Of a DNA stretch of 64,000 nt, positions 1 to 64,000 are shown piece by piece (position 1 is the stretch's first letter; the number at the start of each line of letters is the position of its first letter). The DNA is from Scenedesmus sp. PABB004. Its lineage: Eukaryota. The notes beneath the pieces are model-generated. The model was not told the origin of the DNA, ran no database searches, and was given only the letters and a program-made list of their open reading frames with translations. Where the stretch lies: assembly GCA_014905635.1 (NCBI GenBank), contig CM026547.1:2170001-2234000 (forward strand), given 5' to 3'. The position numbers and the translations under genes are program-made.

Positions 1-2460
1 CGGCACCGGCTGCCGCAGCACATCGCCGAGGAGGTGCGGCGCGGCGCGCGCTCCGCCGCCGCCGCCCGCGCCTGCCGCCGGGCGGGCGGCCCACCCCGCC
101 CCGCCGCCCCCGCTCTCGACTCCCCGCCCCGGCCCGCCAGATCACGCCCAAAAACATCCTCATGGTGGGCGGCCCGCGCCGTCACCCGGGCTGGGGGGGG
201 GGGGCGCGCCGCGCGCGCGCACGCCGCGCGCCCGCACCCGCGCTGCGCCCAGCTGCCCCCCCCCCCCCTGCCGCAGGTTGGGCCGACCGGGTGCGGCAAG
301 ACCGAGATCGCGCGCCGCCTGGCCAAGCTCGTGGACGCGCCGTTCGTCAAGGTGCGCCGGCGCTGGTTGTGGCTGGCACGGCTGGCGCGCTGCGCGCCGC
401 GGCCGAGGCCGGCCGCTGCTGGTCTCGGGGGCGCGCAGGTTGAGGCCACCAAGTTCACGGAGCTGGGCTTTGTGGGGCGCGACGTCGACGAGGTGGGGGA
501 CGGGCGGCGTGCGGCCGCGGGAGGGGGCGCGCGCGGCGCGGCAGCTGTTGCCGGCGCGGCGCCGGGCGACGCGCGCCCCGCCCCTACACCCCGCACCGCG
601 CTCCCCTTGCCGTCTCGCCCCGCTCAGATCGTGAAGGACTTGGCCGACGCGGCGCTCGCGCTCACGCGCGCGCGCCTGGCCGAGGGCCTGCGCGCCGCGG
701 CGGGCGGCGTCGTGGAGGCGCTGCTGCTGCGCGAGCTCTGCGGCGACAGCCCGGGCATGGTCGAGGCGTTCACGCCCCTCTACCGTGCGGGCGAGCTCGA
801 CGACCGCCTCGTGACGGTGGACCTGGACGCCCTCGGCGACGCGACGGCCGCGGGCCCGGGTGGCCTCGCGAGCCTGGGCGGCCCGGGCGGCCCGCTCGGC
901 GGCGGCGGCGCGCCGCCCGGGGGCGCGCCGGGCGAGGGGCCCGGCGGCGCCGGCGCCGGCGGCGCGGGCGCGGCGGGGCACCCGCTGGGCGCGCTCGCGA
1001 GCGTGATGGAGGCGATGGCGCGCCGTGGCGGCGGCGACGGCGGGCACCGCGGCGGCGGGCACCGCGGCGCGCGGCGGCAGCGCATGCCCATCGCCGAGGC
1101 GCGGCGGCTGCTGCTCGACGCCGAGGTGGAGCGCTGCCTCGCGAGCGACCGCGTGGTGCGCGGCGCGGCGCGGCGCCGCGCGGGCAGCCCGCCAGCCAGC
1201 CGCCGCGGCACGGCGCGGCGCGCGAGCCCTGCCCTGTCCCACGCCGCGCCTGCCGTGCAGGTGCGCGAGGCGCTGCGGTGCGCGGGCGAGGACGGCATCG
1301 TGTTCATTGACGAGATTGTGAGCGGCACCGAGGGGCGCGAGCGGGGGCCGAGGGGCGGGCACGGCCAGGGAGGAGGGGGGCCCTGGCGAACGAGGGGACG
1401 CGGGCAGCCCGGCGCGGCGATGACGCCCCGCGGGGCGTGACCGCGCGCCCCGCCCGCGCCGCGCGCAGGACAAGATCGTCGACGCGAGCCGCGGCGCGGC
1501 GGGCGCGACGAGTGAGGCGGCGCGCGCCGGGCGACGCGCGTGCGCCCCGCGCGCGCCCTCGCCGACGCGCCTCGCCCTCCCCCGCGCGCGCGCGCGCGCG
1601 CAGGCAGCAACGTGAGCAGCGAGGGCGTGCAGCGCGACCTGCTGCCCATCCTGGAGGGCAGCGTCGTGACGACCAAGCACGGCCCCGTGTCGACCGACCA
1701 CGTGCTCTTCATCTGCAGCGGCGCCTTCCACTCGACCAAGCCAGGCGACATGCTCGCCGAGCTGCAGGCGCGCGCGCCAGGCGCCGCGCCGCGCCGCGCA
1801 GCGCGCCGGCCGCGCGCGCGGCGCCGGCGAGACGCGCGGCCGCCGCGCGGCTCACCCGCTGCCGTCGCATGCAGGGGCGGCTGCCGGTGCGCGTCGAGCT
1901 GGCGGGCCTGACGGCGGACGACTTTTTCCGCATCCTCACCGAGCCGGCGCACAACATGCTGCGCCAGGCGGCGGCGCTGCTCGACACGGAGGGCGTCGCG
2001 CTAGCGTTCACCGACGGCGCGGTGCGCGCGATCGCGGACGCCGCGGAGACGGCCAACCGACAGCTCGACAACATCGGCGCGCGGCGCCTGCACACGGTGC
2101 GCGACCGCGCCCGCCGCCTCCCAAGCCGCCGCCGCCGCCGCCGCGCCCGGCCGGGCGGCCGCCCCCTGGCGGCGCTGCCGGCGTCGCGGTGGTGGAGGCG
2201 GCCCGCGGGGCCCACGCGCCGCGCGCCCCCGCCCACGACGCCGCGTGCAGGTGCTGGAGCGCGTGCTGAGTGAGATCAGCTTTGCGGCGCCCGACAAGGC
2301 GCGCGCGGCGCGCGAGGCAGCCCCCGCCGCGGACGGGTCGGGCAGTGACGACGAGCGCGGTGCGCTGCCGGTGCGGTACGAGGTGACGCGGGAGATGGTG
2401 GAGGCGTGCATGGCCGAGGTGCTCAAGCCGAGCTCCGACCTGTCACGCTACCTGCTGTGA
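1..2460 (+). CDS. hslU: HslU/ClpY ATPase subunit of the HslUV protease (multi-exon, 5'-partial)
   Basis: Spliced exons give ITPKNILM (141-164), [18 protein letters not shown] (Walker A, 277-351), [28 protein letters not shown] (Walker B), [35 protein letters not shown] and [18 protein letters not shown] at 2458-2460; the start lies before the window. Confidence 0.95.
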
Positions 2461-2486
2461 CCGCGCTGCGCTGTGTGCGCGGCGCG

Positions 2487-2605
2487 TGCTGCGCGAGCGC
2501 TCATGCTGCGCGAGCGCTCGTGCTGCGCGAGCGCTCATGCTGCGCGAGCGCTCGTGCTGCGCGAGCGCTCATGCTGCGCGAGCGCTCGTGCTGCGCGAGC
2601 GCTCG
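2487..2605. repeat. 17-bp minisatellite, 7 copies of TGCTGCGCGAGCGCTC(A/G)
   Basis: Direct tandem units with no spacers; each contains the palindrome GAGCGCTC. Confidence 0.9.
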
Positions 2606-2914
2606 GGCGAGTAACGAGCGGCGAGCCTGCCGTCCGCGCCCTGGCTCGCGTCACCGCGGCACCCCCGCGGCGTTGCCGCCGCCCCCGAGCTCTCGCGCTC
2701 TCGCGCCGCCGCAGGCTGCCAGGGCAGCCCGGCCGCAATAGCAGCTGGACAGAGTATACAGCTGGCTGGAGAGAGCAGCCAGCGCAATGCTTGTACACAC
2801 GCGCAACCCAGCAGCTCTCGCTCCTGCTCGCTACGGTACAGCGGGCGGCGATGATGGCCCGCCCGACGCCGCGCCGGCCGATGATCGTACACATGTGCAA
2901 GGCCCCCGCCGCCC

Positions 2915-5584
2915 TCAGCACAGCGCCGCCGTGGCGGCGGGCGCCTCGGCCAGCGCGGCCGCGAGGCGGGCGTGGACGGCGGCGTGCAGCCGCGCCGCCG
3001 CGGCGCGCGCGGGCGGCGCGAGGCGCGGGTCGGCGGCCCCAAGCTGCGGCCACTCGCAGGCCAAGAAGAGCAGCAGGTCGGCGGCGAGGCCGTAGCCGGC
3101 GACTGCGGACGCCCAGCACCCCAGCACCTCGTCCGCCGCTGCGCTGCGCGCCGCCTCGAGCGCGGCGCCGTGCAGCACGCCCACGGGGTCGGGCAGCGGC
3201 GCCGCCGCGAGCGAGTCGGACAGCCCGCCGAGGCCGGCGCCCGCGCCGCCGCTGGCGCTGCCGGCGAGGGCGGGCAGGCCGCGCGCAAGGCGCAGCAGCT
3301 CCACCGCGGCGGCCATGAGCTGCTCCAGGTCGGCCTGGCTCGCGGCGGCGAGCACCGACGACACGCCGCCGCCGCCGCCGCCCTCCTGCTCACCGGCGCC
3401 GCCGTCGCCCTGCTCGCCCGGCAGGCAGACCGCGTGCACGAGCTGCAGCGCCAGCAGCATGAGCGCCACCGCCTCGCCCTGCTGCGCGGGCGGCGGGGCC
3501 GCCTCGTTGCCGCCGGCCGCGTCATTGCGGGCCAGCAGCGTGGCACAGCCGCGCACGACCTGCACCAGCAGCTGCGCGCGCTGCGCGTCGGTGGGCGGCT
3601 GCGCTGCGAGGCCCGGGCCGAAGGCGTCGAGCGCCAGGCTGCCGCCGCCGGCGCCCGCAGCCGCGCCGCCGGGCCACAGCCACGCGTCGCCGGGCGGCGC
3701 CGGCCCCGCGGGGGCGAGCTGCGCGGCCGCCGGGTGCGGCTGCTGCTGGCCCAGCCCCTGTGGTGCGGCCGCGCCCGGCCACGCCGGCCGCGCCCCGGCG
3801 CCCTGCAGCACCGCCGCCGCGCGCGGCTCCACCAGGCCGCTGCTGGCCTTGCTGCTGCCGCCGCTGCTGCTGCGAGGCGCCGCGCCGGCGCCGGGCGTGT
3901 GCACCACCACAAAGTCTCCCTCCATCGAGTCGCTCAGCGGCTCGCCCTCGGCGTCGCGCGGCGGCGGCGTGCGGGCGAGCGGGTGCGTGGCTGCCGGCCG
4001 CAGCACCACGCCGCCATGCGGCGGCGGCGGCGGCGCCCGCTGCTGCTGCGGCTGCTGCTGCCAGGGCTGCTGCGCCGGCGGCTGCTGCTGCGGCGGCTGC
4101 TGCTGCAGGTGCAGGCTGGGACGGGGCATGCCGGCGGCGGCCCTGTTATTGACGTCTGCTGCCGCGGCCGCAGCCGTGGCGGCGGCCGCCGCCTGCCGCA
4201 CCGCCGGCGGCAGCGCCGCGGCCGGCGGCGCGTGCGCCACGGGCTGCGACGGTGGCACGCCGGCGGAGGGGCCTGCGGCGCGGCGCGGCGCGGCGCGGGG
4301 GCAGCGGCGTTGAAGCGCGTCCCGGCGCCCGCCCGCCGCGGCCCGCACGCGCGGCCCGCACGCGCGGCAGCGCGCGCACCGGCGCCGCTGGTGAGGAAGG
4401 GGTGGGAGAAGAACTCGTCAAACGTGATGCGCTCCACGGGGTTGCGCTGCAGCAGGCGGCCGAGCAGCGCCTTGCAGGGCGCGCTGAGGTGCGCCGCGAC
4501 CGCGTCGGGCAGGCGCGCCTCGCCGCGCTCGATGTTGCGCAGCAGCTGCATGTGGTTGGACCCGTTGAACGGCGGCCGCCCCACGAGCAGCTCGTAGAGG
4601 ATGGTGCCGATGGACCACAGGTCGGCCTGCGCCGCGGCGGCGGCGCCCGCGCCGCTCGGTCGGCGGCCGCGCTGCGCCGCGCCCCCGGCAACGCCGCCCA
4701 CCGCCCTGCCGCCGCCGCCGCCCCCTGCCGCCGCCGCCTGCCGCCTGTCACCGCCGCGTCAGCGCGCACCTTGGCGTCGTACTTGTGAAACTGCAGGATC
4801 TCTGGCGCCATGTAGAGCGGCGACCCGCACAGCGTCTCGGCGAGGCCCTGCGGCCCCAGGCTGCGTGCAAAGCCAAAGTCGGCGATCTTCAGCAGCGGCG
4901 TCGACGACGCGTCGCTGAGCAGCAGGTTCTGGGGCTTGAGGTCGCGCTGCGGCGGCCGCCCGGGCGGCCGCGTGGGGCGGGGCTGAGCTGCTGGCGCCGC
5001 CGCGCCCGCGGCCGCGGCTGCGGCTGCTGGCGCCGCTGCTGGCAGCGGCATGCTCGACCGCTCCGCGCGCGGGTCCCGCACGTGTATGACGTTGTGCCGG
5101 CGCAGCTCCTTGAGGCCCTCTGCGAGCTGCAGCAGGAAGTAGCGCGCGGTGGCCTCCGACACGGCGCGGTAGCGGCGTATGTAGTGCCCCAGGTCCCCGC
5201 CGGCGCAAAACTCGAGCACGATGAACAGGCGGCTGTGCACCTGCGCCCGCGCGGCAGCGGCGGCGGCGGCGGCCGCAGCGGCGCGCGTCGGCGTGTGCTG
5301 GCGGCGGGCCCTGTGCCGGCGGCGGCCGCGCGGCGGCGGCGGCGGCGGCGCACCCGGATGAGGTCGAGCAGGCACACGATGTTGGCGTGCTTCGTGTGGT
5401 TGAGCACCGCCACCTCGGAGGCCAGGCTCTCCTGCAGCTTCTTGTTGAGCTTGTCCATGTTGATCTCCTTCACCGCCGCCACCTGCCCGCTGCTGCGGTG
5501 CCGCGCGCGCCAGACCTTGGCAAAGCTGCCGGCGCCGACCTCCGCCTCCAGAATCCAGTCCCCCGCCTCGCGCTGGGGCTCCAT
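2915..5584 (-). CDS. ATG1: ATG1/ULK-family autophagy Ser/Thr kinase (multi-exon)
   Basis: MEPQ...[84 protein letters not shown]. Also an AIM-like [10 protein letters not shown] and a plant ATG1-type C-terminal region ([26 protein letters not shown]...LLLFLACE). ATG at 5584-5582, TGA at 2917-2915. Confidence 0.92.
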
Positions 5585-5790
5585 GACGGCACCCCGCCTC
5601 AACCGGCACCCGCCTCAACCGACGCCCATGCCGCGCGGGGCAGCCCGGCTTGTCCCGATGCTGTGCCCAGGCGGATGGCCGGGGCGGGCGCCCGGGGCGC
5701 GCAGCGGGCACCCAGGGACGGTGCCGGTACCGAGTGGCAGCGCCCGGGCTGGGGCGGGTTGGGGAAAAGGGCAACGGGGAGCGCGAGGGG

Positions 5791-5906
5791 CGGCCGTCCT
5801 TGTGGTCCTTCTGCCTGTTCAGGAACCAGTCGGGGATCTTGTACTGGCGCGGGTTGGCCACGATCGTCATCAGCTGCTCCAGCTCCTCAGCGGACAGCTC
5901 GGCGCG
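5791..5906 (-). pseudogene. RPS18: Isolated internal fragment of 40S ribosomal protein S18 (uS13)
   Basis: Translates [39 protein letters not shown], the recognisable middle of eukaryotic RPS18. No other RPS18 exons are visible on either side. Confidence 0.85.
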
Positions 5907-6089
5907 TGTTCGACCGCTGCTAGCGTGCTCCCCGGCCTCGCTACCGCCGTGGGAGCGCCGGCCGGTGGTCTCAACACCGGCTGCTGGGGGGATGGGGGCT
6001 GCCGGGGCGCCCCGGGGGGCGCCCCGGCGCCGCGGGCGCGCGGCGCGCGTGCGCGGCGCTGCCACCGCCGCGCGCGCGCGCCGCCGCCG

Positions 6090-6336
6090 CCAACACCGAC
6101 CATGGGCATCCTCTGATCGCCGGCCGCCTGAAACAGGCCACAGCGGCGCGAGGCATGACGGTTTGGGACCGGCCCGTCGGTCGGTGCCCCGCGAGGGGTC
6201 CGCCCCACCCGGAACGGGTGACAAGGCGAGAAACGCACGCGCACACGCCTGACCTAACCTGGCAACACAACACAACAGCAAGAGGCCTTTTAACGTCCTG
6301 CCCAGGACGGAGAGCGCAGCGCACCGCACACGCCGC
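6090..6336 (-). ncRNA. Candidate Fanzor omegaRNA scaffold
   Basis: Directly 3' of the Fanzor stop and less GC-rich than its surroundings. Complementary pairs: hairpins at 6294-6309, 6206-6220 and 6187-6198; 6094-6101/6179-6186 (8 bp) enclosing 6157-6161/6174-6178, 6118-6122/6144-6148 and 6126-6138. Function is inferred from position only. Confidence 0.45.
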
Positions 6337-8143
6337 TCACGCCCGGGGGTCCACCGCGGCGGCGGCCGCCTGCCGGAACGCGCCGGCGAGGCGCGCGCCG
6401 CCCGCCGTGCCGCGGCCGCCGCGCAGCAACTCGTGCAGCGTGAGCGCGCAGATGTTGCGCGCCGCGTTGTCGTCGCGCGGCGCGACGACCGTGCACCCGG
6501 GGCACTGCACCAGACCATAGATGCCCCGCAGCTTCTCCACGCGCGCCCCGCAGACAGAGCAGGTGACGCTCGTGCGGTGCTCGTCCATGAGCACCGCGGC
6601 GACGCGCCGGCGCGCATAATAAGTGCGCAGCAGCGCCAGCAGCGCCTGCCGCGGCGGCCCCGGCCCCGAGATGCAGCCCCCCATGCCCAGGCTGGCGTCC
6701 CCGATGCCCAGCACCACCGCGGGCAGGTCGGCGGGCAGGCGCGCGTGCTGCCGGACGCGCCCGCGCACAAAGACCCGGCCGTATGCAGTCAACTGAATCA
6801 CGGCATGCAGCGCGCGCTGCTTCAGCCCGTGCTTCCGCAGCCGCCACGCACACTCTGCACGGCACGCAAGCAAGCTACATGCGAATGCATTGTCCAACAC
6901 ATGATGCACCCGGCCGTTGCGCCACGCCCCGGCGGCGGCGACGCTCGTGCCCGAGTAGGCAGGCACGCGGTTCAGGCAGGCATGCACGCAGTCGCCGCCG
7001 CCGGGCGGGCGGCGGTCGTACCGCCCCGGCCGCCCCGGCCGCCCCTGCTGCCACAGGCGGTGCCGCTCGATCCCGCGCGAGTCGCGGTGCGCGGCGGTCT
7101 TTATTCGGATGATGCGCTCCGCCTCGTAGCGGCGGCCGTGGTCGCCGCGGTGGCGCGGCGCGTTGGGGCAGCGCCGCTGCGCGATGCGGCGGTGCGCGAC
7201 GCGCGTGCAGCCCGGGCCCTGCCGCCAAGTCGCGGCACAAACCATGCGGGCCCGGCCCGGGTCGACTCCGACGACGCGCACGCCCGCGTGCACGGCCGCG
7301 GCCGCGCCGCGCAGCGCGTGCCCCGGCGGCAGGCCCTCCACGCCGCGCAGCTCGCACGGGTCGAGCGGCAGCGCGTCGAGCGCCGCCTCGTCGGCCACGC
7401 CGTGCGGCGCCAGCGCGTCACAGAGCAGCCGCCGCGCTGCCGCCGCGCCCGCGCGGTGCTCTGCCGCGCGCTGCGCCGCCTTGGCGGCGCGCGACTGCTG
7501 GCCGCGGGGCGGGGCGGGGTCGGTGGCGCCCTCAACGCGCACGCGCACGTGCAGCGCCGCCAAATCAAACGTCACCGAGCCCGCGAAGCGCGTGTTGGCG
7601 TGCAGCACGCCGCGCGCGCGCCCGGGGCGCCGGCCAAAATGAAAACATTCATCCCAAACGGGATCGTAGCCCCCGCCCTCTTGGGTCGGCGGTGGCGGCG
7701 GCGGCGGCGGCTGGCCTGCCGGCTGGCCCCCCGCGGGCGCCTTCGCCTGGGGCGCGCGCAGCGCAACATCCAGCGCCTGCATGCCCGAGGTGGACAGGTG
7801 CAGGTGCTGGGTGCCGTACTTGGGCACCGGCGCCAGCGTGAAGGCGCGCCGCTTGGGCAGCGCCACGCGCGCGGCGTGCCGCGAGCGCAGGCCGCGCAGC
7901 ACCTTGCACGCGCCCGTGACCGCGACGAGCGCGTCGGGGTGCTGCCCCGCGCCGCCGGCGCGCTGCGGCGGCTGCCCGCCGCCGCTGCGGCCGCCGGGCG
8001 GCGCCGGCGCCGCGCCGGCCGCGGTCGCCGCAGCCAGCACCGCCTCGAGCGTCGCGCACACCGCGTGGCGCCAGCCGGCCGAGACATCGCGACGCAGCGC
8101 CGCGACAGCCGCCGCCGCCTCCTCGGGCGTGCGCGGCGCGGGC

Positions 8144-8179
<36 letters not shown>

Positions 8180-11100
8180 TGCTGGGCCGGCGGCGCCGGC
8201 GCAGCGCGACCCTGCGCGGCCGCTGCGGCGGCCAGGTGGCCGCGCGCGGCCGCCAGGTGGCCGCGCGCTGCCGCCAGTCGGGCGCCGCAGTCGCCCAGCA
8301 GCCGCGCGCCCTGGTCGCGCGCGGCGCGCGCGGCGTCCGCCGTGCGGCGGGCCGCGTCCGCGTCGGGCGCCGCCGCCGCGCCGTGCGGTCGCGCGAAGCG
8401 CCGCTGGTGCTGCACGAGCGCCGCGTCGCGCTCGTGGTGCTGCGCCATGGCAGCCTGCCACTCCGCCTCCACGGCTGCGAGGTCGGCCCCCACCGTCGCG
8501 TCGCCGGCGGCGGTCAGCGCGGCCAGCGCCAGCCGCAGCCGCTCCGCGGCCGCGGCCGGCAGCGCCGCGCCCGGCCCTGGCCCGGCGCCGCGCCCGGCGC
8601 GGCGCCTTGCCCCCGGGCGCGGAGCAGCCGCGCCTCCGCGACGGCCAGCCGGCGCCGGAGCGCCGCCGCGTGCGCGTCCTTGCGCTGCAGGCGGCGCAGC
8701 CGGTTGCGCGCGTGGTCGGGCGGGCCCGTCATACCTCCCTGGACCGCAGCGCGGCTGGCGACCTCCCGCTGCAGGTCCTTGAGGGGTTCCTTGCGCAGAC
8801 GCACGGCCGCCTCGCTGGCATCCACGGCGGCGCGCAGGCGCTGCACCGCCGCCTCGAGCTTGCCCAGCTCGCGCGCCCGCTGCAGCTCGCGCAGGCGCGG
8901 CTCCTGGGCGCTGGCGTCCAGCAGCTTGGGGGGCGCCGGCGGACGCTGGCCGCGGCTGCGGCTGCTGCTGCTGCTGCCGCTGCCGCTGCGCCCGCTGCTG
9001 CCGTCCATCGCCTCTGCCAGCGACTCGACGGCCGCCGCGAGCGCGCCGGCCGACGCCGGCTCCGGGGCCGCCCCGAGCGACGCGGCGCGGCGCAGCATCG
9101 CCTCCAGCGCCGGCCGCGCCGCCGCGCCCTGCTGGGCTGCCAGCGAGTCCGCGAGCCGCGGCGCGCAGGCAGCAAACATGTGCTGCTGGCCGAGCATGAC
9201 GACAAAGTCGCGCGCGACGCGGCGCGCCATGGCGTCGGCGTCGCCCTCCCGGTACGCCAGGCCCTCGAGCTGCCGGGCCAGCGCCGCGCGCCAGGCGTCG
9301 TAGGCCGCGTCGTGCTGCTGCCGCGCCGCCGCGCCCGCGCCGTGCGCCAGCGGCTCCGGCGGCTGCGGCACGAGCGGCGCGCCCCCTGCCTGCGCGCCCG
9401 CGTCCGGCGCGCGCGGCATGCCGCTCCGCGCCCAGTCGAGCACGCGGCCGTGCTTGCCGGCCGCCTCGTCCGACTCCCAGCGCTGCAGGCCGGGCGTCGC
9501 CTGCGCCCCTGCCGCCTGGCGCGGGCGCGCGCGCCGCCTCGCCGTCCGCCGCCGGGAAGGGCTGCTCCAGGTGCAGGCGCATCCGCGCGAGCATGTCGCG
9601 CATCATCGCCATGGCCAGCCGCAGCCGGCCGGCGTCCTGGCCGTCGCCCGCCGCCGCGGGCACCACGCCCTCGCCCGGCTGCAGCACGCCCTGGCGCTCC
9701 CAGAGCAGCGGCGACGCGCTGTACAGCAGCGCCGCGCCGCCGGCGATGAGGCAGTCGCGCGCGGCGCGGCTGGGCGTGCCGGCGCAGCCCGCGGCAAACC
9801 ACGCCTGCAGGGCGGCGGCGTCGAGCGCCTTCTCCAGGCGCTCGCCGTCGGCGAGGTGGAGCTGCAGGTTGGTGTTGTACAGCTCCGCGAGAGGGTTGAC
9901 GAGGTCGTGGTGCAGGCGGCCTGTGACCCAGGCCGGCAGGGGCACGCGCTGCAGCTCGTTGACGCCGCAGGCCTGCTCCAGCGCATGGCGCAGGTCGCTG
10001 GACAGGCCGCCGCCAACGCGCCGCCAGTTGCCCTGGCTAAAAAAGTTGATTAGGTCGTACACGAGCGGCGCGCCGCCGCACGCGGCCTGCAGGTAGCAGG
10101 CGCACGCGGGCGGCGGCGGCGCCGGCTGCTGGGCCTGCTGCGCTGCAGGCGGGGGCTGGGGCTGCTGCGGGCCCTGCTCCTGCGCCGCCGGCTGCGGCGG
10201 CGGCTGGCGCGTGTCCAGCCCGTACAGCCGGCTGCGCAGCGGGCGGGCGGGCGGGCGGGCGGCGCGACTCGGCGGGCGGCGCGGAGGAGGGGGCGCAAAG
10301 CGCGCGGGCGCGCCCCACCCGCGCGCGCGCGCACCTCGCCCCATACACGAGCGCCACGTGGTGCGCGTCGCGGCCGAGGATGCCCAGCCGGCTGTAGGCG
10401 CACACGAGCGCCTCGAGGTAGGGGACCACCTCTGGCTTGCGCACGGCGCCGCGCAGCGCGCAGACGCGCACGCCTGAGGCGGGCGGGCGGGCGGGCGGGC
10501 GAGGGCAGGTGAGGGGGGCGCGGGCAGGGCGCGGGGCGGCGGCGGCGCTGGGTGCCGAGAGAGCGGCCCGGCGGCCCGGCAGCGCGCCGCGCGGCGGGCA
10601 CACTCACGCATGCCAGAGCCGGCCGCTGCCTTTTTGGCCTGCTCGGTCCGTTTCTTGCTGCGCTTGGTGAAGTGGCGCGGCAGCGCCTGCTGCTGCTGCC
10701 GCCCTGCCTTGTCGCCCGCCTCGGCCGCCGCTGCACCGCGCGCGGGCGAGGCACGCCCCGACGCCTCGTCGGCGCCGCGCGAGCGCTTGCGGCGGCCGCG
10801 CGGCGCCGCCGCCGCGCCGCCGCGCGAGCGCGCGCGGCCGCCGCCGCGCGAGGGCGTGCGGCCGCCGCGCGTCGCGGCCTTGGCGCTGCCGCGCGAGCGC
10901 GCGCGGCCGCGGCCGCGGCTGCGGCGCTGCGCCGCGTCGGCGCCACGCGCGCGCTTCGCCGCCGGGCCGCCCTCCTCCTCATCGCTGCTGGCCGCGGCGC
11001 TGCCGGCGGACCAGCCGACGCTGGCGGCGGGCGCCGAGAGCACCGCCGCCATCGCCGCCGCGCGGGCGGCCTCGCCGCGGGCCTGCGCGTGGCGGCGCAG

Positions 11101-13386
11101 CGCCTCCCAGTCGGCGCCGCTCACGGGCTGCGCCGCGCGCTCGGCGGGGTCGATGCCGCGCGCGGGCGGGGGGCCCGGGGTGCCCCCGCCGCTGCGCGCG
11201 CCGCTCGTGCCGCCGCCGGTGCTGCTGCCGGCGCTGCCGCCGGCGCTGTCGCTGCGCGCGCGGCTCGTGCCGCCGCCGCTGACGCTGCCACTGCGCGCGC
11301 CGCTCTGGCCGCTCTGGCCGCCGCCGCTGGCGCCGCCGCCGCCGCGCGCGTGCTTGGCGTCGTAGCTCGCGCGCTGCTTGGAGCGCCGCACGTCCTCGTC
11401 GGACGTCCCGGCCGCCTCGGCGCGCGCCTTGGACGCGTCGAGCTCCGCGCGGCGCTCCACCGGCTTCTCCCACGCCGCGTCGATGGCGGCGGCGGTCGCG
11501 GCGCGGCGGCGGCGGCGGCTGCTGCTGCTGCTGCTGTCGCTGTTGCTGGTGCCCAGCGGCGCCGCGGCGCCGTTGCCCTTGCCGCGGCGCTCCTTGCGCC
11601 CGAGCTGCTGCGGCTGCAGCGGCTGCAGCGGCTGCAGCGGCTGCAGCGGCTGCCGCGGCTGGCTCGCCGCCGGGCCGCCCTCCTCGTCGCTGCTGTCCGC
11701 GGCGAGCTCCGCGGCGCGCGGCGCCGCCTCCTGCAGCCGCTGCTGCGCCGGCGCGCCGCGCGGCGGCTCGCGCACCTGCTGCAGCTCCGCCGGCGCGCCG
11801 CGCGGCGGCGGCCTGCGTGCCGGCACCACCGCCGCCCAGTGGTTGAGCGGCAGCGGGTTTTGCGCCCCGAGCACGGGCGCAAACTCCGGCGCCGCGGCGG
11901 CCGGCAGCGCGAGCGCCACGAGCCGGTTGCCCTCGCTCGCCTGGAACGCGTCGCCCTGCTCCTGCAGGGCGATGAGGAGCGTGTCAAGGCTGTAGACGTC
12001 GGTCAGGAAGACCAAGTCTGCCAGGCGCATGCACAGCGCCCGCAGCTCAGCCTCGCTGGGGTAGCCCCCGGCCTCCAGGTCTCGCGCCAGCTCCTCCACG
12101 GCGTCCGCGCGGGCCACGCCGAGCACATCGCGCCAGGGCACGCCGCTCGGGTGCAGCTGGTCGCTCAGGCCCAGCTCGCGGATGAGCTCCACCGTCCGCG
12201 ACCGCAGCTCGCCCGCCTGCTCGTCCAACATGTCCAGCACGTCGGGTTCGAAACTGCGCAGGTCGTGGGTCGGCTCCTGCAGCTCCGCCGCCTCCAGCAT
12301 GCGCAGCACGGCAATCGCAATGAGGGAGAACCCGCACAGGCCGTTGGCGCGGCCGTGCACGAGCGCGTACCCCTTGTCCTCCAGCTCGCGCTTCAGCAGC
12401 GCGAGCTGCGCGCCGGTGCACGTGCCCGCCGGCGCCATGAGCTTCGGCGGCGCCCGCGCCGGCGCGCCGCGCGGCGCGGCCGCCGGCGGCTGCCGCTGCT
12501 GCGGCGCCACGGGCGGCGGCGGCGCCGGCGCCGGCGCGCCGCGCGGCGCGGCCGCCGGCGGCTGCCGCTGCTGCGGCGCCACGGGCGGCGGCGCCGCCGG
12601 CGCCGGCACCGGCGCGTCGTCCGGCCGCAGCGCCGGGCTGCCGCCGCCCCAGCCGCTCCCGCTGACGCTGCCGCTGCCGCTGCTGCTGCTGCTGGGCCTG
12701 GGGCTGCCCCTGCCGCCACCGCCGAGCGCGGCTGCGCGGCCAGGGCCCGGCCCGCGCGCGGCGGGCAGCGCGCCGCCGCCGCCGCCGCCGCCGCCGCCGG
12801 GGCGGCGCGCGCGCGCCACGGTGCGCCACTCGGCCGCCGCGTCGCTGGGCTGCCGCCCCTGCTGCGGCGGCGGCTGCGGCGGCTGCGGCGGGCTGCGGCT
12901 GCGGCTGCGCCCGCCGCACGGGGCAGGCGCGGCCGCCGGCGGCTGCCGCTGCAGCGGCGGCGGCACGGGCGGCGGCGGCGCCGGCGCCGGCGCGCCGCGC
13001 GGCGCGGCCGCCGGCGGCTGCCGCTGCTGCGGCGCCACGGGCGGCGGCGGCGCCGGCGCCGGCACCGGCGCGTCGTCCGGCCGCGGCGCCGGGCTGCCGC
13101 CGCGCCAGCCGCTCCCGCTGCCGCTCCCGCTGCCGCTCCCGCTGCTGCTGCTGGGCCCGGGGCTGCCCCTGCCGCCACCGCCGAGCGCGGCTGCGCGGCC
13201 AGGGCCCGGCCCGCGCGCGGCGGGCAGCGCGCCGCCGCCGCCGCCGCCGCCGCCGCCGGGGGGGCGGCGCGCGCGCGCCACGGTGCGCCACGGCGGCGAC
13301 GCGTCGCTGGGTTGCTGCCCCTGCTGCGGCGGCGGCTGCGGCGGGCTGCGGCTGCGGCTGCGCCCGCCGCACGGGGCGGGCACGCC

Positions 13387-13419
<33 letters not shown>

Positions 13420-14000
13420 AGGGTCGCCAAGCGTAAACACCGCCGCCTGCTCATCGGGCGTGAACCCGATGTCCCAAAACCCCGGCGGGGTCTCGGGAGG
13501 CGCGTGCTGGGCGCGGTGCCGCGACGCGGCCTGCAGCGCGGCCGGGGCCAGCGCGTGCGTGCACGGGAGCAGCATCATGGTGCCCGGCGCCGGCGCGCCC
13601 CAGGTGGAGAGGGCGCCGTAGAAGTCGCGGCACTGAGCACAGTCGTGCCCCGGCAGGTCCTGGCGCGCCGGCCCGCGCACCACCTCCTGGTACGCGAAGC
13701 CGCCGGCAGCGGGCGGCTGCCGCGGCGCCGACGCGCCCGCGCGCTGCTGCTGCTGCTGGTGCTGGTGCTGCTGCTGGTGCTGGTGCTGGTGCTGCTGCTG
13801 CGGCGGCGGCGGCTGCAGCCAGTCCTCCTCCTGCCCGCGATACACGCGGCGCCAGCCGGCGCCCGCCGGCGGCGGGCGCGGCTGCGCCGGCGCCGCCGGC
13901 TGCGGCGCGGGCTGCGGCGCGCCCCAGTTCAGCACCGGCAGCGCGAAAAGGCCGGCGGGCGCCACGGGGTGCGCGGGATCGATCCGCCTGAGCTGTCCAT
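6337..14000 (-). CDS. Fanzor1 (TnpB-like RuvC nuclease) with long N-terminal extension carrying CtIP/Sae2-like and OTU-like domains; spliced, with apparent frameshifts
   Basis: C-terminal motifs: [27 protein letters not shown] (RuvC-I D, 7263-7261), VVLGIGD, MDEHRTS (RuvC-II E, 6582-6580), CSVC...CPGC zinc finger and RDDNAARNI (RuvC-III D, 6474-6472). GT-AG introns at 10607-10474 and 10334-10232. The start is uncertain; the ATG at 14000 needs a frameshift. Confidence 0.85.
12445..13375 (-). repeat. Coding tandem duplication (~450 bp period) in the Fanzor N-terminal extension
   Basis: Two copies of [13 protein letters not shown]...[10 protein letters not shown]...[18 protein letters not shown]...PDDAPVPAP, plus shorter [20 protein letters not shown] subrepeats. 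Confidence 0.85.
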
Positions 14001-14334
14001 CGCGGCGCGCGCCGGCTTGGGCTGCCGGTAGCGCGCGCGCCCCAGTCGCCCGATCGACCGGCTGTGCATCGCGGAAGGCTCTCGCCGGGCGCGGGTGACC
14101 GCTGCGTGCCTCCGACCGTGAACGATCTGGTGCCCAAGCGCCGCGCACCGGATTGTGCAGACGGTCGCGGCGTGCCGCCTGAACCGCCGAGCAGCCCCGG
14201 CCCGGCTGGTGCCCACGCTCATGCCCGTCGCCCTGGCCAGACCCGTGGCCGCCGCCCCGCAGCCGAGCGCCCGCCCAGGCGCGCCCCGCACCGCCGCTGC
14301 CCGCGCGCCCCGCTCCGCGCGAACGCGCGCCGCC

Positions 14335-16605
14335 ATGGCCGAGGCCAACGGCTCCGGCGATGCGCCGGTGCGCGGCGGGCCTGACGACGCCGGCGCGCGG
14401 CCGGCGCGGCGGCGGCAACCGCAGCAGCAGCGGCGCCGGCGGCAACCGCCCGCGCCGCCGGCCGCGCGCAGGTCTTCCTGATCTTCGGCCGCTCCGGCTG
14501 GATCGGCGGCCTGGTGGGCGACCTGCTGAAGCAGCAGGGCGCCAAGTGGGAGTACGCCACGGCGCGCCTGGAGGACCGCACGGCGATCATCGCCGACATT
14601 GAGCGCGTGAGCCGCGGCGGCGGCGCGGCGGCGCGGCAGCGAGCGCGGCGCGGCAGCGAGCGCGGCGCGGCAGCGAGCGCGGCGCGGCAGCGAGCGCGGC
14701 GGCGGCGGCCCGCCGCCCCCGCGGCGCCGAGCCGCGCCGCGCGCGCGGCTGCCCCGCACGCAGGTCAAGCCCACGCACGTGCTCAACGCGGCGGGCCTCA
14801 CCGGCCGGCCCAACGTCGACTGGTGCGAGACCCACAAGGTGCGGCGCGTGCTGCCCGGCGCGCGCGGCGCGCGGCGCGCGGCTGCGCCGGCGCGGCAGCA
14901 GCGGCGGCGGCCGCGGCGGCGGCGCGCCCGCCCACACACGGCCTGCGCGCGCCGCGCGCGCGCAGGTCGAGACCATCCGCTCCAACGTCATCGGCTGCCT
15001 GAACCTCGCCGACGTGTGCGCGTCGCGCGGGCTGCACATGACCTACTACGGCACCGGCTGCATCTTCCACTACGACGAGCACTTCCCCCAGGGCAGCGGC
15101 AAGGGCTTCAAGGAGAGCGACAAGCCCAACTTCACCGGCAGCTACTACTCCTACACCAAGGCGCGCGGCCAGGGCCAGGGCCAGGGCTCGGCGCGGCGCG
15201 GCGCGGCGGGCTGGGGGAGGGCACCGCGCGCAGCGCCGCGCGGGGCGGGGCGGAGCGGGGCGGGCGATTGCGACGCCGCGACGCGTCCGCGCCGCGTCGC
15301 CGCCGCGTCCGCGCGGGCGCAGGCGATGGTTGAGAGCCTGCTGAAGGAGTACCCCAACGTACTCACGCTGCGCGTGCGCATGCCGATCGTGGCCGACCTC
15401 ACCTACGAGCGCAACTTCATCACCAAGATCATCAAGTACGAAAAGGTGCGACCCCCTGCCTGCAGGGGGGGGGGGGGGGGGCTAAGGGGGGGCACTCCGG
15501 CACGCGCCGGGGGAGGAGGAGGCTGGGAGCGTGCGGCGCACAGCCGCGCGCGCGGGGCGCGGCCGCGGCGTCGCGCTGCGGCGGTGGGCGAGCAGCCGGC
15601 GGCAGCGGCGCGCGGGCGCGCGCGCGGGCGCGCGCGCGGGCCGAGCGCCGCCGGCGCCGCGGCAGGTGGTGGACATCCCCAACTCGATGACCGTCCTGCC
15701 CGAGCTGCTGCCGCTGTCGATCGAGATGGTGCGCGCGCCGCGCCGCGCCGCCCGCGCGCCCCCGCTCCCGCGCACGCAGCGGCGCGCGCGCCACTTCAGA
15801 CTTTGAGCCCCGCGCCCCGCCGCCCCTGCCCCGCGCCTCCCCCTCCCTTCTGCCCCTGCCCCCAGGCCAAGCGCAAGCTCACGGGCATCATGAACTTCAC
15901 TAACCCCGGCGTCGTCAGCCACAACGAGGCGCGGCGCCGCGGCGCCCCGCGCACGCCCGCGCATGCCCGCCGCCCGCGCACGCCCGCCGCCCGCGCCCGC
16001 GCACGCCCCGCACCGCGCACGCGCCGCGCACCAGCGCACCAGCGCCCGCGCACGCCCGCGCGCCGCGCCCGAGCGCGCCCCCCCCCCCCCCCCCCCCGGC
16101 CCCGGCCGGCCGGCGCGTGCGCAGATCCTTGAGCTGTACAAGCAGTACATCGACCCCGAGTTCACCTGGTCCAACTTCAGCCTTGAGGAGCAGGCCAAGG
16201 TCATCGTCGCGCCGCGCAGCAACAACCTGCTCGACACACAGCGCGTGAGACCCACCGCGGCGCAGCCGCGGCGCACGCGGCGCCGCGGCTGCCCGGCGCG
16301 GCGCGGCGAATTTTGTTGCCTGGCGCGGCGCGCGGCGCGCGGCCCAGCGTGCGCCGCCGGCGCCGCGCCGCAGATCTCTGGCGAGTTCCCGGAGCTGCTG
16401 CCCATCCGCGAGTCGCTCATCAAGTACGTGTTCGAGCCCAACGCCGCAAAGGTGCGCGCGGGGTCGGCTGCGCCGCCGGGGGCGGCGAGGCGCGCGGGGC
16501 GACGCGGGCCGGGCGCGCCACGCCCCGACCCGCCGCGCCGCGCCGCCGCCGCGCCCGCAGAAGGACGAGGTGTGCGCCGCCGTGCGCGCGATGCGCGGCC
16601 GCTGA
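14335..16605 (+). CDS. Nucleotide-rhamnose synthase 3,5-epimerase/4-reductase (NRS/ER, UER1-like), multi-exon
   Basis: FLIFGRSGWIGG, VKPTHVLNAAGLTGRPNVDWCETHK, YYGTGCIF, PNFTGSYYSYTKAMVE (YxxxK), LRVRMPI, VVDIPNSMTVL, NFTNPGVVSHNEIL, VIVAPRSNN. TGA at 16603-16605. Confidence 0.93.
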
Positions 16606-17251
16606 GCGCGCGCGGCTGTGGGCGGGCTCTGCCGTGAACTGGACCGCGGTCTGTCAATTTTGGCGGCGGACGGACGGGGGGAGGGCGGGGCCGCCGGACA
16701 AGCAGCAGGCGCGCGAGCTGGCGCGCGGTGTGGGCGGGCGGGCAGGCAGCACGGCGGGCGGTGCTGCTGCAAAAGCAGAGAGCTTGCGGCGCGGGGGCGG
16801 CGGCGAGGCGCAGGCAGGCCCTCCGGGTTGCACCACCCCTCCCCGCTGTGACCACCACCACGCCGCGAGTCTGCCCACAACTTGTTGTCCCTGGCGCCCG
16901 GGACCAGCTAGGGCCAGCTCCGGCCGCAATGCTGCTCGCGCCCGCCCTCGCTCGGCCCAAGAAAGAAAGTCTCCGGCGGCCGCCGGCCGCACAGGCGGCG
17001 GCGGCGCCGCATCTCGCATCCCACGCCCAGTGGTGGTCAGGATGCAAAGTCAAGCGTCCGAGGCGCCCCCTCGCGGATGGCGGGGCACGCCCGGCGCCAG
17101 CGCCCACACGCTCGAATCAAGCCGTGCCCCTCCCGCGGCGCGCGCGGCAGCGGGCGCCCCTGCCTCCACAAGGACGGAGGGGCTGCCGCCGCCGCGCCGC
17201 GCGCTCCCCGCCCCGCGCCCCTTCCCCCTGTCAGGCCCAGGGACGCGCGCG

Positions 17252-19585
17252 TCAGGGTCGACGCTGCGCCGCCGCCGCCTGCGGCCTGGCCGCGGGCGCC
17301 TGCGGCCTGGCCGCGGGCGCGGCCGCGGGCGTGGCCGCGGCGTACTTGGTCTGCATGGACGGCCGGTACGTCATCGCCGCCCACTGCAGGCGCGCGACCT
17401 GGTTTGGCGTGAAGGCCATGCGGCAGACGTCGTCGAGGTAGGACATCATGTTGAAGATGTTGTCCACCACGCGCGGCCCGCCCGCGTTGGGGCACGACCG
17501 AAACTTGAGCAGCTTGCCCGCCGGCGGCGAGCGCCCGGTGCGAAAGTCCTTGCACCACTGCGTGAGCTCGACGAGCCACGTCGGCTGCCAGCCGCTGTCG
17601 GGGTCGAGGTTTTGGGGCGTGTCGGTCGTCGCGTCGCCGGGCGGCGTGCACCCGTTTTCAAACGTGTGCAGCAGGCCAAAGTAGTGCCCGATCTCGTGCG
17701 CCGCCACGACCGCGCCGCCCTCCCACGCGCCGGGGCGGTTCAGCGCGTCGGGGCTGAAGCGGTCGTAGTTGATGTACACCAGCTGCGGGGGCAGGCGGGG
17801 GGGAGGAGCGGGCGGGCAGGGGGGGGGGGCGAGGCGGCGGCGGCGGTGCGGGCGGGGCGGCGGCGGTGAGGGGCGGGGCCGCGCAGCGCGGCGGCGCGCC
17901 GCGCGCCCCTGCGCCCGCGACCTCGCGCCGCGCGCGCCTGGGTGGGCAGGAACTCGTAGCCGGGCTTCCAGTCCTCGCTGGCGCCGGGGTTGACCGTGGT
18001 CAGCCCGTTGGCGCCAAGCTGGCAGAGCACCGCGAGCGGCGTGCACTTGAACGCGCCCTCGAACGACCCCGCGACCCAGATGTTGATCGGGCCGCCCTGC
18101 ACGTTGTAGCGGCTCGACAGGTCGTCCCAGCAGTCCTTGCCGCAGTTCTGCCACGCCAGCAGGTCGCCGCGGTTGAGGTAGGGATACTTGCTCGGGTCCC
18201 ACCGCACCTGCGCGCGCGGCCGGCGCTCGCAAACGCCGCGCGCGCGACCAGGCGCCGCGCGGGCCCGCGCCCCGGCCGCGGCCCGGCGCGGCTGCGCGCC
18301 GCCCAGCGCCGCGCGCTGCGCCACGGCGCCGCGGCGCCGCGGGGGCCTGCCCGGGGCCGCACCTCTTTGACGTAGAACTGGAATCCTGTGCCGGCGTAAA
18401 ACTTGTTGACCTCGGCCACCATGTGCAGCGCCGCCTTGTCGGCCCACCAGTTGTAGGGCGGCAAATAGGTGCCGTCCTTGTCAGCGTAGCCCAGCACTGC
18501 GCGCGCGGCGGCGGCGGCAGCGGCGGGGCTCGGCGCGCGGCCGCCGCGCGGCGCCGCGCTCGCCCGCCCCAGGGGCCGCGCGCGCGCGCGCCGCGCTGGC
18601 GCCGCGCCGCGCGGCTCACGGTGGAACACGATGGGGACGCGCATGGGCTTGAAGCCCTTGATGCGGCCAAAGGGCTTGGGGCCCTTGACGCCCGACTTGG
18701 GGTTGAACTGCGCGATCGACGCGAGCATCTGGTCCAGCGTCTGCGGCGGGCTCGACGCGGGCAGGGAGGTGCTGCCGCCGTCGGCCGCGGCCTTGGGGAA
18801 GGGCGGCAGGTAGGCCGCCATCTGCTCCTGGCTCAGCCGCGGCGCGGGCGGCATCTGCACGGGCTTGGCAGACGCCTTCATCTCCTGCGCGCGGCGCGGC
18901 GCGGCGGCGGCGCGCGCGTTGGCAGGCGCGGCAGCGGCCGCGCAGGGCCGCCCCACGGGCTGCGCCCTCCTCCTGCCCTCCTCCTGCGCCGCGCCCCTCC
19001 CGCGCCGCGCACCGTGTCGGGGTTGCGGCCGTTGCGGTACTTTTTGGCGACCCACTCGCTCAGCTCGCCGCTGTCGACGGCGCTCTTGAGCTGCTGCTGC
19101 TGCGCGGGCGTGAGGTGCCGGAGGTCGACCGCCTCGCCGCGCTCGCCGAGCATGCTGCCGAGCAGGAGCAGGACCTCGTCCGCGTCGCGGCTGGTGAAGT
19201 AGGGCACGATCTCATCGGGGTGCTCGATCAGGTAGTCGATGTCCAGCTGCACCTTCTTGCGCGCGTCGGGCGTCGCGAGCGGCTCCAGCACCGCGCGCAG
19301 CTGCTTCGGCGGCGTGCTCGCGATGAGGTGCTGCAGGTAGAGCCGGCGGAGGGTGCCTGCGCGCGCGGGCGCGGCCGCGGCGCGGCGCGGCGGGGCGGGG
19401 CGCGCGGCGCGTTGGTCGCCGCTGGCCCGGCGCGCGGCGGCGAGCGCTCGGCGGCGGCGGCGGCGCGGCGGCGCCGGGGCTCCCCGCCCAGCCGGCGCGC
19501 ACCGTCGAGCTTCGGGTTGGCCACCGCCTGGCGCAGGTTGACCGCGCTCGGGGGCGGCGCGAACTTGAGCGCCTGCGTGTGCTGC

Positions 19586-19618
<33 letters not shown>

Positions 19619-19689
19619 GCGTGCGCGCCGGCTGCAAGCGCGACCAGCAGCGACAGCAGCAGGGCGCCGCGTGCCGTTGCCGCGCCCAT
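17252..19689 (-). CDS. Secreted M43 (pappalysin/ulilysin-like) zinc metalloprotease, multi-exon
   Basis: Signal peptide MGAATARGALLLSLLVALAAGAHA; RVPIVFH; zinc motif HEIGHYFGLLHTF; GD..DTP; Met-turn NMMSYLDDVC...FTPNQ. Confidence 0.85.
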
Positions 19690-20193
19690 GCTTTGTACTC
19701 GCGGCGCGCCGGGCGGGGGAGCCGCCGGCCCGCGCTGCGCGGCCGCTTAGGGGCTGCGCCGCCCGGCGCGGATGGCCCGCAGGCCGATCTCTTGCAGTTG
19801 TGGGAGCAGTCCGGAGGCTGCCGATGGTGCTGCTGGTCGGTTCAAGGGTGACCGTGTGTGCTGCGGGAGGGGAGTCCGGAAGCGGACGCTGCGAGGGAGA
19901 TGGCCACTGTGTAGAGCGGTTGCCGCCGCGCCGCCCCTGGTCACCCACCGGCCGCCGCTGCTGCCGACGTTGTGCCGCGCCGTCACGCCGCGATCGGCTG
20001 ACCTCTCTGGATCGCGTCGCCTTTGCCACACCCCGCAGCCCCGCTCGCGCTTGCGCTCCGCGCTGCCGGGAGTCAGGGCGGGGCGCGTGAGCGCCGCGAG
20101 CGCGCGGCGAGCAGCGCGTGTGCGTCCCACTCTCGCCGATCGCCGCCGGCGGCGCTCGCCAGATCGCGCGCGCCCGCCCCCGCTCTCAGCATC

Positions 20194-24375
<4,182 letters not shown>

Positions 24376-24702
24376 GGGCGCACTGGTTGGTGCATTGCGC
24401 TCGCGCCGCCGCCGGGGGCGGCGCGGCCGGAGGGGCACGGGCGGCTGGGGCGCAGGCGGGGCCTGCGCCCTGGGCCCGCGTCGTCGTTGCGACGCGGCGC
24501 GCCCCGGCGGTGGGTTGCCTAGTGAAGCGAGCGACGGACCGACCGACCCGCAGCGGCCTTCGCCCGTGCCGCACGCCGCTCGAGACAGATCCACCGGCAG
24601 CCGCCGCCGCGGCCGCCGGCTGCCGCGCCACCGGCGGCCGCGAGGGGCCAGTCATTGCTTACGCGCGATCATTGCTGACGCCAGGCGCTCGGCCGCGGCG
24701 CC

Positions 24703-25459
24703 ATGCTCGCGGCGGGCCGCCTGGCGCGGGCGGCGAGGCGCGCGCTGCTGCTGCCGCCCGGCCACGGCGCGTGGGGCGGCGCCTGCGCCTGCCGCTCGCT
24801 CGCCAACGATGCGGGAGACGATCGTGGTGCCGACGCGCCCGCGGCGGGCGGTGCGGGCGCGGCGACGGAGCACTTTGACGCGGCAGCAGAGGGCGCGCCC
24901 CTGGCCGTGCACCAGCTCATCGGCGATCCCCGCACCGGCGTCGCGGACGACACCACCACCACGCCCTGGGGCGAGGACGTGAGCGTGGAGTGGGTGTGGT
25001 CGTCGCCGAGCAACGGCGTCGACTGGTTCCGCTACAGCGGCGCCGGCCCGGACCAGCTCCTGCACATGTACATGGACGCCCGGCTCAGCGACCACTCCAA
25101 GAACCTCATGTACCTGCTGCGCTGCAAGGACCCGCAGCGGTGCGGCCGCGCGGCGACGACGCGACGCGCGCGCTGTGCAACTCCGCCGCCGCGCGCCGCG
25201 CCGCCGGCGCCGGCCCCCGCCGCGCCCACACCTCGCCCCGCGCGCGCGCAGGTGGACGATCCCGGCGCTCGCAGACAAGTTCCGGGTGCGGCGGCAGCGC
25301 GTGCTGGCCATCCTGGCGCTCAAGGAGATCCAGGCGCACCGCATCGACGCCGGGACGGACATGGCCGGCCCCCTCGCGCCGTACGCGTTCCGCGTGCCGC
25401 TGCGCGACTTTCACGTCACGCCCGACGGCGAGCCGCTCGACCTCGCGGCGCTCGTGGCG

Positions 25460-25518
<59 letters not shown>

Positions 25519-27961
25519 GCCCGGCGGCGGCGGCGGCGGCCCCGGCCCGAGCGACGGCGCCGCGTCGGACGCGGCGGGCCTGGGCAGCCTGGACGAGTTT
25601 TTGGCGCAAGACGCCACCAGCGGGGGCGGCAGCAGCAGCGACGCCGCCGGCGCGGGCGGCGACGCGCTGAGCAGCCTGGCAGCGGCGGCGGGCGACCAGG
25701 CCGCTGACCTGGCGACGGCGATGCCGGCGGTCGCGCTGACCGCGCAGCAGCTGCAGCTGCAGCTGCTGCAGTTGCTGCAGCAGCACCACTTCAGCGCGGA
25801 GGAGCTGCAGCGGCGGCTGCTGGCGCAGGTGGACGCGGCGGAGGCATACTTCCGGACCCACGTCGCGGGCACCGCGCTCGAGGCGCTGCTGCTGGCCAGC
25901 AGCGCGCCGCCCGCCGGCGCGGCCGCCGATGCGGGCGCCGACGCGGCTGGCGGCGAGGAGGGGGACGGCGGCGAGGCCGCAGCGGCGGCGGCGCCGCCGG
26001 CGTGGCTCGACTTTGACGCGCAGCGCAGCGCGATCGCGGGCCTCGTCGCAGCGCTCGCGCCGCTGCTGCAGGACGCGGGCCCGGAGCAGGAGCGCGAGGT
26101 CGGCCGCGTGCTGGCGGCGCTGCGGCACGCGCTGTCCGGCGCGGCGCACGCGCCGGCGGAGGGTGAGCAGCAGCCGGCGGGCGGCGCGGACGGCGTGGCG
26201 GGCGTGATCAAGGCCGCGCCGCCGGCCGCGTTTGCCGCGGCCTTCAACCAGCTGGACCTGGCGGGCCGGCAGCGGGTGCTGGAGCTGGCGCCCGAGGCGC
26301 GCATCGCGCTCAACGTCCAGGGCGCCGACCTGCGCGCGGCGCTGGCGGCCGGCGGCAGCGACGGCGGCGGTGCTGACGGCGGCGCCGACGGCGACGCCGC
26401 GCCGGCCGAGAAGCACGCGCCGCCGGGCGCGTGGCCGGGCGCGGTGCCGCCGCTGGTGGACGTGTGGGGCTTTGAGGAGCTCCCGCGCGCGCAGCTGGCC
26501 GCGCTGCAGGCCGCCACGGGCGGCGTGCAGCGGCTGCTGGACGCGCTGCCGCCCGGCGACGGCGGCGACGGCGGCGGCGCGCGCCCCGCGCCGGGCGCGG
26601 GCGAGCTCGCGGCGGTGCAGGCGGCGGTGCGCCTGTACAGCGGGCTGGTGTGGGAGTACGACCGCGTGCTGGGCGAGCAGGCGGCGCAGGCGGTGGGCGG
26701 CGCGGCGCCGCCGCCGCTGCCGCCTGCGGCGCAGCGCCGCGCGGTGCGCATCCTCGCCGCGCTCGACCCGCACGCGGTGGAGAAGCTGCTGCTGTGGGAG
26801 AGCTACATGAAGGAGGAGGCCGGCGCCGCGGGGGGCGGCCGCCGCGGCGACGCGCGCCGCCTGCACCGCCTCAAGCGCCGCGTCCACGCGGCCATCAAGC
26901 AGCTCGACGCCCAGGCGGTGCGCGCCCGCCGCGCCCGCCGCGCGCCGCGCGCTGCGCGCCGCGCGCCCGCCCGCCCCTCCCCCCACCCGCCCGCCCGCCG
27001 CACGCCGCCGCACGCGCCGCTGCACGCGCCGCCGCCGCGCAGGCTGCCGCGGGCGCGCCGAGCAGCTTTGCCGACTATCCGGACCTGCCCGCCGACGCGC
27101 CGGCGAGCGCGCGGGTGTCGCCCGACCTCATGGCGGGGCACCTCGACGCGGTCGTCGTGGGCCGCACGTTCCACCGCGGCAGCGGCGACCGCCACTTTGT
27201 GCGCCCGCTGAGCTACCCCTCGTTCGAGGGCTACAGCCTCGAGGTGCGGGCGCGGGCGCGGGCGCGGGCGCGGCCGTGGCGTGCGCGGCGGCGGCCCCAG
27301 GGCTGCGGCGGCGGCGGCGGGCCGGCGCCGAGCGCGCCCGCCCCCGCCCCCCGACCTGCTGTCGCGTCGTGGCGCAGGAGTTTGACGCGGCGCGCGAGGG
27401 CGAGCTGAGCGCGGTGACGCGCCTCGCCGCGGAGCGGGAGGACAACATGATGTGGAAGGAGTTCAGGGACCGCCTGCTGCGCAACCTGGGCCTGGTGCGC
27501 CACACCGCGCCGCGCCGCGGGCGGCGGGGCGCGGGCGCGGGCGCCGGCCGCCGGACGCAGCGCGCCGCGCGCTCACGGCGCGCCGGCGCCGCGCGCGCCG
27601 CGACCTGCAGATCGCGCCCGACCTGCACCAGCACGTGGGCACCGTGCGGCCGCCCAAGCCCGACGCCGGCTGGTCGTGGGTCGTGCACCCGGTGGGCGGC
27701 GCGGCCCGCGCGCTCACGCGCGCCGAGCTGCGGCGCCAGGCGCGGCAGCAGTGGCTGGAGGGCGACGGCGACGCCGACGGCGCCGCGGGCTCCGTGTCGG
27801 GGCTGGACCCCGCGCTGGGCCCCGCGCCGTCGCGGCCGTACGTGGCGGAGCCGGGCGGCGCGCTGCGCGGGCTCAACGAGGCCGAGGCGCTCGTGGTCGG
27901 CGACCGCCGCGCCAAGCCGCGCCGCCGCTGGAACGCCAGCATGCGCGGGCGGTCCCTGTGA
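24703..27961 (+). CDS. Putative mitochondrial ribosomal protein mS45-like, with large insertion
   Basis: Transit-like N-terminus. LSDHSKNLMYLL..KDPQRWTIPALADKFRVRRQRVLAILALKE and the C-terminal KEFRDRL...GWSW...VAEPGGALRGLNEAE...KPRRRW resemble my recollection of plant mS45. Needs HMM confirmation. Confidence 0.6.
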
Positions 27962-28244
27962 GGGTAACGCGGAGGTGGAGGCCGCGAGGGGGAGCGTCAG
28001 CGGCAGTTCAGCTGCGGCGCGTCAGCTGCGGCGGGCCAGCGCAGCTGACCTGCGGCGCGTCAGCTCACGGTGTCGGGGCGGCCGTCAGCGCGGCGGGCGG
28101 CGCACGGCCCCGCGGCGCGCCGCACCCACCGCACAGCATTGCTCTCCGTCCTGCGCTGACCCCGCCGCGCCCCGCCCGGCCGGGCGCGTCCTGCTCGCGC
28201 GCGGACCCCAGCAGCAGCCAGGCCAAGCCTCGCGGTGCACCAGG

Positions 28245-29750
28245 ATGGTCGACTTCAGTGGCGGCTCGTTCCCTCTGCTGCCCGCTCGATGTTGCTTTGG
28301 GATTCCCGTGCGCATGCACTGTGAGCGTCGGCCGGAGCGCCGCGGGCTCTCGCGATGCCAACTGGCCGCCCAGCAGCGACCGCCACGCTTTGGGGCTCCA
28401 GCCTTGGGCCGGCGCCAGGCAGCGCACCGCGGCAGCGCTGGGCGCCGCCCCCAGCTCACGCCCCCGCCCGCCGCGCTGCTGCTGGCGCCGCTGCTGGCGA
28501 CGCGCGTCGCAGACCTGTTCCCGCTGTTCCTGGTCCTGCAAGTGGCGGGCAGCTTCGTGTATGGCGGCCTATGGCCGCTGGTGAGCCTGGCGGCGCGCGC
28601 TCGGCGGCCGGGGCCTGGCGTCAGCAGCTGGCCGCGCGCGAGGCCTGACCCGCCGCCCCGCGCTGCGGCGGCGCTGCAGTACTGGTTCATCATCCTCGGC
28701 CCCGTGCTGCTCGCCACGGTGCTCTTCCACGAGCTCGGGCACTGCCTCGCCGCGCGCCAGGTCGGCGGCACGGCGCACAGCATCCTGCTGTGGCCGCTCG
28801 GCGGCCTCGCCTACATCGGCCACGACAAGGGGCCCAAGGGTGCGCCCGCGCCGCGGCGGCGCGCGCGCGGGCGGCGCGCGCAGCCGCCGACAGCGCCCGC
28901 GCGCCCGCCGCGCAGCCGACATGTGGGTCGCGGTCGCGGGCCCGCTCACGCACGTGCCGGGCGTCGCGTTCTGGCTCGCGATGCTCGCCGTCGCGAGCTG
29001 GGTCGCGACCGGCCACGCGCACGTGAGCCTCGCGTGGCCGACGCGGCTCAGCACGCGCAGCCTCGGCGTCGCGGTGTGCGTGGGCGCGGTCGTGCTCAAC
29101 ATATCACTCTTTGTCTTCAACCTCCTCGTACCCGCCTACCCCCTGGTTGGCGCGCCGCGCGCCCCGGCCGCGCGGCGGCGCGGCAGCGCGGCAGCATGGT
29201 GGCGGCGCGGCGCGGACGCCGACGCGCGGCGCGGCGCGGCGCCCGCCGCAGGACGGCGGCCGCATCCTCGTGGACGCGCTGCTGACGTGCGGCGTCGCGG
29301 AGCGCACGACCGCGGTCATCACCTGCTGCGTCGCGGCGCCGATCGCGATCGGCATCGTCGTCCTCGGCGCGGTGCGCTTCCAGGTCGTCACCATCCTGGT
29401 GCGGCGCCGGCGCCGGCGCGGGTGCCGCCGCGGCCGCGTCCGCGGCCGGCAGCGCCGGCGCGCGGCAGCGGCGCCGAGCCCCGGCCCGCGCGCCGCGCCG
29501 CGAGCAGGTTGGGCTGTGGATCCTCTACTCGACGTGGCAGCTGTTTGACTGCTACCGCAAGGGGCAGCTTGCGCTGCACCCGATGTTCGCGTTCACCGCC
29601 GCGCAGCACGGCGGCGGCGCGGGCCCGGGCGCGCCGCCGGTCAACCCCTTTGCGGCGCCCGGGCAGGTGGCCATGCCGGGGAGCAGCTACAAGCCGCCCG
29701 TCGGCGCGGGGCCGCCGCCCGGCTACCCGGCGGGGCCGGCGCGCGTGTGA
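28245..29750 (+). CDS. Site-2 protease / M50 family intramembrane metalloprotease, multi-exon
   Basis: FGIPVRMH, hydrophobic segments, VLFHELGH (HExxH), ILLWPLGG, VAVAGPLTH, FNLLVPAYPL-DGGRIL. TGA at 29748-29750. Confidence 0.9.
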
Positions 29751-30177
29751 GGGCGGCGGCGCGGTGCGCCGGCGGCGTGTGCACGCGGCCCTCTGACGTG
29801 ATGCAACAGGCGGCACCGGACGGCCACGGGTGCGTCCGGGGAGTCGCTGTGCGGGCGGCGGTCGCTGGCTCGGCGCGCGCCCGCTCCCAGCCGGCGCCCC
29901 GCCACACCGCGGCACAGTCACGGGCCTGTTGGAGGGGTCGTCGCCAGCAACAACGGGCGCCGGCCCGGACTGCGCCGGCCCGGACTGCGCCAGCGCGCGC
30001 CGAGGGGCCGGCGCCGAAGACCCAAACCCCGCGCCTGCAGCGTGCAGGCAGCCCTGCTGGCCCCGCGCTCGCCGCGGAGGCACCAAGTAGTAGCAGCCCG
30101 CACGACGCCTGCGGCCGTCCACACACTCCCCCAGCGCGGCGCAGAGAGGGGCATGGGCGCGCTCGCCGGCTCGCGCC

Positions 30178-33100
30178 ATGGCGTCTGCCTGCGTTGCGCC
30201 TGAGAGCTACTCGCGCTTCCCCGGCGGCGACGGAGACGCCATAGCCGGCCGGCTGAGCTCGGACCAGGCGCAGCGGGTGCGGCGGACCGCGGCGCGGCGG
30301 GGCGGCGCGGGCGCGGCGATCCCGGCGCCGCGGCGGCGCGCCAGGGCCACGGCCCGGCCCTGGGACGCCCGCGCCGGGCCGGGCGGGCGCGCGGGGCGCC
30401 GCGGTGCGGCCCCGCCAGCCGCGGCGCGGTGGCGCGTCGGGGGCGGTGATCTGGGCGCGAGGCGCTAGCATTCCGCGCGCCAGCGCCGCCGCGCGGCCGC
30501 GGGAGCGGCGCCGGCCGCTCCGCGGCCGCGGGCGCGGCGCAGCAGGGGCGCCCGGCCGCCTGCGCCGCGCTGCGGGCGCGGACGCGGCGCCCCACGCGCG
30601 CCGGCGCCGTGACGCAGGACGCGGAGTCGATCAAGCACGTGCGCACCGCGTTTGCGCGCGCTGGGGAGCGACACACGCCCTGGGATGCTGGTGCGCCGCG
30701 CGCTGCTCGCCGCGCCGCGGCGCGCCCCGGGACGCGGGCCAGGCGCCGGGACACGTCCGGCGCCGCGCCGCACGCGGCCGCGCCGAGGCCCGCGGCTGCG
30801 GTCGGCGTCCGCGCGGAAGGAGTCGCGATGCCGCGCGTCGCCCGCCCTCCCCGCGCGCCGCCCGCGCCGCAGTGCCGTTCACGCCCAGCCAAGGAGTGTG
30901 CTCTGCCAGCCCGAACGTGAGCAACAAAAACATGTTCAGCCCCTTTGCCAACCAGGTGCGCCGCTGCGGCGGCGAGCAGCGAGCAGTGGCGCCGGCGCCA
31001 GGCTGGCGACGCGCGCCAGGCTGGCCGCTGCGGCAGCGCCTCGGCGGCGCCTCGGCGCGGGCGCGCGCGCGCGCCGGCCCGCCGGCCCGCCCGCCCACCC
31101 GCCGGCAACGCGCGGCGGCGCGGCCGCAGAACCCGGCCCTCGGCGGCGTGCCCTCTGATGGCAGCGGCAGCGACCTCTCGGGCGGCGTCGGCCTGCCGCC
31201 GTCGCCCATCGACGGCCTGTCGGCGTACAGCCCCTTCATGGGCGTGCCCTGGGGCGCGCACATGGCCTCCTACCTCAGCGACGCGCCCGCGCCGCCGCAC
31301 CTTGACATGCCCGGCTCGCCGATGAGCCCAGGTGCGCGCGCGGGCGCGCCGCGGGCACCGGCCGCGGCGGCGAGGCGGGCCGGGGCCGGGGCCAGGGCCA
31401 GGGCGAGGGCGGGGCGCCGACGGCCGCCGCGCGCCGACGGCCGCCGCGCGCCGCCGCCGCGCCGCAGGCGTGATGCTCAACCCCAGCCCGTCGCCCGGCG
31501 GCCTGGGCGCGCCCGGCTCGCCGCGCTCGCTGTTCAGCAGCCCCACGCCATACAGCGGCGCCGGCGCCCTCAACGGCGGCGGCAGCGTGCGCGGCTCGCT
31601 GCAGCTCACGGGCAGCTTCACCGGCGGCGGCGCGCACATGGCGGCGGCCGAGGCGGCGGCCGCCAGCGCGGCCGCGGCGGCGGCGCTCAACGCGCACCAC
31701 GCGGCGCTGCCGCCCTTCTACTACCAGGCCGCCGCGGCGGCGGCGGGCGGCGGCGGCGGCGGCGGCGCCGCGCTGTCGTCGCTGCAGGCCGCGTTCAGCA
31801 GCACGCTCATGGGCCAGCAGGCGGCGAGCCTCGCGGCGGCGCAGCAGCAGCAGCAGGCGGCGGCAGCGATGCAGCAGCACCTGCTGCAGGCCAGCCTCAG
31901 CGCGGCGCTGAGCCAGGCGGGGGGGCAGCCCTTCCTGTCGGGCTACCCCTCGGCCATGCTGTCGGCGCTGGAGCCGATGCGCAGCGCGGGCGGGTCGCTC
32001 AGCCTGGACGGCGGGCTGCAGGCGCAGGCGAGCGCGTCGGCGGCCGCGGCGGCGGTGCTGCTGCAGCAGCAGCAGCAGCAGCAGCAGCATGCCGCGCAGC
32101 TGCGGCGCAACATGTCGACGCCCGCCGCGGTCGCGGCGCAGCTGGCGGGCCTGAGCGCGGGCGGCGGCCTCGGCCTCGGCCACGGCGGCCTGAGCGCGAG
32201 CGCGGGCGCGCTGCCCCTCGCGGCGCACATGGGCCGCCTGCACGTCACGCACAGCGCCGACCTGAGCCACCTCGAGGCGTCGGCGCTGCTCGGCGGCGCG
32301 GGCGGCATGGCGGGCGCGCGCAGCAAGTTCAAGGCGCGCAAGAACAGCGAGCCCAAGATCGGCCCCGACGGCCAGCCGCGCCTCAACGCGCGGCAGCGCC
32401 GCACGCTGCGCCGCGCCAAGGAGCGCGCGCTCAAGGGCCTGCTCGAGGTCAGCCAGGCGCTGCTGCAAAAGGCGGAGGTGCAGGTCACGGTGCCCAACAT
32501 CAGCCACCTCACCGCGCTGGAGGAGCTCGCCGCGGTCGAGGCGGAGAAGGAGGCGGCCGCGGGCGCCGACGGGCCGCTCAGCCCCGGCGGCAGCGCGCCC
32601 GCGCGCGGCGGCGGCGGCGCCGACGGCGCGCCGCCCCGCGCGGGCGGGCCGACGCGCAGCCAGCAGCTCGCGGCCGCCGCGGCGGCGGTGGAGGAGAGCG
32701 TGTGCGAGATCGCGCGCGCCGCGGTCGCGGCCGTCACGGCGCAGGCGACGGGCAAGGACACGGCGACCGCGGCCGCGGCGGCGCACGCGGCCGCGGCCAA
32801 CGCGGCCAGCGCGGCCGCGAGCGCCGGCGCGGTGCTGCCGCCCAACTTTGTGATGCCCGAGGCGGAGAGCGTGCTCGGCGCGCCGCCGGGCGAGCTGAGC
32901 GGCGAGGGCCTCGCCGAGTGCCTCTCGCACAGCGCGCCGACGAGCCCCGTCACGGCGAGCGAGGGCGCGAGCGCGCGGAGCAGCAGCTGCAGCTCCAGCA
33001 GCGGCAGCCTGCCCGGCAGCGGGCGCTGCAGCTCCACCGGCAGCGCGGCGTCGAGCTACGGCGGCGGCAAGCCCCCCGCGGGCGCGCGGCCGACGCTCAA

Positions 33101-33491
33101 CACGGCCGCGCTGCCGAGCCCGGCCTGCAGCCCGCTGCCGAGCCCCACGCCCTGCTCCACGCCGGGCGGGCTCACGCCCAAGCCCGGCATGGGCAGCCAG
33201 CTGGAGAGCATCGACATCGCCGGCCTCATCGGGCAGCTCAGCCTCAAAAAGGACGAGGGCGTGGTCGACGACAAGCTCATCCGCGACCTCACCATCATTC
33301 AGTCCCTCATTGGGGCGCTCAAGGCCCCCGGCAGCGCCGCCGCGCTCGACGCCTGCGCAAGCCCGAGCCCGCTGCCCGCGGGCCGCGCGGGGCGCGCCGG
33401 CGGCGCGCCGACGCCGCCGGCCGCGCCCAAGCGCACGGGCAGCTACGGCGCCGGCTCGGCGGCGCTGCTGCACCCCGGCCTGCCGCACTGA
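30178..33491 (+). CDS. Hypothetical low-complexity protein with basic motif, multi-exon
   Basis: Coherent exons from MASACVAPESY to a long terminal exon ending HPGLPH-TGA. Contains the basic segment SKFKARKNSEPKIGPDGQPRLNARQRRTLRRAKERALK. Confidence 0.6.
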
Positions 33492-34823
33492 GGCGGCGCC
33501 GGGGCAGCAGGGCGGGGGCGGAGGCGGGGGCGGGGGCGGGGGCGGGGCGGGGGCGGGGGCTCGCGCGTGCCGACGCACGCACAGGCGCGCAGCGCCGCGC
33601 GCGGGCGGCGTTCTTTGCAGCGCCCACGAGGCGCTGGCGGCGGCTTGTTTCATAGCGCCCTGCGTCCCGCTGACATTCCCTGCGGACGTGGCGCGGGGCA
33701 CATCGTCCGCGCCGCACGGGCGCCATTTTCCCTCGCGCGCGGGCGTGCGCGCGCATGCGCGCCCGCGCGGGCGGGGCGCGCAGCAGCAGCAGCAGTCGCC
33801 GGGGCGCCGGCCGTTGCAAGACCCGGCCGGCGCCCGCGGCGCCGCGGCGCGCGCCCCCCGCGGCGGCGGCACGGCAGGGGGGGGGCGCGCTGAGGGAGCG
33901 CAGGAGGCGGCGTGCGCACGGCGGGCCGCGCCGCCGCGCGTGCGCACGCGCGCGCGTGGCGGCGCGGCTCTCTCTGGCAGACCAGAATCAACAAACTGCT
34001 CTAGGCACTCGGAACGATGATGATGACGGCGACAGGCGCTCCCAGCGGTGCGGCACGCGGGCGGCGGCGGGCTGCACAGGCCCGCCCGCGCTGCGCGCGC
34101 GCCTCGCGCCCGCAGTGTACAGTTCGGCGGGGGGCGCCGGTTTTGGCGGCTGTCGGGCGCGGCCCACGCGCCGCCGCCTCGTGTGAATGTGCAACGCTCC
34201 CACGCCTCGTGTGAAGCTGAAAGACGCACTCGCCGTTTGTGTGTGTGCACCCACGCATGCGCAGCCGCGCTCGCGGCCGGGCGCGGCGGCCGCGAGGCGG
34301 CCGCGCCCGCGCACGCGGGGCGCCCGCGGCGCTGGATGACGGCCGGCCTGGCCCCTGCACAGATGCCTGCGTTTGACGACTCTTTCGTGCAGCCCGCAGC
34401 AGCAGCGTGGCTGGCGCTGGTGGGGCCGTGCGGCGAGGCGGGCGCGCGCGCTGCGAGCGCGAGCGCGCGCCGGCCGCCGCGCGCGCGGCGGTCGCGGTGG
34501 GGTGCTGTGAGACGCACCCGCCACGACCGCCGCAGCCGCCGGCCGCTCCCACTGTACACACGACCCAACGCAGCGGCGGGGCCTTTGGGGTGCGGGCAGC
34601 GACGGGCGGGCGGATCGGGCGCGTCTGTCTGCTGCTATCTAAGAGGTCTGGCGGCGGTGGCGGCCCGGGGGCGGCGCCGGAGGCGGCGGCATGAGCTGCG
34701 ACACGCTCGCCGTGGGTCACGCGGGCGCCCTGCCTGCGCGGCCGGCTCGCCGGCGGCGCCCCCGGCCAGAGCCCACCGACAGCGCGCAACATGGTAACCT
34801 TCATCCGTGCTCCCTCACGCGCC

Positions 34824-36316
34824 TCACGCGCCGCCATCGAGCTCGGCCCGCAGCCGCTGCAGCTCCGCCAGGACGTCGGCAAACGCGGGCCGCGCCTCGG
34901 GCGCCTGCGCCCAGCACGCCGTGATCAGCCGCCACAGGCCGTCGGGGCAGCGCGCCGGCCGCGCCAGGCGCTCCTTCTGCGGCGGCGGGCGCGAGTGGGC
35001 GGGCGGGCGGGTGAGCCGCGCGGGCTGCGACCGCGAGCACGCAGCCAGCGGCGCCGCGGCGCCGCCGCCCCGGCACCTGCACGCCGACGGTGTAGATGAT
35101 CTGCCGCGGCGGGCCGGGGCGGAGCGGGGCGGGGCGGGCGGGGCGGGGCGGGGCGGGGCGCTCCGGGTGTGCGCGCCGGCTAGGAAAGCTCGCCCGGCTG
35201 GCGCGCGCGCCGCGCACCTGCATCGCCGACAGGTCCCGCCACGGCTGCGCCTGCGCGCAGCACTCCCAGAGCAGCACCGCCATGGAGAAGACGTCGACCT
35301 TGTCCGTCACGGGGCTGCCCTCAAACTGGCGGCTCGGCGGCCGGCGCGCGGCGTGTGGGCCGGCGCGGGGAGCGCAGGGGCAGGACGCGCGCCTGGCATG
35401 CGCGGCGTGGCGCGGCGCGGCGCGGCCACCGGCCCCCCGGCCACCTGCTCGGGCGACATGTACGCCGGCGTGCCCGCGCCCTGCAGCCGCGTGCTGCTGG
35501 CGGCGAGCGAGGCGTCGCGCATCTTGCTGATGCCAAAGTCACACACCTGCGGGCACCGCGGCGGGGCGCGGCGCGCGCGTCGTGGCGGGCAGCGGCGCAG
35601 CGCGGCGCGTGCCGCCCCCCCCCCCCCCCCCCACCGCGCCCCGCGGGCCCTCGCGCGCCTTGGCGCGGCCGGCGCGGTCGATGACGACGTTTTGGGGCTT
35701 GAGGTCGCGGTGCACCACCTGGGGCACCAGGCCGTGCAGGTAGGCCATCGCGCTCGCGACGTCCACGCCAATGCGCAGCACCTCGCCCAGCGCGAGCGGC
35801 GCCGGCGGCGGCGCCGGCGCGCGCGCCTCGCCGCCGCCGGGCCGGCCGCCGCCGGGCCGGCCGCCGCGGCGCCCCGGCGCGCGTGCAGGCGCGCGTGCAG
35901 CGAGCCGCCCTCGGCCAGCTCCTCCAGGATCGCGATGTGCGGCGGGCAGGCGCACGCGCCGAAGAACGCGACGATGCACGGGTGGCTGACCTGGCTCAGC
36001 ACGCGGATCTCGCCCCGCACCGCGCGCAGCGACGCGGCGCTCGCGGCGAGGCCCATGCCGCCGGCGAGCGCGCCGCCCGGCGCCGCGGCGGGGCCGGGCC
36101 CGTGCGAGCCGGGGCGCGGCGCGCCGCCGCCGCCGCCGCCGTCCGGCGGTGCGGCGCTGACAAGCGCGAGCGGCGGGTGCGGGGGCTGCGGGGGCGTGAG
36201 GGTCATGAAGGGCACCAGCTTCACCGCGATCACCTGCCCCCGCCAGCGCGCGCGGAAGACCTGCGGCGGCGCGCGCGCGCGCGCGCGCGGCGCGCAAGGG
36301 TGTCACGCGGCGCACA

Positions 36317-36413
<97 letters not shown>

Positions 36414-39255
36414 GCGCCCGCCGGCGCGCCGCACCTGGCCAAAGCCGCCCTCGCCGAGCTTGCGCTCCAGCCGCACCTCGCGCGCAAAGTCGATGCTGAG
36501 CCAACCCGGCTGCTCGAGCAGCTGGCGCTGGTCGGACAGGTGCCACGCGGCCGGGCCGGCGCTGTCGTTGCTCGCCGCGCTGCTGCCGTCGTCGTAGGCC
36601 GACGCGGCCGGGCTCACGCGCCGGCTCACCGGCGGCGCGCCGCCGCCGGGCGGCCAGGCGGGCGCGAGGCCCGCCGCCTGCAGGCCGCCGGGCGCGGCCA
36701 GCTGCGCGCCGACCAGCGGCGCTGACTCGCGGATGAGCCCCAGCGGGCGGTGGTGGTGCGGGAGCGGCAGGCCGCCGCCGCTGCCCGCCCGCGCGAGCGC
36801 GCCGGCGGCGCGCGCGCCCGGCGGGCCGGGCAGCGCGCCGCTGCTGCCCGGGGACGCCGTGCTGCTCTTGGGCGGCCGTGCGCTGCTGCTGGCGCCCAGC
36901 AGCCGGCGTAGCGAGCCCCAGGTGGACCCCAGCGAGCTGCCCGCGCCCGCCACGGCCGGGGTTGCGGCCAGCAGTGGCGCGCCGCTGCTGGCGGCGCTGT
37001 CGTGGCTGCTGACGCCGCTGACCGCGCGGGCCAGCGCGTCGCCAGGCGCGCTCCCGACGCGCCCGCCGCCCTCGCCGGGCGGCGCGGCCGCCTCGTCCGC
37101 GCCCGCCGCCACCGAGCCGGCGCTCGGCGCGCCCAGCGAGCCCGCCCGGCCGAGCCGCGCTGCGCCGGAGCCGCTCCGCAGCAGCGGCGCCGGCGCCGGC
37201 AGGGCGCGCACGTCGAGCGCCACCTGCCCGGCCGGGCGCTGCTGGTGCAGCAGGGACTGCGGGCTGCTGGCGCTGCGCCGCAGCTGGTGGCGCGGCGGCA
37301 GCGCCGGCAGCTGCGCCGCCCCCGCCGCACCCTGCCAGCTGCCTGCACGGAACAAGGGCCCGGCGGCGGCGCCCGCGGCTGCGGCCGCCAGGAACGAGGC
37401 GGGCGCTGTGCTGTGCGACGCGACAGGCGCCGGCGGCCACGCGGCCGAGCCGGTGCGGGACGCGGCGCTCGCCAGGCTGCCGGCGCTCGCCGTGGAAGCG
37501 GCGCCACCTGCGGGCGGCGGGGCGGCGGTGGGGTGTGTGTGTGGGGGGGGGGGAGCAGGTGGTGGCTGCGGCTGAGCGCACGCGGCGCGGCGCCGCCCCA
37601 CCTGGCTGCGAGCCGTGGCTGTCGGTGCTCGCGCCGGAGCTGGCGCGCACCAGCGCCGCCGTGGTGAGGTGGATCGGTGGTGGCTCCTTGTGCAGGTGCA
37701 GGAGCAGCTGGCGCGACCGCGCGCGCCGGGCGCGCCGCCGCCGCACGTGAACCAGCCCCGCCAGGCTCGCCACCACCGCCGCGCCCAGCACCAGCGCCGG
37801 CACCAGGCCCGCGGCCAGCTGCGCGCCGGCGCCGTCGCGGCCCGGCTGCTCGGCGGACGCGCCCGCAGCGCCGCCGGGGTCGGCGGGGCCGGCCTGCGCC
37901 GCGACGACTGCGGCAGGAGCCACGGCCGCGGTCGCGTTGGGCGGCGGCGGGCCCTGCCAAGGAGCAGAGGGGGGGGGGCAGGGTGAGAGCTGCGCGCCAG
38001 ACCGGCGGCGGGCTGGCCAGCGCGGGGCGCTCGCTCACCTGCGGGAGACGGGGCCTGCGCCCGGGCGCGGCGGGGGTGCCTGCGTCCTCGCCGCGCCCGC
38101 CGAAGGCGCCGACCACGGTGCCGTTGTCCTCCTCCGGCGGCGCCTGCGCGGGCGCCGGCGCGCCGCCTGCGGGGAGCACCTGCAGCCCGCAGCAAAACCG
38201 AGACGCGCACGCCAGCCAGGCCCCCTCCTCTCCGCCCGCGCGCGCGGCCGGGCCGCCGCTCGCGTTGCGCGGCGGCGCCGGGCCCAGCCGGCCGTCCGCG
38301 CCGAGCGGCCAGCGCGCGGCCGCGCAGTCCTGGTGCGGCGTGCGCGCGCCCGGCGGCAGCGGCAGCCGCGTGCACTGCAGGCCGTTGAGGTACACGGCGC
38401 CCATGGCGGGGCTGGCAAACGGCCCGGCACCGCCGCTGTCGCCGCCGGCGCCGCCGGTGCCGCCACCGCCGGCGCCGCCGCGCGGCGCCGCGGTCGTCGC
38501 GTTGCCGTCGACGCGCAGCGCCACGGTGAAGCTGGCAGTGCCGCCCCGGGCCATGATGGTGGGGCTCTGCGGGCCGTTGACCGCGCGCGCTGCGCCGCCT
38601 GCGCGCGGGGCGGGCGCGGCGGGGCGTGGGTGGCGCGCGCGCGCGCGCGGACGGGCGGGGCCCGCGGGCGGCGGGCGCCGGCCGCACCAGGCGCCGCGCT
38701 GGCGATGAGCACGGCTCCGTCAGCGCCGCGCGGCGCGAGGTCGGCGCCGGGCTGCCAAACCAGCTGCCAGCTGTACAGGTTGCTGGGCAGGTTGTTGATC
38801 ACGGCCACGCGCGCGCACGCCGCGGCGCCGCCGGGCGCGCCGGCCGCGAGCTGGCCGACCTCCAGCGTGCACGCCACGCCCGGCGGCGGCGGCGGCGGCG
38901 GCGGCGCGCGCCGGGGCGCCGCGCCCGCGCTGGCGTTGAGCGCCGGTGCCGCGCCGGCGCCGCGCGGGGCCGGCACCTGCACCAAGCGCTCCAGCGCACC
39001 CAGCAGCGTCGCGGGGCAGGCCGGCGGCGCCGGCAGCACCGCCGGCGCCGGCGTGGGGGCGCGCGCCGGCGGCGCGGCGCTGCTGCTCCCGTTGCCGCCG
39101 CCTCGGGTCGCGTTGGCCGTTGCCGGAGGCGGCGCCGTGGCGTTGGCCGCCGCTGTGCCGTTGCCGCGTCCGCCGGGCGGCCTGGGCGCCGCGCGCGCGC
39201 TGCCGATCAGCAGCAGCGCTGTGAGCGCCGCCGCCAGCGCCGCGACTCTAGACAT
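34824..39255 (-). CDS. Single-pass receptor-like kinase (TKL/MLK-type domain) with CBM2/COBRA-like ectodomain, multi-exon
   Basis: Signal peptide MSRVAALAAALTALLLIGSARA; TM LVPALVLGAAVVASLAGLV followed by RRRR; kinase motifs LGEGGFGQV, IAVKL, HPCIVAFFG, HRDLKPQN, DFG, GTPAYMSPEQ, DVFS and CWAQAPEARPAF. TGA at 34826-34824. Confidence 0.85.
36318..36410. repeat. (CCCGCG)n microsatellite in a kinase intron
   Basis: Directly visible hexamer array. Confidence 0.85.
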
Positions 39256-39626
39256 CACAGGCGCGCCGGCGTGGGCCGGACGCGCGCTCGCCCGGCCGCC
39301 CCAGGCTGGCGGCTCGGCGCTGGAGCAGCGCCTGCTCGAGCGGCGCGGCCACCAGCCGCGACGCAGGGCGTGGAGGCGCGACGCGGGCGACGTGCGTGCG
39401 TCTGCCCAGGGAAGCGCCTGGCGGAGGCGGGGCGGGCGCGGGCGCGACCCTGGGGCGCGTCGAGACGCCCGAGCCCGCGCCACCCGCCCGCCCAGGTCGC
39501 GCGTGCTCGCCCCGTCTCCCGCGCGCCGCGGTGGACGGCGCACTTTGAAGACGACGTTGAATCCCCAGGCGCCCGGCGTGGCCGACGCCGACGCCGCGCG
39601 CCGCTGCTGCTGCCGCTGCCGGCGTG

Positions 39627-41206
39627 CGCCCGCCAGCGCGAGCTGACCGCCGGCCCAGCCGCCGCTGGGCACGCTCTCGACGCTGCCCACCCGGCAGAGA
39701 CCAAAGTCGGTGTCGGCGCTGCCGCCGCTGCCCGCGCCGGCGCTGCCCGAGGCGTCGGCCCGCAGCGCCAAGCGCGCCCGCGGCGACGCCGCCGCGCCGG
39801 CGGCCGGGCACGGCGGCCGCGCGAGCCACGCCAGCGGCCTGCCCAGGCGCAGGGCTCAGCCGGTCAGGAGCATCGGCAGCACCACGCTGCGCGTGCCCAG
39901 CAGCTTGCCGCCGAGGTCTGGCACCTCGTCGCAGTCTACCAGCGGGCCAACGGCGCCGTCGGCGGCCACGGTCGCCGGGTAGGTCAGCAGGTGCCCGCGC
40001 GGCAACGGCAGTACGTCCGGGCCAGCAAACACGCGCCAGTTGGCGTCCCCGATCGCGCGCAGCGAGCACATGCACTCCAGGCTGCTGGGGTCGTCGTGCT
40101 CCAGGTCCAGCGCCTGCGCGCGCCGGCGGCACCGCGGGGGCGTCGGCGGCGTCGGCAGGGGCGGCGCCCGCGGGTCGCGCGCGCCCGCGGGTCACGCACC
40201 CCAGCGCGCCCCAGCCTCACCCCGATGTGCTCGCGCCACAGCGCGCGCCGGAAGCCCGCGACCTGCCCCCGCGGCAGCGCGCCGCCCGTGCTCGCGAGCG
40301 TGTGGCCCGCCTGGAAGGCGCCGATGCTGATCTCGCTGTCGCGCGCGCCGTCGAGGGAGCGCTGGTTGATGTTAGCGCTGCCCACCACCACGTATTCGTC
40401 GTCAACAATCATCAGCTTGCTGCGACGACGCGGCGGCGGCAGCACGCGGCGGCGGCGGCGGCGGCAAGGGTGGCGGCAGGGGTGGGCGGACGCGGCGGCA
40501 GGGCAGGGGTGGGGCGGCTCGCCGGTCACGCGGCGCGGCGCGCGCCCTGCCCTGTGGATGGACGCGTCCACGACCTTGCCCTTGCCCACGCTCAGCCCCG
40601 CCTCGTACGCGCCCTCGCGGCTGCGCGGGAAGCCCTCGGCCGAGTCTGCGCGGCCGGCGCGGCAGCGCAGCGGCGTGCATAAGCGGCGGCGCGGCGGCAG
40701 CCGTGGCCGCGCGCGCGGTCGCGCGGCGCGGGTCGGGTCACCAGAGTCGATGCTCCGGAGCACCTGCACGCTCCACTCCTCGCCGGGCGGCAGGCCCGGC
40801 ACGGCGAGCGCGGGCTGGTGCGGGGCCTTGATGGCACCTTGAGGTTGATGTGCCCGCGGTCCATGATCACGCTGCGCACCATGGCGGCCTTGGACTGCAG
40901 CGGGGGGAGGGCAGGGCCCGACGCGGCGGCCGCGATGGGCGCCCGCTGCTCGCGGCGGGCCGGCGGCGGCCTGCCCTCCCCGCTCACGCGGCCGCCGCGC
41001 CCACGCCGCACCGTGAAGACCTCAAACCCTGGCGGGAGCGCCACGTCGCCGTGGTCGCCGATGTGGCGCATCTTGGCGCGGTGGCGGTGCGGGACCAGCG
41101 CTCCAGGAAGTTGAGGGCCACGTCACACGCCGCCGGGCCTTCCAGGCGCGCGTGAATGTCGTGCCGCGGCTCGTGCGTGCACGCGCGCGTGGCGTCGAGT
41201 GCTGCG
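39627..41206 (-). pseudogene. Inverted, internally deleted duplicate of the 3' half of PLD plus part of the next gene (source ~46260-49590)
   Basis: Reverse complement matches [51 protein letters not shown] and the PLD C-terminus, then 49362-49590. It has deletions and frameshifts and retains introns. Confidence 0.9.
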
Positions 41207-41488
41207 ACGCGCGTGCGGGTCGGCGGCGACGCCTCCAGCGCATGGCGCGGCGGCGCACGGCACAGGGAGGGCGCAGCGGCGCGGCCGGCTGCCGCCAGGC
41301 TGCGCACGCGTTCGGCGGCGGCGGCGGTGCTGGGGTGCTGGACAACAAAGCAGTGGCAGCAGCCCCGGGGGCGCAGAAAAGAGCCGCCAAAAGCGCGAAG
41401 GCGAGCAGGCGGCGTTGTTCTTCGAACGTGCGCGCAGCGGCGCCCGCTCAGCTCTCCACAGGGCGTCCTTCTTCTCGCGTGAGCTGTC

Positions 41489-42562
41489 ATGGTGGCTGAC
41501 GGCGCAGCGGCAGGCGCCCCCGGCGGCAGTGGCGGCGGGAGCAGCGAGGATGGCGCCAGCGCCGGCGCCGGCGCCCCGCTTGACTGCGCCGCCCTGGACG
41601 CCTTCATCGCTGATCGGCTGATACCGGGCGTCGCCGAGGCGCGCCGGCTGCAGGCCGTGGAGGACGACGACGCGGCGCCGTACGCGAGCAAGTACGCCGC
41701 CGCCGACCTGCTGGCGGGCCTGGAGGCCGAGGCCGCCCGCCTGGGCGCGGCCACGGGGCGGGCGGAGGACGCCGCCGCGGCGGTGGCGGTCTGCCAGCTG
41801 GCGCGGGGGCTGGCGCAGGTGGAGACGGACCTCGTGGCGGAGGGCCAGGCGGCGCTGGAGGCCGCGCTGGACGCGGCCTGGCCCGACTTGCGCGGCGCCT
41901 GCGCCGCGCGCCAGGCCGCTCACAACGCGCTGGGCGCGCTCTGGTGCGGGCGCGAGGACTTTGAGGCCGCGCTGCGCCACCTGAGCGCGGCAGAGGCGCT
42001 CTACGCGCGCGCCGCCGCGCTCGCGGCGGCCGACGCCGCTGGCGCGCAGCAACAGCGCGAGCACGAGCGGGGGCGGGAGCGGGGCCAGGAGGAGCAGCAG
42101 CCGGAGCAGGGCCAGGAGGAGCAGCGGCCGGGCGACCCGTGCGAGCGGGCGCCGGCCGGCTGGCAGGCGGCGCTGGCCGAGCTGGGCGAGCTGGAGGCGG
42201 GGCACACGACGACGCTCTACTTCCTGGCCCAGGTGCACGGCCATGCGGGCGACAAGGCACGCAGCGCCGCCTACTGCGCCGCCACGCTCAACCGCCAGCT
42301 CCAGCTCGGCGGCTTCAGCGCGGACGAGTGGGTCCAAAACTGCCTTCAGCTGTCGGGCTACTTTTTGGACGGCAACGCCTTTGCGCTGTCAGAGTACTGC
42401 TGCGCGGCGGTGGAGGCCATGCTGCTGCAGCGGCATGCACAGCAGCAGGGCGAGCAGCAGCAGCCAGGGGCCGAGCAGCAGCAGCCAGGGGCCGAGCAGC
42501 CGTCAGGCGAGCAGGCGGGAGAGCTGCAGCAGCCGGACGCGCGCGGCAAGGACCAGACGGAC

Positions 42563-42612
<50 letters not shown>

Positions 42613-44009
42613 GCCTGGCCCGAGTGCCAAGGGCGCCGCCGCCAAGGCGGGCAGCCCGCCGCTGCTGGCGGCAGCGGCGGCGGCGGGGGCGGCCAAGGAC
42701 CAGGGCGACGAGCACGCGCGGCGCAGCGCGGCGCTGGCGCCCGCGCTGGCGGCGCTGGACGAGGACGTCGCGGCCAACGTGCGCCTCGCGCTCGGCAAGC
42801 ACTGCCTGTACCGCCTCGTGGCGTCGCACGAGCGCCACGTGGAGGGCAAGCGCCTTGCGTACAGCTACCCGCGCCCCGCCGACGTGCCGGCTGTGCTGCG
42901 CTTCGACGCGCTGCCCGGCCTGCCGCCGCTGGAGCGCCTGCGCTGGGGCGACGCCGCGCTCGCGGCCGACGCGGGCGCGGCGCGCGCGCTGTTCCGCGGC
43001 GCGCTGCTGTGGCTGCGGCAGGCGCTGGAGTACTACCGACTGGACGGCTGGGTCACGGAGCACTGCGGCATACTGTTTGAGATGAGCAACCTCTACCGGT
43101 GAGCCCCCCGCCTGCCGTGCGGCGCACCGCGCCCGCCCGCCCGGCGGCGGCGCGCCGCGCTGACGCGCCGCCGGCCCGCCCCCGCGCCGCCGGCCCGCCC
43201 CCGCGCCCCCACCCCACCCGCCGCAGCTGCCTGGCGGGCTTTGAGCGCGACCCGCACCGGCGCTGCGTGCTGCACCGCCACCGCGCTAAGCTGCTCGCGC
43301 CGCTGGAGGGCGAGCTGTCGCCGACGCACTACCCCGGGCTGTCGCGCAGCATCAGCCTCGAGCTGGGCAACGTGTTCAGGGAGATCTGTGACATCAAGGC
43401 CGCCGCGGGGCGGGAGCAGGACAAGGCGCGCGCGCGCACGCGTGCGCGCAGGCCGCGTGCACCGCGGCGGGCGGCGCCGCGGGCGCCGCGCGCGCCGCGG
43501 GCGCCGACGCCGCGCGCCGCGCCGCCGCAGGTCGCGGCCGCGGCGGGCGCCGCCGCGGCGCACTACACACGCTTCCTCGCGAGCTTTGCGGGCCCCGACG
43601 GCGTGCAGCCGGGCGCGGTGGGGCCCGAGATGGAGGGCCACTACCTCAGCGCCGCGTTCTGCCTCGGCCGCGCGCTGCAGGCCGCCGCGCCCGCGCTCAA
43701 GGACCGCGGGTGCGCCCGCGGCGGCGCGGCGGGCGCGCCGGCGGCGCGCGCGCGCGCACGCGCTCCAGGGCCGACCCGGCGCGTGCGCCCGCCGCGCGCC
43801 CACGCGTGCGGCGCAGGGAGCAGGCGGCGTCGCTGGAGCTCGCGGCGGACTGGCTCGCGCGGCTCGTGGCTTACGTGGCGGCCAACGGCGTGGAGGGCTG
43901 GCGCCAGGAGGCGGCGCTGGCGGACGAGATGGCGGGGCTGCTGCGGGAGAAGGCCGCGCTGACGCGCCGCGTTGGCGCCGCCGCCGCGGCGGCGGCGCAG
44001 CGCGCGTGA
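41489..44009 (+). CDS. KIFBP: KIF-binding protein (KBP) homolog, multi-exon
   Basis: PYASKYAAADLL, HNALGALW, HTTTLYFLAQVHGH..ARSAAYCAATLNRQL, EWVQNCLQLSGYF, ALEYYRLDGWVTEH, RRCVLHRHRAKLL...LSPTHY and EMAGLLREK follow the KBP pattern. Confidence 0.82.
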
Positions 44010-44409
44010 ACCCCGGCACTTGGCGGGAACCCCGGCGCGTGGCGCAACCGCCTTCCCCAGCATCTTTTCGGCAGGGGCATCCACCCGCAGCTGGCCGCCA
44101 GCCCGCCGGCGCTGCGCGCGGGACGCCCGTCGCCGCAGCAGCGTCGTCGCCGCCCCGCCGGCAGCGGCAGCTGGCGAAGCGCCTGCCGCGTCGCGCTTGC
44201 GTGCTCGCAAACTCATCGCGCCGTTCGTTTAGACCGTCGTTGGGTCGTCACGCGGGCAGCGGGCCGGCGGCGCGCGCCGCTGCTGCGGCGGCGCTGCCGC
44301 GGTCCCAGGGGCGTTCGCCAGCCCGATGCAACGCAGGCTGATCGCCTGATCCAGCGGTCGCTCGCCCGCTCGGTGGCGCGGGCTGCTGCTCTGCCAGCAG
44401 CGGGACACG

Positions 44410-47014
44410 ATGGTGCTGCTCCACGGCGTGCTGGACGTCACGATCCGTGAGGCCCGCCACCTGCCGACGTCGCTCGCCAACGCCGCGGGCGGCTGCCTCA
44501 AGTCGGCGCTGTGCTGCGCGGGCGGCCCCATGCTGGTGGGCAGCGTGGACCCGTACGTCGTGCTCAGCGTCGGCGGCACGCGGCGCCTGCGCTCCTCGGT
44601 CGTGCAGGGCAGCGTCGCTCCGGTGTGGGGCGAGCGCGCCGAGGTGTTCGTCGCCGACGAGGCGGAGGAGCTGACCCTGGAGGTCAAGGTGGGCAGCGGC
44701 GGGCCAGCGGTCCACGCGCCGCCTGCCGCCAGGTCGCGCCAGCGCCACCGCCGCGCCCGCCGCAGGATGCGGACCTGGTGGGCGCGGAGAGCCTCGGCCA
44801 GGCGGCCCTGCCGGTCGCCGCGCTCTTGGGCGGGCAGGCCGTGGACCGCTGGCTGCCGCTCAGCGACGCCGCCGGCCGGCCCGTGGGCGCGGCGGACGAC
44901 GCCAGCAAGGCGTTCCAGCAGGCGACGCTGCACGTGACGCTGCGCTTCACCCCGGTCGCACAGCTCGAGGTGCGGCGCGCGCGCGCGCAGCCGCCTCGTG
45001 CAGGCGGCAACGCCTGCCCCCAACGCCTGCCCTGCACCCGCCTCTGCGCTCGCTCGCCCGACCCGCCGCCGCACTCACCGCCCGCCAGGCGGCCGGCGCG
45101 GGCGAGGTGCCGCACACATACTTCCCGCTGCGCGGCGGCAACCGCGTGACGCTATACCACGACGCCGTGTGCACGCCGGGGCCGGTGCCGGGCGTGGAGG
45201 CGAGCGGCGGGCTGTACAGCGAGTCGAGCTGCTGGGACGACCTCTACGCCGCCATACGCGACGCGCAGCGGTGCGCAGCGCTCCTACAGGGCCGCGCTCG
45301 GCGCTCGCGCCGCCGCTCCGCCCCGCCCCGCCGCCGCCCGAGCCCCGCCCGCCCGCCCGGCCACCGCCGCCGTCGCCGCCGCCGGCGCTGCCGGCGCGTG
45401 CGGCCAGGTTCATCTGGATCACCGGCTGGAGCGTGTGGACCTCCACGCGGCTGCAGCGCGCGCCCGACCGCGGCGCCGACTCGCCGACGCTCGGCGAGCT
45501 GCTGATCGCCAAGGCGGCGGCGGGCGTGAACGTGCTGCTGCTGGTGCGGGGCAGGGTCCGCCGCCGCAGCACGTGCCGCGCGGCGGCGGCGGCCTGCCCC
45601 AACCCTTGGCTGCGCGGCGCCGCGCGCCAGGTCTGGGACGACACGAGCAACAACCTCGGCCTGCACAGCGGCGTGATGGCGACACACGACCAGGAGACGC
45701 ACGCATACTTCAAGGACACCGCCGTGACCTGCGTGCTTGTCCCCCGCCAGGGCTCGCTTGAGGCGACCGTGCTGCAGGCGCGGCCACGCGCGCGGCGCGC
45801 TTCCAGCCGGGCGCGCGCGTGCTGGGGGGCACGGGCCGCCGCCGGGCAACTGCTGCGTCGGCGCGCACGCCGCGCCCAGCGCCTCGCCGCGGGCCGCCGC
45901 CGCGTGGCCGCCGCCGCCGCTGCCGCCGCCGCGCGCGCAGAAGTTCAGCGCCGGCAACCTCTTCACGCACCACCAGAAGACGGTCGTGCTCGACGCCCCG
46001 CACCCGCCGGAGCACCCCGCGGCGCCGGGCGGCGCGCCGCGCCGCGCGGCGCCGCGCCGCATCGTCGCGTTTGTCGGTGGCCTCGACCTCTGCGACGGCC
46101 GCTACGACTCCCCCGCGCACCCGCTCTTCTCGACGTGCGGCCCCGGCGGCGCGCACAGCGAGGATTTTCACCAGGCCTGCGTGTCGCGTGAGCGGCGCCC
46201 GCACGCGCCGCGGGCCAGGCGCGCGCGCGCCGCGGGCGCGCGCCCACCCGCGCGCGCGCCGCAGCGCTCGACGCCACGCGCGCGTGCCCGCGCGAGCCGT
46301 GGCACGACATCCACGCGCGCCTGGAGGGCCCGGCGGCGTGTGACGTGGCCCTCAACTTCCTGGAGCGCTGGTCGAAGCAGGTCCCACACCGCCACCGCGC
46401 CAAGATGCGCCACATCGGCGACCACGGCGACGTGGCGCTCCCGCCAGGGTTTGAGGTCTTCACGGTGCGGCGTGGGCGCGGCGGCCGCGTGGGCGGGGAG
46501 GACAGGCCGCCGCCAGCAGCCCGCCGCCAGCGGGGGGCGCTCACCGCGCGGCCGCCGCGTCGGGCGGTGTGCCCTCCCCCGCTGCAGTCCAAGGCTGCCA
46601 TGGTGCGCAGCGTGATCATGGACCGCGGGCACATCAACCTCAAGGTCAGTGCCATCAAGGCCCCGCACCAGCCCGCGCTCGCCGTGCCGGGCCTGCCGCC
46701 CGGCGAGGAGTGGAGCGTGCAGGTGCTCCGGAGCATCGATTCTGGTGCGCCGACCCGCGCCGCGCCGCGCCGCAGGGCGCGAGCGCGCGCGCGACCGCGG
46801 CCGCCGCCGCCGACGCGCGCCGCCGCGCTGCCCCGCGCGCAGACTCGGCGGAGGGCTTCCCGCGCAGCCGCGAGGGCGCGTACGAGGCGGGGCTGAGCGT
46901 GGGCAAGGGCAAGGTCGTGGACGCGTCCATCCACCGCGCCCTCGTGCGCCTCGTGCGCGGCGCGGCCCGCTTCCTCTACATAGAGAACCAGTACTTCCTC
47001 GGCAGCAGGCGCGC

Positions 47015-47049
<35 letters not shown>

Positions 47050-47226
47050 CTTGCCCACGCCGCGCGCCGCGCCGCGCTGCGCAGGGCAGGGCGCGCGCCG
47101 CGCCGCGCCGAGGCGCCCGCGTGCCGCGTCCGCGCCGCGCAGCCACCTGTGGGCCAGCGACCACGACGCCGCGACGCACCTCGTGCCCGCCGAGATCGCG
47201 CTCAAGATCTGCGCCAAGATCAAGGC

Positions 47227-47257
<31 letters not shown>

Positions 47258-47584
47258 ACGCACGGCGCGCGGCTCGCCTCGGCGCGCAGCCCGCGCGCAG
47301 CCCGCAAGCGCCCGGCCCCGACGCCGCACTCGGCGCTTGGCGCGCCCCCTGCGGGGCGGGACGCTCCCAGGCGGGCGAGCCGTTCCGGGCTTACGTGGTG
47401 CAGCCGATGTACCCGGAGGGCGTGCCCACGAGCGCCAGCGTGCAGGCCATCCTGCACTTTCAAGCGGCCACGCGCGAGATGATGTACCGGTGCGCCCCCA
47501 CCGGAGGGGGCGGCCAGCCAGGGGCCCGCGGCCCGCGGCGTGGCGCACGGGCACGGTGTGGGGGTCCCTGGGCTGCCACGCGCC

Positions 47585-47620
<36 letters not shown>

Positions 47621-48739
47621 GGCTTATCGCGGACGCCCTCCGCGAGGTGGGGCTGCAGGGCGCCGCGCACCCGACCGATTACCTCCAGTTCTTCTGCCTC
47701 GGCACGCGCGACCCCATCGGCACCGACCCCAGCGCGGTGCGCCGCCCGCCGCCTGCGGCGGCGGGGCGGCACAGCCGCGCGCCCGCACACACACGCCCGC
47801 GCCGAGCGGCCCGCCGCGCCGCCGCCGCGCCGCCGCCGCGCCGCCGCAGTGCCCCGCGCCGGCCGGCGCCGAGCCGTGCTCGGCCGTGCCGCCGGGCGCC
47901 GCGCAGCTGCCGCCGCCCGAGCCGGGCAGCGCCCAGGCTCGCGCCGCCGCGGCGCGGCGGTTCATGATCTATGTGCACAGGTGTGACCCGGGCGCGCCAG
48001 CGCCCGCCCCACAGGGGGCCCCGGCCAGGCGCGCCGCCAGCTGCCGCGGACGCAGCGCGGCCGGGGCCGGGCGCGCGCCGCCGCCCATCCCCTGCCCTGC
48101 CGCCGCGTCCGCCCACCCCTGCCGCCACCCTTGCCGCCGCCGCCGCCGCGTGCTGCCGCCGCCGCGTCATCGCAGCAAGCTGATGATCGTTGACGACGAG
48201 TACGTGGTGGTGGGCAGCGCCAACATCAACCAGCGCTCCCTCGACGGCGCGCGCGACAGCGAGATCAGCGTCGGCGCCTTCCAGGCGGGCCACACGCTCG
48301 CGAGCACAGGCGGCGCGCTGCCGCGGGGGCAGGTCGCGGGCTTCCGGCGCGCGCTGTGGCGCGAGCACATCGGGGTGAGGCTGGGGCGCGCTGGGGTGCG
48401 TGACCCGCGGGCGCGCGCGACCCGCGGGCGCCGCCCCTGCCGACGGCGCCGACGCCCCCGCGGTGCCGCCGGCGCGCGCAGGCGCTGGGCCCGGAGCACG
48501 ACGACCCCAGCAGCCTGGAGTGCATGCGCTCGCTGCGCGCGATCGGGGACGCCAACTGGCGCGTGTTTGCTGGCCCGGACGTGCAGCCGCTGCCGCGCGG
48601 GCACCTGCTAACCTACCCGGCGACCGTGGCCGCCGACGGCGCCGTCGGCCCGCTGGTAGATTGCGACGAGGTGCCAGACCTTGGCGGCAAGCTGCTGGGC
48701 ACGCGCAGCGTGGTGCTGCCGACGCTCCTGACCGGCTGA
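44410..48739 (+). CDS. C2-domain phospholipase D (plant PLD alpha/beta/delta-like), multi-exon
   Basis: [17 protein letters not shown]...DPYV (C2 domain), [35 protein letters not shown] (HKD1), [29 protein letters not shown] (HKD2), [12 protein letters not shown] at 48737-48739. Confidence 0.95.
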
Positions 48740-49184
48740 GCGCGGCGCGGCGGCCCGGCAACCGCCTCGCCCGCTGCCCGGCGCCGCTCGTCCACCCACG
48801 TCCCACACGTGTGTGTGGCAGCAGCAGGGCCGCCGGCTCAGCCCGATCCAAGCTCGCCGCCCAGCGAGGCCGAGGGCCGGGCGCGCGCCGCTGCACCTCA
48901 CCGGCGGAGGCGGTGCCGCCGAAGCGGCGGCGCGAGCGGCCGCGCCAGTGAGCGCGCGGCGCTATTCCGCGCATGTTCGGGCAGGCGGCGGGCGCGCGCG
49001 CGCTGCCGACGGCCCGCGAGGCGCCATCCGTTGCGCCCGCGCGCGCATCCGTGGGCGCAGAAAAACCCCTCGCCGTCGCGCTGCGGGCTCACGGCGGGTC
49101 CCCAGCGGTGCGGAGGCTCCTCTCCGGCGCCGCGCGCGAGCTGGGGCCCGCCCAGCAGCGCCCTGCGCCGCCCGCCAGGCCGCG

Positions 49185-50554
49185 ATGGAGCCTCACGCGC
49201 CCGGCGCGCCCTGCCCCCTGATCGGCCCGGACGCCGGCGACGACGACGATCTGGACCTGCCGCGCCTGGAGGAGCTGCTCGAGGACCTCCCGCGCGCCGG
49301 CAACGACCTGGACGCCGCGCTCGGCGGCGCGCGCGATCGCGCCGCGCCGCCGGCCTGCGACGCCCTGGGCCTGGGCGGGCCGCTGGCGTGGCTCGCCCGG
49401 CCGCCGTGCCCGGCCGCCGGCGCGGCGGCGTCGCCGCGGGCGCGCGCGGCGCTGCGGGCGGACGCCTCGGGCAGCGCCGGCGCGGGCAGCGGCGGCAGCG
49501 CCGACACCGACTTTGGTCTCTGCCGGGCGGGCAGCGTCGAGAGCGTGCCCAGCGGCGGCTGGGCCGGCGGTCAGCTCGCGCTCGCGGGCGGGACGCCGCT
49601 GCCGCTGGGCATGTCGATGCCGCTGGCAGCGGGTGGGCTGCTGAAGCACCTGCAGGTGCTTCAGCAGCTGCAGCTGCAGCACCTGCAGCTGCGCGCGGCA
49701 CAGGCGCAGCTGCAGTGCCCTAGCACCCTGGCGCCGGCGGCGCACGCCGCCGGCCACGCGAGCGGCACCAGCGAGGGCCTGTGCCCGGACTGCGCCGAGC
49801 TGAAGCGCCGCGGCGACGAGGTGCTGGCGCACTTCAGTGCCGGGCGCGGCGCGGCGCGGAACGCGGAGAGCTTTCAGGAGATGGCCGCCATCCTCATGAA
49901 AGGCCTCGCGTGCATGCGGTCGCCGCGCTGCCTTGTGTGTGAGCAGCTGCCCGCCACGGCGAGCAAGACATGGTGGCGGCTCTCGCTCGCCAAGGCGCGC
50001 ACCGCCAAGGCGGGCCAGCAGCGCGCGGGCACGGGCACCGCCTGCCCGCGCAACTTCAACTTCAAAGTCAACAGCCTGCACACGCTGCCCAACAGCGCGG
50101 AGCTGCAGCAGCTCGCGGACGGCGGCGACGCGGGCGGCGGGGGTCAGGCGCGCCAGGCGTACGCCATCAAGTCCACAGGTGCGCGCGCGGCGGGCGCGGC
50201 GGGTGCCCAAGCCGCGCGGCGCACGGCGCGCGCGCTGGTCAGCGCCGCCCGGGCGCTCGGCGGCCTCGCACGCGCCGCTCAGCCGCGCCCGCCGCGTTCG
50301 CCGCGCTCCGCGCCCCGGGGCCTGCAGACAAGAGCCTGGGTGCGCTGATCGTCGTGCGGCGCACGGAGCCGGGGGCGCCGCCGAGCGAGGCGTGGGCGCT
50401 GCGGTTCGAGAGTCACAAGCAGAAGTGGCGTGGCTGGCAGCTGGAGGCGACGCCACACGCGTTCGTCTGGTGCGACCCCCTGAGCGGCGGGGCGGCCAAG
50501 CGCGCGGCCGAGGCGAGCACGCGCGGCGGGGGGTCCAAGGTGCGCCGCAAGTGA
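49185..50554 (+). CDS. Hypothetical protein with Cys motifs (one predicted intron ~50179-50327)
   Basis: ATG at 49185; coding-like CPDCAELK...CMRSPRCLVCEQ...WWRLSLAK; a GT-AG splice joins to DKSLGALIVV...WRGWQLEA...KVRRK-TGA. Confidence 0.55.
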
Positions 50555-50967
50555 GTGAGGCGGCAGGGGGTGGCGGGATCGGTCGCGGGGATCGGTCGCG
50601 GGGTCTCCGTGTGTCCGTCAGGAAGTATATCGCAGGGCACAAGCTGGCAGGTCAGGCACAAGTTGGGGCAGCACGGTCGCAACGAGTTGCCAGTGCTGGC
50701 CCTCACCCGACGTTGCCCATGTTTTGAGCTGTGAACGTGTCACTCAGCCCAGGTCGTCCCTGCACGCACTGCCGCTGCGCCCGAGCTGGCGCCCGCGCCG
50801 CAGTGCAACCACAAAGGCGCGGCCCTCAAGTGCGCGCCCCCCGCCGCGGCCCGCCGCCGGCCCCGCCGCCCCGGCCCGCCGCAACCACCGCCGCCGCGGC
50901 CGCAGCGCCGCGCTCACCGCGCCCACAGCGCCGCACTCGCCGCGCTCGCCGTGCTCGCCGCGGCCGG

Positions 50968-52340
50968 TCAGCTGCCGCGGTATGTGCTGAAGCCGTAGGG
51001 GCTGAGCAGCAGCGGGATGTGAAAGTGCTGCGCCGCCTGGTCGGGCGTGACGACAAACTCGACGACCGCCTCGGGGTAAAACGGCACCGCGCTGAACACG
51101 CCCGGGTGCGCCTCCCTGCGCGCCGGCGCGCGGCGGCGCACGGGTCGGGCGGCCGCGGCGGCGGCGGCGGCGCGGCGGCGGCGGTGGCGGCGGCCGCGCG
51201 CCGCGCGCGGGGCCGCCGCGTGCTGCGCGCCGCACGCGCCTGCAGGCGCGCAGGTAGGCGCCTGTGTCAAAGCGCATCTGGTACGCCCCCGGCGCGACAG
51301 TGCTCGCCGGCGGCAGCAGGCCGCCGATGCGGCCGTCGGCGTCGGTGCGCCCCGCGGCGAGGCAGTCCCACACGCGCTGCGAGCCCGGCATGAGGCGGTG
51401 GAGGCTGATCGGCAGCCCCGCCGCCGGCACGCCGAGCGCGGTGTCGAGCACGTGCGTGGTGATGGGCGAGCGCAGCGCCCCGCCGCGCCCGCCCGCCGGC
51501 GCCGGCGCCGGCGCCGGGCCCGGCGCAAGGTGGCCCGCGAGCTGCCCCGTGCGCACCGCCGCGCGCTCGGCGGGGCTGCCCCCGCCGCCGCCGCCGCCGG
51601 CGGCCAGCAGCTTCTCCAGGCGCAGGGCCGTGATCTTCATCTGCTCCGCCGCCGCCGCGCCGAGCTCGGTGTACGGCGCGTTGGGCAGGCGCGCGCGCAG
51701 CGCGGCCAGCATCTGCGCCGCCGACTTGCCCGCGGCGCAGATGATGAAGATGAAGCCGTGCCGCTGCCGGTACGCGGCGTTGGCCGCGGCGAGCTCCTCA
51801 AACACGCCGCCGTCGCCGCCGCCGGCGAGCGCGGCCGCCTGCTCGCCGGCGCTGAGCGCGCCAAACGCGCCGCCCGCGCCGCCAAACTTCTCCCGCAGCG
51901 CGCCTGCGGCGGGCGCAGGGGGCAGCGTGGGGCGGCGAGCGGCGGGGGGCGGGCAGGCGCAGGTGGGCGTCCCGCGGCCTGCGCGCGCCGCGCCCGCGTC
52001 GTGGGTTACTCCCGGCGCCGCCCGCTGCCCGGCGCCGCCGCGCCGCCGCGGGCGCTGCCGGCGTGCTGGCTCGCCGGCGGCGTGCGGCCAGGCCAGGAGG
52101 CTGGCCGACCTGGTGGCCTGCCTGCCGGCGCGCGGGCGGCGCACCTGCGTCCCCAATTTCGGGGTGAGCTGCGAACGCCTCGAGCCAGCCCGCCACGCCG
52201 ACGTCGTTCCACCAAATGCGCTGCGCGGCCGCGAGAACGGCGTCCAGGCTCGGGTAGCTGCCGGGGGCGGCCAGGGCGTCCGCGAAAGCCCGGCAGGCGC
52301 ACGCGGTGAACGCGGCATCCCACGACACCCGCACCGCCAT
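50968..52340 (-). CDS. Bifunctional OHCU decarboxylase / 5-hydroxyisourate hydrolase (transthyretin-like, TTL), multi-exon
   Basis: WLEAFAAHPEIG, NAAYRQRHGFIFIICAAGKS, EQMKITALRL (decarboxylase); SPITTHVLDTALGVPAAG, TDADGR, FYPE, HFHIPLLLSPYGFSTYRGS (HIU hydrolase with YRGS terminus). Confidence 0.93.
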
Positions 52341-52744
52341 GCTGCTCACGGGTCGCCGCGAGGAGCTGCGCGGCGCGACGGATAGAGGGCCTCCTCAGGA
52401 ACTGCTGGTGCGCGGTGCAGGCTCGTACGGGCGACAGCAGCAGCAGGGCTTCAGGTGCTGCTGGGCAGTCCGCTTGCGGGCTCAGCGGGCGCCGGCGAGG
52501 CGGTGACAGGGTGCGGGGTGGACATGCAGGCGGGCCCGCAGCCGTGGGCCAGCTGGCGGCATGCCGCGGTTCAGCGAGCAGCGCCGCGTCAGGGCGGCGA
52601 GCGCACGCCGCCGCTGCATCGCCGCCGTTCTGCCCACCGCGCTCACAGTACTGCTCCCGCTCCCCGCCCACGAGTGCGACGCACGGGACCAGACACCACG
52701 CGACCGTCAGTCTGCGACGCCGCCGGTCGCGCGCGGCGGCGGCC

Positions 52745-53395
52745 ATGCGGCGGCTGCCGCCGCAGGCGGCCGAGCTGCGCCGTGCGGCCGCGCGCGCTCT
52801 CTGCACCGCCGCCGCCGCCGCCGCCGCCGGCGAGCAGCAGCGCAAGAAGCCGGCGATCCCGCAGAAGGTCAAGTTTGTGGACGCGCTGCGCGTGACGGCG
52901 CGCGGCGGCCACGGCGGTGGCGGCTCGAGCGCGCTGTTCGGCCGCACGGGTGCGCGGCAGCGGCAGCGCCGCCGCCGCGGCGCGCGCCGCGCGCCGCGCC
53001 CCCCGCCGCCGACGCGCCCCGCCCCTGCCCTCGCCGTCGGCCAGGCCACCACGCGCGCGCAGCGGGCGGCAACGGCGCGCCCGGCGGCGCCGTGGTGCTG
53101 CGCGCGACGCGCCAGCTCACGGGCCTGGGCAGCCTGCCGCTGCACGCCGAGGGCGGCCGCGGCGGCAGCGGCGGCAAGCAGTGGATGGACGGCAAGCGCG
53201 GCACCGACCGGCTGGTCCCGGTGCCGCTTGGAACGATCGTGTGGCAGCTGGCGGAGCTGCGTGGCGGCGCCGCGGTGCGGCACGGCGTCACACCGCTGCC
53301 GGCGGTGGCGGCCCCGCTGCAGCAGCAGCAGCCGCAACAGCAGCAGAGCCAGCAGCAGGGGCAGCAGCAGGGGCAGCAGCAGGGGCAGCAGCAGG

Positions 53396-53470
<75 letters not shown>

Positions 53471-55164
53471 CAGCAGCGACGCCGGCGTCGCACAGTGGTC
53501 ACCGGCGACTGCTGTTCCCGGAGCTGTCGCAGCCGCCCCCGAGCGGCGCAGCGGGGGGCGATCCGGCTGGCGAGCAGCACGACAGCACGGGCAACGCTGA
53601 CAGCTGCGCCCTGTTTGAGCAGCTGCTCAGCGGCGAGCGGCGGCTGTCCAATGACGAGAAGCTGTCGCTGCTGCACGTGGGCCGCCTACCCGACCCGGCA
53701 GCGCTGCCGGCGGCCAGCGACGGCTCAGCCGCGCTCGAGCGCGCGGCCGCGGCGGGCAGCGACAACGACGACACAGGCGAGGACAGCGCCTCGGACGACG
53801 AGGGGCCGTGGGAGGTGCTCCCCCCAGGCGACCACCCGGACGGCGCCTGGGCGGCACCTGACGCCTGGCAGGACAACGCGCAGGCGGAGCGCCAGTTCAC
53901 CAAGCAGCAGGTGGGGCGGGGTGTGGCGGGGGCGGGGTGCGGGCCCGCGCTGCGGTGCAGCAGCTGGCAGCGCCGAGCAATCTCTCCTCCCCCCTCTGCA
54001 GGTGTGGGCCATCCTGGAGGCCCAGGCGGTGCTGCTGGGCGAGCTGGACGAGGAGCGGCAGGAGCTTGTCGTGGCGGCGGGCGGGCGCGGCGGACGCGGC
54101 AACGCAGCGGGGCCCAGCACGCCCAACCGACCTGCCAGCAAGGCGCGCAGCGACGGCGAACCGGGCCAGGAGGTGAGGCCGGCGCTGGCTCGCCCCAAGG
54201 GGCCGTGGCGGCCGCACGGCGGCCCGCACGGCGGCCACACGGCAGGCGCACTGAGCAGGGCGTGGCGCCCACGCACGCCCACGCCTACGCGCACGCCCGC
54301 GCCGCCGGCCAGGTGCTGCTGCTGCTCAAGCTGCGGCTGCTGGCCGACGTGGTGCTGGTGGGCCTGCCCAACGTGGGCAAGTCCTCCCTCATTGCGGCGC
54401 TCACGCACGCGCGCGCGCAGGTGGGTTCGCCACGTGCGAGCCCCGCGCCCACGCGCCAGGCGCGCGCGCGCAAGTCCTCCGCCGCCAACGGCGGGGCGCC
54501 GCCCCGCGCAGGTCGGGGATTACGCCTTCACCACGCTGCGGCCGCAGCTCGGCACCATCACCGACGACCCCAGCGCTGAAGGCGGCGGCGGCGGCGCGGC
54601 AGCGGCCGACCCGGCGGGCGACGGCGCGCGCGTGGTGGTGGCGGACCTGCCGGGGCTGGTGCCGGGCGCGCACGCGGGCCGGGGGCGCGGCACCGCCTTC
54701 CTCGCGCACCTGCAGCGCGCGCGCTGCCTCGCGCTGGTGCTCGACATGAGCGGCGGCGCGCCGCAGCAGCAGGGCGCAACGACGGACGACGGCGGCGCGG
54801 CCGCGCCGCTGGTGCCGCACGCGCCGGCGCAGCAGCTGCGGATCCTGCAGGCGCGTGCACGCGCGCGGCGCATCCACCGGGGCGCGACCGGGCGCGGCGC
54901 GGCGCGGCGCTCACGTTGCGTGGCGCCGGCCGCTTGCAGGACGAGCTCGCGCGCTACGACGCCTCCGTGCTGGCGCTGCCGAGCGTGGTCGTCGCCAACA
55001 AGCTCGACGCGCTGCCGCCGCCGGCCGCCGCCGCGGCGCTGGCGGCGCTCAAGGCCGCGACGCCGCTGCCCATCCTGCCCGTGTCGGCCAAGGAGGGCGC
55101 CGGCCTCTTGCGGCTCAAGGGCGCGCTGCAGACGCTCGTCGGCGCGGCGCGGCGCGGCGGGTGA
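52745..55164 (+). CDS. Obg-family GTPase (organellar), multi-exon, with polyQ insertion
   Basis: KFVDALRVTARGGHGGGG, GGNGAPGG, VPLGT, VAAGGRGGRGN, LADVVLVGLPNVGKSSL (G1), YAFTTLRP (G2), DLPGL (G3), NKLD (G4), SAK (G5). TGA at 55162-55164. Confidence 0.93.
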
Positions 55165-55803
55165 GCCGGAGCTGCCGCGCGGCGGCTGACGGTGGTGGCG
55201 GCGGCAGACGGCGGCAGCGCCCCCACCGCTGCGGCGAGGCGGCGCGGCTGGGGACGCCAGCGCTGGGCGGCGCTGGTACCAGCGCTGGTAGGCTCTGGTA
55301 GCCCGAGGGACGGGAGGCGCAGCCAGGGGCCTACCCGCGCCCACCAGCGCTTTACCCGGGCCTACCAGGGGCTGCGGTAAACTTTCCAGGGGCTGCGGTA
55401 AACTTTCCCGAGCTTACCCGCGCTACCCGGGCCCCCACTGGTGGCCCCGGGCGCGGGCAGTCCACCGCTGTCGGTGGCGCTGGCGCGGGGGGTTTTGTGC
55501 CGCGGCGGCGCCGCCTGCCTGGCCCAGCGAGCCGCTGGCGGGGGGGGGGGGGGGGTGACCCGCGCTCCCGGCTCGAGCGGACTGGGCGGGGCTCCTTGCG
55601 AGTGTCGGCGGGCTCTCCCGCGCAAATCGACCGTTCCGCGCCTGCGGCCCCGCGCGCGGGCGCCCGCGGGCGCCGCGCCGGCGCGGCCCAAGAGCTCGGT
55701 GGACCGGCGCGACTCCGACCGCGCCCGGCCAGGCCGCGCCGTGAGCGGCGGCGCCGCGCAGCAGCGCGGCCGCGCGCGAGCGGGCAGGCCCCGCTGGTGG
55801 CCC
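55165..55803 (+). repeat. Long direct repeat, copy 1
   Basis: Near-identical to 57963-58584; contains a tandem 21-mer CCAGGGGCTGCGGTAAACTTT x2 (55365-55406). Confidence 0.92.
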
Positions 55804-55831
55804 CCGAGCCCGCCCCAACCACCCCAGAAAC

Positions 55832-57647
55832 ATGGCGCCGTCGAAGGGCCATCGGCACGGAAGCGCGTGGCGGCACGGCCTCGGCGACGGTGCGACCCGA
55901 GCGCGCGTGCCGCGCCGCGCCCGGCCGACCAGCGCTGCAGCGCCCGCGCGACGCCCACTGCGCCCGCGCGCAGCCGCGCCCATCCTGCCCTGGAGCTGGC
56001 CGCCGGAGGGCCTGTTTGACGCGCCCATTGAGGTGGCGGCGGGCACCGTCGAGCTGCAGGTCACGCCCGCGCTGCTGCAGCTCCTGCCGCTGGCCGACCA
56101 GCAGCCCGCGTCGTTCGTCGCGGAGACGCTGCGACTGTGGCGCGTGACGCCGCCGCCTGAGCTCACCGCCGCCGGCGACACGGCGCGCGTCGTGTACATG
56201 CCGCGCGACCGCGCAGACGCGGCCACGCCGGCCGCGGACGCGCCCGCCAGCACGCGCTTCGGGCGCGGGCGCTTCGCGGCCACCACCGCGCGCGCACAGG
56301 CTGCGGCCATCGCGGCCGTCGCGGCGGCGGCCGAGGCTCAGGCCGCGGCGGCGGCGCTCGCGGCCGCGCCCGGCGGCGCGGACGACGACGACGACGAGCG
56401 GCGCGCGGAGGCGGCCGCGCTCGCCGTGCTGGCTCGGCGCGGGGCGCAGCTGGCGTGCAAGGGCGCGCTCACGCTGGCGCAGGCGTGCTACGACGAGGGC
56501 GAGGCGCGGCACGACGAGCTGCACGCCGGCGTGCTGCAGGAGCTGCTGCAGCCCGCGCGCGCCGCGCCCGAGAGCGTGGCCGAGGTGTGCCGCCGCCAGC
56601 TGGCGCGCCTGCTGCGCGACCCGACCGGCCGCCGCCAGCCGGGCGCGGCGCACCATGAGGCGTGCCTGGCGCTCGGGGAGGAGCGCGGCGAGTGGGCGTG
56701 GCTCCGGCGGCGGTATGGCCTGCGCGCGCGGCTGCGCCGGCTGGCGCGCCTTGTGCTGGCCAAGCGCGGCCCGCACCTCGAGGGCGTGCCGTGCGGCCGC
56801 TGCGAGCTGGCGCGCCTCGCGGCACGCAACGTGCCGTGGCTGGCGCGGCCGTGGGACGGCGCCGCGCCGGAGGTGCAGGGCCTGCTGGACGAGCTGCAGC
56901 GCGACGCCGACGCGGCGGCGGCGGGGGCCGAGCGCTTTGTGACGCCGCAGGAGCAGCGGCGCAAGGCAGAGGTGCTGCGGCGGCTGCTGCTGGAGTGCGA
57001 GGTGCAGAGCCTGATGGCAGTGCCCGACAGGTGCGCGTGCAGGCGCCGGCAGGCGCGGCGCCCGCGGGGCGGCGGCGGCGCGCGCCGCCGGCACCGAGGC
57101 GGCGCTCGCGCGCCGCCGAGCGCAGGCTGTGCGAGCTCGACGAGCGCGCGGCCGACTGGCCGCGGCACGAGCGCCGGCAGGCGCGCGCGGCGGCCAGGCG
57201 CTGGCTGGCGGGCGGCAGGGCCGGCGCCGTAGCGCGCGCGGCCGCGCCGCCGCCGGCGCCGGCCGTCCGGCGGCGGCGGCCGCTGCCGTGGCTGCTGGCG
57301 GGCATGGACGGCGACTCCGGCGAGGAGCAGCTGAGCCCCTGCAGCAGCGCAGGCCGCCCCGACAGCCTGAGCAGCAGGGACAGCACGCCCTCGCCGCCCC
57401 TCGGCGACGGCTCGCCGTCGCCCGAGGCGGCAGTTCCGCCGGCCGGGCGCGCTGCGAGCCCGGAGCGCGCCAGCCGCCGCCCGGCCGCGACCCCGCCGGC
57501 GGCGTCGGGCCGGTCGGCGGCGCAGCTGACGCTGCAGCGCGCGGCCGGCGTGCGCCGCAGCTCACACTCGGCCGCGCACCTCCCCAGCCGGCGGGGGACG
57601 AGCGCAAGCCGGCTGAGCTTCAGCAGCTCGCGCCACGACGACCACGA

Positions 57648-57685
<38 letters not shown>

Positions 57686-57987
57686 CGGCGCTCGCCCCCC
57701 GCGCGGCCTCGATGACGGCCGTCGTCGACGGCGCCCGTGCACGTTCGCCGGGCTGGTGGTCCTGCGCGCTGGGCGTGCTGCCGCTCCACCAGGGAGCCGC
57801 GAGCAGCAGCGGCGGCGGTGGCAGCGACGCGCCGCAAGCTGCGCCGCCAGGCGGCACGCGCACGGCGAGCCGGCTCGGGCGCGCGCCATCCACGCTGGAG
57901 CAGCAGCACGCCGTGCTCTCGCGCGCGCTGCGCACCGCTTCCGCGCCGAGCCTGGCCGCCCCGCCGGAGCTGCCGCGCGGCGGCTGA
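55832..57987 (+). CDS. Hypothetical protein, paralog A (predicted intron 57031-57125)
   Basis: Coding-like ORF from ATG 55832; a GT-AG intron joins ...AVPDR to LCELDERAADW.... The stop lies inside repeat copy 2. Shares blocks with 58643-60592. Confidence 0.55.
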
Positions 57988-58584
57988 CGGTGGTGGCGGC
58001 GGCAGACGGCGGCAGCGCCCCCACCGCTGCGGCGAGGCGGCGCGGCTGCGGGCGCCAGCGCTGGGCGGCGCTGGTAGGCTCTGGTAGCCCGAGGGACGGG
58101 AGGCGCAGCCAGGGGCCTACCCGCGCCCACCAGCGCTTTACCCGGGCCTACCAGGGGCTGCGGTAAACTTTCCAGGGGCTGCGGTAAACTTTCCCGAGCT
58201 TACCCGCGCTACCCGGGCCCCCACTGGTGGCCCCGGGCGCGGGCAGTCCACCGCTGTCGGTGGCGCTGGCGCGGGGGGTTTTGTGCCGCGGCGGCGCCGC
58301 CTGCCTGGCCCAGCGAGCCGCTGGCGGGGGGGGGGGTGACCCGCGCTCCCGGCTCGAGCGGACTGGGCGGGGCTCCTTGCGAGTGTCGGCGGGCTCTCCC
58401 GCGCAAATCGACCGTTCCGCGCCTGCGGCCCCGCGCGCGGGCGCCCGCGGGCGCCGCGCCGGCGCGGCCCAAGAGCTCGGTGGACCGGCGCGACTCCGAC
58501 CGCGCCCGGCCAGGCCGCGCCGTGAGCGGCGCCGCCGCGCAGCAGCGCGGCCGCGCGCGAGCGGGCAGGCCCCGCCGGTGGCCC
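57963..58584 (+). repeat. Long direct repeat, copy 2
   Basis: Near-identical to 55165-55803 apart from a few substitutions, a 12-bp indel and G-run length; tandem 21-mer at 58151-58192. Confidence 0.92.
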
Positions 58585-58642
58585 GGGCCCCCGGCGTTGG
58601 GGCCCCTACGCCTCTCGCCTCTCGCGCGCGTCGCCTCAGGCG

Positions 58643-60592
58643 ATGGCAGCGCCCGAGAGTCCCTTCTCCGCCGCTGCGAGCGCGGACGGCACGGTCGACG
58701 TCCAGCTGCTCGGCGACCCCGGGCTGCGCGCCTTCCTTCCGCGCAACGACAACTGCTACACCGCCAGCTTTGTCGCCGACGTGCTGCGCCAGAACGACCT
58801 CACGCCGCCGGGCGCGCTGCTCAGCGCGGGCAACGCGGGCAAGAGCGTGCGCGTGGTGCACCACCAGTCGACCGCGCTGCCGCTGGCCGTCGCCCACGCA
58901 CGCCTGCTGCGCCCCAACACAATCGTCGCTGGCCTCGACAAGCCGCTCTTCGCCGCCGGGTTCAGCGCCGCGCAGCTCCGGGCGGGGGCCGAGCACGCGC
59001 GCGCGCTCGCGCACACGTGCACCGCCGCCGCGGTCGCCGCCCGCGCCGCGGCGGCGCTCGCCGCCCAACTGGGCCCCGAGCGCGGCGCCGCAGCGGCGCG
59101 CGCCGCCACCGCCGCGCTCGCGGCCGCCGATGCGGCCTGCGGCGAGGCGCGCGCCGCGCGGGCGGCGGTCGAGGAGCACCGCGCGCTGCGTCGGCGGCTC
59201 CGGGACGAGCGCCGCGCCTTCGTGGCCGCGGCGGCGCGGCAGAAGCGGACGCACAAGGCCCTGCGCAGCGCGGCGGGCGACAAGGAGAGCGAGTTCCGCG
59301 CGCACGCGGCGAGGTGCGGCAGGGGCGGCAGCCTCGGAGGGGAGCGGCGCAAGGCGGGCACTACGGCGCCAGAGCCGGCGCTGTGCGGCCCCGCCAGGAC
59401 GTGCGCCTCGCGCCGCGCCCGCGCCAACCCGAGCAGGGCAGACGAGCAGCGCAAGAGCGCGCGCAAGGCGCAGGCGGCGGCGCGCAAGCACATCGCGCGG
59501 GACGCCAAGCGCGCGGCCAGGCAGGCGCGCCGCGCCGAGGCGCGGCGCCTGCGCGCGCAGGCGGCGCAGCGCCGCGGCGCGGCGTGGGGCGCGGCGGAGT
59601 ACCGGGCGGCGCTGGTGCACGCGGTGCTGCTGCGCCAGGCGGCGGCGGACCGCCGCAGCGCCGCCGGCGGCCCGCGCGCCGAGCCGGCGCCGCCGGGCCC
59701 GGCCGCGCGCCTCGCCGCGCTCGCGGCCATGCTGCGCGCGCACGCGGCGCCCTTTGGGCTGCCGGGGGTGACTCGCTGGGACGTGGCGCTGGCCGTCGTG
59801 CGCGGTCTGCCCTGGCTGGCGCGCAGCCGGCAGGAGCTGTGGCGCGCCGAGTTGCGCGAGCTGCCCGAGCTGCAGGGCGGCAGCGGCGCGGCTGCGGCCG
59901 CGCCGCCTCCTGCGCTGCCTTGCGCCAGGGCCGTGCGGCGGCAGCTGTGCACCGACGCCGTGCGCTTTGTCCTGGCGGCGCCCGCCAGCGCGCGGCTGCC
60001 CGCCCGCCACGCGGCAGGCGCGCCCGCGCCGCGCTGGCCGGGCCGCGCGGGGGGCGGCCTGGCGCGCCGCGCCGCAGCGCTGGTGCAGCGCCTGCGCCTC
60101 GCGGCGGCGGGCGCGCCGGGCGCGCGCGAGCGCGAGCTGGCCGCGGCGCTCGCGGGCGCGGAGGAGGAGCCCCGCGCTCGTGCCGGCCCGGGCCGCCACG
60201 CGGCGGGCGGCAGCAGCGCCTACCCCACCCTGGAGGAGCTGCTGGGGGAGGAGGTCGGCGCCGCGCGCGTGACCGGCATCCGGCGACGCGCGTGGCTGCA
60301 GGCGGGCGGTGGCGCGCCGCCGGTGCCGCCGCGGGCGCCGCCGCGCCCGCTGGACGCCGCCGCGCTGGCGGAGGCTGCCGCCGCGGCCGAGGCGGCCGTC
60401 CTCGCGTCGCGCGGCGCCGCGGGGCTTGGCGCGGACCAGGGCCCGCCGCCGCCGCGCCGCGCTCTCCCGGCTGCGCGCCGGCATGTGCGCGTGCTGCTGG
60501 CGGTTGAGCGCGTCGAGGACCAGCCCTGGCACGTGGCGGCGCAGCTGGAGGCGTTTGCGCGGGGCGCGCTCGCGAGCGCGGGCGGGGCGTGA
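58643..60592 (+). CDS. Hypothetical protein, paralog B
   Basis: 649-aa ORF from ATG with a coiled-coil-like middle. GTVDVQ...ASFVADVLR...TPP and LPWLAR blocks align with paralog A. Confidence 0.6.
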   Translation: MAAPESPFSAAASADGTVDVQLLGDPGLRAFLPRNDNCYTASFVADVLRQNDLTPPGALLSAGNAGKSVRVVHHQSTALPLAVAHARLLRPNTIVAGLDKPLFAAGFSAAQLRAGAEHARALAHTCTAAAVAARAAAALAAQLGPERGAAAARAATAALAAADAACGEARAARAAVEEHRALRRRLRDERRAFVAAAARQKRTHKALRSAAGDKESEFRAHAARCGRGGSLGGERRKAGTTAPEPALCGPARTCASRRARANPSRADEQRKSARKAQAAARKHIARDAKRAARQARRAEARRLRAQAAQRRGAAWGAAEYRAALVHAVLLRQAAADRRSAAGGPRAEPAPPGPAARLAALAAMLRAHAAPFGLPGVTRWDVALAVVRGLPWLARSRQELWRAELRELPELQGGSGAAAAAPPPALPCARAVRRQLCTDAVRFVLAAPASARLPARHAAGAPAPRWPGRAGGGLARRAAALVQRLRLAAAGAPGARERELAAALAGAEEEPRARAGPGRHAAGGSSAYPTLEELLGEEVGAARVTGIRRRAWLQAGGGAPPVPPRAPPRPLDAAALAEAAAAAEAAVLASRGAAGLGADQGPPPPRRALPAARRHVRVLLAVERVEDQPWHVAAQLEAFARGALASAGGA

Positions 60593-60868
60593 GCGCTGCG
60601 GTGGGCACCGCGCGCGCCGGCGGTTACTCGCGATCGAGTCAACGGCCGCAATCAATCAATCAGGAAGCGCAGTCATGTCATCCCAGCCCCCAGAGCTTGC
60701 ACCTGCTGCAGCTGCAGCAGCCGACCCAGCCCTCTTGCTCGCCTGCCTAGCTGCAAGGAATGCCCGGCGCGCCGCCGGCGCCCGGCGCGCCGCCGGCGCG
60801 CCGCTGGCCGGCAGCGCTGCGTGCCGCGCCGCGTGCCGCGCCGCGCGCCGTGCCGCGCGGGCGCCAGC

Positions 60869-62936
60869 TCAGAACAAGTGCAGCACGACGGTGCGCTCGA
60901 GCAGCCAGCCCACGCCGAGCGTGGCGCCGCCGACGACGGCCATCTGCAGCACGTTGCGTGCGAGCGTGGCGTTGTCGTCGTGCGGGACGGCCTTGTCCTT
61001 GAGCTCGTTGGTGAGGTGGAAGAGGCGGTTGGAGATGAACACATACACTGACGCCCACGCAGGGGCAGGCGGCGGCGGGGCGGACGGCGGGGCGGGGAGG
61101 GCGGGGCGCAGCAGTGCGCGTCAGCGGGCAGGCGCGTCGGGCCGGCGGCCGCGCAGCCGCGGCCGCCGCGCAGCCGCGCGCGCCCCCCGGCCGCCCGCCC
61201 GCCCCCCAGCGAGGGCCCCCCCCCTCGGACACACGCACGCGCTGTGACGAGGCCAAAGTTGAGCATCGGGTAGCCCGGCAGCAGGCAGAGCAGGTACTTG
61301 GGCTGGCCGTCGGGGACGTCGCTGTGCAGCCAGATGTGGAACTGGCAGAGGTACGTCTCGAGCGTCACGCAGCCGAGCCAGCCGTAGAGGCGCGCGCTGA
61401 ACGTGCGGCACCGCGGCGTGAGGTTGCGCACGACGATCCAGAGCGTGAGCGGGATCCAGCTCGTGAAGGGGTGGACCTTGTTGTACTCGAGCTTGGGCAG
61501 GCTGTACACGGTGTGGTAGTAGACCGCCAGCGCCGCGGCGACGCCGGCGAGCAGCGCCGCGCGCGCGCCCGCGGCGGTCAGGCGCGGCAGGCCGTCGACC
61601 GCGGCGAGCGCGCGGCTCGCGGCGGGGTGCAGGTACGCGCAGACCATGCCCCAGATCCACACGTAGCGGTCGAGCCCGCTGCGGAAGTACCACTCTGCGC
61701 GCCCCGGCGGCGGCGCGGTGGTGGCGGCGGCGGCGTGGGCGCGGGTGGGCGCAGAGGCGCGGGCGCGAGCACGCACGCGTGCGTGCGTGGTGAGGCACGC
61801 AGCGGGCGCGCGGCCGCACCGTGCAGGCGGTCCTGGTTGGCGCCCTTGCGGGGGTCGGTGTAGCCCACGAGCCAGTCGAGGGGGCCCCAGATGGCATAAA
61901 ACACGGGCTTCACGTCCCACAGCACAAACACGGCCACAAAGCACAGCGCAATCCTGCGAGGCGCGGCGCGGCGCGCGGCGCGGGCTCGCGCGGCGGCGGG
62001 CGCGTCGCGGCGCAGGTCGCGCGGGTCGCCGCGGGTCGCTGCTGTGCGCACTTGGTCCACATCCACGCGGGCGTCTTGTTGAGGTGCGACGCGATGCCGA
62101 GGGCGGCGTAGACAAAGACGGTGAAGATGGTGTGCATGGGGCAGATGTAGTAGAGCATGTAACTGTTGCCCAGCACGGCGCAGCAGAAGAGGACCAGGAA
62201 GTTGAGGCGCCACATCATCTGGCAAAACCTGGGCCGCGCCGCGGCGACACACGGCGTGGGCGCGAGCAGCCGCGGGCGCGTCAGCCGCGTGCCTGTGGCG
62301 CGGCCCCGCGCCGCCGGCCGGCCCGCGGCTGCGGCGGCTGCGGCGGCCGCGGGGGCTGACCGTCCGACGCTGAAATCGCCCGTGCGGTAGTAGTAGGTGA
62401 AGTTGCCGTACCCCGTCATCCACACGTAGCCTGCAATGAAGATGCGGATGGCGTTGTAGAGCTCACGCGCCTCAAAGTAGTGGTACAGCAGGAACAGCAC
62501 CTGGCAGGGAGGCAGGGCGGGGCAGGGTTGGCGGCAGGGTTGGCGGCAGGGTGGCGGCAGGGCGGCGGCGGCAGGCCCGGCAGGGCGGCGGCAGGGTGGC
62601 GGCGGCAGGGGAGGGGAAGCGGCTGCGCGCCGCCCCCCCCCCCCCACACACGCGCGCGCGCACCTGCATCCAGCCCTTCCACTCCTCCGTCTGCGGCCGG
62701 TTGAGCAGCAGCGGCGTGCGCACGGGCTGCAGCGAGCTGCCGACCGCGACCGCGGTGAGGCAGGCAAAGAGGAACCAGAAGAGGTCCCGGCTGTACCACT
62801 GCGCGGCGGCAGCGCGGGCAGCGGGCGGCGGCAGCGGGCAGGGCGTGGCGGTGTGTGTGTGCGTTGCGTGTGTGCACGCGGGGCGAGCTGCCAGCAGGGC
62901 GCGTGCGCGGGCGCGGGCGGGCCGCCGCGGCGCAAC

Positions 62937-62972
<36 letters not shown>

Positions 62973-63976
62973 TCTCCGACTGCCAGAAGATGTTGGTGCG
63001 GTCGCACATGTAGAACCACACCAGGATGCTGCCAAACTCCACGCTGCGGCGCCGCGCCCGGGCGGCGCGTGCGGCAGGTCAGCCGGAGGCTTCCCCCCGC
63101 CCTGCCGGCCGCAGCCGTGACAGCCCCAGCGTTGGCGGCGCTGCCAGCTGGCCGGCCCCGCCGCGCGCCGGCCCCGCCGCTCACATGTGCAGCAGCGTGT
63201 CCTTTGAGCCCAGCACCGCGCTCTGCTCCAGCCGCAAGCACCTGCGGCGCACGGGCGGGCGGCGCGCGTCGGCGCGCGCCTGCTGGCAGCCGCCGCGGCC
63301 TGCTGCCTGCCGCGCCGCCTGCCGCGCACCTGAACAGCGGCGTGCTCCAGAAGCCCGCCAGCACGGCCGACGGCTTGACGCTGCTGCTGCCGCCCCCGCC
63401 GCCGCCGCCGTCGCCGCCGCCGCCGCCGGGCGCCGCCGCTGCGCCGTCCTTGTCGCCGCCGTTCACGAGCGCCGTCGTTTCGATCGCCTCGTGCGCTTTG
63501 CTCTCAATGTCCGGGTCCGACAGGTGCACCTTCATCGCCGCCAGCGTCGCGGTCCTGCGTGCCGCGCGCCCGGCGCCCGCTCGGCCGCTGCCCCCGCCCG
63601 CGGCGCCGGGCGGCGCTGCCGCCCACGCCGCCCCTGCCGCCCCTGCCGCGCCGCGCGCCGCGCGCGCACTTGGCTCTGCTCAGCGCCAGCGCGTAAAGGT
63701 AGAGGCCGATGGCCCAGAGGTAGGCCACGCAGAAGCTGACCTGGTGGCGAGCGGCGGCGAGCGGCGCCAGGCGCCGCAGCAGTTGGCGGCCGCGCCGGCG
63801 CCGCCGGGCGTCCATGCCGTTCCAGCGCGCGGCGGGAGGTGGGGCAGCGCCGCGGCACCGTGATCGGCCCGCCGCCGCGGCCCCTGGCGCCGCACCTGGC
63901 CGACGGTGGGCAGGAACAGGGCGGCTTCCCGGGTCTGCGCGGCGGGCGGTGCCGCCGGCGCGCCCTCCGCGCCCAT
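60869..63976 (-). CDS. CAS1-domain / RWA-like polysaccharide O-acetyltransferase, multi-exon
   Basis: [104 protein letters not shown] at 60871-60869. Confidence 0.93.
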
Positions 63977-64000
63977 GTTCGTTCCTCCTGTGCTCAGTAT

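Follow-up and report, generated by a model that had tools for sequence, protein, structure and literature searches.

Does the minus strand of this 64,000-nucleotide stretch of Scenedesmus sp. PABB004 DNA (here, the window) encode a single protein that joins a DNA-repair domain to an RNA-guided nuclease? Our best reading, a tentative one at a probability of about 40%, is that a single chimeric gene with introns links SAE2 to Fanzor1. The gene would start on the minus strand at ~14.2 kb and end at 6.34 kb, a length of about 2,500 codons, with the Fanzor1 RNA-guided nuclease as its C terminus. Upstream of the nuclease would lie a long disordered linker in which a Lys/Arg patch resembles an NLS, two domains without a family match, one of them papain-like in its Cys...His layout, and, near the N terminus, a complete SAE2/CtIP C-terminal domain (Table 1).

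Table 1. Features of the SAE2-Fanzor locus, in minus-strand order (window coordinates; f0, f1 and f2 are reading frames)
Feature	Position	Strand	Basis and remarks
Candidate first coding exon	14149..14222	-	ATG 14222; 1 of 8 enumerated combinations; speculative
Candidate 161-nt 5′ intron	14148-13988	-	GTGCGC..CAG; would join candidate first exon to long frame
Exon A, ~1,127 codons, f0	10608..13987	-	Third-position GC 0.92-1.00; codon-usage scan f0; GTGAGT donor at end
SAE2/CtIP C-terminal domain	13462..13698	-	Pfam PF08573
Tandem duplication, period 456 nt (152 codons), 2.1 copies	12473..13417	-	In frame, Pro/Gly/Ser-rich; TRF 92% matches, score 1577
Cys/His domain	11800..12471	-	Strong coding signal; NGLCGF 12328-12345, LNHWAAV 11827-11847
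Lys/Arg patch, 12 residues, NLS-like, exon A end	10630..10665	-	Read from sequence
Intron 1, 134 nt	10474..10607	-	GTGAGT...C-rich tract...CAG
Exon B, 46 codons, f2	10335..10473	-	Coding signal and splice phase
Intron 2, 103 nt	10232..10334	-	GTGCGC...CAG; phase suits return to f0
Exon C, ~237 codons, f0	9520..10231	-	Third-position GC 1.00 down to ~9526
f1 island, ~307 codons	8575..9495 (signal from ~9520)	-	Codon-position GC and codon-usage scan; stop-bounded ORF 8517-9602
Fanzor1 body, f0	6340..8574	-	Pfam, NCBIfam, alignment, fold; stop TGA 6337-6339
3′ flank, expected place of omega/f RNA	6080..6336	-	Lower-GC, GU-rich stretch at ~6240-6290

Domains at the two ends of the locus

Judged by family and by modelled fold, the C terminus is a real Fanzor1/TnpB nuclease. 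Pfam PF07282 (Cas12f1-like_TNB) matched at E 4.4e-10 and 40 bits (cut-off 26.3), and NCBIfam TnpB models matched at E 5e-5. There were 26 library matches at E<=1e-3, the best at E 1.5e-19 and 36% identity. The body is colinear with its nearest relatives (alignment A1), which are 36% identical metagenome fragments. An AF2 model from 27 sequences reached pLDDT 74-90 over most of Fanzor residues 200-556, and Foldseek placed solved structures of Spizellomyces Fanzor1 at ranks 1-4 (E 2.3e-6). Profile search and best fold matches thus agree on the Fanzor identity put forward in the initial annotation. The RuvC D/E/D residues that it had placed at 7263, 6582 and 6474 are exactly there (GAC, GAG and GAC), and the CxxC-CxxC finger is present. 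In order, the body comprises a helical N-terminal part, a RAFTLAP strand (7828-7848), RuvC-I GVDPG (D at 7261-7263), a GIGDAS strand without a Glu (6691-6708), the relocated Glu in MDEHRTS (E at 6580-6582), the finger (CSVCG at 6547-6561 and CPGC at 6493-6504) and the last RuvC D (6472-6474).

Metagenome contigs provided variants for comparison. Among the variant places listed, a partial list with 115 further places outside it, third codon positions account for 10 of the 15 that fall in the Fanzor ORF and for 6 of the 9 that fall in exon C (pooled binomial P ~9e-4). A length variant in the Fanzor tail, found in two studies, exchanges 102 nt for 9 nt, a net 93 nt that keeps the frame. At the level of sequence comparison, the Fanzor part was shown to have evolved under coding constraint. 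The contigs continue through the 3′ flank, where the RNA fold was no better than shuffles (z 0.26) and no Rfam match came near the gathering score; no guide-RNA signal was found.

At the other end, Pfam PF08573 (SAE2) matched at E 1.8e-12 and 48.7 bits (cut-off 19.8). An alignment with three SAE2 proteins (alignment A4) contains 22 invariant columns, including C..C, SRHRA and TPPGFW. The CtIP/Sae2-like domain first called here is upheld by this score and by the retained CxxC, SRHR and TPPGFW motifs. Profile matches and conserved family motifs show that both end domains are genuine. The SAE2 domain lies ~2,300 codons upstream of the Fanzor C terminus; in all three SAE2 homologues found, the domain forms the extreme C terminus, with at most ~40 residues after it.

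An OTU-like protease had also been proposed, for the Cys/His domain, and it gained no support from any profile, sequence or fold search. No OTU match was found in Pfam at E<=10, in NCBIfam, in PHROGs or in PDB sequences at E<=10, a protein search found no longer homologue of the domain, and the AF2 model was unusable (mean pLDDT 38.9). One lead, from the Atlas language model, hints weakly at OTU identity: 17 of the 30 feature matches fell in a cluster set in which 34% of members carry PF02338 OTU (score 0.90).

Exons, introns and coding signal

The minus strand carries a 2,749-codon stop-free frame (f0) at 6340-14586. The six frames of the window hold 988 stop-free runs (mean, 129 codons); five reach 1,000 codons and only one reaches 2,000, the runner-up being 1,172. 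Stop-free frames of >1,000 codons also run antisense to the SAE2-Fanzor frame, and the window DNA is very GC-rich (~80% GC). Given these antisense runs and this composition, openness of the frame alone is weak evidence. Codon-position GC and a codon-usage scan instead trace an unbroken coding chain on a single strand from ~13990 to 6340, without a non-coding gap. Such periodicity over ~7.6 kb leaves no space for a terminator, promoter or UTRs.

Exon A contains the SAE2 domain, the low-complexity tandem repeat and the Cys/His domain, together with a long linker rich in Ser, Gly, Arg and Lys. The Lys/Arg patch at its end may be an NLS, by analogy with the N-terminal NLSs of Fanzors described in passages of PMC10530073. 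Two GT-AG introns (134 and 103 nt) had been claimed, and both were borne out: they follow the host splice consensus, their junctions are phase-consistent, and they join three coding segments. The codon at the intron 1 junction takes one base from exon A and two from exon B, which gives the frame of exon B's coding signal. Introns of the host ULK kinase share the GTGCG../..GCAG consensus of the introns in this locus. Both introns are in phase with independently seen coding frames and join the SAE2-bearing exon to exons B and C. Exon C is a Gln/Pro-rich stretch followed by a globular-looking domain; it had no match in Pfam, NCBIfam, PHROGs or Atlas, and no homologue was found among proteins of 713-2270 aa.

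At the 5′ end, no ATG precedes the SAE2 domain in the open frame (none at 14420-13600); the first one in frame, at 13581, lies within that domain. A further 5′ exon and intron are therefore predicted. Eight frame-consistent combinations of ATG, donor and acceptor were enumerated for this end.

Frame switches and alternative readings

The Fanzor body had been described as in frame with the upstream domains. This holds insofar as the frame is stop-free and the introns are phase-consistent, but ~9520-8575 is coded in another frame. This island is helical or coiled-coil-like in f1 and Arg/Gly/Ala-rich filler in f0. There is no GT dinucleotide at 9630-9476 or around 8640-8520, and canonical GT-AG introns were ruled out as the cause of either switch. 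With no intron, the long frame as assembled translates ~1 kb of filler. The two switches are compensating frameshifts (+1 then -1), either real or assembly errors; such compensation is expected if Fanzor must remain in frame with an upstream start. If the locus is one gene, they would be assembly indels or a compensated mutation pair in a dispensable linker. The f1 coding signal starts ~25 codons ahead of the first f1 ATG (9420), and that of the Fanzor frame ~40 codons ahead of its first ATG, so both segments look like continuations rather than separate ORFs.

A single polypeptide, as originally claimed, is plausible: exon A is stop-free, splicing is in phase, and room for a promoter or UTRs is lacking. 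The f1 segment, the absence of an in-frame 5′ ATG, the single example and the missing guide-RNA signal count against it. Neither 158 fetched loci nor protein searches yielded a second example or a relative with the upstream domains. No RNA run turned up, nor a contig bridging the SAE2-Fanzor architecture or a second copy of the locus within the window.

It is possible, if somewhat unlikely, that the locus consists of adjacent same-strand units, a host or older gene with the SAE2 and middle domains and, inserted downstream of it, a Fanzor1 element. The 5′ boundary of Fanzor1 would then lie near 8.6 kb or at 10.2-11.8 kb, the open frame would be a by-product of stop-poor 80% GC DNA, and the switches would be junctions. 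The C-terminal position of SAE2 in the three homologues fits a separate upstream gene whose end is lost or not shown here, yet the SAE2 exon has no stop, enters a consensus donor and splices in phase. Just downstream of the f1 stop (8514-8516), 66 nt later, ATG 8448 (MAQHHERD, good context) would give a 702-aa Fanzor, near the ~600 aa reported in a passage of PMC10530073. However, coding signal begins before the candidate internal ATGs, and the periodicity everywhere across 13990-6340 again argues against intervening terminator, promoter or UTRs. Neither exon C nor the f1 island resembled a full-length Fanzor1 relative, which also fits two units. So does the higher divergence of the 3′ part: among the records listed, contigs of sample X1 show 32 differences from the window over 1,268 positions at or below 8550 and 3 over 1,497 at or above 8777, and in sample X2 the more divergent part reaches 10155. 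This suggests a different history or copy number for the 3′ part, although the comparison mixes strains and contigs cannot rank copy number.

Rather unlikely is a recently inactivated chimera, that is, a decaying non-autonomous transposon or gene with captured host fragments (the SAE2 exon and a nearby uS13 ribosomal-protein fragment) and a Fanzor1 gene with two frameshifts, making no functional fusion protein. Two switches without introns and the missing in-frame start before SAE2 are consistent with decay, but the switches restore the frame. Outside them, codon periodicity stays strong over 7.6 kb and no catalytic or zinc residue is lost, and polymorphism among the variant places listed is biased to third codon positions. 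The uS13/S18 fragment is isolated and exon-like: it sits on the same strand ~430 nt downstream, covers positions 44-80 of the 128 in Pfam PF00416 (E 1.4e-7), and 0 of 10 neighbouring ORFs contain another S13 piece. Helitrons are known for gene-fragment capture, which favors this account. Passages of PMC3627910 and PMC10530073 place green-alga Fanzor1 genes on non-autonomous Helitron2, but searches for transposon ends, TIRs and terminal hairpins found none, and no other transposon gene is among the 99 ORFs of >=300 aa across the window.

A polycistronic mRNA with two or three ORFs (SAE2 and other domains; f1 ORF; Fanzor) is highly improbable: nuclear polycistronic transcripts are documented in green algae (PMC7896298 and PMC11291117), and the f1 stop followed by ATG 8448 would suit one, but the upstream frame has no stop and hence the first cistron no end, leaky scanning past a >1,000-codon ORF with many AUGs seems implausible, and the supposed inter-ORF gaps carry coding signal.

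Under the preferred single-gene reading, the parts would be transcribed and translated together. Paired with a guide RNA, the Fanzor module would cut a target, and the tethered SAE2 domain would recruit or activate Mre11-Rad50 for end resection. The break would then be repaired by homologous recombination, the route by which TnpB elements restore themselves at emptied sites.

Comparison with known systems

Green-alga Fanzor1 genes, for example Chlamydomonas CrFNuc/Fanzor1c, occur on Helitron2 according to passages of Bao & Jurka 2013 (PMC3627910) and Jiang et al. 2023 (PMC10530073). The nuclease here shares their TnpB-type split RuvC (D..E..D) with the RuvC-II Glu replaced by Gly (GIGDAS), and the relocated Glu in DE.RTS just before the CxxC..CxxC ribbon, then RD.NAARN. 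Host-type introns and an upstream Lys/Arg patch are also shared, and the closest solved fold is that of the Fanzor1 SpuFz. Unlike those genes, this locus comes without transposon ends, extra copies or a conserved 3′ guide RNA, none having been found. Described Fanzors (~600 aa in a passage of PMC10530073) have a variable or disordered N terminus, whereas the frame here extends upstream by another ~1,700-2,000 codons and takes in an SAE2 domain.

Like CtIP/Sae2/Ctp1/COM1 proteins (PF08573), the upstream domain has the full C-terminal signature of QEVVR, CxxC, SRHR, and TP then PGFW..GF. The TP is the CDK site position in CtIP/Sae2. In contrast with that family, the domain is not C-terminal, with >2,300 open-frame codons after it, and is preceded by at most ~130 low-complexity residues, in which no coiled-coil N-terminal region was seen.

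Engineered Cas9-CtIP fusions raise homology-directed repair, and these laboratory constructs use an N-terminal CtIP fragment. The locus resembles them in concept, in that a part of CtIP that promotes resection is tethered to an RNA-guided nuclease, but the putative natural fusion contains the SAE2 domain from the C terminus instead. Fanzor and CtIP are both mentioned in a review (PMC13674456). For bacterial IS200/IS605 TnpB, two preprints (bioRxiv 10.1101/2023.03.14.532601 and 10.1101/2023.11.20.567912) describe how the guide-RNA nuclease cleaves the site left empty, after which the element is restored through homologous recombination; this homing and retention is the rationale for the cut-then-recombine mechanism proposed above. 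Bacterial TnpB uses host recombination, without a fused repair factor, whereas the protein proposed here would carry its own.

The Fanzor1 nuclease end

The C-terminal end of the locus had been assigned in the initial annotation to the Fanzor/TnpB nucleases, with catalytic residues D at 7263, E at 6582, and D at 6474. These coordinates are exact, with CSVCG and CPGC lying between them, and the assignment was borne out by Pfam, NCBIfam, colinear relatives, and AlphaFold/Foldseek. The Pfam model PF07282 (Cas12f1-like_TNB) matched above its cut-off (E = 4.4e-10), the NCBIfam TnpB models matched at E ~5e-5, and the best sequence match with a solved structure was the mimivirus Fanzor2 9b0l_P (E = 0.0028). 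A HMMER search of 1.84 billion representatives returned only 26 proteins with E ≤ 1e-3, and a protein of 627 aa ranked first (E = 1.5e-19, 36% identity). All of these relatives are metagenome proteins, and the contigs of the nearest ones are at most 5.3 kb long except for one of 134 kb. The locus aligns colinearly with its relatives from the RAFTLAP strand through GVDPG, GIGDAS, DEHRTS, and the zinc ribbon to RDDNAARN. Introns within the Fanzor 3′ part were considered at 6700-7000; because the alignment is colinear there, none is needed.

The RuvC-I Asp lies in GVDPG (D at 7261-7263) and matches the DPG of the relatives. In Fanzors, according to PMC10530073, RuvC-II is rearranged: an inert residue occupies the canonical Glu position, and the Glu has moved to a site ahead of the zinc ribbon. 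The catalytic site of the locus corresponds to the rearranged site described there: a GIGDAS strand without Glu (G463 and G468 invariant in the alignment) is accompanied by a relocated Glu at 6580-6582, and D502, E503, T506, and S507 are also invariant. A C4 zinc ribbon (TNB) and then the RuvC-III motif RD.NAA.N follow; this region aligns to the mimivirus Fanzor2 9b0l_P, and C510, C513, C529, C532, R538, and D539 are nearly invariant across 27 sequences.

An AlphaFold model of 583 residues, built from an alignment of 27 sequences, had a mean pLDDT of 59.8, with values of 74-90 over most of residues 200-556. When this predicted structure was compared with the PDB using Foldseek, ranks 1-4 were the Spizellomyces Fanzor1 SpuFz (E = 2.3e-6 to 4.6e-6, probability 1.00), followed by Fanzor2, Cas12f, and TnpB, with 15 matches at E ≤ 0.001. 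The TM score was only ~0.27 because 236 of the 583 residues have a pLDDT below 50. In comparison with closely related metagenome contigs, third codon positions account for 10 of the 15 variant places in the Fanzor open reading frame (ORF) on a partial list. A tail variant at 6375-6476 (minus strand), in which 9 other letters take the place of 102 nt (net 93 nt), keeps the frame and is present in contigs of two runs from different studies (X5 and X6). The motifs, profiles, relatives, fold, third-position variants, and frame-keeping tail variant together indicate that the Fanzor nuclease gene is genuine, apparently intact, and apparently evolved under coding constraint.

The stop codon TGA is part of a GTGAGC similar to a splice donor. 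Downstream of the stop come a short hairpin, CGTCCTGGGCAGGACG, and a GU-rich stretch with the lowest GC of the locus (6240-6340, minus strand); this region is either the transcript 3′ end or a further intron. A cognate guide RNA would be expected at the 3′ end of a Fanzor1 gene. The RNA fold of the 3′ flank (6080-6345) was no better than that of shuffled sequences (z = 0.26), and its five Rfam matches were all far below the gathering score. TGTAA, which we take to be the green-alga poly(A) signal, occurs once in 64 kb versus 3.3 times expected and therefore cannot serve to mark gene ends in this DNA. There is no second copy of the locus within the 64-kb window, and no terminal repeats or transposon ends were found at the locus, which is flanked only by low-complexity repeats.

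Domains upstream of the nuclease

The SAE2/CtIP domain proposed initially for the upstream end was upheld by Pfam: a 277-aa piece around 13381-14211 matched PF08573 in two stretches, with 48.7 bits against a cut-off of 19.8 (E = 1.8e-12). A word-based search found only three homologues, a 262-aa fungal protein and two metagenome proteins, none with a TnpB domain. In the alignment with these three proteins, the QEVVR, CxxC, SRHRA, and TPPGFW..F columns are invariant, including C41, C44, S80-R81-H82-R83, and T91-P92-P93-G94-F95-W96.

Between the two ends, a Cys/His domain of 224 aa (11800-12471) has a strong coding signal and the layout NGLCGF ... LNHWAAV. Its earlier identification as an OTU-like protease (PF02338) was not sustained, as the 224-aa piece had no Pfam match at E ≤ 10 except FAD_binding_3 (E = 0.21). 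A phmmer search of PDB sequences likewise gave no match at E ≤ 10, searches of NCBIfam and PHROGs gave none, and none of 8,000 candidates was a longer homologue. An AF2 model made without an alignment was unusable (mean pLDDT, 38.9); its order of strand, Cys, helix, and, at the end, a last strand with His is compatible with a papain-like fold, and is untrustworthy at that pLDDT. A language-model feature search of the Atlas placed 17 of 30 matches in a cluster set with OTU on 34% of its members (score, 0.90). This lead is the only one that points to the OTU family, and membership is unproven.

Reading frame, exons, and frame switches

The G+C content of the window is 75-84% in every 2-kb bin, and 45 stop-free runs of at least 500 codons occur across its six frames; ORF length is therefore a poor guide to genes. 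The window contains 988 stop-free runs with a mean of 129 codons. Five exceed 1,000 codons, including frames antisense to the locus, and only the minus-strand frame at 6340-14586 (f0), open over 2,749 codons, exceeds 2,000. Since stops are rare in such DNA, this openness alone is weak evidence; still, the run is an outlier. The genes of the window are otherwise ordinary eukaryotic genes with introns, among them protein kinases, a malic enzyme, phospholipase D motifs, an OHCU decarboxylase/HIUase, an Obg GTPase, and a Cas1p-type acyltransferase.

Coding frames within the locus were mapped by GC per codon position. A rough codon-usage scan agrees; with one of three training stretches set in the wrong frame, it serves only to corroborate the GC-phase map.

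Coding segments and introns of the locus and a ribosomal protein fragment downstream of it
Feature	Coordinates	Strand	Frame	Details
Exon A	~13990 to 10608	-	f0	
Intron 1	10607-10474	-		134 nt, GTGAGT..CAG
Exon B	10473 to 10335	-	f2	
Intron 2	10334-10232	-		103 nt, GTGCGC..CAG
Exon C	10231 to ~9520	-	f0	
f1 island	~9495 to ~8575	-	f1	
Fanzor body	~8575 to 6340	-	f0	
uS13/S18 ribosomal protein fragment, exon-like, isolated	5790-5905	-		Pfam PF00416 positions 44-80 of 128, E = 1.4e-7

The two introns recognized in the initial annotation are well founded. Both are C-rich and share their consensus with the introns of the neighboring kinase gene, and both junction phases fit, the A/B codon taking one base from exon A and two from exon B and the B/C codon taking two from exon B and one from exon C. 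Because exon A, which bears the SAE2 domain, has no stop and ends in a consensus donor, it most simply runs on into exons B and C. No exon C homologue was found among 8,000 candidates from proteins of 713-2270 aa, and the Atlas gave no usable match for it; a full-length Fanzor1 relative bears no resemblance to exon C or to the f1 island.

At the 5′ end, there is no f0 ATG between 14420 and 13600, and the first, at 13581, lies within the SAE2 domain. Frame-consistent 5′ exons can be constructed, a candidate being ATG 14222 with a 161-nt GTGCGC..CAG intron. Where the locus meets its plus-strand neighbor head to head, the palindrome CCATGG (14333-14338) creates an ATG on each strand. On the plus strand, this ATG opens MAEANGSG.., in a frame that differs from that of the conserved VFLIFGRSGWIGG exon. 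From our reading of its translation, this neighbor, which begins at ~14.34 kb, is a putative rhamnose-synthase-like (NRS/ER) gene. A perfect tandem array of four copies of the 17-nt unit GCGGCGCGGCAGCGAGC lies within it (14628-14695). The minus-strand neighbor starting at 5584 likewise reads as a putative ULK/ATG1-like kinase, of which Pfam confirms the kinase domain only.

The coding signal switches frame twice, into and out of the f1 island. No GT dinucleotide occurs between 9630 and 9476 or around 8640-8520, which rules out GT-AG introns at both switches; a GC-AG intron fits the first switch only at a length of 55 nt and was considered unlikely. The f1 signal starts ~25 codons ahead of the first f1 ATG (9420), and the f0 signal returns ~40 codons ahead of ATG 8448 and ahead of the f1 stop at 8514-8516. 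The switches are most simply read as +1 and -1 shifts ~950 nt apart in a single ancestral ORF, whether genuine mutations or indels that assembly introduced into G/C runs. In the assembly, f0 crosses the island as ~1 kb of Arg/Gly/Ala-rich filler and then passes back into the Fanzor frame.

One gene or several

We give a probability of about 0.4 to the reading of the locus as one chimeric gene from SAE2 to Fanzor1. In its favor are the unique length of the frame among the runs of the window, the unbroken coding signal on one strand, which leaves no room for a promoter or untranslated region, and the in-phase, host-type splicing from a stopless exon. Points that weigh against one gene are the atypical internal position of the SAE2 domain and the finding of a single locus. 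The reading that adjacent separate units, rather than a fusion, occupy the locus is somewhat less likely. The frame shifts themselves and the missing in-frame start also speak against one gene; that the two shifts cancel speaks for it. We regard a recently dead chimera as improbable. The internal segments lack starts of their own, which again favors one gene. A polycistron is highly improbable.

The eight sequencing runs listed for the locus are all metagenome DNA, and none is RNA. Metagenome contigs from four runs cover the locus in pieces of 160-900 nt that are 96-100% identical to the window. The Fanzor, exon C, Cys/His, and SAE2 pieces each have contigs of their own, and none of the contigs of these runs joins the SAE2 part to the Fanzor part or crosses either frame switch. 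Contig joints that had been listed were discounted, their sides being 21-31 nt in low-complexity DNA. In the listed records of one sample (X1), compared over 6079-8550 and 8777-13730, differences from the window occupy 32 of 1,268 positions at ≤8550 versus 3 of 1,497 at ≥8777, making the Fanzor part ~10 times more divergent. In a second sample (X2), the more divergent zone reaches 10155. This divergence may come from the presence of two haplotypes, from additional copies of the 3′ half, or from a mixture of strains. It is a hint that the 3′ half differs in its history or is present in more copies, in contigs that mix strains and cannot rank copy number.

The uS13/S18 fragment sits between the Fanzor stop and the kinase ATG, ~430 nt downstream of the locus. 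Its codons are host-like, and none of 10 neighboring ORFs contains another S13 piece. It may have been captured or may be the relic of a gene. Its presence shows that pieces of genes have come to lie at this site, in keeping with a chimeric origin of the locus by capture.

Searches for related loci used a four-sequence alignment as the query, an eight-sequence one being too divergent. In metagenomes, 224 of 595 stretches were confirmed; since the best match was only 42% identical over 85 residues, these are all distant TnpB-like relatives. In viral sequences, 161 of 409 stretches were confirmed, and these are just as distant. When the whole frame and the f1 ORF were compared with 158 loci by tblastn, both matches obtained lay in the zinc-ribbon region, and no relative among these loci has upstream SAE2 or Cys/His parts. 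A natural Fanzor-Sae2 pairing was not found in the literature searched. In that literature, Fanzor occurs with CtIP only in a genome-engineering review, and SAE2, transposable elements, and domain fusion occur together only in a review on CRISPR-mediated repair; the papers listed for Fanzor with OTU are unrelated by title. The available portions of Fanzor papers, including PMC10711439 and PMC10288648, do not mention a natural domain fusion.

Our proposal for what the product might do is more doubtful than the single gene itself. In one polypeptide, a Fanzor1 endonuclease and a CtIP/Sae2 resection-activator domain (perhaps with a deubiquitinase-like one) might steer the protein's own break into homologous recombination, aiding homing or retention of the element or serving a co-opted host function. 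CtIP/Sae2 promotes Mre11-Rad50 resection at breaks, and Fanzor and TnpB are thought to help their own transposons via breaks mended by homologous recombination. To our knowledge, nothing is known in eukaryotes of how Fanzor breaks are steered away from end joining. If the locus makes one protein, its Lys/Arg patch would bring the product into the nucleus, the Fanzor module would cut a target, by analogy with bacterial TnpB, and the SAE2 domain tethered to it would promote resection of the break by Mre11-Rad50. In bacteria, TnpB cuts vacated sites, and recombination restores the element, as given in the available portions of bioRxiv 10.1101/2023.03.14.532601 and 10.1101/2023.11.20.567912.

If the proposal is true, a Fanzor naturally fused to the conserved, MRN-activating domain of CtIP/Sae2 would for the first time connect an RNA-guided nuclease genetically with repair-pathway choice, and the steering of Fanzor breaks would become directly testable. 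If the frame instead arose by chance in stop-poor DNA, the locus still serves as a useful caution about gene models in extremely GC-rich algae, and it still holds a divergent, apparently constrained Fanzor1 with host-type introns.

The arrangement differs from that of known SAE2 proteins. In all three homologues, the domain is at the extreme C terminus, and the protein ends within ~40 residues after it. In contrast with CtIP, Sae2, and Ctp1, the SAE2 domain of the locus is not C-terminal, being followed by >2,300 stop-free codons, and the part upstream of it is short and of low complexity, unlike an N-terminal oligomerization region. Tethering of CtIP to a nuclease is an engineering trick in genome editing, of which a single chimeric protein would be the natural mirror.

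Follow-up and report, generated by a model that had tools for sequence, protein, structure and literature searches.

A possible chimeric gene joining a CtIP/Sae2 domain to a TnpB/Fanzor-type nuclease in Scenedesmus sp. PABB004

A stretch of 64,000 nucleotides from Scenedesmus sp. PABB004 was analysed (the window, to which all coordinates below refer), and on its minus strand a domain of the CtIP/Sae2 family was found upstream of a gene of the TnpB/Fanzor type. The locus raises the question of whether a repair-factor domain and a transposon-type nuclease belong here to one gene, or whether they are separate units, remnants of a decayed arrangement, or parts that seem connected through the composition of the DNA. 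The reading that is tentatively preferred, with a probability of roughly 0.4, is a chimeric gene in which a CtIP/Sae2 domain, a linker, a globular domain (here called domain X) and an NLS-like stretch are spliced to a TnpB/Fanzor-type nuclease.

The CtIP/Sae2 domain and its position

The core of the CtIP/Sae2 C-terminal domain occupies 13462..13698 on the minus strand and runs from EVVR through CxxC, RHR and a Thr-Pro (TP) site to GFW..GF, with F297 beginning at 13698 and F375 finishing at 13462. The peptide quoted in an earlier note on this DNA is an exact match to the minus-strand translation of 13462-13698, and the positions that had been given for CxxC (13641-13630) and RHR (13521-13513) were both confirmed by translation. 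A search with the Pfam SAE2 profile (PF08573), which the note had asked for as a check, returned a clear match of 50.7 bits (E 4.4e-13, cut-off 19.8) for a 199-aa piece (13402-13998) and 30.4 bits for the whole 2749-aa frame; the match is far above chance level. Agreement with the CtIP consensus, also claimed previously, was scored on a 28-sequence alignment, in which 13/13 conserved columns are kept. These comprise all six invariant columns (two Arg, both Cys of CxxC, the His of RHR and the Trp of GFW) and all seven columns with a conservation of 90% or more, the Thr-Pro site among them. The counts of A/T at the three codon positions of the core are 20, 32 and 4 (p 2.6e-5). When all 341 stop-to-stop ORFs that reach 120 aa were scanned with Pfam, the SAE2 domain was found once in the window.

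Relatives were sought using phmmer with the 96-aa core against 1.84 billion representative proteins, and 711 proteins were obtained at E<=1e-3 and 20 at E<=1e-10. The closest relatives in this library are 57-62% identical (best 62%); a near-identical domain was not found in it, and the core had no match among PDB sequences. Thirty hits were looked up, and an organism was named for seven of them, namely six chlorophytes (Tetraselmis, twice; Dunaliella; Symbiochloris; Bryopsis; Apatococcus) and one apicomplexan. Judged by its sequence, the domain in the window is a true and intact SAE2/CtIP C-terminal domain of the chlorophyte type.

The domain lies near the N-terminus of its own reading frame. 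It begins about 60-70 residues into a very long first exon (exon A), and at most about 70-210 residues separate it from any possible protein start, in line with the N-terminal placement described in the earlier note. The accompanying claim that CtIP relatives end with this domain was likewise borne out. No more than 175 residues follow the match in 150/150 of the phmmer relatives listed, and among 39 metagenome SAE2 loci, which were collected using a 7-sequence alignment, the match reaches the GFW..GF end in 14, with an in-frame stop within 0-30 codons in 14/14. The window domain does not share the C-terminal placement that is a trait of whole CtIP/Sae2 proteins; frame 0 continues for 2362 codons past it without a stop. 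SAE2-only proteins of 99-122 aa exist among the relatives and are possibly fragments.

Immediately upstream of the domain is a P/Q/H-rich coding leader (13699..13950, minus strand) with codon periodicity (A/T counts of 7, 37 and 3 over 13950-13700, p 2.7e-10). The ATG of the neighbour gene on the opposite strand is located at 14335, which leaves ~640 nt upstream of the SAE2 domain. Given this limited space and its P/Q/H-rich content, a long coiled-coil region ahead of the domain appears improbable, in agreement with the statement that no coiled coil is visible. There is no in-frame ATG upstream of the domain in frame 0, the first frame-0 Met being within the domain itself and the next just before domain X, and each of the upstream ATGs, at 14336, 14222, 14069 and 14000, belongs to frame 1, which has a stop at 13931. 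Consensus-like acceptors at 13911, 13899 and 13881 could take a tiny first exon, and several models with a small first exon are compatible with the locus. The neighbour gene appears to have a tiny first coding exon too.

Coding continuity and the predicted splice model

Downstream of the domain, exon A encodes a disordered P/G/S/R-rich linker (12473..13417, minus strand) that contains a tandem duplication, for which Tandem Repeats Finder gave 2.1 copies with a period of 456 nt and 92% matches, and has A/T counts by codon position of 45, 51 and 12 (p 4.8e-6). The indels between the copies are of 9, 3, 3 and 3 nt together with a compensated 2/2 pair, and all of them keep the frame. Mismatches between the copies number 4, 5 and 3 at the three codon positions, and since they are even over codon positions they do not point to purifying selection acting on the linker sequence itself. 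No stop is present between 13453 and 12395 in any minus-strand frame.

The linker is followed by domain X (11800..12441, minus strand), a globular Cys/His domain that carries a Cys motif close to its beginning and an Asn-His-Trp motif towards its end and shows the strongest periodicity (A/T counts of 45, 123 and 12; p 3e-24). Searches of Pfam, NCBIfam and PDB gave no match to domain X, and no homologues were found among longer proteins, metagenome contigs or viral contigs. A weak lead was obtained from the Atlas, where a cluster with OTU on 34% of its members appeared at rank 9 with a score of 0.90. A likeness to OTU was also seen by eye in the Cys...His motifs, which we take to resemble those of an OTU-like cysteine protease, and it is offered here as a lead only; OTU gave no Pfam hit at E<=10 and no PDB hit in domain X, for which AlphaFold2 returned a pLDDT of 37.9. 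Exon A closes with a disordered acidic and S/G/R-rich stretch (10608..11799, minus strand) that bears a basic NLS-like cluster at its end and has A/T counts of 83, 100 and 11 (p 1e-15). Throughout the exon, the coding signal is continuous in frame 0: A/T is depleted at the third position all the way from 13950 to 10608, with p between 5e-6 and 3e-24 in the individual segments, and third-position G+C is 0.93-1.00 over 3.3 kb.

The window DNA is ~80% GC, and open frames are the rule in it: ORFs of 120 aa or more number 341 over the 64 kb and total 102,585 residues. A composition artefact was considered on this account, in which the SAE2 domain is real, 13460-12440 is non-coding and the downstream link is a product of stop-poor DNA. 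In one part the 2749-codon frame can be shown not to be the coding frame, as such an artefact would have it, and trinucleotide-like repeats can imitate three-base periodicity; the phase of the periodicity, however, is fixed across non-repetitive sequence and both repeat copies. Over the span in which frame 0 is free of stops, frames 1 and 2 have 15 each, and the SAE2 reading frame does not close with its own stop. An artefact of this kind is considered very improbable.

Two introns were predicted beyond exon A on the minus strand. Intron 1 (10474..10607; GTGAGT...CAG, 134 nt) and intron 2 (10232..10334; GTGCGC...GCGCAG, 103 nt) are flat in A/T over the codon positions (counts of 5, 7 and 4, and of 2, 5 and 4, respectively). 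The intervening exon B (10335..10473) is read in frame 2, has no Met of its own and is periodic (A/T counts of 8, 24 and 2; p 1.1e-5), and its frame joins up with those of exons A and C only once both predicted introns are removed. The predicted sites fit the donor and acceptor consensus of eight introns inferred in the neighbour gene, and the two introns are of like size to those of that gene (104-157 nt). Through coding signal and consensus splice sites, as they can be read from the DNA, the SAE2-bearing exon A is linked to the Fanzor-type gene. The description of the whole as a 'Fanzor ORF' in the earlier note therefore stands in part, in that the domain is joined to the Fanzor-type gene by these features, and falls in part, in that the 2749-codon frame is not one coding frame. 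In the preferred reading, the joined exons would give one transcript and one protein.

Alternatively, the locus may hold two units. The SAE2 domain, linker and domain X would then be the alga's own short CtIP gene with a long C-terminal extension, perhaps derived from a mobile unit that landed at the CtIP 3' end, and the Fanzor would be made separately from an internal promoter. Its start would be the ATG at 10611-10609, one base before the intron-1 donor, as a one-codon first exon. This ATG directly precedes the donor at 10607, and a tiny first coding exon would have a parallel in the one that the neighbour gene seems to have. Ordinary host genes flank the locus, and the SAE2-only relatives, if they are not fragments, provide precedents for a short one. 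The Fanzor part also seems to occur at a second locus, in a gene model without an SAE2 domain (see below). A CtIP gene in this place would, however, have no stop codon of its own, as opposed to the stop within 30 codons seen at 14/14 comparable loci. Frame 0 is stop-free from the SAE2 domain to 6339 (the other frames are stop-free for the first 1 kb), and a transcript started upstream and using the same splice sites would therefore read into the Fanzor. On balance a division into two units is thought unlikely, and the single chimeric gene is retained as the preferred reading.

The Fanzor-type gene, its frame breaks and its second copy

The N-terminal globular part of the Fanzor-type protein is encoded by exon C (9520..10231, minus strand, frame 0; A/T counts of 43, 110 and 10, p 1.8e-21), for which no family match was found. 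A middle helical part follows in frame 1 (8574..9487, minus strand; 42, 117 and 14, p 4e-22), and the C-terminal part (6340..8571, minus strand, with the stop at 6337-6339) contains RuvC-like motifs and a zinc-ribbon TNB domain. The TNB domain (6451-6621, minus strand) matches Pfam Cas12f1-like_TNB (PF07282) at 39.8 bits with a cut-off of 26.3. It is accompanied by a RuvC-III-type motif, a trait of Fanzor and TnpB proteins, and when this stretch is aligned with the TnpB-like L79 chain the alignment includes the CxxC..CxxC and RD.NAA.NI motifs. The best PDB matches to the Fanzor-type part are TnpB-like L79, LaTranC, Cas12m and TnpB, all of the TnpB/Cas12 type. The NCBIfam model guided_TnpB scored 24 bits, below its cut-off, and TnpB models cover only the last ~50 residues; the GxDxG-like and DE..TS motifs (RuvC-I and RuvC-II) were located by eye. 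AlphaFold2 returned a pLDDT of 37.4 for the last 507 aa of the protein, too low for the model to be used. A word-based search with 753 aa of it retrieved nothing among proteins of 414-1318 aa, and one marginal TnpB-like locus (L001) was obtained from viral contigs.

The uninterrupted reading frame that is a trait of Fanzor and TnpB genes is broken here by two frame changes, at ~9525-9487 and ~8575-8570, both of them in G/C runs. Introns fail to explain either change, at ~9.5 kb or at ~8.57 kb; at the first of them an intron would not fit. Runs of G/C are common places for assembly errors. For comparison, use was made of P0161, a gene model of Scenedesmus sp. PABB004 whose Fanzor is 90-99% identical to that of the window: 202/204 residues are identical between window 9182-8574 in frame 1 and P0161 residues 206-409, as are 635/713 residues of the C-terminal part. 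P0161 reads the second frame-break site in a single frame, and the assembled frame-1 reading would therefore stop at 8516, ahead of the RuvC part. The two frame breaks are either assembly errors or decay. Among the strain differences listed for the Fanzor C-terminal part from metagenome contigs, 11/18 are synonymous. From its domains and substitutions, the downstream gene is assigned to the TnpB/Fanzor type and has evidently been under selection.

In P0161 the Fanzor is flanked by different genes, and no SAE2 domain is listed in the gene model. The CreA-like, Maf1 and guanylyltransferase parts of that model are not matched anywhere in the window at an identity of 60% or more, and Pfam found none of these families in the scanned window ORFs. 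By itself, the P0161 gene model points to a second Fanzor copy with different neighbours, so that by this comparison the Fanzor-type gene would be present at two or more loci in the lineage; within the 64-kb window there is no second copy. Features of a mobile element were sought at the locus. A guide-RNA-like structure was not found 3' of the Fanzor stop, where the fold is no better than that of shuffled sequences (z = +0.73), Rfam gave no hits in the window, pairs of terminal inverted repeats in the window were limited to GC-rich ones at chance level, and no transposase was found at the locus. The TGTAA poly(A) signal was uninformative, with one plus-strand and no minus-strand site in 64 kb. 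About 430 nt beyond the Fanzor stop, at 5790-5903, there is an orphan piece that resembles an exon of ribosomal protein S13/S18 (37.9 bits). The idea that an S18 gene follows here was rejected, since the piece is single and further S13/S18 exons were not found in the window.

Parts of the region 6300-14700 were found in sequencing runs only as DNA contigs from metagenomes, with word shares of <=0.28, and no RNA run was listed for the region. The contigs came from four metagenome runs and measure 121-896 nt; none of them links the domains, and none of the pieces listed covers the frame-break sites. They are near-identical to the window, with 1 difference in 301 nt for the SAE2 piece and 1 in 609-679 nt for domain X. 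At the 39 metagenome SAE2 loci there were no matches to domain X or to the Fanzor.

These observations bear on another explanation, a decaying or never-functional chimera in which the CtIP domain is a passenger without a role and the copy has been broken by frameshifts. Its source could be a Fanzor unit that took up host pieces, including a CtIP 3' piece, or such pieces pasted in during break repair, and the S13/S18 orphan at 5790-5903 shows that stray host gene pieces do occur at the locus. Decay would account for the two Fanzor frame changes, which stand out relative to P0161 or any intron model, although both are within G/C runs prone to assembly errors and the C-terminal differences are mostly synonymous (11/18). 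It would also agree with the lack of an in-frame start codon ahead of the SAE2 domain, yet the domain itself has 13/13 conserved columns intact, and near-identical SAE2 and domain X pieces recur in metagenome contigs of other runs. The even distribution of linker mismatches over codon positions is as expected under decay, whereas every indel between the linker copies preserves the frame and the third-position G+C of 0.93-1.00 has been kept through 3.3 kb. This explanation is considered doubtful. The chimeric gene remains the preferred reading, and it could have originated by exon capture by the element or by fusion at the host CtIP locus.

A possible role and its relation to known systems

If the chimeric protein is made, its Fanzor part would cut DNA at a site specified by a guide, and the tethered CtIP domain, phosphorylated on the conserved Thr-Pro, would engage MRE11-RAD50 at the break so formed. 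Such engagement would start end resection, and repair would then proceed by homologous recombination from the element-bearing copy and not by end joining, leading to homing or retention of the element. Breaks made by the Fanzor might thereby be steered to homologous repair. The fuller proposal, that a transposon-type RNA-guided nuclease carries its own repair module (the CtIP/Sae2 domain and perhaps a deubiquitinase-like domain) and achieves homing or retention by recombination, is put forward as a speculation with the odds well against it.

The window domain resembles the CtIP/Sae2/Ctp1/COM1 family, above all chlorophyte 'Ctp1 C-terminal domain-containing' proteins, in scoring above the profile cut-off and in keeping CxxC, RHR, Thr-Pro and GFW..GF. 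It differs in lying near the N-terminus with more than 900 codons after it in the same exon, and the gene seems to have no room for a long N-terminal oligomerisation region. The likeness to Fanzors consists of the C-terminal zinc-ribbon TNB domain, the nuclear, intron-bearing setting and a long disordered basic region ahead of the core; disordered N-terminal NLS regions have been reported for Fanzors (PMC10530073). Unlike Fanzors, the window gene has an N-terminal extension of ~1300 residues with folded domains (SAE2 and domain X), its copy is broken twice in frame, and guide RNA, transposon ends and transposase were not found at the locus. Literature searches for Fanzor with CtIP, which yielded a review on engineered editors, and for Fanzor with Sae2, which yielded nothing, turned up no fusion of this kind.

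The engineered Cas9-CtIP fusion, which is reported to raise homology-directed repair and uses an N-terminal CtIP fragment, HE (PMC5859065), is similar in that an RNA-guided nuclease is joined to a part of CtIP and that homologous recombination is the rationale. It is artificial, however, and its active fragment is N-terminal, in contrast to the C-terminal Sae2-like domain of the window. Bacterial TnpB is described as a homing nuclease acting via break-stimulated recombination (10.1101/2023.11.20.567912; PMC10055086). The logic proposed here is alike, in that a guided nuclease encoded by the element cleaves the unoccupied site, after which the element is restored by recombination, whereas the bacterial system relies on host recombination, without a tethered repair-factor domain.

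The locus touches on the role that Fanzors play for their elements in eukaryotes and on how nuclease-made breaks escape error-prone end joining. If the chimeric gene is real, it would be a natural counterpart of the engineered nuclease-CtIP fusions. It would supply a testable hypothesis, that resection factors are recruited at the Fanzor cut, and a ready-made design for editors biased towards homology-directed repair. Should the CtIP domain prove to be a decayed passenger, the locus would still be a clear case of pieces of a host repair gene carried at the site of a Fanzor, here in an algal genome that is very compact and 80% GC.

Identity and position of the SAE2 domain

The CtIP/Sae2 C-terminal signature at 13462-13698 (minus strand; the SAE2 domain) is confirmed. 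The peptide quoted in the earlier note is an exact translation of minus strand 13698-13462, and a 199-aa piece matched the Pfam SAE2 profile at 50.7 bits (E 4.4e-13, cut-off 19.8), the only such match among 341 window ORFs. A phmmer search of 1.84 billion representatives with the 96-aa core returned 711 proteins at E<=1e-3. Among the best matches, 30 were examined; organism names were present on 7, namely six chlorophytes (Tetraselmis twice, Dunaliella, Symbiochloris, Bryopsis, and Apatococcus) and one apicomplexan, and several bear the name 'DNA endonuclease activator Ctp1 C-terminal domain-containing protein'. The window agrees with a 28-sequence alignment at each of the 6 invariant columns and at each of the 7 that are conserved in at least 90% of sequences.

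Relatives carry this domain at the protein end. In each of the 150 relatives listed by phmmer, the protein continues for no more than 175 residues past the best match. At the DNA level, 39 metagenome loci with SAE2 relatives were compared and the domain was located by tblastn in 20; an in-frame stop lay 0-30 codons past the domain in all 14 loci where the match reached GFW..GF, the remaining 6 being left out of this count because their match covers the first half of the domain only. In the window, by contrast, the domain is followed by a long open frame: its own minus-strand frame (frame 0) is stop-free down to 6339, and no minus-strand frame contains a stop between 13453 and 12395.

The proposed N-terminal placement is supported. 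The ATG of an oppositely oriented neighbour gene (14335-16445, plus strand) lies at 14335, ~640 nt upstream of the domain, frame-0 codon periodicity sets in only at ~13950, and the leader is rich in P/Q/H, so that the domain would lie near the N-terminus of any translation product; the space is probably too short for a long coiled-coil region. There is no frame-0 ATG upstream of the domain; the ATGs present there, at 14336, 14222, 14069, and 14000, belong without exception to frame 1, which ends at a stop at 13931. A tiny first exon may be spliced to a consensus-like acceptor at 13911, 13899, or 13881, an arrangement apparently also used by the neighbour gene; other candidate starts are a Met-Met within the domain, a Met just before domain X (a globular Cys/His stretch), and an ATG at 10611 abutting predicted intron 1. 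The neighbour is epimerase/reductase-like (weak Epimerase and RmlD matches, the remaining identification by eye) and has very small exons and eight inferred short introns (104, 127, and 157 nt for the three measured) with donors GTGCGC or GTGAG and acceptors GCGCAG; two of the eight introns apparently begin with GC, not GT. A CCATGG palindrome overlapping the start codon of this gene also yields a minus-strand ATG.

Coding continuity towards the Fanzor part

G+C content is 75-84% across the entire window, and open frames by themselves mean little as coding evidence in such DNA: the stop-to-stop ORFs that reach 120 aa number 341 and add up to 102,585 residues. Depletion of A/T at third codon positions was strong in frame 0 in every segment from 13950 to 10608 (minus strand). 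A/T counts at codon positions 1, 2, and 3 were 7, 37, and 3 in the leader, 20, 32, and 4 in the SAE2 domain, 45, 51, and 12 in the disordered linker, 45, 123, and 12 in domain X, and 83, 100, and 11 in the stretch down to 10608. The coding linker (12473-13417), which connects the SAE2 domain to domain X, is a 456-nt (152-codon) tandem duplication of 2.1 copies with 92% matches; indels between copies are all frame-preserving (9, 3, 3, and 3 nt, and a compensated 2/2 pair), and substitutions fall about equally on the three codon positions (4, 5, and 3). That the link is purely an artefact of composition is very improbable.

The strongest coding signal of the locus is domain X (12441-11800). It had no family match in Pfam, NCBIfam, or PDB, a search for homologues among longer proteins, metagenome contigs, and viral contigs found none, and its predicted structure model was unusable. 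A weak Atlas lead pointed to an OTU-containing viral cluster, and its Cys and His motifs may resemble those of OTU proteases.

The long first exon (exon A, to 10608) terminates in a basic, NLS-like cluster, and an NLS-like region of this kind lies ahead of the core in Fanzors described in PMC10530073. Predicted intron 1 (134 nt) has its donor GTGAGT at 10607, after ...ATG C, and an acceptor CAG ending at 10474; predicted intron 2 (103 nt) runs from donor GTGCGC at 10334 to acceptor GCGCAG ending at 10232. Their sites and lengths agree with the eight inferred introns of the neighbour gene, and A/T by codon position is flat in both (5, 7, 4 and 2, 5, 4). The 139-nt exon B between them (10335-10473) has a codon-like A/T pattern in frame 2 (8, 24, 2; p 1e-5), and removal of both introns brings exons A, B, and C (9520-10231, the Fanzor N-terminal part) into one frame. 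Exon B contains no Met and must therefore join something upstream. Together, this gives good in-silico support, short of proof, for a single coding sequence joining the SAE2 domain to the N-terminal Fanzor part. Two units expressed separately at a host CtIP locus are an unlikely alternative.

The Fanzor part and its frame changes

A Cas12f1-like TNB domain was found by Pfam in the last 320 residues (39.8 bits, cut-off 26.3), matches to NCBIfam TnpB models were limited to the last ~50 residues with scores below cut-offs, and the best PDB sequence matches were TnpB-like protein L79, LaTranC, Cas12m, and TnpB/OrfB chains; RuvC-I- and RuvC-II-like motifs were recognized by eye only. A database protein with near-identical Fanzor parts (P0161; 3130 aa, source name Scenedesmus sp. 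PABB004) is a gene model fusing several genes and looks like a chimeric prediction, made in a genome of very high GC content with few stops. Besides the middle and C-terminal parts of Fanzor, it includes a CreA-like part upstream, Maf1 and mannose-1-phosphate guanylyltransferase downstream, and also a large repeat protein. Its identity to the window is 202/204 residues at 9182-8574 and 635/713 residues at 8505-6424.

The first of these blocks is in frame 1 of the window, outside the long open frame, so that the 2749-codon frame (the 'Fanzor ORF' of the earlier note) does not represent the actual coding sequence over this block. At the junction near 8572, in a G/C run (8565-8580), P0161 keeps a single frame and the window is one base out; a second change, from frame 0 to 1, falls inside ~9525-9487, also in a G/C run and too tight for an intron. 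The two changes are either assembly errors or real frameshifts, and if real, the frame-1 reading stops at 8516, short of the RuvC part.

The CreA-like, Maf1, and guanylyltransferase parts of P0161 had no window match at >=60% identity, nor were their Pfam families found among window ORFs, which suggests that the lineage has this Fanzor at no fewer than two loci. SAE2 is absent from the precomputed Pfam list of P0161. In metagenome contigs from four runs, SAE2-region pieces showed 1 difference in 301 nt and domain X pieces 1 in 609-679 nt; Fanzor C-terminal pieces diverged further, with 11-16 in 603-896 nt. Of 18 listed differences in the latter, 11 are synonymous, and 4 of 7 amino-acid changes result in the P0161 residue, a pattern indicative of purifying selection on this end of the Fanzor.

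Genomic setting and possible function

The window is nuclear eukaryotic DNA with abundant short exons, and its composition resembles that of the PABB004 genome, summarized in PMC12571836 as 39.8 Mb with 78.5% GC and 1.31% repeats. Pfam identified ordinary gene pieces on both strands (kinases, malic enzyme, Obg GTPase, OHCU decarboxylase/HIUase, phospholipase D, Cas1p-type acyltransferase, and others). No RNA sequencing runs matching the locus were found, and no Rfam family reached its gathering score in the whole window. TGTAA, the poly(A) signal of green algae, has a single plus-strand site in the 64 kb and none on the minus strand, against ~3 per strand expected from base composition. An inverted duplication (39620-41277 and 46192-49598; 88-96% identity over blocks of 237-753 nt) carries phospholipase D active-site motifs on opposite strands, and ORFs overlapping a direct repeat of ~640 nt (55165-55803 and 57963-58584; 96.7% identity) had no Pfam match.

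An exon-like piece of ribosomal protein S13/S18 (5790-5903, minus strand) lies ~430 nt past the stop codon of the Fanzor gene. It covers profile positions 45-80 of 128 in Pfam with a score of 37.9 bits, and a pyrimidine tract resembling that of an intron comes after it. Three-frame reading and a motif scan revealed no other S13/S18 exons in the window, and the piece may be a stray host gene fragment. This orphan adds some weight to a decayed chimera carrying passenger gene pieces, a reading that is doubtful. The best-supported reading is a chimeric gene with the order CtIP C-terminal domain, disordered linker, domain X, NLS-like stretch, and Fanzor core; the probability that the SAE2 domain and Fanzor form one coding sequence is put at roughly 0.55-0.6.

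In such a protein, the Fanzor part would make a DNA break at which the tethered SAE2 domain would recruit or activate MRE11-RAD50, tilting repair towards recombination. This role is unlikely on present grounds and is argued by analogy with bacterial TnpB homing, which proceeds by break-stimulated recombination (PMC10055086 and 10.1101/2023.11.20.567912), and with engineered Cas9-CtIP fusions, which as outlined in PMC5859065 use an N-terminal CtIP fragment, whereas the window has the C-terminal SAE2 domain. Full-text literature searches returned no paper with both Fanzor and Sae2, and the sole match for Fanzor together with CtIP was a review on engineered editors. Neither domain X nor Fanzor parts were matched in any of the 39 metagenome SAE2 loci. 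If the fusion is real, the SAE2-Fanzor combination would be new, as a variation on known families.
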